64,000 bases of DNA from Ginglymostoma cirratum. Its lineage: Eukaryota. Position 1 is the stretch's first letter. Each line of letters starts with the position of its first letter. Below the pieces are notes generated by a model. That model searched no databases and was not told the origin of the DNA. It saw nothing but the letters and a program-made list of their open reading frames with translations. This document shows, in pieces, positions 1-64,000 of this stretch. The position numbers and the translations under genes are program-made. The stretch is from positions 18,590,215-18,654,214 of the forward strand of contig JAHRHZ010000058.1 in the NCBI GenBank assembly GCA_024137785.1, written 5' to 3'.

Positions 1-1255
1 TACCTCTGACATCTGTCCAATATCTATCACCCCTCAATTTAAAGCTTTGTCCCCTCGTGCTAGCCGTCACCATCCAAGGAAAAAGGCTCTCACTGTCCAC
101 CCTATCTAATCCTCTGATCATCTTGTATGTCTCTATTAAGTCACCCCTTAACCTTCTTCTCTTTAACGAAAACAGCCTCAAGTCCCTCAGCCTTTCCTCA
201 GAAGACCTTCCCTCCATACCAGGCAACATCCTGGTAAATCTCCTCTGCACCCTTTCCAGTGCTTCCACATCCTTCTTATAATGCGGCGAACAGAACTGTA
301 TGCAATACTCCAAGTGCTGCCGCACCAGAGTTTTGTACAGCTGCAACATGACCTCATGGCTCCGAAACTCAATCCCGCTATCAATAAAACCTAACACACC
401 GTACGCCTTCTTAACAACCCTATCAACCTGGGTGGCAACTTTCAGGGATCTATGCACATGGACACCGAGATCTCTCTGCTCATCCACACAACCAAGAATC
501 TTACCATTAGCCCTGTACTCTGTATTCCTGTTACTCCTTCCAAAGTGAATCACCTCACACTTTTCCGCATTAAACTCCATTTGCCACCTGTCAGCCCAGC
601 TCTGCAGCTTAGCTATGTCCCTTTGTAACCTGCAACATCCTTCTGCACTATCCACAACTCTACTGACTTTAGTGTCATCCGCAAATTTACTAACCCATCC
701 TTCTACGCCCTCATTCAGGTCATTTATAAAAATGACAAACAGCAGTGGCCCCAAAACAGATCCTTGCGGTACACCGCTAGTAACTGAACTCCAGGATGAA
801 CATTTCCCATCAACCACCACCGTCTGTATTCTTACAGCTCGCCAATTTCTGATCCAAACCACTAAATCACCCTCAATCCCATGCCTCCGAATTTTCTGCA
901 ATAGCCTACCATGGGGAACCTTATCAAACGTTTTACTGAAATCCATATACACCACATCAACCGCTTTACCCTCATCCACCTGTTTGGTCACGTTCTCAAA
1001 GAACTTAATAAGGTTCGTGAGGCACGACCTGCCCCTCACAAAACCGTGTTGACTATCCCTAATCAAATTATTCCTTTCTAGATGATTATAAATCCTATGT
1101 CTTATAATCCTTTCCAACATGTTACCCACAACGGAAGTAAGGCTCACTGGTCTATAATCACCAGGGTTGTCTCTACTCCCCTTCTTGAACTAGGGGACAA
1201 CATTTGCTATCCTCCAGTCTTCTGGCACTATTCCTGTAGACAGTGGACATTTGAA
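1..1255 (-). mobile_element. CR1-clade LINE, ORF2 (RT) fragment, runs off window start
   Basis: The + strand ORFs 57-1276 are typical antisense frames of CR1 ORF2. The minus strand carries RT motifs (GVPQGSVLGPLL, SKFADDTK). Intronic to LAMC2. Confidence 0.85.
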
Positions 1256-1366
1256 AATCTTCTAACTGGCAGTTGACTCAGTGTCAGTAGAGTTTTTCAA
1301 AATCTGGATCTCTGTGTGTTGAGTGAGCGTAAGACTAATAAAGTGTTCATCCATGTTGCTCATCAG

Positions 1367-1534
1367 GTTCCTGCTTCTCCAATGACCCTCCCAGGAATTG
1401 CCCACATGGTTATTATCCTGATTCTACTGAACCAAGAGGCTGTAGGATTTGTCCTTGTCCAAGAGGTGCAGGGTGCACTGTGACACCGGGAACAACAGAC
1501 GTGGTGTGTGTGAGCTGTCCAGCAAAAACAATGG
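1367..1534 (+). CDS. LAMC2: Laminin gamma-2 exon (end of remodelled LE module plus start of next LE); first exon in window
   Basis: catcag|GT...ATG G|gtaagc, 168 nt, phase 1/1. Translates (G)SCFSNDPPRNCPHGYYPDSTEPRGCRICPCPRGAGCTVTPGTTDVVCVSCPAKTM(G), resembling the gamma2-specific GDCYSGDENP...CPIGFYNDP..PRSCKPCPC segment. Missed by the ORF track. Confidence 0.88.
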
Positions 1535-3122
1535 GTAAGCCTTGGGTACAATCTGACATATTTAACTATTTGGAAGAGGTTACAATAACACCAGCAGAAA
1601 GAAACAACACTGCCACTTTTACACAAAACAGGCCTGTTCAGCAGATTTATACTTAGAACTACCTCTTTCAGTTTTTACTGGATTTGTTTAAATTTGTGAA
1701 TACTTGTGGAAAATGCATCCATCATTGAAAACTGTACAGTACAGCTTCATTATCCACATTCCAATTATCTGCGTCCCTGGAAATTCATCAGAACATAATT
1801 GAAATAAAACCTTACTTGAGAAGATGCCTCATGCACAACTAAAAGTCTTGATTCATTGTATTTCATCTTCTGCACAGTGAATTAACCTACACAATGCTTA
1901 ATTTGTAACCTGTAATGTAATAGTTTTTGCTATAGCTACAGGACGTTGGAAGTCATTGTTATAAATGTTATAAATTCCTTATAAAGTCATATTTTGGAGA
2001 CTTATTTCTCCTCCAACTTTTATGATTCATCAAGGTATTCTTTTCATTATGGAAGATATTGAATTAACAATATCATGTCTGAAACTACTAATAATGTAGC
2101 CCTATGTGGCCTATTGAATGTAAAAGCATACTGCAAATTTGAGTAAATATACTAACATGGTCTCTGTCATCTAGTGAAATAATATGAGATAGTGTTCACA
2201 TAGCACTTTTCATATGTTCAAGATATCCCAGAATGTTTTTAAATGTTACAATGTAGTGGCAAAAAAACTTTATGAAAAGAAATGTGAAATTCCAGTTAGT
2301 AGCTGAAAGGATGATATCATCCAAGATATCACAGCTTAAGATTTTTATTGTAAAGAAGAATCAGTATCTTTATAGGCAGTTCATACCTTAAACCACAAAT
2401 CAGAACACGCCCCTTCTCCTTTTCACACAGCTGAAAACACACTTGACAGATATACTTTACATCTGCTTTGTGCAGATATTCTATTTTCCTGGAACCAGTT
2501 CAAGGTGATTCTTAGCTTCCAAGAGTTTACTTCTGTTCCTTTTTCTCCAGGGAACTTTTAATCGCAGAACTGTCTTTCACAATGAGGCGTTTCTGTGTGG
2601 ATATTTTTCCTGTAGTACAACAAATCTTCCAGCCATGTTTTTGTTCGTTATGAATTCAGACTTTTCAATCTAAGAGGTACTATCACATGCATTCCTGCGT
2701 GATGAACCATAGTATCTTGCTATCCATAGCTTCTCTCCCACTCTCTGATCCTGACCAACTAACTTATCTGAGTTTTGGTGGTATCTTAAAAGCCCTTACC
2801 CAAACAAAGCCCATCAGAATCAAGCATAGCAAATTCTTTCCTCTCATTATTGCTGTACAGAATTCAAACATAACACATCATTTCCTGTTAAGTTGAATTC
2901 TGGCAAACTACACTCTTTTCCAGTGAACACCTTGTTATACAGTTTGCTGAATAATTAGCCTCTCCTGTTTTCACATTTAATTTTTGAACATGACAGGGTA
3001 CATCACTATGAGAAAAAATAAAGTCAATTTGATTAAATTTGCTTTCTGTTTATTTAATATAAACTTTGAGACTCTAATGCATGTTTCTTCCATTCGTTGA
3101 CGTTATTATGTAAATTCCCTAG

Positions 3123-3356
3123 GTAACCGGTGTGAAATGTGTGAGGAGGGATACTTTGGTAACCCACAGGCAGGTAGATCCTGTCAACCTTGTCAATGTA
3201 ACAACAATGTGGATCCCAACTCAGTTAGTTATTGTGATCGGTGGACTGGGGAATGTCGAGGATGTCTGTACAACACTGCAGGACACCACTGTGAGAGATG
3301 CAAAGATGGCTTTTTTGGAAATGCACTTGCCTCCAATCCTGCTGAAAAGTGCAAAC
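3123..3356 (+). CDS. LAMC2: Laminin gamma-2 exon, LE modules including the nidogen-site-homologous module
   Basis: ttccctag|GT...AAA C|gtaag, 234 nt. [77 protein letters not shown]. Confidence 0.92.
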
Positions 3357-4174
3357 GTAAGAATTGTCTTTGAACTTCACATATCCTATATGTGGACATA
3401 TTGCATGGAATAAAGTTTACTGTTTCCTTGCAGCTAATCTGCAAAAAGCAAATCCAGTTCAATATTACAGAAGGTTGCAATTTGTCCTCGATGTTATCAA
3501 CGGTTTCTAAAATACAGTTTTAGTTTCTCTTACATTAAAAGTATTTTAGAGACACTAAGTAAGAATTATTTTCTGGTTTGCTGCTTTGGGATTCATCACC
3601 CTGGGAATTGTAGTTGCCCAATGGATTTTCATTGCTGAGATAGAGCCTTTAGTTCCTGGTTGTGCAATCCCAATGGCATTGTAATGGGACTTCTGCTGCA
3701 GCTCCAAAGGAGGCACGTGGGCATTCAAAGTGGAAGAAAAGAAGATAAAAGTCAGTTTTGTAGATATCCACAAAGATGCAGTTCTTCATGGTTAAATTAA
3801 TGATGACAGTTTGGACTGGGGTAACATGTAGCAACAGGAAGATATAGCTGCTGCAAAATCTTCTGTCCCCCCATCAGGTGTTCACTTACATCACTTCAAT
3901 AGGGTCACCACTGCCTTCCACATGGTGGCCCAATGAAGTGGTGGTAACTTCAAATTGTTTGAAAATCTGATGAAGTTCCCTGATATTTGATTTGAGGTGG
4001 GGAATGAGCAAAGAGAAAGACCAAGGGGAGAGCAATGAAACAGTGTCGGTCTCAACACCAAATGTTCATCCCAACCTTTTCTGCTGCTCTCCCACCTGAA
4101 TTCAAATAAACTGTGCAATAAAGTGCAGGCCCAATTCTACCCGAATTCATGCTCAGAAATAGATTTGATGTTTA

Positions 4175-4310
4175 AATAAAACAAAGAACTGCGGATGCTA
4201 GAAATCTTACACAAAAACAGAAACTGCTGGAGAAACTCAGCAGATTTCGCAGCATCTGAGAAGACAAAGCAGAGTTAATGTTATGGGTCCAGTGATCTTT
4301 CCTCAGAACA
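4175..4310 (-). mobile_element. Penelope-derived short repeat with a decayed hammerhead core
   Basis: gaactgcggatgctagaaatc...cctcagaac. Minus strand reads CTGAGGA-aagatcactggacc-cATAAC-ATTAAC (GAAA mutated). Same family as 22050 and 49768. Confidence 0.65.
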
Positions 4311-4440
4311 GAATTTGATGCTTAGACTGGAATTGCTTGTGTGGATTAACATATGTTTCAACATTTAAGCAACAATCATGAGATAAAAGAATCTGAGACC
4401 TGCTGTACATTTTCATGTTATGATTATATTACTTTTACAG

Positions 4441-4616
4441 CTTGTAACTGTGACCCAAGTGGTTCTTGGTCCTTACAGTGCAGGGATGATGGAACATGTG
4501 ATTGCAAGTCAGGAGTCTTTGGAGCTAAGTGTAACCAGTGTGCAGGGGATACCTATTACAATGGCACCACAGGTTGCCAGGAGTGCCCAAGCTGCTATCA
4601 AGCAGTAAAAAGCAAG
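4441..4616 (+). CDS. LAMC2: Laminin gamma-2 exon, last LE module plus CxxC start of the coiled coil
   Basis: ttttacag|CT...AAG|gtaggt, 176 nt. CNCDPSGSWSLQCRDDGTCDCKSGVFGAKCNQCAGDTYYNGTTGCQECPSCYQAVKSK. Confidence 0.92.
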
Positions 4617-4917
4617 GTAGGTACCTGATACCCTCTGGCTAAGGGAAAGCTAGCTTGGTCTTTGTGTTGAAATTATAAGAGCAGAATTTCCTCACAAAAT
4701 CTATGTCTATTTTTATAGCAATCCCAAACAATCGCATTAACATATGCTGGCACCAAAATCTGAATAAACAAAAGAGAATCAGCCTGAGTATTTGGACCTG
4801 ATGAAAGCATGGAACCTCTGTCCTTTTTCTTTTCCAATTTCCTTTTTAGTCTGAAAGCATCAAATAGGAAACCAAGTAGTGAAAGTCTCAACGGAGAGAA
4901 ATTGTTTTGTAGTGAGT

Positions 4918-5620
4918 CATATAGGAACATAGGAACAAGAGTAGGCCATTCAGCCACTTGACTCCACCGTTCAATTAGGTCATGGCTGATCATCTATCTC
5001 AATGCCAATTCCTTACCCCTTTATGTCAATAATCTCCAGAAATCTATGATTTCTGTATCGAACTTGCTCAGTGATTGACGAGCCGTAGCCCTCTGGGGAA
5101 GAACATTCCAGATCCTCCATTCTCTTAAAGAAGGAATCCCTCCTCATCTCAATTCTCAAAGATCTACCCTTCACCTTGAGATTATGCCCTTGGTTTTAGA
5201 GTCACCAATCAGGAGAAACACAGCTACTATCTATCCACATCTACCCTGCCATGTCCTGTAAGTGTTTCTTAAGGTTCAATGACATCATCTATCACTCCTG
5301 GAAACTCTACAGAATATAGGACCAGTTTCAACAATTTCTCCTCATAAGACGATCTCACCATCCCAGGGATTAATCTGGTGAATCTCCATTTAACTTTATG
5401 GTTAAGTATATCCTTTCTTAGATAAGGAGACCACACTGTATATATTGCATCAGTGGGGTCTCACTAAGTCTCTATAGAGCTGCAAGATACCTTCATTAAC
5501 TGCACTGAAATCCCCTTGAGATGAATGCCAACATACTGCTTGCATTCCTAATTGCTTGCTACTTTGCATTATAGCTTTTAGTGACTCACGGACAAGTACG
5601 CTCTGAACCCTTTAACATAT
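4918..5620 (-). mobile_element. CR1-like LINE 3' fragment, decayed
   Basis: Starts with the reverse-complement tail (cataggaacataggaacaagagtaggccattcagcc) followed by degraded ORF2 C-terminal sequence. Confidence 0.7.
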
Positions 5621-5738
5621 ATTTCCAGGAAATGACACTGTATTGCTTATTTGAAAAGGTGTCATTATCATTATCACATTCTACTCATTGGCAGTCATCT
5701 TACTTTTGGAAGTATGCTATATAAGATTTCAAATGATG

Positions 5739-5855
5739 ACACTTCAAGCACAGGGGTGGGATTGAGGAGGTAGGCCCTTCATAGCGACCTCAGCCAATAT
5801 GAAAATTATACCTTCTCTGTTGGCATCAATTCTGCATCCCAAACCAACATGTCTG
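5739..5855 (-). mobile_element. tRNA-type SINE fragment, inverted partner of 6591-6707
   Basis: 117-nt ungapped reverse complement of 6591-6707 with 10 mismatches. Confidence 0.75.
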
Positions 5856-6590
5856 CTTTTGTGTCAATGTATATAAAGAAAGAATTTTCTATGTATAAAG
5901 TATACTTTTGAAATAAGAAAAATACAAGTAGACAACAGAAACAGGTTTTGTAAAGAAAAGATGGTAACATTAACATGTGAAATCTCAATTGCTAAACAGG
6001 AAGTTTGGAATTTGCATTGCCTGTGGTCACAGAAGAAACAATTCACAAAGGAATACAGGGAACTATCTCATTTCTCTCCATCTATTATCTTAATCATTCA
6101 TATATTATCAGTCCATTCCTGAGAAATAAAGTACAGGCTTTCAGATTGTGTAACCAACCTACTTTATCACCCTCAAATTATTTGAACATTTCACAGATGA
6201 AGTTTAAATGGCAAATCTCGGAGGGCTTGTTAGCTAGTTTTTTGTGAGCGTATGGTCCACATTGCTCCAACAAAACATTGCATTGAAGGTGATTTGTACT
6301 TGAGACTTTCAAAAAAAATCTCACTATTTCCAACAAAATGCTAACTGTTTGCAAATTCCTTATAACTTCAAGGCAGCAAAATTTGGAGATATCAAATGAA
6401 GGCATGCAAACAACCCATAGAATTGAAGTTGAAGATACATTAAATCAAAAAGAGCATGAACTAGATTATGGAATGTCTGCAATTTATCCTTGAACAATTA
6501 TTCCAGCTCTTCCTACCCTCACAGCTACCGATATTATGAGATGCCAGCCTTCTTAAAGCTGTTCCTGAATTCTCTTTGGTATTATCCTTC

Positions 6591-6800
6591 CAGGCATGTT
6601 GGTTTGGAGTGCAGAAGTGATGCCAACAGAGAAGGTGCAGTTTTCATATTGGCTGAGGTCACTATGAAGGCCCTACCTCCTCGATCCCACCCCTGTGCTT
6701 GAAGTGTGATGACCCTCAGGTTAAATTCATCACTGGTCATCTCTCTATAATGAGACAACAGGCTAGGGTTCTTTGAGACTAAGGTGACTCTTGCTTTTCA
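6591..6800 (+). mobile_element. tRNA-type SINE (5' truncated)
   Basis: ...tgccaacag...ggctgaggtcactatgaagg...gaccctcaggttaaa...ctctctataatgaga...ggtgactcttgcttt resembles a recalled elasmobranch SINE. Confidence 0.6.
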
Positions 6801-7131
6801 GGAAGTAGTTGTTGCAAGCCAGCTCAGAACTCGCCCACTGATGGATTTCTCTTTAAACTATATCTTTCCATTTTCTCTTCTTAAACTATTAAAATGGCAC
6901 TAGATTATGGCAACAATGGAAACTTTTCACTGTATTTTATTGTATTTTACTGTAGAATGCACATGACAATAAACACGCATTCATTCATTCATCCCTTCAG
7001 AAGTTTAGAACAATTATGAAAACTTTACCTCTGCTTTAATGATTTGTAATTTTGGATACTAAGAAGATTGTTGGAATTTTTCTTTGGTTTCTTACTAAAT
7101 GCTTTTTATGTCTGTTTTTTATGCTGTTCAG

Positions 7132-7288
7132 GTAATGAAACACAAGAATGTGGTTAGAGATCTGGAAATTCTAATTACGAAAGTGAAGACAAATGGGAAC
7201 CCATCAAATGACAAGGACTTTGATGAAAGATTGAGGAAAGCATCAGTGGTCCTCAACAAAATGATGACTGACGCTAAAAAAACAGAAA
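7132..7288 (+). CDS. LAMC2: Laminin gamma-2 coiled-coil exon
   Basis: gttcag|GTA...GAA A|gtaagt, 157 nt. VMKHKNVVRDLEILITKVKTNGNPSNDKDFDERLRKASVVLNKMMTDAKKTE. Confidence 0.9.
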
Positions 7289-8121
7289 GTAAGTTCTTAT
7301 TTTTGCTTGGTGACTTTAAAGGTTGTAAGATTTTTAGCATAAAATACAAGCGTAAAGCAATTTTCTCCCCCTTCATTATCATTTGATCTCCTTATGTTTT
7401 CCCTTCTCGATCCCAATCTAAATGGATTTTCTTTGATTGAAAAGCGACTTGCTCCAGGGCACTGCTAAATCTCCTTGTAGCGATGTATGAAAATGCAAGT
7501 CGACTTTCTTATGAAAGTACTTCTTGGAATCTTACTGGGTGTTAGTAGTTCTCTGGATCCTTTTTTAGCTTAAGCTAGCATGGAGGTAGTTTTTCTTTTG
7601 CTTCACCTTATTGACAAAGTTTTGTTTTTTAAAAATTGCCTTTCCCAGGAGATACCATCACAGTGTGATGGAGTTTGTGGTGCTAGAGGATAGTAAGCAC
7701 AGAGGCATAATGTTTCTCTAGTCTTGCCCTGCTGGTCATTTTTGTATGCTCATATACATTAGCTGGCCTCAAGCAGCTTATCCTTGGTAGATTCACCAAG
7801 CCATTTTGCCATAAGACATAATACAACCAAGCCCAATCCTGATACCCATTTAACATCTATCATTTTTCCAGTATGGTTGTACCCAGCTTGCACTCACTGG
7901 CTGAATTCACAGGCTGCTGCGGTCATACGGTACCCTTATCAGTTCAGAGCAACTAATGTGAGGTGAATGGAGTCTGGGATCCTCCTAGTCTACATAGCAA
8001 AAAGAAATAAGATGACCTATTAGAGTTACCAGGAAGAAATGAAATGGGGGGATCTTCAGAAGATAAACTCAAGAATGAACAACATTTGGCTGCGGCAGTA
8101 AAGATCAAATTCTTTTTACAG

Positions 8122-8327
8122 TGGATGATGAAAACAATCTTGACCAATTGAAAAATATTAACAAGAAGTTGGGTGTTGAGACAAGTCGCCTGAACAATAT
8201 AGGGAAATCTGTTGATGAGACTCGGAGGTTGACAGTATTGTATGAAGATCGCATTCGGAATACAGAGAAGTTGCTCAGCAATGTCAGGACAAAGATCCAG
8301 GAAAGCAGGACAGAACTGAACCGAATG
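8122..8327 (+). CDS. LAMC2: Laminin gamma-2 coiled-coil exon
   Basis: tttttacag|TG...ATG|gtaagc, 206 nt. DDENNLDQLKNINKKLGVETSRLNNI...QESRTELNRM; phase matches neighbours. Confidence 0.9.
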
Positions 8328-9783
8328 GTAAGCCCTCATGAGTCAAAACAAGCACTTTTTCTTTAATTTGAAGGTTAAAAACACAATTAGTAGCCTACAT
8401 GTTTATAAAATAGAAAGGACAACAGTAAGGACACAAATGTCGTCAACGTAGTGAAAGACCCAGGGCAGTCCTGGCATTTTAAAATTCTAGTAATTAATAA
8501 ACATTACACCAATGGTAAATGTGTGAGACATGTAAGTTATGACACAGTCTGTGAATGAGATATAATTTCATAAATGTCATAGCCTGTAGGTATTGCTTTG
8601 TTTCACGTTATGATACAATCTTAATGGAAGAATTATGTTTGAAATTCATGTTGAGCCATTTGAGTGTTAGTACATAGCTAGATATTCTGTTCCCATGCTG
8701 TGTGTGTGCTCAGAGGGAGTGCATGTAAAATAGGTCAGGTAGATAGCCCACCAGCTACCCACCCTCCCTTCATAATATAGATGGGACCTGAAAGGCACCC
8801 ACTAAATACAAAGGCCTCAGTTAGTCAAATATTGCCCACTTACGATTGTTGAAAAGGTAGGGAGGGAAGGGATTACATCTGCTGAGAGCTGGGGAGTTGC
8901 CTCTGATCATTAGAGATGGTTTCGTCTTTGATTTTACCCCACGTTGGACCTCCCTTTCTGGCTTTAACCCTGTTGCTCAAAACCCCTGCTCCCCTCCCAA
9001 GGTGCCATCCCCGCTTGGGACTTACATGGGTGCAGATGGCATGATCTTCTTTGTGGCACTGCTTGCTCCCACTACTGTGATCTGGTATTGCTGAGACTGT
9101 AAGTGTGCCTGCCAATCTGATTGGCCGACAGTCCTGAAGGGTCAGATCCCCTTCCATTAAGAGACGGAGTCTGATCCTCAGTCTGTTTAGGCTGCTCATC
9201 GCTGGTGCTGGCTTTTTAAAAGTCCTGTTTCCAGGGGAATGTTCTTCTGGTGGGGGCTGTTGGGTTGGGAGCTGTGAGGTGCAAGCAGTTCTATCCCCAA
9301 CCCCAAGGTTGTAAAATCCAGTCTCAAATTATGGAGACATGACATCAAATTATGAGACAATGCTGCAGACTGCTTCTCCTAAATCCATGTCAAAGAGTCA
9401 CACACAGCTTCACATGAAATGCTGCACTGCTTATTTTGAAACTGTGTCATATATACCAAGACTGTAACCAAATTCAAGGCCGGTTCTGTACTGAGTTTGC
9501 TGATGTCAGCTGGCCTGTTACCATAATTAACTCATGTAGCACTAGATTAGCATCAGAGAATGAAAGGATTTCATTCTTATTAATATAGAAGGAAGCCTGC
9601 AGGAAAACGTGTTTAAGTGGAATGAACATTTGCTTATCAAAGAAACAAAGGATTGCTTGCTCCCAGTGAAAGCGTAATTCAGCATTTTTTGGAAGGAAAG
9701 GAATTTTGTTTTGCTAACTTTAAATGTTTGGATAAATGAGAGCTGGTTGCCAAACTAAATAAGTGCAATGTTATTTCTTGCAG

Positions 9784-9860
9784 CCATCTTTACCTACGGG
9801 TCCTGTTGGAGGCCACAACCTGGTGGGTCTAGCAGATGAAGCTCGAAGATTGGCAGATAA
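9784..9860 (+). CDS. LAMC2: Laminin gamma-2 coiled-coil exon
   Basis: tcttgcag|CCA...AA|gtaaga, 77 nt. PSLPTGPVGGHNLVGLADEARRLAD(K), the gamma-chain LAxEAxxLA motif. Confidence 0.88.
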
Positions 9861-9983
9861 GTAAGAGTGGTTTCTTTTATTTGCAAGCTGCCCTCCAGCA
9901 CTTTTCCTATTCTTAGTTTCATCTCACAACATCATAGCATGGAAAAGTTAAGAACGTTTTCACACTTGCTTTGTTTTATTCAG

Positions 9984-10121
9984 GCATGTAAGAGACGCAG
10001 ATAACATAGAACAGTTCAGCAGAACTGCCAACCAGTCAGCGTTTGAGGCCCTTGAATTAATTACCCAAGTAATCAAAGATGATCAGAAAACCATGGAGTC
10101 CATCAACCTGCTAAATCAGCA
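9984..10121 (+). CDS. LAMC2: Laminin gamma-2 coiled-coil exon
   Basis: ttattcag|G CAT...CA|gtaagt, 138 nt. HVRDADNIEQFSRTANQSAFEALELITQVIKDDQKTMESINLLNQ. Confidence 0.88.
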
Positions 10122-10195
10122 GTAAGTGAGACTGAATTTTGATGTGAAACATGTAAGAACACTAATTTGAATACTGAATACTTGTTTAATAGAGA

Positions 10196-12790
10196 GGTAG
10201 CAAGAACTGCAGATGCTGGAGTCAGAGATAATACAGTATGGAGCTGGAGGAACACAGCAGGCCAGGCAGCAACAGAGGAGCAGGAAAGTTGAATTTTTGA
10301 GTCGGGACCCTTCTTTAGAAATGGGGGAGGGGGAGGGGAGCTCTGGAATAAATAGAGAGAGGACGGTTGGGGCTGGGGTAGCTAGGTGGGATGGTAACAG
10401 GTGAGTGCAGGTACGGAGTGGTGGAAATTGATCAGTGAGGTGGGAGGGGTGGATAGATTGGAGAGAAGACGGACAGGTTGTGTCAGGTCAAGGAGGAGGA
10501 GATGAGAAGGAGGGTTAGTCATGGGATGAGGCCGGGGATGGGGAGATTTTGAAACTGGTGAAATCCATGTTTAGGCCATCGGACTGTAAGCTCCCGAGGC
10601 AGAATATGAAGTGCTGCTCCTCCAGTTTGCGGGTGGTGTCATTGTGACACTGGAGGAGGCCCAGGATGGACATGTCACCCAGGGAGTGGGAGGGGCAGTT
10701 AAAATGGTTCGCGAGTGGAAGGTGTTGAGAGAAACAAAGTTAATGTTTCAAGTTCAACATGACCTTTTTTAGAACTGAAAAGTGTTGGAAAATTATTTTT
10801 TGATATATTTGACAGAGGCAGAGGAGGGGCAAAGGGAACAGATAGTGTGGAAGCTCAGTGCAAAAGACAAAATGGTTATTAATGGGGATGGAAGAGAAAA
10901 AGAGATGTAAAATGGAAGTAAATTAAGGCGTGAAAGGGAGAAAACATTTTTTCTCTATTGACAGCAAAGTAAAAAAGACACAAACAAAATAAGAGGGTGA
11001 GTTGAATGAAGGGGAAGAGAATATAAGAAAAATAGAAAACAGACGTCTTGTGGCCAGGCTCTGAGATTATGGAATTCAATACTGAGACCTCGAGGATGCA
11101 AGTGCTTTAGCAGAAAATGAAGTGAGCTTGTGTCGTGCTTCATTGGATCATTGTAGCTGACCCAGGACAGAAATATCAGTATGAGTGCAAGATGTTTATT
11201 GAAACTGCAAGGAACTGGAAAGTCAGGGCCATTCCTACAGACAGAGTGGAGATGTTCCACAAAGTGGTTACCCTGCCTAAGTTTGGCAACACCACTGTGA
11301 AGGAGACTGCATTGTGGACAGTGAATGCAGTAGACTAGGTTGAAAGAAGTACAAGTGAAACATTGCTTCACCTGGAAAGTGTGTGCGGACAGCAAGGAGG
11401 GAGGATGTGAATGGGCAAGTGTTATACCTTCTGTGAATGCATAGGAAGGTGCTATGGGTGTCTGAGTGAGTGCTAGGAGTGATGGAGCACTAGGCCAGAG
11501 TGTCCCAGATGGAATGGTCACTGTAGAATTCAGAGTGAAGGGGAAAACAGTGTTTGGGGTCCTGGGCAGCGAAGAGGGAAGAGGTGAATGGGCAATGGTA
11601 CACCTTCTTTAATTTCATAGGAAGGCGCCCTGGGGATAGTGAGGAAGCATTAGGAGCAATTGAGGAGTGGACCAGTGTGTTACAGAGAGAACAGTCCTTG
11701 AAGAATGCTGATAGTGGAGGGGAGGGGAAGATGTTTATAAAATGTAGGGTATGCAGGTTTGTTTGATCTTTGTAGGATAATAGGTCAGCACAACATCGAG
11801 GGCCGAAGGGGCTGTACTGTGCTGTACTGTGCTGTACTGTTCTTTGTTCTATGTGTTTGGTGGTCGCATCCTGCTGGAGGTGATGAAATGGTGCACGAGG
11901 ATCCTTTGAATACGAGACTAATGGGGTGTAAAGTGACGACAAGGGGAACCCTATCCATGTTCTGGGAAGGACTGAGAGCAGAAGTGTGGGAAATGGGTCA
12001 GAGGCAGCTGAAGGCCCTATCAACCTCAATGGGAGGGGTAATCCCCCTGTTGAGGAGAAAGGTAATGGAAGGTAGAAACATCAGAACAGAAATGACAGAG
12101 ATGGAGAAACTGGGAAAAAGAAATGGAATCCTTGCAGGAAGCAGCATGTGAGGAGAAGTAATGAGGTAATTGTGGGAGTCAGTGAGCTTTGAAATAGTAT
12201 CAGTGAACAGCCTATCGCCAGAAATGGAAACAGTGAAGTCAAAGAAAGGAAGGGAAGAGTCAGAGATGGACCAGATGAAGGTGAGAGAAGGATGGAGATT
12301 GAAAGTAAAACTGATTAATTTTTCCAATCCTGGATGAGAGCAGGAAGCTGTTTCAAAGACATCATCGATGTATCAGGGAAAACATTGTAGGTGGGAACCC
12401 AAGTCGGATCTGAACAACAAATTACACCACAAAGAGACAGGCATAACTGGGGACCCTGCGGATGGATACCCATTGTGACACCTTTGACTTGGAGAAAATG
12501 AGATGAATTTAAGGAGAAGTTGTTCAAAGTGAGAATGAGTTCAACAAGGTGAAGGAGATGGATAGAGACTGTGCAGGCCTCTTTTCAAGGAAGAAGCAGA
12601 TAGCCTTCAGACCGTCCTGATGGGGAGCGGATGTGTAGAGGGATTGTACATCTATAGTAAAGAGGAGGTGACTATGGCCAGAAAACTGACATTTGTAGAA
12701 CAGACATAAAGCACCAAAAGGATCAAGAATATAAGTGGAGAGTGACTTAAGAAGAGATGATAAGAGAGAGTCCTGATAGGAAGAAATAAG
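10196..12790 (-). mobile_element. Penelope-like retroelement(s): decayed RT plus GIY-YIG endonuclease, two nested 3' ends with hammerhead relics
   Basis: Minus ORFs carry PLE motifs LLFTIDVQSLYTS, NNFSLNSSHFLQVKGVTMG, LPFFDFTVSISGDRL (RT) and FTCTSFNLVYCIHCPQCSLLHSG...HFVEHLHSV (GIY-YIG with Cys motif). Terminal repeats at about 10196-10320 and 10727-10780. Confidence 0.85.
11740..11855 (+). mobile_element. Short CR1-type 3' tail inserted in the Penelope element
   Basis: ...cacaacatcgagggccgaagggg-(ctgtactgtg)x2-ctgtactgttctttgttctatg. Confidence 0.65.
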
Positions 12791-13436
12791 TTCATAAGAA
12801 CATAAGATATAGGGGCACAAAACAGGAGCATGCTGAAATTTTGGGTCTGCCGTTCTGTTTGTGGATTGTAAGAAGAGCAAGGCACTTATGATGCAGTAAT
12901 GGGTTCTAATCCAAACACATAGAACTGAGACAAGCAGCATATACTTGATTTTTTAACTCTGATATGTTAAATGTTGTTCATCACCAACGGAACATGTGTT
13001 GATTGTTCCATTAAGTATTCCATGCTGTCTTCTAATCCAGTTGGAACTATAAAGCAATGTGCCAATTATTTAACATTGTTAAGGAAGGAGCAGCTGCAAT
13101 TGTTTCTCTATCGGCAAAAATACTATAAACAGTGCAGTTGTACATTTGTCTGGCAGTGGAGACAGCCTTGATCCACTTTGGAAAATTTGTAGATGGTGAA
13201 TAGAGTTCAAGATGTAACACAATATGACACAGTAAGGCCTAAGTATAAGAGTGAAGTCAAGTCTAATGCAACCAGGAAAAGGAAAGCTGTCTCATTAAAT
13301 CATCCAAGAAATAGTGGAATTTAAATTAATATATTAGTAGGTTATTTAATGGGCCAATGCTTTGTTTAAAGATATAACTAAGCTCCACTGCGTGTACATT
13401 TTATTAGCATGACTGTAAGAAATTTTGTTTTGTTAG

Positions 13437-13581
13437 GTCTAAACAAATCAGTGACCTGGCAGATGAACTAGATGAACAAGCAAACAGAATAACTGCAAAA
13501 GCGCAGAAAGTTAGTGACCGGGCTCAGCGGATTTACAATGAACTGAACAGCCTCCCTACAATTGATATAGACGTCCTTGAG
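13437..13581 (+). CDS. LAMC2: Laminin gamma-2 coiled-coil exon
   Basis: tttgttag|G TCT...GAG|gtaagt, 145 nt. SKQISDLADELDEQANRITAKAQKVSDRAQRIYNELNSLPTIDIDVLE. Confidence 0.88.
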
Positions 13582-14359
13582 GTAAGTAATATTTGCAAGT
13601 CTGTTTATTGGATGTGGGAGGTGATCTATCCTGAGAATTAGTTCTATGATTTTATGCGGCTGCTTAAACCGATGAAACCTTTCATCTCAAACCAAAGAGG
13701 CACCAATTAACGTTGGAAGCAATAGGGAAGATACTGGAAGGCAAATGAAAAGATATATCCATAATTTCTCTATTATGATAATTACATAGCCATTCGTCAA
13801 CAATGATTGTGAACTGAATTCCTTACATAGAACTAAGATGGGGGTTCTTGGTCTCTGTTATTATTGAAATGGCTCATTAAGTCAGTGTACTGCTCAATGT
13901 GATATAAATTCATAACCATCAGTTAAGCAAATTTCAGATGTAACCTCACAGCTTATGCTGCATTAGCTGAACTCACATGAAGTATATGTGAGATGCTACA
14001 ATTGGCTTCAGCTTCTCTAGCCTAGAGTGCATTAAAAGGAATTTGTTTCTCATGGTTGATGACTATATAATTAATTAAAATAGATGTATGATTGTCTGGC
14101 AAGGACAGTATCAGACCCAGCTGACCCACCTTAATGGATGAGTAACCTACACTCCAGCTTCAGATGGGGAAAGACACTCACTTCTTTTACAATGGGCAAG
14201 AGGAACTTGCAGGAGATAGTGCCTTCATAAAAGTTCCTATTATTTCGAATTCATTTAAAAGCAAGTCCATTGAATTGACATATTTAGAATTATGAACCTA
14301 TTTAAACTTTGACTTTCCCCCTCCCAATATTAGGGTCACTGCATGGATGTGCAGTGAAT

Positions 14360-14932
14360 CTTAGAGTCATAGAGCCATACAGTATGGAAACAGACCTTTC
14401 GGGGGTCCAACTAGTTCACGCCGACAATGTTCCCAAATTAAACCAGTTTCACCTGCCTGCATTTGGCCCATATGCCTCCAAACCTTTCCTATTCATGTAC
14501 TCATCCAAATGACTATTAAATGTTGTAACTGTACCTTCATCCACCACTTCATCTGCCAATTCATTCCATATGCTAAGCATTTTGCATAAATAGTGGCCCT
14601 CCTGTCCTTTTTAAATCTTAAATCACCTTAAAAATACACCCCCTCATTTTGAATTCCCCCACCTTAGGCAAAAGACCTTTGCTATTCACCTTATTTATGC
14701 TCCTCATGATTTTATAAACCTCTATAAAGTCACCCTTCAACCTCCTACGCTCCAGCGAAAAAAGTCTCAGCCTATCCAGCTTATTTTTAAAATTCAAACC
14801 CTCCATTCCCAGCAACATCTGGTACTTCTTTTCTGGACCTTCTCCAGTTTAATAATGTCTTTCCTATAACAGGATGACCAGCACTGCACGCAGTACTCCC
14901 AAAGAAGCCTCACCAACGTCTTATACAATCTC
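14360..14932 (-). mobile_element. CR1 LINE 3' fragment
   Basis: Minus ORF 14618-14818 LDRLRLFSLERRRLKGDFIEVYKIM is the CR1 ORF2 C-terminal signature; tail at 14360. Confidence 0.85.
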
Positions 14933-14986
14933 AGTGTATATTGAAATGTTGTATTTCCAAGTAACTACAAAAATGTGGTAACCATT

Positions 14987-15230
14987 CAGGGATGGCACAG
15001 TGGTCAGCACTGCTGCCTCACAGCACCAGGGATCTGGGTTCAACTCCATCCTTGGGCGACCATCTGTGCAGAGTTTGCACATTTTCCCTGTGTCTTCATG
15101 GGTTTCCTCTGTGCAGGCTAGGTGGATTAGTCATTGGAATTACAGGGATCGGGTGGGATGCTCTTCGTAGGGGTAGAGTGGACTTGATGGGCCAAATGGC
15201 CTGCTTCCACACTGTAGGGATTCGATGATT
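14987..15230 (+). mobile_element. HE1/V-SINE-like tRNA-derived SINE
   Basis: A-box tggcacagtggtc, B-box ggttcaactcc, V-domain-like gagtttgcacattttccctgtgtc...gggtttcctc, CR1-derived tail gggccaaatggcctg...gattcgatgatt. Confidence 0.8.
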
Positions 15231-15420
15231 TCACGAAGGTTCTTTCATCCTCTCCATCTTGTCTTGCTTTGTGAGGTGAGCCCAGATGGCTGACGGTAGT
15301 TGTGAAATTGGGAATAAATACAGAACAGGTAGAGATGACGTTTAAACGTATAATAATGAACATTCTGAGGTTTGCTGGAGCAATCAAAGTGCAAAGTTTA
15401 TCTCTGTTTATACCCCTCAG

Positions 15421-15570
15421 GCTGAAGCAAATGAACTCCAACTCAAAGAAAGTGCCATCGGTCTTGAGCTGAATGGAAAACTTGAATTATACGAAAGATT
15501 GAAGAATAATGTGATGGACTTCCAGAGAGACGTCAGGAAAATTTTAGACAATGGAGAAATAGAGCAAAGG
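15421..15570 (+). CDS. LAMC2: Laminin gamma-2 coiled-coil exon
   Basis: cccctcag|GCT...AGG|gtaaga, 150 nt. AEANELQLKESAIGLELNGKLELYERLKNNVMDFQRDVRKILDNGEIEQR. Confidence 0.88.
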
Positions 15571-16239
15571 GTAAGATCTTCACCACAACTCTGTTAAGTG
15601 AAAGCATTTACTCTGGAAGATTGTTTAATGTGCGATTATTGCTCACTCTGATCAGAGAACTATGTCACTGTTCTAAAAATAAAGGTTGTGCTGTTCTGTA
15701 TGAGATAATATTGTGATAAAACCTGTGCTTCGCTGTTTTGCTGTTTTCCCGCACCAGGATTAACGGTAAAAAAGCTGTTAATAGCGTGTTCATGTTCGTG
15801 AGGTAAATTGCAGTAATAATATTCTTGTTGGTCATGAGCTATTAACATTGAAATAATAAAATATTCTATTTAAACAGCGGTAAGTCTTTTGTTAGATTAG
15901 CCATGATAAAAGATTAGAAGTAAAGCTCTGTTTGACTACCAGGTTACCTTTGCAAACTCAATTCGTTGGCAGTTTCTCACACCAGCTATAGTTTTACTCA
16001 ATCGAACTTGTTGCAATGGTTACACTGAATGTCTTGTTTCTATACATGCCTGTCAATTATAGAACTGAAATATGGAGTATTAAAGGGTGTAGCTAGTAAA
16101 TTTGCACTCATGCTTAAAGCTTTGCTCTTGGAAGCTGATAGGCAAAATTTGGATACAGTGGGCAGTGGATCATTGACATTAATGATAGATCTCAGATCAT
16201 ATTGATCACCAAGCCCAAATCCCTAATATATATTTCTGG

Positions 16240-16742
16240 TTCTTTATTCATCCATGGATGTAGTTTTGCTGCCTCGGCCAGAATTTATCGTAGTTTAGAG
16301 TCAACCACATTGCAGTCCATTTATCACAAGCACCCAACATTTCTTCTCACAAACTTCATCCCACATTGATAGCAGGATTGCAGATCACACCCACTAATGA
16401 CATCTTTCCACTACTATTCCTCATCTTCACCAAAACAATTGTACACCCTGATCTCCTGGACCAAGCTCATCTCAAACTATTACACCAATCCTTAATTAAC
16501 AGCGCCACTCCTCCTTATGTAGGCCCGGCTAGCAAGTGTGGTAGATTTACATCCCTAAAGGACATAAGTGAACCAGATGGGCTTTTACAACAATTGTCAT
16601 CATTAGGCTAGCCTTTTATTCCAGATGTTTATTGAATTGAAATTTCACTGTTTAACATGATGGGATTCAAAACCATTTTCCCAGAATATTAGCCTGGAGT
16701 TCTGGGTTGCTAGTCTATGGACATTACTATTACACTACCGCT
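16240..16742 (-). mobile_element. Deu-domain/SacSINE-like SINE remnant (interrupted)
   Basis: Contains agagtcaaccacattgc and ccctaaaggacataagtgaaccagatgggcttttacaacaat. Related pieces at about 22170-22460 and 57607-57705. Confidence 0.5.
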
Positions 16743-16964
16743 TATGAATTGATCTCTCCCCTAACCTAGCATTCCAGTTCACTTCACCTAGCTGAGCTTT
16801 CATGCCCACATAATTAACTTTGTCTAAATTTAAATGCTAGCCTCAGACTCACTTTTCTCCCTGTCAATTTGGATGTAGAATTCACTCAGATGAGTGGTTA
16901 CTATTAAGCAGTTTGTAGACCATATCCACTTGTCTCTTCTTTTCCTTACTGTTCCTCATCTTCA

Positions 16965-17320
16965 CATAAAAACAAAGAAAACAGGAGCAGGAGGAGATGA
17001 TTTGGGCCTTTGTTGTGCCATTCATTATGATTGACTGATCATCCAACTCAATAGCCTGTTCCTGCTTTTCCCCCTTATCTTTTGATCCCTTTAGCCCCAG
17101 ATGCGAAATACAACTCCTTCTTGAAATCATACAATGTTTTGGTCTTGACTGTTTTCTGTAAGTGGTGAATTCCACAGGCTCACTACTCTCTGGGTGAAGA
17201 AATGTCTCCTTATCTCAGTCCTGAATGGTTTAGCCTGTAACCTTAGACTGTTCTGGACTTCACTGTCATTGGGAATTCCCTTCCTGCATCTGGCCTGTTT
17301 AGCCCTGTTAGATCGCATAA
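16965..17320 (-). mobile_element. CR1 LINE 3' fragment
   Basis: Minus frame LRLQAKPFRTEIRRHFFTQRVVSLWNS, the CR1 C-terminal motif. Confidence 0.8.
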
Positions 17321-17802
17321 ACCAATTTTATATCCTGTTCTCCTGAACCAAAGCCATCTCTAACTGTTGGACCAATGCTACCCTTAATTAACTGTGCTCT
17401 CCCCCACAACCATGACCTGGCTTCCTTGATCATTGTCATATAACTCTCAACATTCAGGATCTAATCCTTGTCATCATGCAGCCACATTGGATCATATTTA
17501 TCAGTCTCAATATTCATTATCAATTAATTTACTTTGTCAAGAATGACGTGCACATTCAGATACAAAGCCTCTAGTTTTGTCTTTTTGCTATCATTGTAAC
17601 ATCTAGTCTGCTCTAATCTTAGGTTTATTCTTGTTTCCCCTTTCTGCCAGTCTCTGACCTTCATTTCCATATTGCTGTTCTGTACTTTTGCCTTGACATT
17701 TACTGAAGCTTAATCCTCTCTCAAGCATGCAGATAAGTTTAATTTATGATTTACTTTTTACTGTCTGTTTGTATAAAGTTGACAAATTTCTTCTCACTGT
17801 AG

Positions 17803-17917
17803 TCTGCTGACTTGTTACATGCCAGAGCGAATGCTGCTAAATACCTGGCTGAAGATGCTGTTAAAAAGGGCACATCCGCATTGGAGCAATTTGATCGTAT
17901 CTTAGCTAACTTAAGAG
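17803..17917 (+). CDS. LAMC2: Laminin gamma-2 coiled-coil exon
   Basis: cactgtag|TCT...AGA G|gtatgt, 115 nt. SADLLHARANAAKYLAEDAVKKGTSALEQFDRILANLR. Confidence 0.9.
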
Positions 17918-19060
17918 GTATGTAACCGGCCTTAATAATTTTAGAATGAAATTGTATTTGGATAACAACTGTTTCATCCACATGGAAAGATTACTATGTG
18001 TTTTACATCAGCCATTTAATTAGCCATCATTCCTTGTTTTTCTCTTGTAAGGTATTTCCTAGTTGTCTCAAAATATAAAGAACAGATTTGCCTCCATTCA
18101 TAATGTAACTGTCTATATGTAAAAGCCTTATGTTCATGACAATATAAATATCATGGTTATTGTTGATTATATATTTAAAAAAAGTAGCAAATCCAGAAAG
18201 AATCCTGAGTCTTCTTGAGAGAACAAGAAAACAAATTTTCTTAAGCTACGATTGTACACATTTTCCGGTGGAGAGTAGTTGAAGAATTCATTCCAAAGAT
18301 ATAATTCAAGAGGCCACCTCATCCCCACAACCCCACATACCTTCCCCTCCCCCAGAATATCTTCATATTCATGCCCACTTTACAGATACAAGTGTCATGT
18401 TAAAATCCCTGTCACTGTCTCTAGGCTAGCAGTCTTGGAAGTTTGAGACTGAGAACAATGAGGATAGAAATTGATACTCCAACTGACTCCAAAGTGTGTA
18501 AGTCTGTCAGCAGGTGTGAAGTGGACCATACTTTCCAAGTGAAAGGGAAAGAGAAAGCTATTGTAATCTGATAGTTTCTGTTACTCATACACTCATAACG
18601 ATATTTTCCATTTATAGCAATATGGAATAAATGGCTTTCTTGGCCCCTTTTTTTTCTCATTCTGTAATTTCAATATTTTCACATAATGGGTAGTGAAAAT
18701 GTTTGGTAGGAAGTGTCTTTGAGATTTGGGCTGAAGATACATTACCAGTGGGCCTTTGCCACATTTAGTGTGGGTTCGCTTGATGCTGACATTAGATGCA
18801 TGGCTTGGAAAATGTTCCATTCTCCAAAGCTAGCATGTTAAATCTCGCAATGCATGAAAATAAATCAGAAATAAGTAATTTATCAAAAGAAAACAAGATG
18901 AGCAGAGGAAAGATTGAGTATTTAATCTCAATGAATATCATTGCTTGTGACTCTTTTTGTTTGAGTAAAATATTGAATTAGATCTGAAGAATGTTCTTAT
19001 TAAGTGTGACGATGTGAACTATTCCAATCTCATTAGACGCTGTTTGGTTTGATTTTGCAG

Positions 19061-19260
19061 ATTTTAACACAAGAGTGATCAGCAATAAAACAGCTGCTGA
19101 AAATGCTTTGAATAAAATACCTGATATCATCAAGACCATTGATGGTGCCAATGCGAAAACTAACCAGGCTGAGAATCAACTGGGAAATGCAGGAACAACT
19201 GCCAATGAGGCAAAGAGGAAAGCAAGTGAAGCAAATGTTATTGCTGCTGATGTTCTGAAG
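19061..19260 (+). CDS. LAMC2: Laminin gamma-2 coiled-coil exon
   Basis: ttttgcag|AT...AAG|gtataa, 200 nt. (D)FNTRVISNKTAAENALNKIPDIIKTIDGANAKTNQAENQLGNA...ADVLK. Confidence 0.9.
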
Positions 19261-20409
19261 GTATAATTTTTTGAAATTCATTTTCAACTCTATAAGCAGC
19301 ATGAAGTCAAAAGTTAGCAAATGTAGCCATCAATTTGCTTCGCAACTTTTTGTTTCTTTGCATGATCTTGAGTCCATGATTGGTTGACTCCTTGTTGAGT
19401 CTTTTGGTTGTTGTCACCTTTCATGGAAATCTTCAAAAATGCAAAAGGAACAATGAGTATTCTATTGATTACAAAAGTCTTCCAATCATTTCATCAGTTG
19501 CCATCAGTTTTATCATTTAAATGTCTCTTATGCTGCATTCCGTATGGTATTCTGTTCTTGAAGATCTTCATTGAATGCACTTCACCAGTTTTTCTTTGTT
19601 AGGCTCATCTTCTTTTCCTATCTGGTAGCGTCTATCCCACTACCACTCTGGCAGGGCTGTATGTCTGGGAGACAAGATACACATCCTCCCAGCCCCAGTC
19701 ATCTCTCTGTTACAACGTTCTGTCAGTGCCTCTAACCAGCCCTCTCTAACACTTTTTCATTGGTCATCTTTTCTCTTCTAGTGCTGCTCATGACCGCGTA
19801 CTGGTAACACTGTTGAGAGACATCGACACACGTGGCACCTTTACAGTTCTCTTCCATGTCTTAGTGACATAGGCTGCAGTTGGTATTCCAATGGACTTAG
19901 AGAGTCACAGCTTTGAGGCCACTTTGTTGTTTTTGGATGTCACCCTGTGGAGACACCGGGAGACTAATACTACTTTGCTGAACCTTGTATTTGTATCAAT
20001 CTGTACATTATCCTCCCTGAGGAGGTTACTTCCAAGGAGGGGAAGTGAGTGACACCCTCAGGTTTCTGTTACCTGATGGTAATGGGGTGAGGGGGATGAG
20101 CCTTGTTACCATCCAATCATCCTCATCTTGGTCTTCTCACAGCAGATGAGGAGACCGGCCTTGACACTGCTCATGACCTGGGATTGTGTTTTGCTGCGCA
20201 CATGATTCTGCAACAGCAAAGCCATTTTGTCTGTCAAATCCAGTTCCATCCATTGCCATGGGATGCCAACATCAGCACCCACTATTGTTTTCTTCATGAT
20301 GAAATCAAAAACCAATACAGTATGCTGATGCTGTCTGGCCTGCTGTGTTCCTCCAGCTCCACACTGTGTTATCTCTGACTCCAGCGTCGGCAGTTCTTAC
20401 TATCTCAGA

Positions 20410-21030
20410 GAATGCAGCCTTGCTGTATTCGGGTGATGATGTTAAAGGTGTCCATTGTGCTAGTGCTAGTCTCAATGCAGCAGACGGAGTCATGATATAA
20501 GGCTTTGAAGGTGTTAATATAGTGCTCCAGAGTTGAAAACTGTCTTGTAATGTCCCAGAGTGACTACCAATGGATACTATCAAAAGGCTTCTTGAAATCA
20601 TTAAATTTATGAACAAGTGGCTCTACTGCATGATGTTTCTGAGCATAAAGACCTGCTCACAGCATGACCTACCACTCCAGAAAGCTGCCTATTCTTCAGA
20701 AAAGGGGCCATCTACTTTGGCTTCCAATCTGTGGAGCAGCAGAGTGATGAAGACCTTGCCGGGTGCTGAGAGCAGGGCTACACCCCTCCAGTTGTTGAAG
20801 TTGCTGAGGGTTCTTTGCTTAGGCAGATTAGCTATTACTCCTTACCTCCGATCATCTGGGGTATCCTCTAAAGTCCAGATCTGGTACAATGGGTCTATGA
20901 GCTGTGCTAATATGGTGATTTTTGGATATGTTTCACTGAGCTGCTGGTGTCTCTTTGATCCCAAATTTCTTGCTCTTCAGAATTTTGATAGCTCTTTGGA
21001 GATCTGATCTGGCACTTTTTCCTAATTTGA
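20410..21030 (-). mobile_element. RTE-clade LINE RT fragment, decayed
   Basis: Minus translation with stops: IWTLEDTPDDRR*GVIANLPK...NNWRGVALLSAPGKVF...EE*AAFWSGRSCCEQVFMLRNI. Confidence 0.7.
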
Positions 21031-21395
21031 CATTTAGTTGCTGAAATGTATTAAGTTCATCAAACTTGAATGTGATGGACATTGAAATCTCCCACCCAGA
21101 GTATGTCCTGTGCCCTTTTTATCCTCAGTGCCTCTTCCAATTGATGTTCAACATGGAGATATACTGTTTCATTGGCTATGGGATGGTGGGGCATTAAGTG
21201 GTAATTCAGGCGGAGATTTTCTTGTCAATGTCTGACCTGATGTTATGAGATTTCATAATGTCTAGAGTCAATGTCAAGGACTCCTGTGCCAACTTTCTTC
21301 TAATGGTACACAGTTGTTTAAGGTTTTAGCAAAGATTTGTAGCCCGGGTTGTGGATGAGGTTGTTGACTTGCTCGCTGAGCTGGCCTGTTTTCGT

Positions 21396-21435
21396 TCAGA
21401 CGTTTCATCACCATGCTAGGTGACATCATCAGTGG
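21396..21435 (-). ncRNA. Minimal type I hammerhead ribozyme motif
   Basis: Minus strand cca-CTGATGA-t-GTCACC-tagcat-GGTGAT-GAAAC-GTC-tga: both catalytic boxes, a 6-bp stem II, palindromic ACGU helix III and a GUC cleavage triplet. Confidence 0.7.
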
Positions 21436-21623
21436 ACCTTCCGATGAAGCGATGTCATTCTACTCTGTTTGGAATTTATACCGTCCGGTCTGTTATGGTG
21501 AGTACTGTCATTTCTGTATACAAACCTGCACAGAACAAAAACCAGAAATGACACTATTCGCCATAACAGACCAGTCGGTATAAACTTCAAGCGGAGTAGA
21601 ATAACATCGCTTTATTGGAGGCC

Positions 21624-21663
21624 TCGCTGATGATGTTATCTAGCATGGTGATGAAACGTCTGA
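21624..21663 (+). ncRNA. Minimal type I hammerhead ribozyme motif (sense to LAMC2 pre-mRNA)
   Basis: tcg-CTGATGA-t-GTTATC-tagcat-GGTGAT-GAAAC-GTC-tga. Stem II is retained with three G-U pairs. Confidence 0.62.
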
Positions 21664-22049
21664 ATGAAAACAAGCCAGCTCGGTAGGAAAGTCAACAACC
21701 TGTACCCCACTGTGTCTGAGTCTGATTTACTGGTGGGATGGGACATACTCAAACATTGTGTCCGAGTTGTCTGTGACATTGCCTTTAAGATACGATCTAG
21801 GAATATGCCTGTGTCAAGTTGAGGCATGTTTAGCTTGTGCGAAACTTCCCCAATTTTGGCACAAGCCAGTAGAGAGTAGTAAGGTAGACTTTGCAGGGTT
21901 GACAGGGATGCATTTATTGTTTTTATTTCCAGTGCCGAGGTCAATGCCTGGGTATCCATTCAGTCTAATTCATTTCTTTAGATTTTGTAACAGTTTGATA
22001 CAACTCAGTGATTTACTGGGCTATTTCAGAGGGCAGTTCAGAGTCAGCT

Positions 22050-22146
22050 GCAAAGAATGCTGGAGAAACTCATCAGGTCTGGCAGCATCTGTGGAGAGAG
22101 AAACAGAGTTAATGTTTTGAGTCCAGTATGAGTCTTCTTCAGAACT
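22050..22146 (-). mobile_element. Penelope-derived short repeat with a decayed hammerhead core
   Basis: Minus: CTGAAGA-agactcatactggactc-AAAAC-ATTAAC. Confidence 0.65.
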
Positions 22147-23117
22147 GGAACATCAAGAAGGTTTGATTGCTTTCAAAGCCCATCTGGTACACTGCTGTCC
22201 TTAAGAGAATCAAAGTTGCCATTCTTGCTTGGTATGACTCCAAATGCAGCAATGTAGTATGAAAGTTCAAGGGTAGTTGGGGAATTTGCAACAGATGCCA
22301 GGATTCTTTGCCAGGAATGCCAATATCCCATCATAGAGTGAAAAAGATCCAGATTTAATAGTTGAACCTAAATTCCACCAGATGACCCACTGTGGTGAGA
22401 TTTGAACCAATATCCTGGACATCTGGATTATAGTTCCAGTGAGTTTGTCAATACACCAGCACTATCTGTGATCCTTCAATTGCTGGAAGGCAAGTTCAGT
22501 CTGATAGAAAGTTTCATGTTGGATATTGGGTGAAGACAGCATAAGGAACTATCACTCACAGTCGATTTGACTGCCGTACTCATCATCTAGCCTTGCGTAA
22601 TTCTTTCTCAGCATAAATCACCTCCTTCAGCAGACAGGATTTTCTTTTAATATCTCCCTTGCAACTGAAAGTAATCTGGCAAAACTCCAGGATGTCAAAC
22701 CAACCTACAATCTGCATTACTCAATCTTAGCTAGTTGTATTTCATAGATGACAGTTCCAAGGTTCAAGCAGCACAAGAACTATCATGCTCCTTAAAATAT
22801 GTAACCATTTCTGTTTGTGGCTTATCTTTAAATTCCTGTTTATTCCCTTAGCATGTATTTATTCAGCTGTATTTTTCGAAAAATGAGTAAACAAAGCAAT
22901 TATATCTGCTACAAATGTGAACAGTAATAAGATATTAATTTTCATTTCTTCTGCACAGTATAATTTATCACTTCAAAGTCTTATTGAATGGGTCACTGTG
23001 CTTTATATTATCACTTGTTGCAGCCTGAATAAATTTTTGTCCAACAGCATCTCTAATTTTTATGTTGACAATAAACTTCAGCATGACCTTGTGCTCTTGT
23101 TTCAATTCTATTAACAG

Positions 23118-23276
23118 AGGGCTGTGAAATCTTTAGATGACACAGATATGACACTAACTGATGTTGAACTACTGGATGGAGATGTGCAAGATATGTTTGA
23201 GCAGCTAGGACGTGTGCAGACAGACATGGAGAACAAACAGAGATCAGTGCATGGAGATACCGCGATGGCAGAGATG
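23118..23276 (+). CDS. LAMC2: Laminin gamma-2 coiled-coil exon
   Basis: ttaacag|AGG...ATG|gtgaga, 159 nt. RAVKSLDDTDMTLTDVELLDGDVQDMFEQLGRVQTDMENKQRSVHGDTAMAEM. Confidence 0.87.
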
Positions 23277-24309
23277 GTGAGATTTTTTTGGCGCTATTTA
23301 CCCTAATTTACTGAAAGGTTTGTTTTTCTTTCGATGGGGCCACTAAAAAAGACTTGCCGTAATTTGCCCAATTGTTGACTTGTGGGGCAGTCATTGGTCT
23401 CTGCCAAAGAAAGGGAGATATGTAAGTCCAGGAAAGGACAATATAACATTCACAACTCTGTAAGTCTTTTTATTTTAGCACCAAACTATTAGAAGGGAAT
23501 TATTGGGTTGCAAAAGCAATGGGTTTGCTTTGCAGGAAATTTAAATATTTACTTTGTTCTGAAGTGCAGTAGTTTTGTAAGTTTGTAAAAGCAAGGAATG
23601 CAAATTATGTATCCAGCCTGCTGAAGAGACCAAGGTGTGATAGATAAAAAAAATTAAGGTTCTGGAGTAGCAGTTACTGGAGCAAAGATATCAAAATTGA
23701 AACCATAAAGTAAGAATAACTATAAAAGAATTTACTTCTGTTATCTAAGAGTAAGGGCAGGGAACTGGCTCCACCTGCTTTGTGTTATATGGTGGCACAT
23801 GTTGGTTATCCTGTTCGTCCTACTTGGTCTATCTTTTGAAGCTGAAGACTTTCTTTTTAATGCTCCCTCTTGTGGATTACAGTCATTGGACTAGATTTTG
23901 GCTACCAGGTTGGGTAACTCAAGTTGTGAAAAATGCCTCTGGGTAAAATACATACAATATATACAAATATTGATCTGGGCTGAAGATGGCTATCACGTAA
24001 AGGATGAAATCAGGTCTACCAATCCAGAAGCCAGTGTAGTGGTGATCACAGGACAGGCAAATGATGAGGTGGACTGTCTGCATATCTTCGGTGCTCTGGT
24101 TTTCATTCTAGCTGTTTTACAAGATGTTAGATCCTCCAGCTTCACTCCTCACATAACCTCACCCACACACTAAGGCCCTACATAATGTCTGTGCCAAGTT
24201 ATGCCCATACATCATTTGTACAATAACATATAAGACAATGACCAATGAGTTATATGGTAACAATAGCATATGTGGCCTTGCTAAGAGAAAAAAGAACTCA
24301 AATTGCCCA

Positions 24310-24350
24310 GAGATAAAAGGTACTGCAGATGCTGGAGAATCCGAGATAAC
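24310..24350. mobile_element. 41-bp Penelope-family micro-insertion with 9-bp TSD
   Basis: aattgccca at 24301-24309 and 24351-24359 flanks gagataaaaggtactgcagatgctggagaatccgagataac, which matches the start of the 32361 and 10196 elements. Confidence 0.7.
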
Positions 24351-25614
24351 AATTGCCCAATTTTCTGTTGAGAAACAAAAGCTATTTTCCTTTATTCCTA
24401 TTAAAATGTCAATCAGACAGAACTTTTAATGCAACAATGTCAGAAGTTTCAAGCACTTCCCAGATCTTAATTTTATCCAAAATCATTGAAATGTTGACAA
24501 AACAGATCGCAACAAGAACAACTTTATATAGTCCTTTAAAAGGTCAATTAGTCAAGGTTAACAACTCACATCATGCCTTCACTCACCCCTCGTGGCCTCC
24601 TGTACCATCCAAACCAGCCTATGCCCCTGCTATCCAACCCATGGCCTTTACAACTCCTATAGCTATTTAGTGCTGAATTATAACACCCCATGCTGCCCCC
24701 TCACACACTACCTTTTCCTTTACACCCTCCATCCCAACCCATCCAATATCAAGACATGGGCAGATGTCATGGTCCAGTTTGTGATTGACTAAATGTACTC
24801 AGTATCTTTTGGTGAATTCACTATTCAAAAAAAAGCTAAGTTTATAAAAAAAAATTTACTGCATTAACTTCCTTCAAATACTTAATGCCGTATACAAACA
24901 AACATCTGTACTCACAGTTGCATTTCAAAGACTTCACAAGCATTTGACATTTTCAATAAAACTGCAAATTCACAGGGTAATAATTGTGAGATATGTCATG
25001 CAAGACTAAAATCCCAAGCCTATTTCAATTGATAGAGTGACACAGCAATGCCCATTTTTTAAAAACATCCAGATGTTTCTTCAAATATTTGAAGGACCGG
25101 AGCTTTAAGTGCCTTGACAACTCTTTTGACAGCTCCATTGTTTTAATAAATTTGTCCAGTTCTATATAATTTCATGACGACCTTTAACAATCCCAAAGGT
25201 CATTTGACCTCTCCAAAAGGTGTTCTGGGATCATAGAGGTACCTTATTTCCCAGAAAGAGATACCCTATCCCTCTAAAGACTTTATTAATTTTATACCTT
25301 CTTCTATCAGATCTAAAGTGTACAAGTCATATTTTGCACACCCCACCAGCAAAAAACAGATGTAATCAAAGGGAGGTGCTGTTTAACATGTGCAGTCAAA
25401 GTGAACTCCATGAACTATGAATGTGTAAATGACAACCCATCCTCATTCTTTTCTGTGAGAATGGCAGGGACTGGGTGTGGTGATGTGGGAGTAGAGGGGA
25501 TTTTCAGAATCATACTTCTAGCACCATTTTCACCCTCACCACCTGTGCAACAATTCAGGCTAAATGTCTGTTAATGTTTCCCTGGCTTTTGTCACTAAAA
25601 CCTTCCCACCGTAG

Positions 25615-27110
25615 AAGCATAGAAATAGAAACATAGAAAATCAGAGCTGGAGCAGGCCATTTGGCCCTTTAATCCTGCTGTGCACACCCAGCTCAATAGC
25701 GGGCTCCTGTTTCTCCCCCATATCCTTAAATAGCTTTATCCCCAAGTGTTACTTCCAACTCCTTCTTGAAAAACGTTCAATGTTTTGGCCTCAACCACTT
25801 TCTGTGGTGATGAATTCCACAAGCTCACCACTCTCTAGGTGAAGAAATTTCTCCTCATCTCAGTTCTGAATCGTTTTACCCTATATCCTTCGACTGTTGA
25901 ACCCCCCTGTCGACTCCTCTGCCATCAGGAACATTCGTCCTGGTTCCAACCTGCCTAATTCTCTAGAATGTTATGTTTCTATGAGATTCCCCCTCATCCT
26001 TCTAAACTCCAGCAAATAAAATCCTAAACAATTCAATATTTCCTCATGAGTCAGTCCTGCCATCCCAAGAATCAGTCAGGTAAACCTTCACCGCACTCAC
26101 TCTGTAGCAAGAACATCCTTCCTCAGATAAGGAGACGAAAACTGCACAAAAGACCCTATATCATTGCAGCGAGGCACCACTGCTCCTATACTTGAATCCT
26201 CTTGTAATGAAGGCCAACATGCCATTTGTCTTCTTGACTGCTTGCAGCACCTGCATACTTTACTTCAGCAACTTGTGCACGAGGACACTCAGGTCTTGTT
26301 GCACACTCCCCTCTCTCAATTTATAGACATTCAAATAGTAATCTACCCACATTTCACTTCATCTGCCATGTTTTTCCCATTCACTCAGCCTGTCCAAATC
26401 ACACTGAAACATCTCTGCTCCTCTTCACGGCTCATTCAGTCACCAGGCTTTGTGCCGTCTGTAAATTGGAGATATTACATTTAGTTCCCTCATCTAAATC
26501 ACAAGTATATTTTATGAATAGCTGGGGTCCTAGTACTGATCCTTACAGTACCCCACTAGTCATTGCCTGCCATTTGGCAAAAGACCCATTTACTCCTACT
26601 CTTTGTTTTCTGTCTGCCAACCAGTTTTCTATCCATCTCAATAAACTACCTCCAATTCCATGCACTTTAATTTTACACACTAATCTCTTAGGTGAAACAT
26701 TGTCAAAAGACTTCTAAAAGTCCAAATCCACACTTGTCTTCATCAACTCCACCAGTAACATCCTCAAAGAATACCTCAGATGAATTTTCAAGCATTATTT
26801 TCCTTTTGTAAATCCACGCTGACTTTAAATGATTCTGCCAAAGTTTTCCTAGTGGTCAGCTATTAATTCTTTTATATTGAACTCAAGCAGTTTCCCTATT
26901 TCTGACATCAGGATGTTAAACTGAACAGTTTGGGTTATTTTAGAGTGGCCTAACATGGTTTTTGAACATTGGTGTTACATTTGCTGCTTTCCAACCCTCT
27001 GGTACTTTCTTGCTATCTAAGGAAGATTGTAAAATTGTGGCAAGGCCCTTCATTATCTCCATCCCCTCTTTACAACTAGTAACCTGGGATGAAATTTATC
27101 TGGCCCAGAT
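25615..27110 (-). mobile_element. CR1 LINE fragment (about 1.5 kb, decayed)
   Basis: Tail catagaaatagaaacatagaaa at the left. Antisense ORFs 26164-26717 are typical of CR1 RT. Confidence 0.8.
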
Positions 27111-27374
27111 GGCCCACTCCTGTGGGCATGGCCAGTGATTCCAGCACATCTGCCTACCGCTTTCATCACCATCATCCATCTACTGCCTCTATTAATGTTT
27201 CAACATCATCCTCTTCTTTAGTAAACACCAATACAAAGTATTTATTATTCATTTTAGTCTTGCTCCTGTTTTCTTCTCTCTCGGCATCACAGTCTAACAT
27301 TTCTATTCCACCAATATCTTTCAAAATCTGAATGTAGCTAATAATGGGATAATGACCAGATAGTCTATGTGCTG

Positions 27375-27555
27375 TGGTATTGATTGAGGAATAGATATTA
27401 GCAAGGACACTGGGATGACTCCCCTGCTTCTCTATGAAATAGTGTCATGGGATCTTTTACATCCATCTGAACAGTGCACAGTATCAAGCAAAGACAGCTC
27501 CTCTGATCTTCCGTCAGTTCTACTTTGGAATGTCAGCTTCATTTTTATGCACCCA
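27375..27555 (-). mobile_element. AmnSINE/Deu-domain SINE remnant
   Basis: atagtgtcatgggatcttttacatccatctga...aaagacagctcctctga...ggaatgtcagc resembles the recalled Deu core. Confidence 0.55.
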
Positions 27556-27940
27556 GGCTCTTTAGTTTACCACATTTCCCTTTTGATGGAATTAAGGCAA
27601 AGGTTTTTATGGGAGGATTATTCTGTAATAGATGGCATTCGCTGTTACGTCAACGTTCATGTATGACCCTAAACAGTAACTATGCACAGGATTTTTAACA
27701 TTGGAAAGTGAAACCTGGCTCTATCTTTACTTTTCTTGGTTTTTATTTGGAGTGGGTAGCGGATATTGGTTAAGAGCGGGAAGCAAAGTTTAGCTTTCTT
27801 TCCATAAACCCCATTGTGCTAACATCACACTCATCATTCCCATGGAACAGGACAGGCCATCTGATCAAATTAGGAACTGTTTTACTCTGTACCTGTTATC
27901 ACATGGCTCAATGTGTTTATCCTTTCATTTATTGTTCCAG

Positions 27941-28040
27941 ATCACAGCCAATGTAAACGATGCGACCATGAATGTAGCAAGTACACAGGATTCCATTGAA
28001 AAAACAATGGATTTGATAAGCAACCTACTGCTTTCTATGG
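27941..28040 (+). CDS. LAMC2: Laminin gamma-2 penultimate exon
   Basis: gttccag|ATC...ATG G|gtgagt, 100 nt. ITANVNDATMNVASTQDSIEKTMDLISNLLLSM. Confidence 0.9.
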
Positions 28041-29570
28041 GTGAGTGTGACACAGTTCAGAATTAACAAGACTCTGTAACTATAATGAAAGCTCAGTGTA
28101 CATTAGGTACTTGGAAACAAAAAGATTAATCAAAAACTTTGTGAAAAACATCACTTTTTTAATCCTTGAAACTCTACTATTACTGGTGTTAGTGAGGGGA
28201 CGGGTGTAGACTCCAAAGACCTTAGTAGAACCTGCTCCATCAGATCCAAGTTTAATTCTGGGACTTTTGGGAGTGATTGGGATAGGTGTTGGATAGAGTT
28301 AGGTATCAGGTGTCATCGGAATGCCAAGGTAGATATTTAAATGGTCCACTTTGGTTCGCTGCGACTTCATTCTCATTGTTTTTGTATATTTTGTATGTTT
28401 TAAAGTCTCTAGTCCTCATATCTTACATACCCATTCAATCCACATGCCAGCTCCATGCCAATACATGACCTCACCTGCCTACTATTGGCCTCTCATATAC
28501 TAAATGGCAAGACATGCCCCCACCAATAGCCACTAAGCCCATCATACCAACTCATAGAACTTCCATATTCATTCACCCTCTGTACATTCTGTGCAGAACT
28601 AATTAACTTTTTGAAAACTGCTGACACTGCAACCTGGTAAAAGAGTCAAACAATGAAAAACAGAAGGTATAAGCCTCATTACACATGTCTGCCTGAGAGA
28701 CCAGGCTCCCATAAAATGTTTACAAATTTTTGATACATTTGGAAGAAAAGAAATCACTGTCTGATTCAAAGTTTTATGATTTTATAATAAGCTTTTCCAT
28801 CGGTTATCCGTTTTGCTAATTGCTCAATGTTTATTTTCATAAGATAGAGATTTCATGTACTATAGCTTCTGGCATTGATACTTTAAATGTATTGTGGATT
28901 GACACTTAGTTGCAACAAAGGCAGATTTTTAAAGGAAATGTATGAATTTTTTTCAGTTCGACACATAGCATGTTTACTGTAGGATTGATTGGTCCTGTAT
29001 AGAAGGGAATGAACATGCAATTGCCATGAATTGCCATGGAGGGTATGAGGGGGCTTTTGGGGTGGGTGCAGGCATGAGTTGGCATGGAAGGATACAGATA
29101 TGATCTTTTCATCTTATCTTTTAAATGCTCCAGAATCTAGACTTTTGTTCCTGACTCCCCTGAGGAAGCTGTGAACCAAGAGTCATTTAGAAACTGACCC
29201 AATTCCATGACAATTTCAGAGGATTAGGATATATCTATCCCTGCAATGGAGCAGGCCAAGTTGCGATTGCAAGGTGCAACCTTACTACTTGGGCTGTTAT
29301 CCAGCCCCATTGAAAGTTACATGTGCCAGGAGTGGGGATGGGAATCCAGAATTGGGACCAATGTGTCTTTTTTAACTTCCAATCTGTACCCCCAAACCCA
29401 GCAGTCAGAGGCATGATAATCCAATTCCAAGTCTCCATGCGTTTGTTTTTGTTTTTAAAAAAGCTAGTCTTAAATGGATTGACAGAAGGAAGATAATATC
29501 TCACTAATATGTAACTAATATAGAAAATGAACTAAGCTGAAATGTAGCACTATATATAAAAAAGTATGCA

Positions 29571-29640
29571 GCATGATTTACTAACTGAAAGAACAGAGCA
29601 TGATTCACTAACTGAAAATACAACATTATTCACTAACTGA
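29571..29640. repeat. Short tandem repeat, three copies of about 26 nt
   Basis: gcatgatttactaactgaaa / gcatgattcactaactgaaa / acattattcactaactga. Confidence 0.7.
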
Positions 29641-30312
29641 GGCAGTGTCCATCTAGCTTTAACACGCTGCACAATAACAGATTCTTGTCCTGTTAGAAAC
29701 TTGAACCTGAGTTTTAGTTCCATCTAGGGCAGGATTAATTGCATGCCTCTGCCCTGATGTCTGCTGTATACATTCCAATGCACAGTCTGCTGCAGGCCTT
29801 TGACGCACTTCCAAGACCAGGGCATGCCCATTAATAGTCTCATTTTGAGTCTCTCATTGACATTTTTTCTGCATCCAAATGGGAAAGTGTTCAGCATCAG
29901 CTTTGGATAGGCTTGGGAATTCCAGCATTTCGCTGCACTGTGCTAATAAAATGCAGTATTTGCTATGCTGCTCTGTTTATGGAGGTTCAATTTCAACACA
30001 AATTATGCAGATTTGGAGCAGAGGCACACAGAAATGTATTGATTAGTTTTAATGCTGGTCTTGCTACCCTGTATGAAATAAAGCCATCATGGATCTTATA
30101 CATCTGACATCCTCAAAGTTTCAGAATGTTTCAACATCTGATTTTTAGCGTGTTCAAGACTAGCCTGTGAAATCTGGATTTGATAATCTCCACTATTATT
30201 GCTGAAGTACTCGTAACTTCACAGATATTTTTCTTTCTCACAGCTATCCTTTCATCTAATAGATTATTATGGTCATGAAAACACTGTTTAAATTGATGAT
30301 CTTTCTTTGCAG

Positions 30313-30566
30313 GTAATGCAGCTGAGATTGATGCTACTAAGTTACAACGTATAGAAGATTCTTTGCAAATCTCTAAAGACCAATTGACCAATGAACTTCA
30401 ATTGAAGCAACAAGAATTGCAGGAAGCTGCTAGAGAACAAAGAGAAGCAATAGCAGCTTATGATCAAGATATTGAGGACATCCGTGGAGCTATTAAAAAC
30501 CTAGAAAACATTAGAGACACTTTACCTCTTGGATGCTTCAACACTGCAGCCTATGAAAGGCCCTAA
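30313..30566 (+). CDS. LAMC2: Laminin gamma-2 terminal coding exon
   Basis: ctttgcag|GT...CCC TAA, 254 nt. Ends IKNLENIRDTLPLGCFNTAAYERP*, the gamma-chain LPxGCxN..E-x-x terminus. Confidence 0.93.
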
Positions 30567-31731
30567 GTGCTTGACACCTTTTGACAGAAGTTGTACTGCT
30601 AAAACTAATTGTGAAAAATTTCTGTTTTAAGAAAAAAACCTCAGCAAAAGACATTCCATGCAATACTTTATCAGCATCAAACAGACAGATAAAATGTGAA
30701 GACAGTAACAGCCTTTGCCAAAATAATTACTTTTAAATTGGTATTTGATTGAATTAGATGCAAATTTCACCACATCCTTCCCATTACTTATTCTGGGTCA
30801 CATGCGTTGCACTATGGCTGTAGTGCTAGCTTCAATTATTCCCACTTACGTCTAACTAGGTTGCAGTAAAAAGAAAATAATTTATTTTTTTCGTAAATTA
30901 AGTCAGAAACTGGACCAGATATCCATGATCAATTTTTCATATATACAAAATCCTGCAGCATTGCAAGTTGTAGTTTACTGTTGCTGAGTCTACAATGTAT
31001 GAAGGCAATACAAAGCAGAATTGCTCGTTTCAGTGCCATACTGTGCACTTATTCTGACACTATCATTAATGTTTGAAATCCACCCCTTTCAACAGTGGCA
31101 GGAAGTCAATATGTTGCTTGAAATGCAGCATGGATCTTTTAGTGGCCTATGGATCATTTGTACAGAATTGGCTGCTCTGCTGGCTGCTGTTATTGTGCTG
31201 TCTGTGTGAATTGTAAGAGTAACCAGTACTAAAAACCGATTTAACAAAGACAAACAAAATAACTCTTAGAAAACTACTGTACTTGTATTGGATGCCAGCT
31301 AGACTAGTTGGGATGCAGCGAGGAGGGGAAAGGAGAAGGAAGAGAAATCAGCCAAGGTTTTCTTTCCTAATTGCTACCTATTTACAGACTTGTTTTATTC
31401 TTTATGAGATGTAGATGCTGCTGTCAAAGCCAACATCTGCTGCCTAATGCCATTGCCCCATGGGTCCCTGTCCACACTAACACGTGCAAAAGTAGCCACC
31501 CTAAGTGAATTACAGGAAATCTACTGGTTCCTGGGGAGTTGCTGCCAAATGAAATTCAGCCAAAAAACAAAATTAGAGTCAGGTTGAGAAAATGCAAGAA
31601 AGGAAAATTGGGGAAAACTTTTTGCCCTACATGGGCATATTTATTAAAATTTCACTATTTAAACCTCGTGTAGACTGACTGCTTTAATCTTTATCCAAAA
31701 GGTTTGTTTTTTTCTTAAATTTGTGAAATCA

Positions 31732-31737
31732 AATAAA
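31732..31737 (+). promoter_or_regulatory. Candidate LAMC2 polyadenylation signal (alternatives at 31999 and 35412)
   Basis: First AATAAA noticed about 1.2 kb after the stop codon, in AT-rich UTR-like sequence. Usage not demonstrable from sequence. Confidence 0.4.
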
Positions 31738-32360
31738 AACTAACTAATCATTGAAAGGCAGCATTTTAAGCACATGAATCTCAGCTGGTATACTTCCTCA
31801 AGCATCCTTCTGAGATCTTAAACTTCCAATGCCAAAGATAGATTTGGTGACATGTTTACTTTTGCATTTCATTCACTGCTCCAGTTTTTCCCTTTTCTTT
31901 TTCTTCTTCCTTTGAAAGCAAAGAAACAGTTCGCTTTGGTCTCCTGCAGATTGTATGGGATTGCATGCTGTGCGACATGAGCTCCAACCTAATTTATGAA
32001 TAAACATCAAACAAGGTTATATGGTGGGAACAAAAAGGAATGAATGCTTTATTTCGATAGTGAGGTGAAACTTAAATTATAGACATGGAAACTCAGCCTG
32101 ACACTAACCAAAAGCTAGTATATCATCTATAACTCATGCAGGTTTTATGTTCTAGATATTTAGACGGACCAGAAAATGACTGAACCTATGGCATGTTGTA
32201 ATGTATGTTTCAAATCGGGACAATTGTTTGAGAACGTATCTATCTATCAGATCTTTAATATATACAGGAGCAAATAGAAATGCTTGTATTTTGCTTATTT
32301 TTACTACCGTGCGCATGTTTTGTTCGAAATTTTAGGTCAATGCTGGATAAAGATCAATGC

Positions 32361-32552
32361 AGAGATAGTTGGAACTGCCGATGCTGTAGAATCTGAGATA
32401 ACATAGTGTAGAGCTGGATGAACACAGCAGGCCAAGCAGCATCAGAGGAGCAGGGAGGCTGACGTTTCGGTTCGAGACCTGAAACATCAGCTTTCCTGCT
32501 CCTCTGATGCTGCTTGGCATGTTGTGTTTATCCAGCTCTACACCTTGTTATC
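32361..32552. mobile_element. Fold-back Penelope-derived mini-element with 13-bp TSD
   Basis: taaagatcaatgc at 32348-32360 and 32553-32565. Arms 32396-32468 and 32481-32553 (73 nt, 8 mismatches) around ggttcgagacct. Confidence 0.85.
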
Positions 32553-35500
32553 TAAAGATCAATGCGGATGTGTTCTGTCGCACTTTACCCACTGAACTCA
32601 ATTGGAACAGAAGAATTGTGAGATGGAAAATGGCTGATTACATCTAGTTTACTGTTTAGTGTTACGGTATAATGATAGTAGAGTTAATGATTAATTAAAG
32701 AACTCAATCTACCACTATCTATAGCAAAGCCAGAAATAATGAGGAAGACTCTGGTGATGGAGAGATTAGAAGCTAAAAATCCAAAATTGTCTTCTCTGTA
32801 CAAAAGTAAAAAAAAAAATTCATTAAATGTGTAAAGGAGTTTAGCTTTTTATGTGGATCAAATTCTGAAGTTTAATATATTCTCCTACTGCCACCACACA
32901 GCTAACATTACATTTTGTCCAGCCCATCTCCCAGATGTTCATAGCCTGAAGTCCTGACGATATCCCTCTTGCTATCATAACTACTTAAATCCTTACTACT
33001 GAAAATATGACAAGTCTTCAGTAGCAAGGAAATAACAGGAGTTGGTTAGAGAGGTAGACCAATGTATTGAATGTTAGTGACATGGTAGACGTGTTTATAA
33101 TGTTGCTATCCACAGTTATGAGAGTTATTCCTCTCTTGACAATATTTAGTCGTTTAACATCCACCTGCTTGTCTTCCAGTACCATAGTTTGGAAAGAAAA
33201 CACAGTTATTATTATATGCAATGTAAAGATTTGCAGGGGTATGGGAATGAGTTGAGGGCTGGGACTAATTGGATTGTTCTTTTAAAGACCTAGCATAGGT
33301 ACAATGGGTCAGATGACCTTCTTTGGTGCTGAATGCTTATATTCCTTCAGAGCTGGAATTTTAGTCACTCATTAGGTAGGAGCAGGGGAACTGGATTGAG
33401 ATTGGGAAACCGGGAAGAATGCATTTCATTCATGCCCTATCAAATCTATTTTCTCTGTTCTAAACCAACTGAGGGGTTATGTAGCTAACAGCAGATAGGC
33501 CTTTGCCAAATCTATTACCAGGGAGGATAAAAGAGAGAATGTGGGATCAGAGGCCAGGGTTTGGTTGTGTGGGGATATGAAGGTGAGTTGATACCCGAGG
33601 AATCTGAAGCTGGGAGTTCGATTAGAAGATTAGAGGTGCGTGCAAGATCAGGAATTAAGGTGGTGTGACATGGGCAATTGAAAGCCTCATGGACAAGGCT
33701 GGAGGCTTTAGGGGAGATCAGAAGGTTCATATTGGAGTGGCCAATCTTGAGGATTTAGCAATGCCTACAGTCTGAAGTCAGCAGACAAATTAAAAGGCCC
33801 TCCCCTCCTGGATCCAGCAATCCTCTCTTGCCCTCACTGTCAGGTTTTACAGAAGTCAGGGAAATCCAGCCGGACACAGTTACATTTTAAATCAAAATCT
33901 AGGACCACCTGCTGTATTATAACATCCGTTTCACCTCCAAAGCCCCACTTCCATCAAAATCGGAAATGAACTAGTTGAAGGAGGTTTAGAGTTAGGATTC
34001 AGATTTTGAACACTTTATCCTATCAACCAACCGAAATTCTCCATTCTTTTAATTAAAATTCTTTGGATAAATTCTGCAAAGACTGGATTCGCCACAATAC
34101 GAAATGTAATTATTTAGCCACTTCCTGTGATCTGAGCCTGTATCAAAAGAGACTGTGCAAAATGAAATTCTTGTAATTTTTAAATTCAACAACTGACAAC
34201 ATAAATGAACAACTCGATTGTTGTACATTTTCTAAAGAAAAAACAATAATTTGCTGTGTCTAATTTTGTCTTGTTTAGAATTGGTTTTGAATAGGTTATT
34301 TCCTTTTACAGAGCTAAGCTCACACCTTGTGTTTAGACCAACTTTCTATTCACTTCCCTCAGACACAATGACCAGGGACCACTTAAAATATTCTCTCTCG
34401 TGGGTGGTTTGATGTGTGTGATTTTCTGAGACTTGTTAATAGATTCTAGAGATCTGAATCAACTTTATCTCACTGACTGCCCTCCAACTGCGCAACACAA
34501 CAAAAAGAAACAGGCCCATTTTTTTGCACTAATGCACACCCTTAGGATGTCCAAACATGTTTTATGACTAAGGGATTACACTCTAAGTGGGGACACATTC
34601 CATATGGAAAGAATAAAACACTGCTGCATAAATCTGGATATTTACACACAAACATTTATTTGTTAGGTATTGATGTCCTTTTTCTGTATCAGGCTTGGAA
34701 AAGCTGGAATTTTTCTCCTCCAGCACTCTTCCTTTTTATAATCAGCAGCTGGAACTTTTCAGTGCAAGTTAAATTCAGGAAAGTTGTGATATTTTGTAGT
34801 AAAATGTGAGACATTTTCATAGATTTTCTTATTTATTTTAAGATGCAGAATCAGTATGCTTTCTTATCACTTTGTTTTGTGTTATTGAATTAATGAAAAA
34901 CCTTGGTAGTTATGAGTCTGGAGAGCTGGACACTCTTCATTTGTTTCAGTCACATTAAAAAGGGTTAGTGTTTCAGTAAACCAATTTGAAGTGTTTTTGT
35001 TTGTTTGCCAAAATACAGTGTCACATCAAAATATATAAACAAAGGTATGAACAGTATACTATTGCAACAATTTCGTTATGCTCATTTACCAAAATGGGAA
35101 TTTCTCAGAAAAGATGGACCTTCTAATGACTGGGTAGAATTGTTTAAAGCCATCGTGTCAAAACAAACCGGCTGTTGAATGATATTTTCACTGTAATTGT
35201 AACGGATATGTAGCAATATCTTATCTTTAATTTATAACCAAATAGTTATGTTGCACTGCTAGAATCTAACTTGTGTTTTCTGCATGAAGACTATATGCCT
35301 TATTTAAGTATTTCAGTATTAACTTGTGCTTTGAAATCATTTTTATTTTGAAGTATTTGAAGCCATTCATTTGCAAACAATTAATTACTCTCACGTCCCT
35401 GATAATTTTCAAATAAAAATTATTTAAAAACCCGGTTCTGCATTTTGATTTCAACTTTGGAATACAGCTGTAGTTCTAAAAAGCTGTGCTGATTACCTGT

Positions 35501-35689
35501 TGGAAAATGGTTTGGCTTGGAAAACACTTTGGGTTGAGTCTAATGTTTTCTTTTGGCCAAGATTGAGTCTTGTTGAGTTATTCCTGCTACAGGGCCTCGT
35601 GGGTTTCCTTGCTGTCTGTTACCAAACTCGTGTCTGAACCAACTCCTACAGTGGCCCTCCTTCAATTCCATTCTGTACCATAGGAGGCC

Positions 35690-35876
35690 AAGTCAGTGAC
35701 TATATTCAAACAAAAAAGATGTAGTTTTCCAGTCGTTAAAGGGGTATGGAGAGAGAGTGGGAGTATGCCATTGAGATAGAGAATCAGCCATGATGATCGC
35801 ATTGAAATGCAGGGTGGGCTTGATGGGCCGAATGGCCCATTCCTGCTTCTATTTTCTAAGTTTCCATGTTTCTATG
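35690..35876 (+). mobile_element. CR1 3' end fragment
   Basis: ...gatgggccgaatggcccattcctgcttcta...tttccatgtttctatg tail. Confidence 0.7.
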
Positions 35877-36419
35877 AGATGAAAAGCAGAAGATTACATG
35901 AAAATGGTTGCCTTAGGTCATGGTGGACTACCCACCATAAATCTCACTCAAACAAACACTTTGCAAAGAAAAGGGAACATTCAGTCCCTAGTTCTGTTCA
36001 CACTAGGGTTGCTCTGTGTTTGTGCTTCTAGTATTGTTCTGATTTGGAATTACTTTTGTCACCCTGTCATGTCATTTGATGTTTGTACTTGATATGATTC
36101 TAGCTATAGACATCTGATTGGGATTGCTGCTGGAGCTTAGGTGGTTGTTGGACATTTTCTGTCTGATGTTTAGGTTGACAGTAGTTCAAGATCTGTTCCC
36201 TTAACAGTATCTGCACCATATATCGCAACAGGGGCGAGGATGGAGACAGACAGATGTATCAGATCGCTCAGGTGGACAGCATGCTCACTTGCTGATACAA
36301 TGTCACCTTCGGCAATTTTCTGTGGCTGGATCAGGTGCTGAAGGGCTATCCACCCCACGACCCCAAATTCAAACAGCATGTGAAGAATTAATTAAATGAA
36401 TAAAGTGTGCTGCGGAGTC

Positions 36420-36860
36420 CATGGATCATGTGTATATTAGACATGGGCAACTGCACCCCCTGTTCAGTTAAATAGAAAATCTTTTGATGTCCTTATCATT
36501 TGCAATTCATCCCAACAGACCTGGTCTATGTGTATCTGGTGCAGAGGGATGTGGGTATATGGGAGGATCTCCTTGTGGGTCTGCTCCTGGGCCTGGCCAG
36601 GCTGGCTATAAACATGTCTATTCAGTTGGCTGTGGAGGAGGTTATTTCTGCTGATTGCCTGCCCCTCTTCTACAGTCCCATTTGTGCCTGGGTGTCCTTG
36701 GAGAGGGAGCGCACAATGTCCATTAATGCTCTTATTGCCTTTAGAGAATGCTCTTAATGCCTTTAGAGAGGTGGGCACCGCAGGGTGTAAAATACGTTAT
36801 CTTCCCCTCCCACTCCATTTTGATTTAGCCCTTTCCCCCTCTCCCTATCTCCCCTCACTG
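36420..36860 (+). mobile_element. Tx1/L1-clade LINE ORF2 C-terminal fragment
   Basis: EDLLVGLLLGLARLAINMSIQLAVEEVISADCLPLFYSPICAWVSLERER resembles Tx1-type ORF2 ends. Confidence 0.6.
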
Positions 36861-37484
36861 CTGATGGTTTGAATTGCCTTTAACAGGTTTTGCATGTAAA
36901 CTATTCAACTGGAAATACGGAAGATTTACTGGTGGTGGTTAATAGATGAAAAGAAAAACACCAGTGATTTGATGATGGGGAGAGAAAAACATTCAGCTGT
37001 GTGTAAGAGCATTTTGGGATATATATAAAAAGAAATTCTGGTTAAAGCCAGCTATCAGAGACTGGTTAGAATGTCTCAGTTGGGCAGCTGGGACGGTGTA
37101 TGAAGTGAGAAGGAGCCCTTTTGGTCTCTTACTTGCACCAGCAGATGACACAGCTTCCACGGTGAAGGATCTTCATTTCAGGTGGATGACCTCCTGATGG
37201 AAGGTCACCATCGGAAACCACTTGCCCACAGGAAGTTGTTGACAGCAACTGCACATTGGGATCATGAACATGTGCCACGGAAGCTGACTTGACAGAATTT
37301 CCTTGGGGTTGAAATGTCCAATGGAGATCTGCCTAGTGTCTGGATAAAAACTGCACAAATTTCAAGGTTATAATTAAACTAACCCCTTCTGAACTACATC
37401 CCCACACCCACCCCCACCTCCCCACCCCCACACCCGCCATTTCGATCCCACCCACCCAGCAGCTCTCATCCTGCCAGCTCTGAC

Positions 37485-38195
37485 CCGATGTCAGATGGTG
37501 GAGGAGTAGGGCTTATGAGCCTGGGGGTCACAACCACACCGTCCACTTTTCCTTTCGTTTCTTTTCTTTATTTTCCTCTTTACTGGTTTTATTTTTCTTT
37601 TCTTCTCATTTATGTTACTTACCTCTCGTTGAACAGCCCGATCACGGAAACAGCATTGGCAGCAGTGAGTGAGCCCAGCGTGGACTTGAGTAGGCTCAGC
37701 AGCATGGTCTTGTGACAATGGCATTGGAGGTGTGCTTGGGTTCCAGGTGGCATCTGAGTCCAACGCAGATTCATGGAGGTGGCAGCAGAAGTGGGTTTGA
37801 GCCAAATAAGATCCTGGTGACATTGGCAGTGGCTGTGTGGGTGAGGTGGGCCCGACATGAAATCATGGCGGCGATGGAATCAAGTTTGTACTGGCGTGGC
37901 ACCCGATGGTGTTGGTGGCATCTGAATTGGCATGGTCCATTGAGGACTCACAGCAGAGAGGGTGTTGGTGGAGGTAAGATGGTGCAGAAGAGGGGTAGCG
38001 TGGTGAAGAGGACTTGTGCCTGGCCAGCAGGCCTATGGCCCATTATGGACCTTTATTTCTTCAATTTTCTGCCTTTACATTCTATGTTTAGGTTTATTTT
38101 TCTGTGTTTTAAGATAGCGCCAGACAGTGATGGCACTGAACAATATTTTTCACTGTATTTTGTAACAAAATATACGTGACAATAAATAAATCAAT
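37485..38195 (+). mobile_element. Non-autonomous retroposon with a ttttcactgta...gtgacaataaa 3' tail
   Basis: 3' end shared with 6805-6992 and similar to 50380-50571. GC-rich body without a coherent ORF. Confidence 0.5.
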
Positions 38196-41100
38196 GATTC
38201 CACCTGATCCACAACCCTGTACCCAGGGTTGATTTCACTTGACTTCATTATGGGCACTCAACAATCCTTGCCCTGGAGTTGACCTAACTCGCCTTGATTC
38301 CTGTTCAGACCAGACTACCCCTGGCCCTGAATCCCATGCCAGAAACCCCATGGATAGCAAAGTCTCCTCACTGGACTCAAACAACACATCCCTGCCCAAT
38401 AGCTCTTCTTGTACCTAGCGCTCCTCCCAGCTTAAACTGACCTGGCTCCAACTCCTGCAGGTTCCAGAGACAACTCTCCAGGTGGACCCCTCTGTTTGTC
38501 CCAAATTCAACCCCATGGTTGGCACCCCAAATAGACACTAAGCACTACCCACTTGCCTGTTACTCAAACCTCTCACCTACCTGCCACCTACTCCCCATCC
38601 ACCTTCCACCTTACCCCTCAACTACCTGATACCCTAATTCCTCATTCACTTGGCACCCTAACCCTTCACCGATGGGGTATGGCCCCTGTCCCTCACTTCT
38701 CTTACACAGAAATGTTGCTCTGCTTGCTGTAGATGCTGTGTGTTTGTCACAAATATGGAAGCCAAGTGACCTGGACACTGACGTGACATGCCACACTGAC
38801 ATAAGGCGCGATGCACCCTCTGTTGACTGAGGACTATTGAACAGCACAGCCACTGCCCGATTGTCTGACTATGCCCTTTGGGGCAGTGCAAGGCAAGGCA
38901 AGGCAGTGCAAAGCATGCATGCTGCTGGCATGCCAGTGAAACCAAGTGAATATGTGCTGAGAGAGCAAAGGAACAGCCCTGGGAGACAGCCTGGCAAAAT
39001 CTGTGAAATGGGTTCCTTTCCCTGTACAGTTACTACCCAATGTAGCCAAAAACTGTTGGACAGTGGTGTGCCCTCCTAGACCAGTCTGCTATTGCACAGT
39101 GCAGTGCCAGTGATTTGGAGGATGCCTGGGTTGTGGCAATGCCTCCCTGAAAGTGGAGTGCCAATGTCCATAGTTGAAGGGTACATGCTGCTGGTGCTGG
39201 TGGATCAAATGGCAGGTTGATCCCGCTGAGAACCTGCTGTGGTTTCTATGTCGAGTTTATCGATGGTGAATTTGTTTCACGAATTTAGTGAGATTGTCGC
39301 CCATGGTGAGTGGACCTGTTAACAAGCTATTCAGCAAGCAATGAAGAACATCATTTGGGAACTCACTGCTCTGTAATGAGAGCCTGGGAAGATTCCACTC
39401 CGAGTTTCCAATCCTGACTGGTGAATGTAAGCCACTAATTCTGCTGGCTCCCCTCAAATGCTGCCTGACCTGCTGAGGATTTCCAACATTTTCTGCTTCT
39501 ATTTCATGTTTCTAGGTTTTATACTATTTAATTATTGATTTGCTGAGAAGTATCAGATTTGCCGACAATGTCACTGATAATTGAACATCGGCTGGCCATT
39601 ACTCATAATCTAAACTCAGGCTTAAAGAATAGTCATGTGGGCAAGACTGTGTGCAGGACTACCGACAATAGAACTTTACACAGTCACAAGAACATCACAA
39701 TAAGAAATTAATGAGAAAAAGTGGTGACCACGGTGATCCCTGGGGAAGTAAGCTTTATTACTGGCTGTATAAATAAAAATCTGTAATATCCTGATATTTA
39801 AGAACAATTTCAATGACTGTGTACCCACTTTATTCTTTCATAATTTCACAAGCTGTCACTGAGGTTCAGGAGCACAGACTGCAAAACAAAAGTTTCATAT
39901 GGGTTATTTATTGTCTTTGACATTTTTACATGCTTTGTGTAGGATTTTTTTTGTTCTTTGTTCTGTTACAGTCGCAAAATAAACTACCACATTGCACTTT
40001 AATGGACTGGTTTAATATTTTTGATTTAATCCTTTTAACAAGTTTTTTCCACGTGGTGATGGAAGTCAACATTACACTGTTCGATTTGCCCTTAGTTTGT
40101 CCCAGATAGTTCAATGGCAATACCACACAGACAATGGGAGCTTGTGTGATATGGACACTAGACTATTGGCCATTTATAGGTAGAGGTACACTGCCTGTTG
40201 GTTGAATAAAAACAAATGATAGTTGTTGTTTATCAATGACTGAAGTAGGTTTCACTTTCTTTTGCATAGAAGGAAAAGTGCTGGCAAATCATAATTTTTT
40301 TATGGTATAATATTAACGTAATAAATTTTGTTTTGTGTGTCTGTGTGTGCTTCTAGCCTCTTAACTGATGACAACGAATGACTGATTGGGGGAAATACTC
40401 TTTAACTAGATGCTAAATCAGCTGAGAGTTTACATTTGTTTTATGCTTAAGGGCTATTTTCTGAAAACATACTGTTTCAGAAAGCCTCGATTATTTCGAA
40501 AAATATTACAGCAATTTGGAATAGATTGGCACAAGATTTTCCATTTGTTATTTCTGTTGAGAGTACGATATGTATTGCCAAAGCAAAATGAAAGTCGGAT
40601 TATTTTGTCAACCAAACTAAGTGGCAGCTAAAACGTTTTTACTTTCAGGGCCTAGAATAGTTCAGCTTTGTATTCAAGGTCATTGCTCTCATTGCTTGCT
40701 TTACCTAAAACTATTTAACATACACTGTACATTATTAGCTATATGCATTTTGTTTTCTAGAGATTAAGTATTAATTACAAATTAAGTGCGACCTACTAGA
40801 ATATTTTTACTCCTTCTTCCATCTTGCAAATCAACTTAATTATCATCAGATTTAAAGATCTGAACATTGTCTTACATCTAAAATTGTAACCTATGATTTG
40901 TCATTAAGAATGATGACTGACCTATGGTTTGTCCCCAGCATTTTTTGCCATTGCTTTAAAGTTTCAATATGTTTAGTTTTTCCCTTTTCACTTGACCCCT
41001 TTTTGATGTGTATTTCATTGTAGGACAATGAATGGATCTGGCTTGACTGTACTGTCTTCAATGGTTGAAAAACCTACCAGGGTCTTGGCAGGCCAGCTTT

Positions 41101-44100
41101 TTGGAGGTGGGGTGATTACTGTGCTCCAATACCTGATGGATGGCAGAATTAAATGTCATACCATTGCTTAGAGCAACACTCACACGGGTTGTTTTAATGT
41201 TAGCAGGCAATAAAATATAATAATGTGCCCAATGATGTTCCAATTCATGTTTCTCATCTCCCAAGAGCCTTTCAAGCGTCCCTCAAAAGTAGTGGAGGAG
41301 GAAGACAAAGACTGCTCTGAGGAGTTCACTCATTCTGATGATGCATGGTCGCACAGAGAAAATGCCAGAAAGTGGATATGAGAAATGTCAGATCTGCCAT
41401 GATCCTATTGAATGGTACAGCAGGTTTGAGGGCCCAAATGGTCTACTCCTTTTCTGATTTCTTTTGGTCTTATAGGACTCAAGCACACCCACCTTCTGTT
41501 CAGAATGATACAGTTAGGTGGGACTGCCAATACAGGTAGATAAGACTCATGTAAAAGTATGTTGCAGTAGACAGGGAGAGGCCCAATTAGAGGGTGCAGG
41601 ACATTCCCCAAACTCTGCTCAACTGGATGCAGATGCTAGAGGTCAAGGATTATTCTGGGTGTGTGAACATGTCTGCAGCACTGCATGATTGGGGAGAGAT
41701 CAGAGAAGTCCTTCTGTAGCATGATAACCATAATGTCTCAGGCCTTCATATTGATATCTACATTCAAGGAAAATGCACCCTCATTTGGGGACCATCAGAA
41801 GTGTTTGCCAGTCTAGAACATTAACCAATGGCTTGCACTGTCAGGATAGAGGGACGCCTTACCTTGGCCATTTGGTATCTCACTGAAATGCAGCAAAATG
41901 CTCTCTGGCTCCTGGCTACCCAAGAAATACAGGCAGGCCTTGTGACAGAAGGTGGAGAAAGCTGACATGGAAGTAGGAAAGTGTGGAATGGCTGGAAGCC
42001 ATTATAATTTTCACCCTTTAATAACCATTCGGTCACAGCATCAGAGGTTACCTGTGTCCTGAAGGTTTTGTTTAGCTCTGTAAAGTTACAGGTGGACGGT
42101 ATTTGACAGGATCCTTCTGACTTCCCAAATTCAGAAGACAGTGTCAAAAACATTTCAGTAGTCAGAGCAGAGATGTGAGCAGCCTGCCACAGAGGGAGCA
42201 TCATGTAAGAATAGTCAAAAAAATGAAAATAATGAATGTTTAATTACACTGGGGAATTCATTTGTGAATCTAACATTGATGTTCTAGTGCAACTTAAATG
42301 TCTCTTGATCATTTCACCACTCTGTTGTCTAGCTTCTTAATTTTTACCTGTTTCCAGCTGGTGATCCTTTGCCTTGTGAAGAAATGTACACCAAGAGTTA
42401 AAGAATAGCAACGTGCATTCATGAAAGTGATAGATTAATGATTGTGGGCCTGTGTATCACACAGAATTCAGAATTTGTGTTCCAGCATCACCTCACTTTA
42501 ACAGAACTGTGCCTGAATCAAGCTGTTCTGGTCATCCTTGAACGTTGTGTCTCCTTTGTTGGCTCTTTCTAGCTCCTTTTCTGGAGAGCAAAGCATTCAA
42601 CACTTTTCTCTTGCTGCACAGCTACTGTCTCTGCTACTCTGTGTTGTACACGGTCCACAGAATCATTCTGAATATCTGGACAGCTATATGGTACTAACGA
42701 GGGCCTTCCAATCTGACCAAGCAATTAATTCGCGTTTTCGCCATCCTGATTGTCTACTCTGTTACAATTCTGGTGCACATATTGATGTTGATTGTACCTT
42801 TCATGGGTATCAGTGTTTGGCCTCCTCACAGGAGTCTTCAGAAGCCCACCTGCGATGTAACATGTAGAATTTATAAATATGCAGTAAACGTTTTATTAAC
42901 CAGCACCAATAGGACCAGGAGTACGCTGGTTGATCGAATATGCAGTTGATCAAAAGATGCACATAATCAATGCAAAAACTAAGGAATAGAAATGTAATGC
43001 AGGGTATACACATCACTTTATTTACAGCATAAACCACTTTAATAATGCAACTTTACCTTAAATAAAATTTACCAGCAGAAAGCCTTCTCTCTCGCACCCT
43101 CAACTGACAACTCAGACAGCATGGTAATTCAGTAAACGTCTGGTATTTCAGGTATATAATTTTTGTTGATTTATTGAGTATGCTAGTTCATAAGGTGCCA
43201 ATTAAAACAAAGTTTGCTATGCATTAATACCATTTCTTTCAGACATTGGATTTTGAACTAGTGGCATGGGGGTTTTAGTCTGTGTGTATTAAAGGGTTTG
43301 ATGATTAACTTGTAAGTATTTCTGGAGCCATGACTTTTTTTTGAAACCAGCATGCGGTTTAAAATCAGTTATAAATCATTTCATTCATCCACACAAAATT
43401 CAGATGTTATTATTTCAAACCCAAAACTAAATGATGCTAAAACATATATAAATCAGCACCTTAGATCAGAATACAACTTAATAGTCACGAGAAAACTCAA
43501 GCGTGTCAATCTTTTTAAATATACTTCAGCCAGACTTTATTCTGAAACCAATATGCGATATGCACCTTTGCTATGATAAAAGTGAGTCCAGTGGAATTTC
43601 AACTTGTTGACACAATGGGAGAGCTGGAGGTGCTGGGCTGGATTTGGCTCAGGTAGCATGTGAAAAACTAGGAAGTCCACAATTACCTGCATGTTATTAA
43701 CTTTTTATTTCAACCAGTTTGAATTTTAGCTCTGATAAGTTTGCTATTTGGAAGTCAGTATGATTGACAGGTTCAGCTTCCAGCTGAGCAGGAAATAGCT
43801 TGGAGGAAGCTGCAAAAACAAGTAAGTTTGATTTCTAAGCTCCAGGAATGTGGCGTGGGAGCAATCAAACCTCGTGAAGGAATTAAAGGTTTAAAGTTTA
43901 AATTCAGTAAGGAGGTTCAATTCCAAAGGGGAGGTTTGAACCAGGGTTTGATTCCTAAGCCCAGCAGTGGCCCAGACCCTGACTTTTCTTCTCCTTGAGG
44001 CTTTCTTCATTTCCCTGCTGATATTAGATTTTCTGAGGCCTGGGGAACACTTCAATCATGTTTAAACCTGAAAAGTAGCTAATTTCCAAGACTTTCAGCC

Positions 44101-45699
44101 ACATGACCATATTTAAAATGTCATCCTATCTCCTAGGACTGTTCCTGGGAGGAGTTAACCAGTGTATTTTATTTTCAGTATAATGTCAGTATAATGTGCT
44201 AAATTCAATGTAGCTAAACAGGATGTGTGTTTATTCTTAAGTCTGTTCCGTGGTCTTAACAGAGACTCAGATACAACATAACTGGATATTAACTACTAAG
44301 TAATAAACTTACTCAGCTTGACTAAACTGAGCCGCACTTCTGCTGAGGGCTTTGTCTGGTTATCCTTCCCACATGGTATCAATAATCTAAACCATACCAA
44401 TAAGAAGAATTGGTGGCAGTGTATCTACTCTAGACACCTCAGCTGGTTTTAGTGGACACAAACCACAACATATCCCACTACCTGGCTTCCTGACACTTTT
44501 GCTGTAATTGTTCACAGTTCCCTTGATTTGGGAATCATTCCTTTAGATTGGACAATTGCACATTTGCGCTGGAAAAGTCAAAGGAGGAAACTAGGACAAT
44601 TCAGAGCAATTAGTCTCGCATCAGAAAATTATAAGGGACTTTAATTAATATAGGAGAAACTGAACAATGTTGTGGTATCAACAGAGACTGATAATTTTCT
44701 GGCAACTTATACTGTAACAAACAAGCTAAAGTCAACATAGAATAAAATGGTACTGAAAAGACAACTGACATATCAAACTACAGAAAAGGTATTTCACCAT
44801 TAATTAATTAATGCAACCAAAAATGCTTTACAACCTATTTGCATATTATGTCACCTGCTTAACTGAGATGTAACCTTTTAGATTAAGTCCCATTTTCCTC
44901 CCAGAGTTTCAGCAAATGTTTCTCCCTGCAGACTAGAGGAAGTCTTCCAATGTCCTTTGAAAACTGTTTCACCTAATCTTCTAAATATGCCCAAATTAAC
45001 TTTCAACAGTAAGGCCCTACCTGACAAATCCTCAGTCCTTAAATTGCCAGTCTGGCATTGTACTTGATGGCTAACACAAAACACTCTATTTCTTGGCTTT
45101 TCACAGCAAACTTGGTTTTCGGTTTCCATGTCTGGGCCTCTAAGCCTGACAGTCAGTGCCTAGAAAGTACAGTGTCAATATATGAAAACTGACACTTGAT
45201 TTTCTATGGTTTGGCTTAGATCTCTTTCTCTATGACATCCAGATCACACGAGTCCTTTTCTAGAAGAGATTTCATGAGATTTTACAATGCCCAATTTCAG
45301 GACATTCAGTAAATAATTGGGTAAGGAAATGCTTTATTTCTGAAACACAAGGAATCATAGCTCAGCTTTACAAAATCCTAATTAAGCTTGGAGTCATACG
45401 AATGGTTCTGGGCAACAAATCCTGAGAAGGAAAAATTTGGTCTTAGAGGAAGCTTCACATGCATTGTGATGAACATAATATATTACTGCAATTTAGGATT
45501 TTTGGTTCCAAAGTGGAGAAAAGGGATTTTAGTTTTGAAAAGGACTTCACTATAGTATTTATAAGCAGTTGTGTGATTTTAGCCAAATGACTGGAAAGCC
45601 ACCTGGGGAGATAATTGCTAAGTTGTTTGCTGACTTCAGTGTATGATTTCCAGTGATAGAGAAGGGTTCATACAGAGTAGAGGTCCATAACAGCTTACC

Positions 45700-48088
45700 A
45701 TAATGTTAAAGATTTGGATGGCAAAGAATTTGTTAAATGTGTTTAAGAAAATTTTCTTTATCAATATGTGGATGCTCCTACTAGAAAAGGAGGAAAACTA
45801 GATTTTTTTGGGGCAACAAGGCAGGGCAGGTGACTGAAGTAAAAGTGGGGGAATACTTTGTGTCTAGTGATCATAATGCTAGTAGTTTCAAAATGGTTAT
45901 GGAAAAGAATAAGCCTTCCATAAAAGTTAAAGTGTTTAATTGAAGGAAGGCAAATTTTAAAGGTATGAGACAAGAACTTGCAAAAGTTGACTGGAGTATA
46001 CTGTTCGCAGGTAAAGGGACGACAGACAATTGCGAGGTGTTCAAGAGCGTGCTGACAAGAGTTCAGAGGCATTATGTTCCTGTTAGAGTGATGGGTGAGG
46101 CTGGTAAGATTAAGGAACAATGGTTGAATAAAGATATTGAGGTTCTAGTCAAGAATAAAAGAGAATCTTATTTTAGATATAGACAACGTTGGTTCAATTG
46201 AATCTATTAATCAAAACAAAGAGTGTAGGGACATTCTTAAGAAAGAAATCAGGAAGGCATAGAGGGATGAGAGATAGCATTGGCGGATAAAGGTAATCCA
46301 AAGAGATTCTGCAAATACATTAAGAGCAAGAGGGTAACTAGAGAGAGGGTAAAGCTCTTGAAATATCAAGGAGGTTGTCTTTGTGTTGAACCTCAGGAGA
46401 TGGGAGAGATAATAAATGAGTATTTTGCATCAGATTTTACTGTGGAGAAAGAAATGGAGTCTAGAGAATGCAGAGAAATAAGTTTTGATGTTTTAGAAAC
46501 AGTTAACACTACAGCAGAGGAAGTTTGGGAGGTCTGAGAGAATATAAAGGTGGATAAACCTCCGGGACCTGAATGTTGTGGGAAGTAAGGGATGAAATTG
46601 CAAGACCCCTTGCAGAAATATTTGCATCATCTATAACTACGAATGAGGTGCCTGAAGGCTGGAAGATGGCTAACGTTTTATCTTTGTTTAAGAAAGGCTG
46701 TAAAGAGAAACCGGGGAGCCGTAGACCTGTGAATCTGTGTGGATAACTTGTTGGAGTTGATTATAAAAGATAGGATTTATGGACATTTAGAAAGGCAAAA
46801 ATTGATTCGGGATAGTCAGCATGGTTTTGTGTGACTCAAATCGTCTCTTACAAATTTGATTGAGTTTTTTGAGAACATTATCAAAAGGATTGATGAGGGC
46901 AGAGAAGTAGGGGGCGTTTACTTGGACTTTAGTAAAGTCTTTGACAAGGTTCCGCATGGTAGACTAATTAGCAAAGCTGGGTAACATGGGATTCAGAGTG
47001 AGCTTGCGAATCTGATACATAATTGGCTTAATGGCAGGAGACAGAGAGTAATGGAGGAGGGTTGTTTTTCGGACTGGAGGCCTGTGAACAGTAGTGTTCC
47101 ACATGGATCAGTTCTGGGTCCTCATTTGTTTGTCATTTATATAAATGATTTGGATGAGAATATAGAAAGCACAGTTAGTACATTTGTGAACGACACCAAA
47201 ACTGGTGGCATAGTAGACAGTGAAGAAGGTGTACTAAGATTACAAAGGGATCTTGATCAAATGGTTCAATGGTTTGAAAAATGGCAGATGGATTTCATTC
47301 TGGATAAATGCAATGTATTGCATTTTGGTACAATAAAGAAGGGTAGGTCTTACACAATTAATGGTAGGGCCTTGGGTAATGTCCTTGAACAGAGGGACCT
47401 AGGGGTGCAGGTATATAATTCTTTGAAGTTTCCTTCACATATAAATGGGGTGATTAAAAAGGTGTTTGGCACACTTGCCTCCACTGCTCAGTCCTTTGAG
47501 CATAGGAGTTGGGAAGTCATGTTAAGGTTGTGCAGGACATTGGTGAGGCCTCCTCTGTGTTCAGTTCTGGTTGCTCAGTTATTGGAAGGATATTATCAAG
47601 TCGGAGATGGTTCAGAAGAGATCTACTACGATGGTGCTAGGTATGGAAAGTTTGAGTTATGAAGGAAGGCTGGATAGGCTACAACTTTTACATTGGAGTG
47701 TAGAAGGTTGAGAGGTAACCTTGTAGATGTTTATAAAATAATGAGGGGTATAGATAGAGTTAGTGGTAGTTGTCTTTTCCCTAGGTTGGGGTATTTCATG
47801 ATTGGGGATACAGTTTTAAAGTTAAAGCAGAAAGATTTAGAAATGACGAGGGGGAAATGCTTTACACAGCGGGTAGTTTGCGTCTGGAATGAACTTCCTG
47901 AGGAAATGGTGGATGAGGGCACAGATACATCATTTAAAAGACATTTGAATAAGTACATGAATAGGAAAAACTTGGAGGATATGGGCCAGGAGCATGCAGG
48001 CGGGACTAGTTTAGTTTGGGATTATGTACGGCATGGACTGGTTGAAACGAAGGGTCTATTTCCATGCTGCATGGCTGTATGACTCTAT
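45700..48088 (+). mobile_element. CR1 LINE, about 2.4 kb, 5'-truncated, decayed ORF2
   Basis: ORFs 45965-48082: KGNPKRFCKYIKSKR, VPHGSVLGPHLFVIYINDLD, TFVNDTK, RRLRGNLVDVYKIM, FTQRVVCVWNELP. Ends in a gactctat tail. Confidence 0.92.
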
Positions 48089-48489
48089 AATAACAGAGCT
48101 GCTGTTATTTATGATCATCAAGCTGTCAAACTGGGGAGATGTCCTGACAATAAGACTTACAAATGCAAATGTGTGGAGGTTCAGCGTGGAAGATGCCTTT
48201 GCATTTAAGGTACCTTTAAAAATACATAATGTGTGGAGTCAACAATTTGTTATAAGGGACTCAAGGAGAGATATCATTTGAAGGAAATAACATTCAATGA
48301 ATCTGCGGCGATTGGCCAAGAGGAAAAAATTACAGCCTTGTCAACTGAGCAAGAAGCTTTAGCATAGGAATAGGGTTGAACTGAGGTTTAACTCTGAACT
48401 GAGGTTTGAGTGTCTGTGAGGATATTACTGGGGTAAAAGGAATGAACCTTCCTTTCTGGTGTTTGTATTGAGATTGCTTCAGTAGTTAT

Positions 48490-51482
48490 TGTTTAGTGTA
48501 ATAAAGTTTGTGATTCTCATTTGTAAAATAAACTTTTATGTTTTTTTGTTAAAAGTACATTGATAGCCTCATGTAAATATGTTCAGTGACTGACTTCCAT
48601 TGTAAATGAAAAGTAAAACTTATGGTCTATCATGTTGGCTCCTCTCTGGGACCAGCCTAGTGTTGCCATCAACTATGCTGCCAGCAGTACTGTCAGTAGG
48701 GGTGCCTTCCTCATTTAGACAACAGACCTAGTGGCAGCCACTGGTTAAAATACCATGCCAAGCTCCCACTGTCTGCAGACAGCTGATAGGGGAACCTGAT
48801 AAGAGTGGAACTTTGAATGGACTTTACTTAGTTCATCTAGTGCCATTTTGAGGCTAATAGTAAGTTCAAAGATTTTCTAAGTGCAAGCAGCTGCAGTGTG
48901 GATAGAATCGTTGTCATTGAAGTAGTGCAGGGGATAGTAAGCATTTATTACTGACACTGTACTCATTTCATTGTTAGATTGAAGCCCAAAATCAGGCTAT
49001 GATTGTTGAAGACATCCATTCAAGCAAACCAATAGCTGAAATTTCTTTAATGTTGTTGATTCTGAGCCTTTCTCTGTTAAAGCAGGTTCCTAGAACTCAC
49101 ACTTGTGTCAGTCAGAAATATTGCTATCTGTCCCATATCTAAGATGACAGATTTCTATTGAATGATTACTTTCAGTGAGCAATCAATCATATCCAAATTC
49201 ATTTCTATGCTCTAAATTAATATTCACATATGTTTATTATCCGCATATTTTATGCTCCTGTGCCAAACCATAATCATGCAGTCCTATCCACATCTGCTAT
49301 TCCTTCATCCATCTGCCTAGTCACCAAAGCAGCTGGCTGAACTAGTTACTTCCACAATGCCAGAATCTAAGACAAATTGAATGAAACTAGCAGGAAACTT
49401 GAACAAATTCCTGTTTGATGAATATTCACACTCTTTATATATTTATTATTTTAATAATAATAATGAGGGAGGACCAATTGTCCTCCCTCATTTCAAATAT
49501 CACGTTGCGTCCAAATGGTGGTGTCCTCACTTTGGAGTTAGAAAAGTACAGGTTTGCGTTTCACAACAAAATTCAACTTCGTGATTTAGGTTAACATGCC
49601 AGTGCAGTAGGGAGCAGCATTGTTAAGAGTTATTATCACTCAAATGGGACTTTAAATAAATTGGCAACTATAAGTTTAGGTTGACATTGTAGGTTACAGG
49701 CTCGATTCAAAGGACTCAATGTTTAGATCAACAATCCTCCTTGAACAAATAATATATAATTAACGGAACATCCGCAGATGCTGTAAATCAGAAATAAAAA
49801 CAGAAATTGCTGGAAAAGCTCAGCAGGTGTGGCAGCATCTGTGGAGAGAAATCAGAGTTAACGTTTTGGGTCTGGTTACCCTTCCTCAGAACAGAGGAAC
49901 TCTTCCTGCAATTTCTGTTTCTGTTTCTGATTTACAGCATCAGCAGTTCTTTTGGTTTTATTTTGCAGGGACGTACTGGGTTAGGTTCCAAGGCAGGGTG
50001 GTCAGGTTGCGTGTACTAAGTTGGATGTCAGTTTATTAGTTACCCAGGAGTTAGACTAGGACTTTAATTGTTGTCCGTTTCCTGGGTAACTAGTAAGAGC
50101 ACTGGAAACCTCATAGTTCCCTGATTTAAATGGATACTTTCAGAGGATTCCAGGCACAGGGGAATTGCACATTGGAATCTTTGATTTCCCAGTTAATTCC
50201 TTTGGAGTCTGCTTTATCAGGGACTCTCTATGGTCCAAACATAGAAATCTCATCTCTGCTGCTGAAGCAACAGCAATTGGAAAATCAGAGCCATTGTCAT
50301 TTGGAAATGGGTTCTGACTTAGAACCATGGCTTTAGGTTTGCTCTGAATTTCTATTTTGTAAATTAAGATAATGCTATTATCGGACTTTTTAATGGACCT
50401 CTTTAATGTTAATGTTGATCTCTCTCTGCACCTTTTCAGCAACTGTAACATTGCATCCTGCATTCTGTTCTGTTACCCTGATGGACATGTACAGTACTAT
50501 CTGCCTGTAAAGCATGTAAGATAACATTTTCACCATACATCAGTACATGTGACAGTAATAAATCAAATCAAGAGGGGAGACATCGTCTTGGTTCCACTTT
50601 TGTGTTTATTTAGTGACCAGTGTTGTCTGGAAACTTGTTTACATGCATTAAATGATGCTTTAAAAACTCTTGAGGTGAATATTTCATTGAAAACAAAATT
50701 TGGTGGTTGCCTAGCAACAAAGTGGCCTACAGCACAGGGATGTAGAGGGAGAAACAAGTTTCCTTTCAGAAAGAGAAACAGAATAATCCAGAAGATCAGG
50801 GACAGTCTAGGTTTCTTTCTGGGTAGCAGGTCATGCAGAGAGGAAATGTCCGTAAGATCAGCAGTGCAGTTTCGCAGTCCCCAAACCTGTAAGGGCAGAA
50901 GAAAATAAATCCCAAGTGGCTTAAAAGTTAGTATGAGAAAAGCTCCAGAAACAGAAGGCTTCTGAGTGTAAAAGCTCCTGCAAGAATGAAAAATGCATGA
51001 GTTTAAGAAACACGTGTTAGGGAGTAAGTGAGGTGCATTAGCAATTTGTTTCAGGGTCTCATGAGGAGACATTAATTAAATAACACAGCATTAAGTGAAT
51101 GCAGAAGTTTGTTGGAAAGGCTAGAAAGAAACCAGGTACAGCTGCGCCGATCAAATTTAAATTTAAAATGGAAACAAGGTCATCCGTCACTGTTATTTTA
51201 GTATCTGTGAAGTTGGTCTTGAGGGAAGAAGGATTGAATCTTTATTTCTGACGCATGTAATAAGACCATTGCAAATAACTCTTATATAGTAAAACAGTTT
51301 TCTTTTCTTCCTTTAGTGTAATAAGTTTTGATATTCTTTTGTTAAAAGTACATTGACAGCATCATGTGAATATATTCAGTAACTGACTATGGTATAAAAA
51401 AAACTTGCAAAATAAATTTAAAACATACAGTCTGTCAAGATTGTGATCTTGTGCAGTATTACCATCAGCTGCAATCATGGCA
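48490..51482 (+). repeat. Two related LTR-like 3' segments (about 48490-48680 and 51310-51482)
   Basis: Shared ttagtgtaataa...ttttgttaaaagtacattga(t/c)agc(c/a)tcatgt(a/g)aatat(g/a)ttcagt(g/a)actgact. No gag/pol between them; probably decayed solo LTRs. Confidence 0.45.
49768..49950. mobile_element. Penelope-derived repeat with hammerhead relic and inverted partial copy
   Basis: Minus core CTGAGGA-aGGGT-aaccag-ACCC-AAAAC-GTTAAC (49856-49889, single G>A in GAAA). Arms 49774-49815 and 49903-49944. Confidence 0.75.
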
Positions 51483-52603
51483 GCTTACATAAGGAACAGT
51501 TCCTAGCCATGATTCAGCTGGTACTTATTGATTAAAATGGATAGAATTTTCAGTTTTATTGTAACATATGTACATCCACTCCACATACATTAGTAATGTG
51601 TTACCAACGAATACAAGACAACATAATAGGCTACTTGAGGTTAAAGAAATAGTTGTCCACATTACATATCTGAATAATGTGATATTTCTTATCTTCCATT
51701 TTACTTCTTTCAGTACTACTTGCCACTGTCCTCTTTAAATATATTTGTTAAAAGATTTTGTGTAAGTGATATATGATAACTCTTAGCCTGGAATGATTAA
51801 CGCTATTTTGTTTCAGGAGCAATTCTATTTCAGCACGTAATGTAGCTTCAGTTATCTCTCAATGAAACATACTCTTATTATAGCAATCAGTTTAAAGGTC
51901 TAAAATGTGATAAAAATAAATCAATGTTCATAGCCAAGCACTTTGTACCAAGGTCTTTCTATTTTAAAATCATGTTGACTGGGTTTCCACATCTTAGGAG
52001 ACATGATTGCTGAGAAGAAGTGAGAAAGGGCAAATCCATGAGAGAAATCCCTTTATAACACTGTTTGTGGGCCGGGAGAAGGAGCAGTGTGCTCTCCAGC
52101 CTGACAAACTAGTCAGAATATCCATACTATCGTCTGTAAGCAAGGAATTTGCCAATCAGATCCTCTTGATCACTAACTGCTTCCTTGATTCCGTGGATTT
52201 ATTGAACCCTTCAACAATCTGGAACTCCTGTGATTGGAAGATTTTTTCATTGTACTTAATTTTCCTCAACAATCTGAGCTTTCACTAGACCTTTCCGATC
52301 TCCTTAACTACAACCTTGTGGAAAAAGTCTCGCGCCAGCCAGATTCTTCAATCAGCCAGAAGAAAAATCTTTAAAGGATGCAAGTTTGCTGGTACCATCT
52401 TGGTAAACCCCATCCCATTTTCTACATGGAACTCACTTTCAGGTTCAAATTAGGCCACCATTCTCAATTCAATCTTTATCCCGTTAGCTAATAACAACCA
52501 TTAGGCCCAATTCCCATGCTTTAATCATTCACTTTTCACGTCAGAATGCCAAATAACATTATTTGGTAATGACCAATAGAGTCACTATTTTACAGCAAGT
52601 AAT

Positions 52604-52609
52604 TTTATT
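52604..52609 (-). promoter_or_regulatory. Candidate distal NMNAT2 polyadenylation signal
   Basis: tttatt (AATAAA on minus) at the end of a repeat-free tract after the stop. Alternatives at 56301 and 51555. Confidence 0.4.
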
Positions 52610-55600
52610 AGCAATTTTTAAGAAATAATTTGAAAGTTTATGGTACACAAAACAGAATATTTGATTCTTGACTATTAAATCATTACATCATTTTAAATAC
52701 CAATAGTTTTAAACCTGCTAAAGCCAGTGAGAAATTTCATTTGAACACTAAAGATAATACACTGTAATAGGAACGTTTGAAAATTAATTATATGTTAAAA
52801 AAGTAAAGTTACAGATAAGGGGTCACTTAATGGCTAGTGCATATCTTCTCACTAAGACATCGAGATGGCAATTTGCAAATGACCTGATAGGTCACCAGAT
52901 TGAAGCAATGGACTTGCTGTAGAATGGGCTGATATCCCGAGGAGATCAAGGTTGTGGTTTGTGGTTGGATTGGGCTCTCCATCAGAAGAGTAGAAAAGAA
53001 AATACCATTCATTGTAATAACCAGCTGTTTTAATTCAATTATAGTTCACAATTCCAGTGCACAGCACTCTCAGTCATGCAATATAAATGCCATTTCAGCT
53101 TTTTTTGTCAAGTTTTTTGGACAAAGATAATTATTTTGTTCCCCGCCCAACAATTTCAATTATATGTCCTTCATAAAAGTTGCCACATTATTAGACTACC
53201 TACTAAAGACTTAAACAAGGTTCAAGAGAATAAACTTCATTCTAAAATGGCCTGTGGGATGATGCACTTGTGTATCCATAACATGACGGGAGCAGTAGTG
53301 AAACTCCTACTGCAAATTGTTAAATGGAAATTGTCAAATTGGGAGCCAAGTTTCAGTATCTTTGAAACACAGCACAGCAATACAGCCTATTCTGATATTG
53401 CAACATACTGCAGTAAAGTTTTGGATAAAGAATGTGATTCATCCTATCTTAGTTCAAAAGAAAACAATATGGGCTGTCTCACTCAGAGCTCTTTTTACCA
53501 ATGACCTCCTTTCAAAATGTGTTCAATTCAGCATTTTTGAAACATTCAAAAGATGACCATCAATAACTGTAGTAACATATCCTAATGTTTTCTGCCTTTT
53601 ACTTGTAGCACACATTGCACAAAGGTGACAGGCAAGCGATAATAGTACGTAACTATTGTGCTCACACACGTGCCATCCAGAATCAAACCCAAAGAAATGG
53701 TTAGCTTTTAGTCAATGTGTACTATATTACACACACTTTCAATGTAGGAGTGACACTAGCACACCTGTACCAGGGAAGTTTCATTGAATAATCTATTGGA
53801 TGCTCATTTTCTCAGTAATTTACACCTACATACGCTTTAACCACATCAATACATTGCGGGGAATATCACAAATGTCAGTTGCACAATCGAAAATGTTTAA
53901 ACTTCTAATTCAGATGTGATTTTTATTCTAGCTTTAAAAAAATGATAATAAATGCATACACTGACCATTGAATGACCACTAGAGCTCTGGGTTGGAGGTG
54001 CAAGAGGATTTCTCTCATGAGTTGCTACTGCAATTTTGAATCGGTTAGTTAAAATGTGGAAGTGCCTTGATCAATTTCTGAGAACGTGTTTGGCTGTGTG
54101 CTGTAGGCAAACAAAGATTAATCACAGGCCAGGATGTTGCAGCAGCTTATCTGATTTGTGGCTTCATCATCTGACTAAACTAACTTCATTGTGCATCATT
54201 TCCTAATGGAACAAATTTTGCAGCCCACAGCAGCATTGGTTAACAACACTGATCACTTACTTCAGTTCACGAAGAATTTTAACTTCCTGATTAGAATCTC
54301 AGGCTTATATAAAAAAAAGCAATTATAAAAACTGGAGTTTGCTTTCTGACACAGTACAAGTTAGAAACAGAAACAAATTTCAAGCAATTGGGAAGGAACT
54401 ATGAGAGATGAGGATATGGTACTTAGATTTTGGACTTGTGTTAGAAAGAAAGACACAGCCCAAGAACGACAATGGTTCAATAAACTAACATAAATTTCAC
54501 TGGGATTACTGGAAATGCAGGATTTCAAGTTTAGATATTAGAGTTTGTTTCTTAAAGTAAATATGCAACTCATGATATGCATCTCAGCCAGTTGGGCTGC
54601 AACAGATAGACCATGTTGTCATACAAGTTATTTTCATAAAAATAGCAACTAGCTGGAGAACCCGGAAAGCATGCACTTAGATCATTTACAGCTCTGAAAC
54701 TGACAACACACCTCACTTCTAATTTTTACTATTCTTGGATGACAATAAAATGAAAACACCGGGAAAGTGATATAGAATTTTTCATGACATCTGCCTAGTA
54801 TCTGTGCGTAGACACAAGCGTGCAACATTACAGATTAAACTACTAGTGGCTGGACACTGGACAACAATGAACAGAGATCAGTCACATATGGTACATTAAG
54901 GGATATGTCTGACAGCTCTGTGCAATCTTAACAGAAACAGCAGGTATTTTTGACAGGAATCTTCGCCAATTGCAAATAAACAAAGCAATACGGAAATGAG
55001 TGAATGGAAGAGGGCCAGTGAAACCAAATTAGTTGACATGGAGCTTTGTCATCTGATTGGATCTGAAGAATTTAATAGTCAGAATTTTTGTAAAAAATCA
55101 ATTGTTTAAAGATACTTTCTCTTCTGTTAGGTCGAGATATTGCTGAGGTAAAACAATGATACTTGCCACAATCAGGATTAGCTTTGTTTCCAACATGAAG
55201 TCTAATTAAGTTGGAGAGAACTATAGTATTCATTTGATGTTCTGCTTTTTGGCTGTGGGGTCCTATAGGCATACATCTGGCTGCTTTGAAGCTATGCGTG
55301 ATAGGTGGTTATAGAAGTGGACCACTGAGGGGAGAGGAACTAACCCTTCAGACTGAGCTGGAGAGCAGTTTGACAAGAGACCACATATCCTTCTTCCCTT
55401 TGTATTTTGTTTCTTTTGGTAAAGTGTTGTAAGGATCAATCATCAGTCTTCCAAGATAGACCTACTCTAAGTGAAAATGAGGCTGAGCCAATATTCAAAA
55501 ATTTAACAGTCAAATGAAATCAATTCAATATTATTCAGACTAAGGATAATTAAAACATTTCCTGAAGTTACAGAGCATAAGCATGAAAAAGAAAAACAAA

Positions 55601-57016
55601 ATTGCTTTTGGATATCCTCTGTGAGGAAGTTTATAGGACTTTGAGAACAATGTTAACAGACAAATACGTGTTCTCAGGTTGTACAGAATAGTGACAACAT
55701 ATCGACTAAGCCAGCAATTGAAAATAAGAATCTTTTATAAAATTAGTCAGTGTGGTCTATAAAAATGGATGAAAGTCAAATCCTGGGAGCAAAATGGGAC
55801 TCTCAATGTAACTGAAGTATTATAAGAAAACATTACACCAATTTGAATTATTTAGTCATCAGAGATGGAAGAAGTTTGAAGCTGAGTTCCAATAATCTTA
55901 AAATGAAGCCAATACTATCAAGGAATATCATCTTCTATAAAGGAATTAGGCTTCTCCACTTCAACACTTGACTATTGATGATCAATCATTTGCTATCAAT
56001 TAAATTGGCAGATTGCTTACATGAGTATCATGCTGTTCTCTACATTTCTTGAAGGCTTTGTGGATACAATAACAACATGTTTACTTAAACAATTTTGCTC
56101 AATGATGCCGTATATTACACTAGAGAACAAAGTCTGATTTATGCACACAATTTGATCATTCTATTGTGCTTTTTACTGCTGCATAGAAATAACTTGTCAC
56201 AGTGTGATTGTAAACAGACTGTTTGATGCTGAATTCCATTCTGATTCTATTTCAAGCTGTTTTGTGAAACTGCTGATGAATCCCAAGCAATAAAAGTTGC
56301 TTTATTTATAAATATTGAAGTTCTACTCATTTTTCCTTTTATTTCAGTAAGCTACTGTGATGTAATTGGAGGAAAGATGACCAAATGTGATGGTCCATCT
56401 CCAAACAGAACTTTCATGCAAATTTATTTTTCCCAGCTATATCAAGACATTGATGACTACTTTAGACGCTATGCATTTTGTGAAATGTCAAGAATACCTG
56501 CAATATCATCAAATTCTTACTTTGTTCCTGTAGAGAAACAGTTGACTTTTTGAGCTTGTCACATTATTAAACACAGAGGCTTTGAAGCAATTCTTTGAAC
56601 TAAGCATGCTACTAACTGCAAATTCTGAATCACTCACCCAGAAAGGGTAAGTGACCTGGTTGTATCAAAGTTGCAAGCAGCACAGAGAGATTAGGAATTT
56701 CCTATGAAGAAACGTACATGATTCTATCCCTAATAAAAAAAATTGGAAATAGTTATACTGACTCTTGGTATTCTGCCATAATAGGAAGGTCAGCATAAGT
56801 GTCAGTTAGAGGGCAGCACAGAGAAAGAGACACAAGTGGACAGCAAAAAGTTCTGTGCAGTTCATACAGTGCATTCTGTCAGTAGAGCTTCTACTCTTAT
56901 CATACAGTGGGAATAGCAGACAATAGAAGCTCTGTATATATAAGCAGTACAGCAGTAGTACAGTTTTACTGAGAGGGAAACTGTAAGCTGTTCTTTCTGG
57001 TCCTTACTGGAGAGTT

Positions 57017-57119
57017 TTATCCAGACGTCTTGATGTAGAGCTGATTTTGCAGGATGTAATCAATAACGGGCTGATTCAAATATTCCACCACGTGGCCATC
57101 ACCATGCTGTAAAGCCAAC
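57017..57119 (-). CDS. NMNAT2: NMNAT2 terminal coding exon
   Basis: ttgacag|G TTG...GGA TAA, 103 nt. [33 protein letters not shown]. Confidence 0.96.
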
Positions 57120-58782
57120 CTGTCAAGATGCAAAGTGAAATGTTTGATCTTCATACACCAGTGCAGCAAAATTATTTTGTTGTTTAATCTGTTCACCTAC
57201 TTGAAATTTCTTTGCTGTCTTTCATGAATCTGGAAGTAGGAATAAAATGGAATGGAGACCAAATCCCCCTCAGCTATTTATTTGCTTTCTTTTCCGTTGT
57301 AAGGATGTGACCTCCAGACAGTCAGAAGTGATTGAACTATAAATTCATATTATCCTAAAATCCACCACTAATACTGTACTGTGATGTGCAGAAAGATATT
57401 GTCTCTGTCTTCCCAAACTCCTTTCCAACCAGAAGCAAAAGGCTTTATGATTTCCCCCATATTTGGATACTAGATAGATTGCAACTGAAGACTACTTTGT
57501 GTGACCACTCTGTACTTCCAGGTTCAGTTGTGTTAGGAAGTATCTAGTTCACCTATAAACAGTTGGAGTGGGGGAAGCTATCCACTGCTGGCCTAAGAAG
57601 AATAGGTCCTTTATTCATCCATGGGATGAGGGCATCACTGGCTAGGCAGAATTTATTGCCCATCCCTAATTGCCCAGAGAGCAGTTAAAAGTCAACCATG
57701 GCTATGTACAATGTCTGGGGAGTGGAACAGGGTGGGAGGGAGTTGGTGGTGCTTGAGGATGTAGTGCAAAAGCAGAATGTTGTTGGAAATGTACTTAACT
57801 CTTTGTGGTCTATATTTTGTTTTGCCTGTTTTAGAGTTTCAAATCCAAAACGAGCTTTAACCAGGACCTGGGGCCATTTACTTGACTATGACACTAAATC
57901 CCACTGATAAATAAATAAGTGCCAGATTATGCAATTTGGCCTCTTCTACATGGACATTAACTAATAATCAGACTTCAATCCTGAGGTTATGTTACAGCCT
58001 CAATAGAATATAATTTTATTATGTTCCCCTCAGAGGAGAGCATGGGCAGGTTATGTGGTTTTTCTTGTGACTGTAAAATAAGTGATAATGATTTGGTAAT
58101 CCCTTTCATACCTTTCCATTAAGGCCAGAAAAGTCAAAATATGTCCTCATCACCTGAAAGATTCTGCCAATGGTGGAGTTAAATTTAAAACCCTTTCAGT
58201 ATAATGTGTTCACAATAGATGCAATACAGTGGATCCCGCTTCTTTGAAATTCACCAATAAACGTACAGCTAATCTGAGCCTGCTGTGCACTATAAAAATG
58301 ATTATCCAGGTAAATAGAGAGTTATTTATTAACTTACTTTATGAAACATAGATTTTTTGATCCTGGACTGCATCATTTGGCAATGGTGGTGCAGTGTGGT
58401 GGAACTCTGATGCAATGTGAATGAGAGGGCGCAATGCCAGCTCGTACCCACAGCTCTCGCACTCCAGAATGCGGATTTCAGTTCTATATTCACTGCCATG
58501 TGGTTTGCATGGAGTATTTCACTTTATCTTAATCTATCCCTCTCCCAGGATTCATACATGCACAGCAGTTGTCATTGGATAACAATAAAGATTAGAGTGT
58601 GTGGATCACTTCTCCCCTCCTTAACCCAGAGACACCAAGACCAATTACAGTGTTCCTGGAATAAACACAAGCTAATACATACTGGACTGAGAATTATTAG
58701 TTTGTACAGATCAGCAAGCTTGGTGCATTTTTTTCAAATAAAAATTAGTCAGTCACTATCTAGATGTAAGAAGGTTACATAC

Positions 58783-58850
58783 CTACTCTTGGTAGAACTC
58801 ACAACAGACATGGGGTGATTAGTGTCATCCTTTACAGCAAGGATGTTATC
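58783..58850 (-). CDS. NMNAT2: NMNAT2 exon
   Basis: gaacag|GAT...AG|gtatgt, 68 nt. [22 protein letters not shown](R), containing the SST-x-x-R nucleotidyltransferase motif. Confidence 0.96.
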
Positions 58851-60059
58851 CTGTTCAAGGAAAAGAAATGAATTATGATATATAGATATACGCTCAAATC
58901 AAGTACAGATCAATTTCTAACCTAAGAAACTGCCCAAGAAATGATGAGTTTGTTGTTATTGCTCTAGCTGTGACAGCACAAAGAGGTTGTTTCTTATATC
59001 AGTGTTAAAGCATCTGCACTTGAAATTCCAGGCCCTGGATTTGAATCCATCCTGCAATCCCTACTCACATATCTAAAGAGTTAATGTGAAGTTTCATTCT
59101 CAGGTCAATTCCAATCAAAGACAACGCAATAGAACAAAGCTTTATATAAGTTGGCTAAAGAGAGAAAGAGGGGAATAATAGCTGATCAGAGAAAGGAAAT
59201 GTTCACACATGGTCTTGTGGTAGATGCTCTGGGTTATAGCACATGATTCAGACAAAGTAGAGGAAGTCCAACATGTAGAATACATTTAACCCTTACCTAT
59301 AGGATCAACAGGAAGAGGAGCAAATCAAATCAGAGCTTTGGAACCTTCCACACTATCTGTGTCCTGCTGTTAAAGGGTCTGCATTATCTAACAAAATTTA
59401 ACGTGTATAATGAAATGTTAGATCCAGATTGAACATGATTTCTCTATTGGGTATATGTTTTGAATAAAAATGTTCAAACTTCGCACGGCTGTACTAATTT
59501 AAATTAGGTTACAGGATCCACCGTATTGTATCTATTGCTCTCCTTCGGAAACTACAGAGGTAGTTTCAAACATTCTTGAAGTCGCATGAATAATAAAGAA
59601 GGTGTTACATTTGGGGCTGTGGAGCAGAGTAGCAAAGGAAGGAGCCTCAGAAATTCTGCTCTGTCAGGCATTGCCAGCTGGTAGCAGTTCACGTATTTAG
59701 TTGGATCGTTTTTATTCCATTAAACAAGCATTTATAGCTTTTGGGCACCAAGATGAAAATATTAACTTTTTTTCCCCAAAGTTACACATTATTCATAAAA
59801 TTTGTAAAGCAAGTACATTCCAAATACAGAATTTAACTTGTCTCTATGAATGTGTCTCACTCAATAAAATTGTCACAGTCTTAATATTTTCAATATAAAT
59901 TCCATACAACCCAAGGGCAAAACATTCAATTTGGCAATTAATGAAAGTGAAATAGAAATAAACTTACTCTTATATACCATGTTTCACACTGAGGTGCCTC
60001 AATACAACGTTAACAATCCTGATCTGCACACTGTACATTCTTGGTAGGTACACTACCCA

Positions 60060-60960
60060 AAGGGTTTTACAGTTACTAGCCCCTTGGTGTGGTGTGCCTG
60101 AAAGACCTCAGACAGTAACTTTTCCCCATTGTGCCTCTGTGGCAGTTGCCCCAAGCTTCGTGTGTCTCCGTGAACCATGTCCCCAGCACTTGCAGGTGAT
60201 CTGGTGAAGGGGCAAAGAATCTATTGTCCCAGCTCCCAAAGGACATGGCCTTGCTTTTGCCTCAGTTTACCAGGGATCCCAAGGCCTGCTCAAGCAGGTT
60301 GTGGATGCTAGTCAGTCTGTGCACTGACAGCAGGTCTGAGCATGATGGCATCCATGCACAGAAAGCTTTCAACTGCGTGCCTCCACACCTGGGATTGTTG
60401 CAATCTTATACCAGCATCCATCCTGACAGATTCGGCAAAGGATTCTATATAACATACAAATAGGACGGGGGAGAAAAAGCACGCCTGCCTGAGTCCAAAT
60501 TGGATTGAAAAGCTTTCTGATTCCAATCCTTTGAATGAAACCACGCTAATGACATTTGCGATGGACAATTGGATAAAATTGTGATTCCCTGCTGAAATCC
60601 TATTTTGGAGAGGACACCATGTAAGTGTGGAATATTCTGTCAAATGCCTCCCCCTGGTCCAGGCTGAGAGGGCTGGTGTCCACCCACTGTTGATCACAGG
60701 CAATCATATCCCTGTCTGAGATCTTCCTGTCGAGTACAATATATGTTTCTTCAGGGCGAATGACCAAATTCAGAGCATACTTGACACAAATGGCAATGAC
60801 CAGGGACACAGTTTTGTAGTTCACATTCAGTCAATTTCTAATTGCCTTCCCTTTTCCCCCTCTGCTTGTAAATGAGGGTGATGCCTTTCCTCAGCATTCG
60901 GACATACCGCCCAGAAGTGTACGTCTTACACTTCTTCAGCAATCCTGGCCAATCAAATCC
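60060..60960 (-). mobile_element. Tx1/L1-clade LINE RT fragment in an NMNAT2 intron
   Basis: NYKTVSLVIAICVKYALNLVIRPEET, LSLDQGEAFDRIFHTYM, GLRQACFFSPVLFVCYIESFAE are decayed L1/Tx1 RT motifs. Confidence 0.8.
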
Positions 60961-61367
60961 AACAGAGATGAAGAGATCTCACCTCTCAGGTATAATGGTC
61001 AAATTGACACAATAACTGACCCTATTAGAAATTATCCTTAGTTGCACCGTGCTATGATAGTGATTAGGGTAATAAAAATAAGAACCCTTCCGATGTAACA
61101 AACGCTGTGTTTCTCAATAAAAACAAATAGGACCTACTCCACTATGTTTCAGACTCACTGAGGGAGTTGGCCTTAGTTATTGTCATTTCATTCAGTCAGA
61201 TCAAAAGTTAAGTTTTTCTGATCTCTGATTATTGAATGTTGTTAATGAAACAATATGTCATACTACACACTAGATCACTTCATAGTGAAATATTTTTACA
61301 AAAGCGTTCAGAAAGTTGATAAATATTGGTGAAAACCTTCTCATTACATAACATGCTGAGGACTGAC

Positions 61368-61469
61368 CTTGTACTTGCGAAGCAATGATGACTGATTCAA
61401 AATCCTGTCTGTGTCTACGTTGTCACGAGGGACAACCACTATTCCAAAATCACCCACTATCATTTCCAT
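61368..61469 (-). CDS. NMNAT2: NMNAT2 exon
   Basis: ttttccag|ATG...AAG|gtcagt, 102 nt. [34 protein letters not shown]. Confidence 0.96.
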
Positions 61470-62482
61470 CTGGAAAAAGACATTCCAATTACAGTAATAA
61501 TGATCCACATCACTCCAGAGAGTGTGAAAACTACTTTTTGTGCAGCTACAGTGTAATTAGTTAACACTGTATGAGGTACGTTACTAGAGTTTGTGGCTTA
61601 AGGTACAGAGTAAACAGATCTGATGTTCAAAATGATTTTAAGAAACTCACTCCCATTTTTGATGATTAAACTGCTACTTATACAATTGAATAAGATCATG
61701 ATTAATGAACTGTACCACGTCAAGCTGCTTTCAATGAACTCAGTGATCTTGACAGAAAATAACGCAAGGAGAAACAATGTACATCTGAACGGCACAATGT
61801 GGGCTCACACCCAAGGGTTCCCATTGGGAAAGTATCTGACACTAAGTCGGATGGACACAGAGAGAAGTGCAGGACAGACAGTTTCCTGCAGAAAAACAGA
61901 ACTTTTACTGGTTTTCTTCTCATCGCTTGGAATTTTTCCATTTCCAATTCAAGTGTTTTGTCAAGTGACATTCACAGTGCCTGACCTGCCATGGCTTACA
62001 GCAACTTTTTTCACACAAATATTTGCTCTTCGCTTCATTAATTAGTGCCACCATCCTTACTCAGCTACCTCACAGCATCCAGTACTCTGCCACTGCACAT
62101 TAATAAATAAACTGTCAATTGGGCTTTGATGCAAATACATGGAAGTAAAACAGTCACTGCTCAATGGCAAGTTTTTGAAGTTTTCATTTAAGGCTTAAAA
62201 GGGAAAACAGAGAAAATTTCTCCTGACATCAAGAAATGTTCATTTTATTTTTCATTTTTACTGTGTTTCCCACCTATCTCACCATTACTCAAGCAACAAC
62301 TAGAGGAAAGAAAATTCCATCCTTTGAGTATAATCATTATAGTTTTATTCTGTAACAGATTTTTCCTGTAAAAAAATGTGAAAACCCATCCAACATCTCA
62401 ACAACAACATAACCATTACCCCTTTATTAACACTCAATACACAAACAGAGTGAAACAGCTTATAGCTGGAAAAAATACTTAC

Positions 62483-62559
62483 ATCCTCCTCATTCCACAG
62501 ACCTGGGATACAGAAAGACTCCAGCAAGTCACTGCCACACAGCAACAAGATGCGGAGCT
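62483..62559 (-). CDS. NMNAT2: NMNAT2 exon
   Basis: catgcag|AG...GAT|gtaagt, 77 nt. (E)[25 protein letters not shown]. Confidence 0.97.
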
Positions 62560-63393
62560 CTGCATGGTTGGGAGATAAACATCAAGTTAAGCATTGCTTG
62601 ATGGAAGGGGATTGTCCAAATTGAGATGTGACAAATAAATAATAACAATCAGATAAAACAGTGATGATAATTATAGTTTATTTACTAAATCCTTCTTGTC
62701 AAATGTACTACTCTGTCTTACAGCGTCCTGACTGAAAAACATTGCGTTGGACAGAGAACTCCAACGCAAAGACAGGATTGCACTTATTTTAATTACTTCA
62801 TGGCTACATTTGGTTTTGTTTTGCCTACCTTATTTCCAAGAACTAGGTCCAACATTGCATTTTTTCTTATTTGATAGTACACATACTGGTGAGGGAAATA
62901 CTGCTGAACACAATTTAGGAATGCTTACCCTTTGTCGCCCTTTACGCTACCAGTATCCCCAGTCTATACTTGGGTAATTAAAATCTTCCATTATAACTAT
63001 AATGGTTTGACCTGAGGAGGTGTAAGTCATTCAAGAATTCACTCTATTCATGGCCAAAAAGGAAGGTCTAGTACCACCTACAGGATCAAAAGTGCTTACG
63101 TGCACGCTGTTATTGAAATCTTGCCTGTTCTCAATACACCAGCCAAAACCTCTTTCATACTGTTACACACCATCTCAAGTCCCGGTGATGCTGCCTTATG
63201 TAACTGATAACTTGCTGTCTACGGATATACAATTCCAAATGGTTTAGGGACAAGGCAATAACATGCTACTGTCTCCCTAAGTATCATTCACGTGATGGTT
63301 AAAATCACACCCGTGCAACATTTCAAGAGCTAAATCTCAATAATCTCATGTCTACTACAAAAAGACAAAGTCACAAGAAATGATTCCACTTAC

Positions 63394-63438
63394 CAATCTC
63401 TTCATATCTCATGGCAGTGCCCAAGTTTGCATTTTCAT
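63394..63438 (-). CDS. NMNAT2: NMNAT2 exon (45 nt); upstream exons lie beyond the window
   Basis: atttcag|AT...ATT G|gtaagt. (D)ENANLGTAMRYEEI(E). Confidence 0.95.
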
Positions 63439-64000
63439 CTGAAATAATGACAGAATTAAGTGCTGTTAAAAGTTTGTTAAGTAAATTCATGTCTCCACAG
63501 TCTGCTGCCTGTGTAGAGCAATATCTGGTTGAAAAGGAGTTAGCATTTACGATTTATTCTTCAGCAATGAGCTAGTTTCCCAGTAATTGGGAGAATAATC
63601 TCCATGCAGTTAAATGATCTCTTGTAATTCTACTGAGCTTATCTACCTAGAGCTGTCTTTATTCTTTTCAAAGCATAAAATGAAAGAAAGAAAAGGAAAC
63701 AGCAACAGGGAGAGAAATGCATAGAGAGAAACCAATAATACAGATCCTTTACATACTGGCAACAATTAAAGAGTACAAAGCTGCATAGGCAAGATGGAAA
63801 GCAAACATCCGAACATGAGATCAATGGGTAGCTGATAAAGAAAAACAGGCCATCAACCTTCTTATTGCTTTGGGAAATGAAGGATTGAAAAGAATAAAAT
63901 TCTCATTATTTCTAGTGATAAATGCAAAATGTTTTCCAAATTTTAGGTCAGTTTCATTGTGAGTCAACTATGGCATACATGTGCTTGTGTTCATCTCAAA

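Follow-up and report, generated by a model that had tools for sequence, protein, structure and literature searches.

A shark laminin gamma-2 chain that keeps the core residues of the gamma-1 nidogen-binding site

The window analysed here, a stretch of 64,000 nucleotides from Ginglymostoma cirratum, carries the 3' part of a laminin gene that is, in all probability, the shark orthologue of LAMC2, and its LEb3 module retains Asp800, Asn802, Val804 and Tyr819 of the gamma1 nidogen-binding site. The docking site is very probably ancestral in gamma2 chains; Asn802 decayed in several bony-vertebrate lineages, and the non-binding state of mammalian gamma2 is probably a derived one. The feature is real, and it is broader and less shark-specific than was first proposed.

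The nidogen loop and its exon

The first-pass annotation read N-V-D-P-N-S-V at 3206-3226 on the forward strand, with a Tyr 19 codons beyond the Asp. The translation agrees, with the Asp codon at 3212-3214 and the Tyr codon at 3269-3271. The features of the module are as follows.

3123..3356, forward strand: exon with the end of LEb2 and LEb3, the equivalent of gamma1 III4/LE4 (AG/GT bounds, alignment, spliced contigs)
3206..3226, forward strand: loop a heptapeptide, with Asp800 at 3212, Asn802 at 3218, Ser803 at 3221 and Val804 at 3224
3227..3232, forward strand: Ser805-Tyr806 in place of Gly-Asn (comparison with 54 gamma1, gamma3 and invertebrate chains)
3257..3271, forward strand: loop c, residues 815-819, with Arg815 and Gly816 instead of Leu-Lys, and Tyr819 (3269-3271) retained

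Over the module, the exon aligns without gaps to the nidogen-binding LE region of mouse gamma1 (1KLO, 1NPE and 1TLE; E 2e-34 to 3e-25), and gamma1 numbering can thus be transferred directly. All eight cysteines of gamma1 LEb3 are present. In the six frames of the whole window there is a single D-P-N-x-V and a single D-x-N-x-[VIL]-x14-Y, a uniqueness that, together with the alignment to the gamma1 LE module, argues for homology rather than chance. The predicted fold of the module resembles 1NPE_B (model pLDDT 83, Foldseek E 2.6e-9), a resemblance that is uninformative on affinity.

In runs X1 and X2, one assembled contig per run joins 1367-1534, 3123-3356 and 4441-4616 at GT..AG ends, with letters identical to those of the window; both contigs come from one study, and one of the runs may be the window's own source, so that they do not serve as an independent indication of tissue or level of expression. 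The exon at 3123-3356 is spliced, and its letters, Tyr806 included, are genuine. An assembly error behind Tyr806 is ruled out by the identical letters in the spliced contigs of the two runs. The raw-read RNA runs X21 and X22 gave zero reads over the laminin exons, which is uninformative as to tissue.

The gene model and its surroundings

Of the laminin gene, the final 14 exons fall within the window (1367 to 30566, forward strand), and the 5' exons and the L4 exon lie outside it. The spliced length of 758 amino acids given in the first-pass annotation was reproduced as an open frame, and the product is 95% identical (720/758) to the Stegostoma orthologue P0002. Beside the exon described above, the model consists of the following.

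1367..1534, forward strand: first LAMC2 exon in the window, with the tail of the remodelled LEb1 and the start of LEb2 (AG/GT ends, tblastn match to P0002 of 88%, spliced contigs)
1381..1386, forward strand: Asn-Asp opposite the G434-D435 BMP-1/mTLD cut of human gamma2, with the Asp retained (alignment)
4441..4616, forward strand: exon that encodes the fused last LE module, with its deletion of ~99 aa of the gamma2 type, and the beginning of the coiled coil (alignment, spliced contigs)
7132..28040, forward strand: ten coiled-coil exons (AG/GT ends, open frame, match to P0002)
7132-7288, 8122-8327, 9784-9860, 9984-10121 and 13437-13581, forward strand: coiled-coil exons 1-5
15421-15570, 17803-17917, 19061-19260, 23118-23276 and 27941-28040, forward strand: coiled-coil exons 6-10
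30313..30566, forward strand: last coding exon, with the stop at 30564-30566 and a Glu three residues from the end at 30555-30557
57017..62559, reverse strand: four 3' exons of an NMNAT-family gene, at about 62559-62483, 61469-61368, 58850-58783 and 57119-57017 (NMNAT family, E 1.3e-6)

Human gamma2 is processed by BMP-1/mTLD at G434-D435 (PMC3544776, section 8), and in the shark chain the corresponding cut is predicted to fall upstream of the nidogen module. The Glu near the C-terminus of gamma1 and gamma2 is, going by the title of a cited reference, the integrin-binding residue. In LEb2, beside the nidogen module, a deletion of four residues (window ~3160-3180) is common to cartilaginous fishes; the same deletion is seen in the sole aligned bird row, where it is apparently independent.

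The NMNAT-family gene lies downstream of the laminin gene, whose upstream neighbour falls beyond the window; it is tail to tail with the laminin gene, and we take it to be NMNAT2 in particular; one of its exons, searched against the PDB, gave no meaningful match. In the rat, Lamc2 sits between Nmnat2 and Lamc1, according to passages of PMC5990391. Elsewhere in the window, the intronic stretch at 4211-4258 has very high read depth in three of four runs and is probably a short interspersed repeat. Broken frames at about 1-1200 and at 45761-48082 presumably resemble remnants of a LINE reverse transcriptase.

Orthology of the chain

Over the 758 residues, raw identity runs at 41-44% with five vertebrate gamma1 proteins but at a lower 27-38% with ten bony-vertebrate gamma2 proteins, so that orthology had to be tested. 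The chain could be an independent, truncated copy of LAMC1 from the shark lineage, in which case a gamma1 loop would be trivial. Besides the raw identity, such a copy would fit with the absence of an extra L4 cysteine, with the complete last LE module and with the source name "laminin subunit gamma-1-like", which is carried by nine of the twelve cartilaginous-fish LAMC2 orthologues (among P0002-P0016). In a maximum-likelihood tree of the coiled coil, however, seven cartilaginous-fish chains are sister to bony-vertebrate gamma2 with support of 95/93, and gamma3 forms a separate clade; the tree comprises 32 rows picked from 325 proteins to span the groups, with the motif columns excluded and no tetrapod gamma1 included. 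A forced grouping with cartilaginous-fish gamma1 is worse by 16.5 log-likelihood units and is rejected by the AU test (p=0.026), and a grouping with LAMC1 or LAMC3 rather than LAMC2 was not seen.

The structure of the chain and its neighbour also argue against a LAMC1 copy. Three changes are shared with all gamma2 rows: the LN domain is lost, LEb1 is remodelled and carries the processing-site Asp, and a deletion of ~99 aa has taken out the LE modules that would separate LEb3 from the coiled coil, with an identical junction in the window and in all gamma2 rows. The window exon at 1367-1534 fits the irregular LEb1 pattern of gamma2 with its x-Asp site. In P0002 (1191 aa, with LE and L4 domains), which serves as the 95%-identical stand-in for the full chain, the LN domain (PF00055) is absent and the N-terminus aligns with gamma2. 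When representatives were searched, the best full-length match from outside the cartilaginous fishes was coelacanth gamma2, at 952 bits over a single stretch. A homologue search with the coelacanth coiled coil returned just itself and one insect protein. A shark-specific copy of LAMC1 is thus highly improbable, and the first-pass identification as laminin gamma-2 is upheld by the tree, the three structural changes and the NMNAT-family neighbour.

An extra L4 cysteine (human C309) has been described for gamma2 from human to zebrafish. At this position there is a Ser in the ten elasmobranch orthologues examined, and a Cys in coelacanth, gar and tetrapods; in addition, the last LE module is complete in cartilaginous-fish gamma2. 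In these respects the cartilaginous-fish chain stands between gamma1 and the gamma2 of mammals, and the missing cysteine and the complete module look like ancestral states that would have been altered later in bony vertebrates.

How diagnostic the motif is

Asp800, Asn802 and Val804 are the established core of the gamma1 nidogen site, as set out in parts of PMC4227867 and PMC11260871. In the paralogous module of 13 named beta chains, Asp800 is found in all 13 and Tyr819 in 11, compared to two with Asn802 and none with Val804. Since Asp800 and Tyr819 are present in the beta-chain module, Asn802 and Val804 alone are diagnostic. The first-pass annotation had described all four critical positions as gamma1-like, with a difference at 803 only. 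The four residues are indeed present, but the evidential weight placed on them was overstated, as Asp800 and Tyr819 occur in beta chains and Asp800 also in mammalian gamma2, and positions 805, 806, 815 and 816 differ too. Among 54 gamma1, gamma3 and invertebrate chains, Ala803 is found in 52, Gly805 in 54, Asn806 in 47, Leu815 in 51 and Lys or Arg816 in 54, and the window departs from all five of these near-fixed surroundings. The overall identity of shark LEb3 to gamma1 is 47-62%, as against 54-58% for orangutan gamma2 LEb3. Judged by its residues, the resemblance of the shark module to gamma1 is weaker than was first claimed.

With respect to the weight of single residues, Poschl 1996 is said to regard Lys816 as a possible direct contact, and restoring Asn and Val in human gamma2 reportedly brings it close to gamma1. 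The low affinity of human gamma2 for nidogen is attributed, in the title of Mayer 1995, to two serines at core positions. Further contacts are contributed in 1NPE by LEb2, where the shark chain has lost four residues beside LEb3, and this speaks against full binding. In C. elegans, loops of the form D-x-N-x-I and even D-x-M-x-I recruit nidogen in vivo, as reported in portions of bioRxiv 2022.02.11.479800.

Distribution of the site across gamma2

Among the cartilaginous-fish orthologues, counted as 12 species with a second Callorhinchus gene model left out, all 12 have Asp800, Asn802, an aliphatic residue (Val, Ile or Leu) at 804, and Tyr819; the strict combination with Val804 is found in ten. 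Ala803, as in gamma1, occurs in Heptranchias and Leucoraja, and Lys816 is retained in only two of the 12 chains. The protein sets were gathered by similarity to the shark sequence, which favours gamma1-like modules.

The site is not peculiar to cartilaginous fishes, as had been proposed. In the case of coelacanth gamma2 (P0143, UniRef H3ACQ9), the gamma1 site is complete, including Leu815, Lys816 and Tyr819, and by its residues the coelacanth chain is a better candidate nidogen binder than the window protein. Gar gamma2 retains Asp, Asn and Val. Of the seven proteins closest to it, two keep D-x-N-x-[V/I], three have lost the site, and two are apparently without the module (P0240 and P0242, in which the lack of LEb3 is either a real loss or a gene-model error). 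Bird gamma2 (45 proteins, ~37 species) has Glu800 and Asn802 in 45/45, Val804 in 44/45 and Tyr819 in 43/45; the bird Glu800 would be either a retained variant of the site or one fixed inactivating change. The bird LEb3 modules (P0028-P0087, P0134) are otherwise almost gamma1-like. Asn802 was found in none of eight turtle proteins (4 species), one tuatara, one echidna and 28 placental proteins, and mammalian gamma2 as a whole has Asn802 and Val804 in 0/29 proteins each, and Asp800 in 29/29. The result is a series from the complete site in coelacanth, through the core only in sharks and an Asp to Glu change in birds, to an Asn to Ser change in turtles and mammals and a fully changed tuatara. The named bony-vertebrate gamma2 chains sampled come from coelacanth, gar, birds, turtles, tuatara, echidna and placental mammals.

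A D-P-N-x-V motif that is common and already described in non-mammalian gamma2 would count against the first-pass proposal. The site is indeed common, being complete in coelacanth, kept as Asp, Asn and Val in gar and represented by Asn802 in birds, but no report of the site in non-mammalian gamma2 was found in the full-text literature, most subscription journals, the original mutagenesis papers and supplements being outside the scope of the search. Mammalian gamma2 is the basis, in PMC2185082, for the view that laminin-332 has no high-affinity site for nidogen.

Comparison with known chains

The shark chain resembles the mammalian gamma2 of laminin-332 in lacking an LN domain, in a full length of ~1190 aa (P0002), in its remodelled LEb1 with the processing-site Asp, in sharing the same LE deletion, in its C-terminal Glu and in its NMNAT neighbour. 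It differs in that it keeps Asn802 and Val804, is without the extra L4 cysteine and has a complete last LE. With gamma1 LEb3 (1NPE, 1KLO, 1TLE) it shares the fold, the eight cysteines and the residues Asp800, Pro801, Asn802, Val804 and Tyr819, whereas Ser803, Ser805, Tyr806, Arg815, Gly816, the four-residue LEb2 deletion and the lack of an LN domain in the chain set it apart.

A further non-gamma1 chain that carries the motif is gamma3, according to sections of PMC2185082, and its nidogen binding is reported in the title of a reference. Like the shark chain, gamma3 is a gamma1 paralogue with a kept loop, and has Val at 799; unlike the shark chain, it is full-length with an LN domain, belongs to a separate clade, and has Gly805 and Lys or Arg816 in 8/8. 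Coelacanth gamma2 falls in the same orthology group as the shark chain and the site is found in both, but in coelacanth loop a and Leu815-Lys816 are complete.

Ancestry and loss of the site

Parsimony, run per site on a species tree, gives Asp, Pro, Asn, Ala or Ser, Val, Gly, Asn, Leu815, Lys816 and Tyr819 at the root of gamma2. The proposal that the site was lost later in evolution is therefore borne out, as the root has the full gamma1-type state. Because of the tree, the structure and the per-site parsimony, gamma2 would have arisen by duplication in the gamma1 lineage, before the split of cartilaginous and bony fishes, and would have inherited a complete LEb3 docking loop. Across 20 bony-vertebrate rows, Asn802 and Val804 change five times each. 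For amniotes, a history of three separate losses of Asn802 is as parsimonious as one in which a single loss was reversed in birds.

In 13 cartilaginous-fish rows, by comparison, Asn802 has no changes and 800 is likewise unchanged, while 801, 803, 805 and 806 change three to four times each. This pattern, with 800 and 802 fixed, 804 conservative and 801, 803, 805 and 806 variable, is suggestive. It is not significant alone, as 20/49 non-Cys positions of the module are unchanged in cartilaginous fishes and ~40% of LE columns are invariant.

Could the loop have been lost early and then copied back from an adjoining LAMC1 by gene conversion? The two genes adjoin each other in rat, as noted above, and the LEb3 of coelacanth and birds is unusually gamma1-like (64-77%). 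Yet the LEb3 of Callorhinchus gamma2 agrees with gamma1 from the same species at 27/48 non-Cys columns and with catshark gamma1 at 28/48, and mammalian gamma2 is as similar to gamma1 as the shark module is, so that conversion, as judged in cartilaginous fishes, has very little to recommend it.

Does the shark module bind nidogen?

In gamma1, the side chains of Asp800, Asn802 and Val804 are lodged in the top face of the beta-propeller formed by nidogen G3. Cartilaginous fishes have retained these three core side chains, and the residues between and beside them have drifted. On these grounds the shark module would still dock on nidogen, with an intermediate affinity that would be weaker than that of gamma1 because Gly805, Asn806 and Lys816 have changed. 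We somewhat favour real nidogen binding by the shark module on the strength of its residues, and, by a narrower measure, expect the module to bind much better than human gamma2 and less well than gamma1. Being on the C-terminal side of the conserved processing site, the module would be retained by the mature chain. Collagen IV and perlecan are known partners of nidogen, and the shark gamma2 laminin could then be tied to both through nidogen, despite having no LN domain.

The main rival is that the chain is a gamma2 with ancestral residues at a site that is unused in elasmobranchs, slow evolution having preserved Asp, Asn and Val, and the loss of Gly805 and Lys816 having already removed useful affinity. 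The surroundings of the core are consistent with such decay, as positions 805 and 816, fixed in 54/54 comparison chains, change four times each in the 13 cartilaginous-fish rows, where their replacements are charged or bulky; Val804 has become Leu and Ile in two species and Pro801 Ser in three, and the invariance of Asn802 is at the 40% background level. However, Asn802 changes five times in bony-vertebrate gamma2 and never here (a post hoc contrast, uncorrected for how many sites were compared), position 804 stays aliphatic in 12/12, and the nematode loops mentioned above recruit nidogen although they are unlike mouse gamma1. We consider an unused site unlikely, but the most serious of the alternatives.

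It is also conceivable, though improbable, that the site works in vitro and has no bearing on skin, the chain being used in other tissues or trimers and epidermal wiring being unaffected. Mice without the gamma1 nidogen site have no detectable skin basement-membrane anomaly, according to portions of PMC3618921, and the two raw-read RNA runs are without exon reads; against this, the hallmarks of the gamma2 of laminin-332 are kept, that is, the truncated arm, the processing-site Asp and the C-terminal Glu. Mouse gamma2 already binds nidogen-1 via L4-LEb1 (PMC3544776), and this binding, together with the lack of a detectable skin basement-membrane anomaly in the mice, reduces the expected effect on epidermal wiring.

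Implications

That a duplicate which evolves slowly should preserve an ancestral motif is unsurprising in itself. The natural series of gamma2 chains nevertheless offers a ready set of 56-residue modules for dating the loss and for weighing the flanking residues of a very small, high-affinity interface. Returning to a functional site in the shark chain, we tentatively put forward, as one joint proposal that we hold with somewhat less than even confidence, that the predicted gamma2-nidogen link would be ancestral to jawed vertebrates and kept in sharks, rays, chimaeras, coelacanth and perhaps birds (with Glu800), that it may have been dropped several times independently, with epithelial anchoring moving to collagen VII and others more than once, and that the lack of high-affinity nidogen binding in gamma2 may be a derived, largely mammalian state. 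If this is true, the way in which gamma2 laminins join the basement membrane may not be the same in humans and in non-mammalian models.
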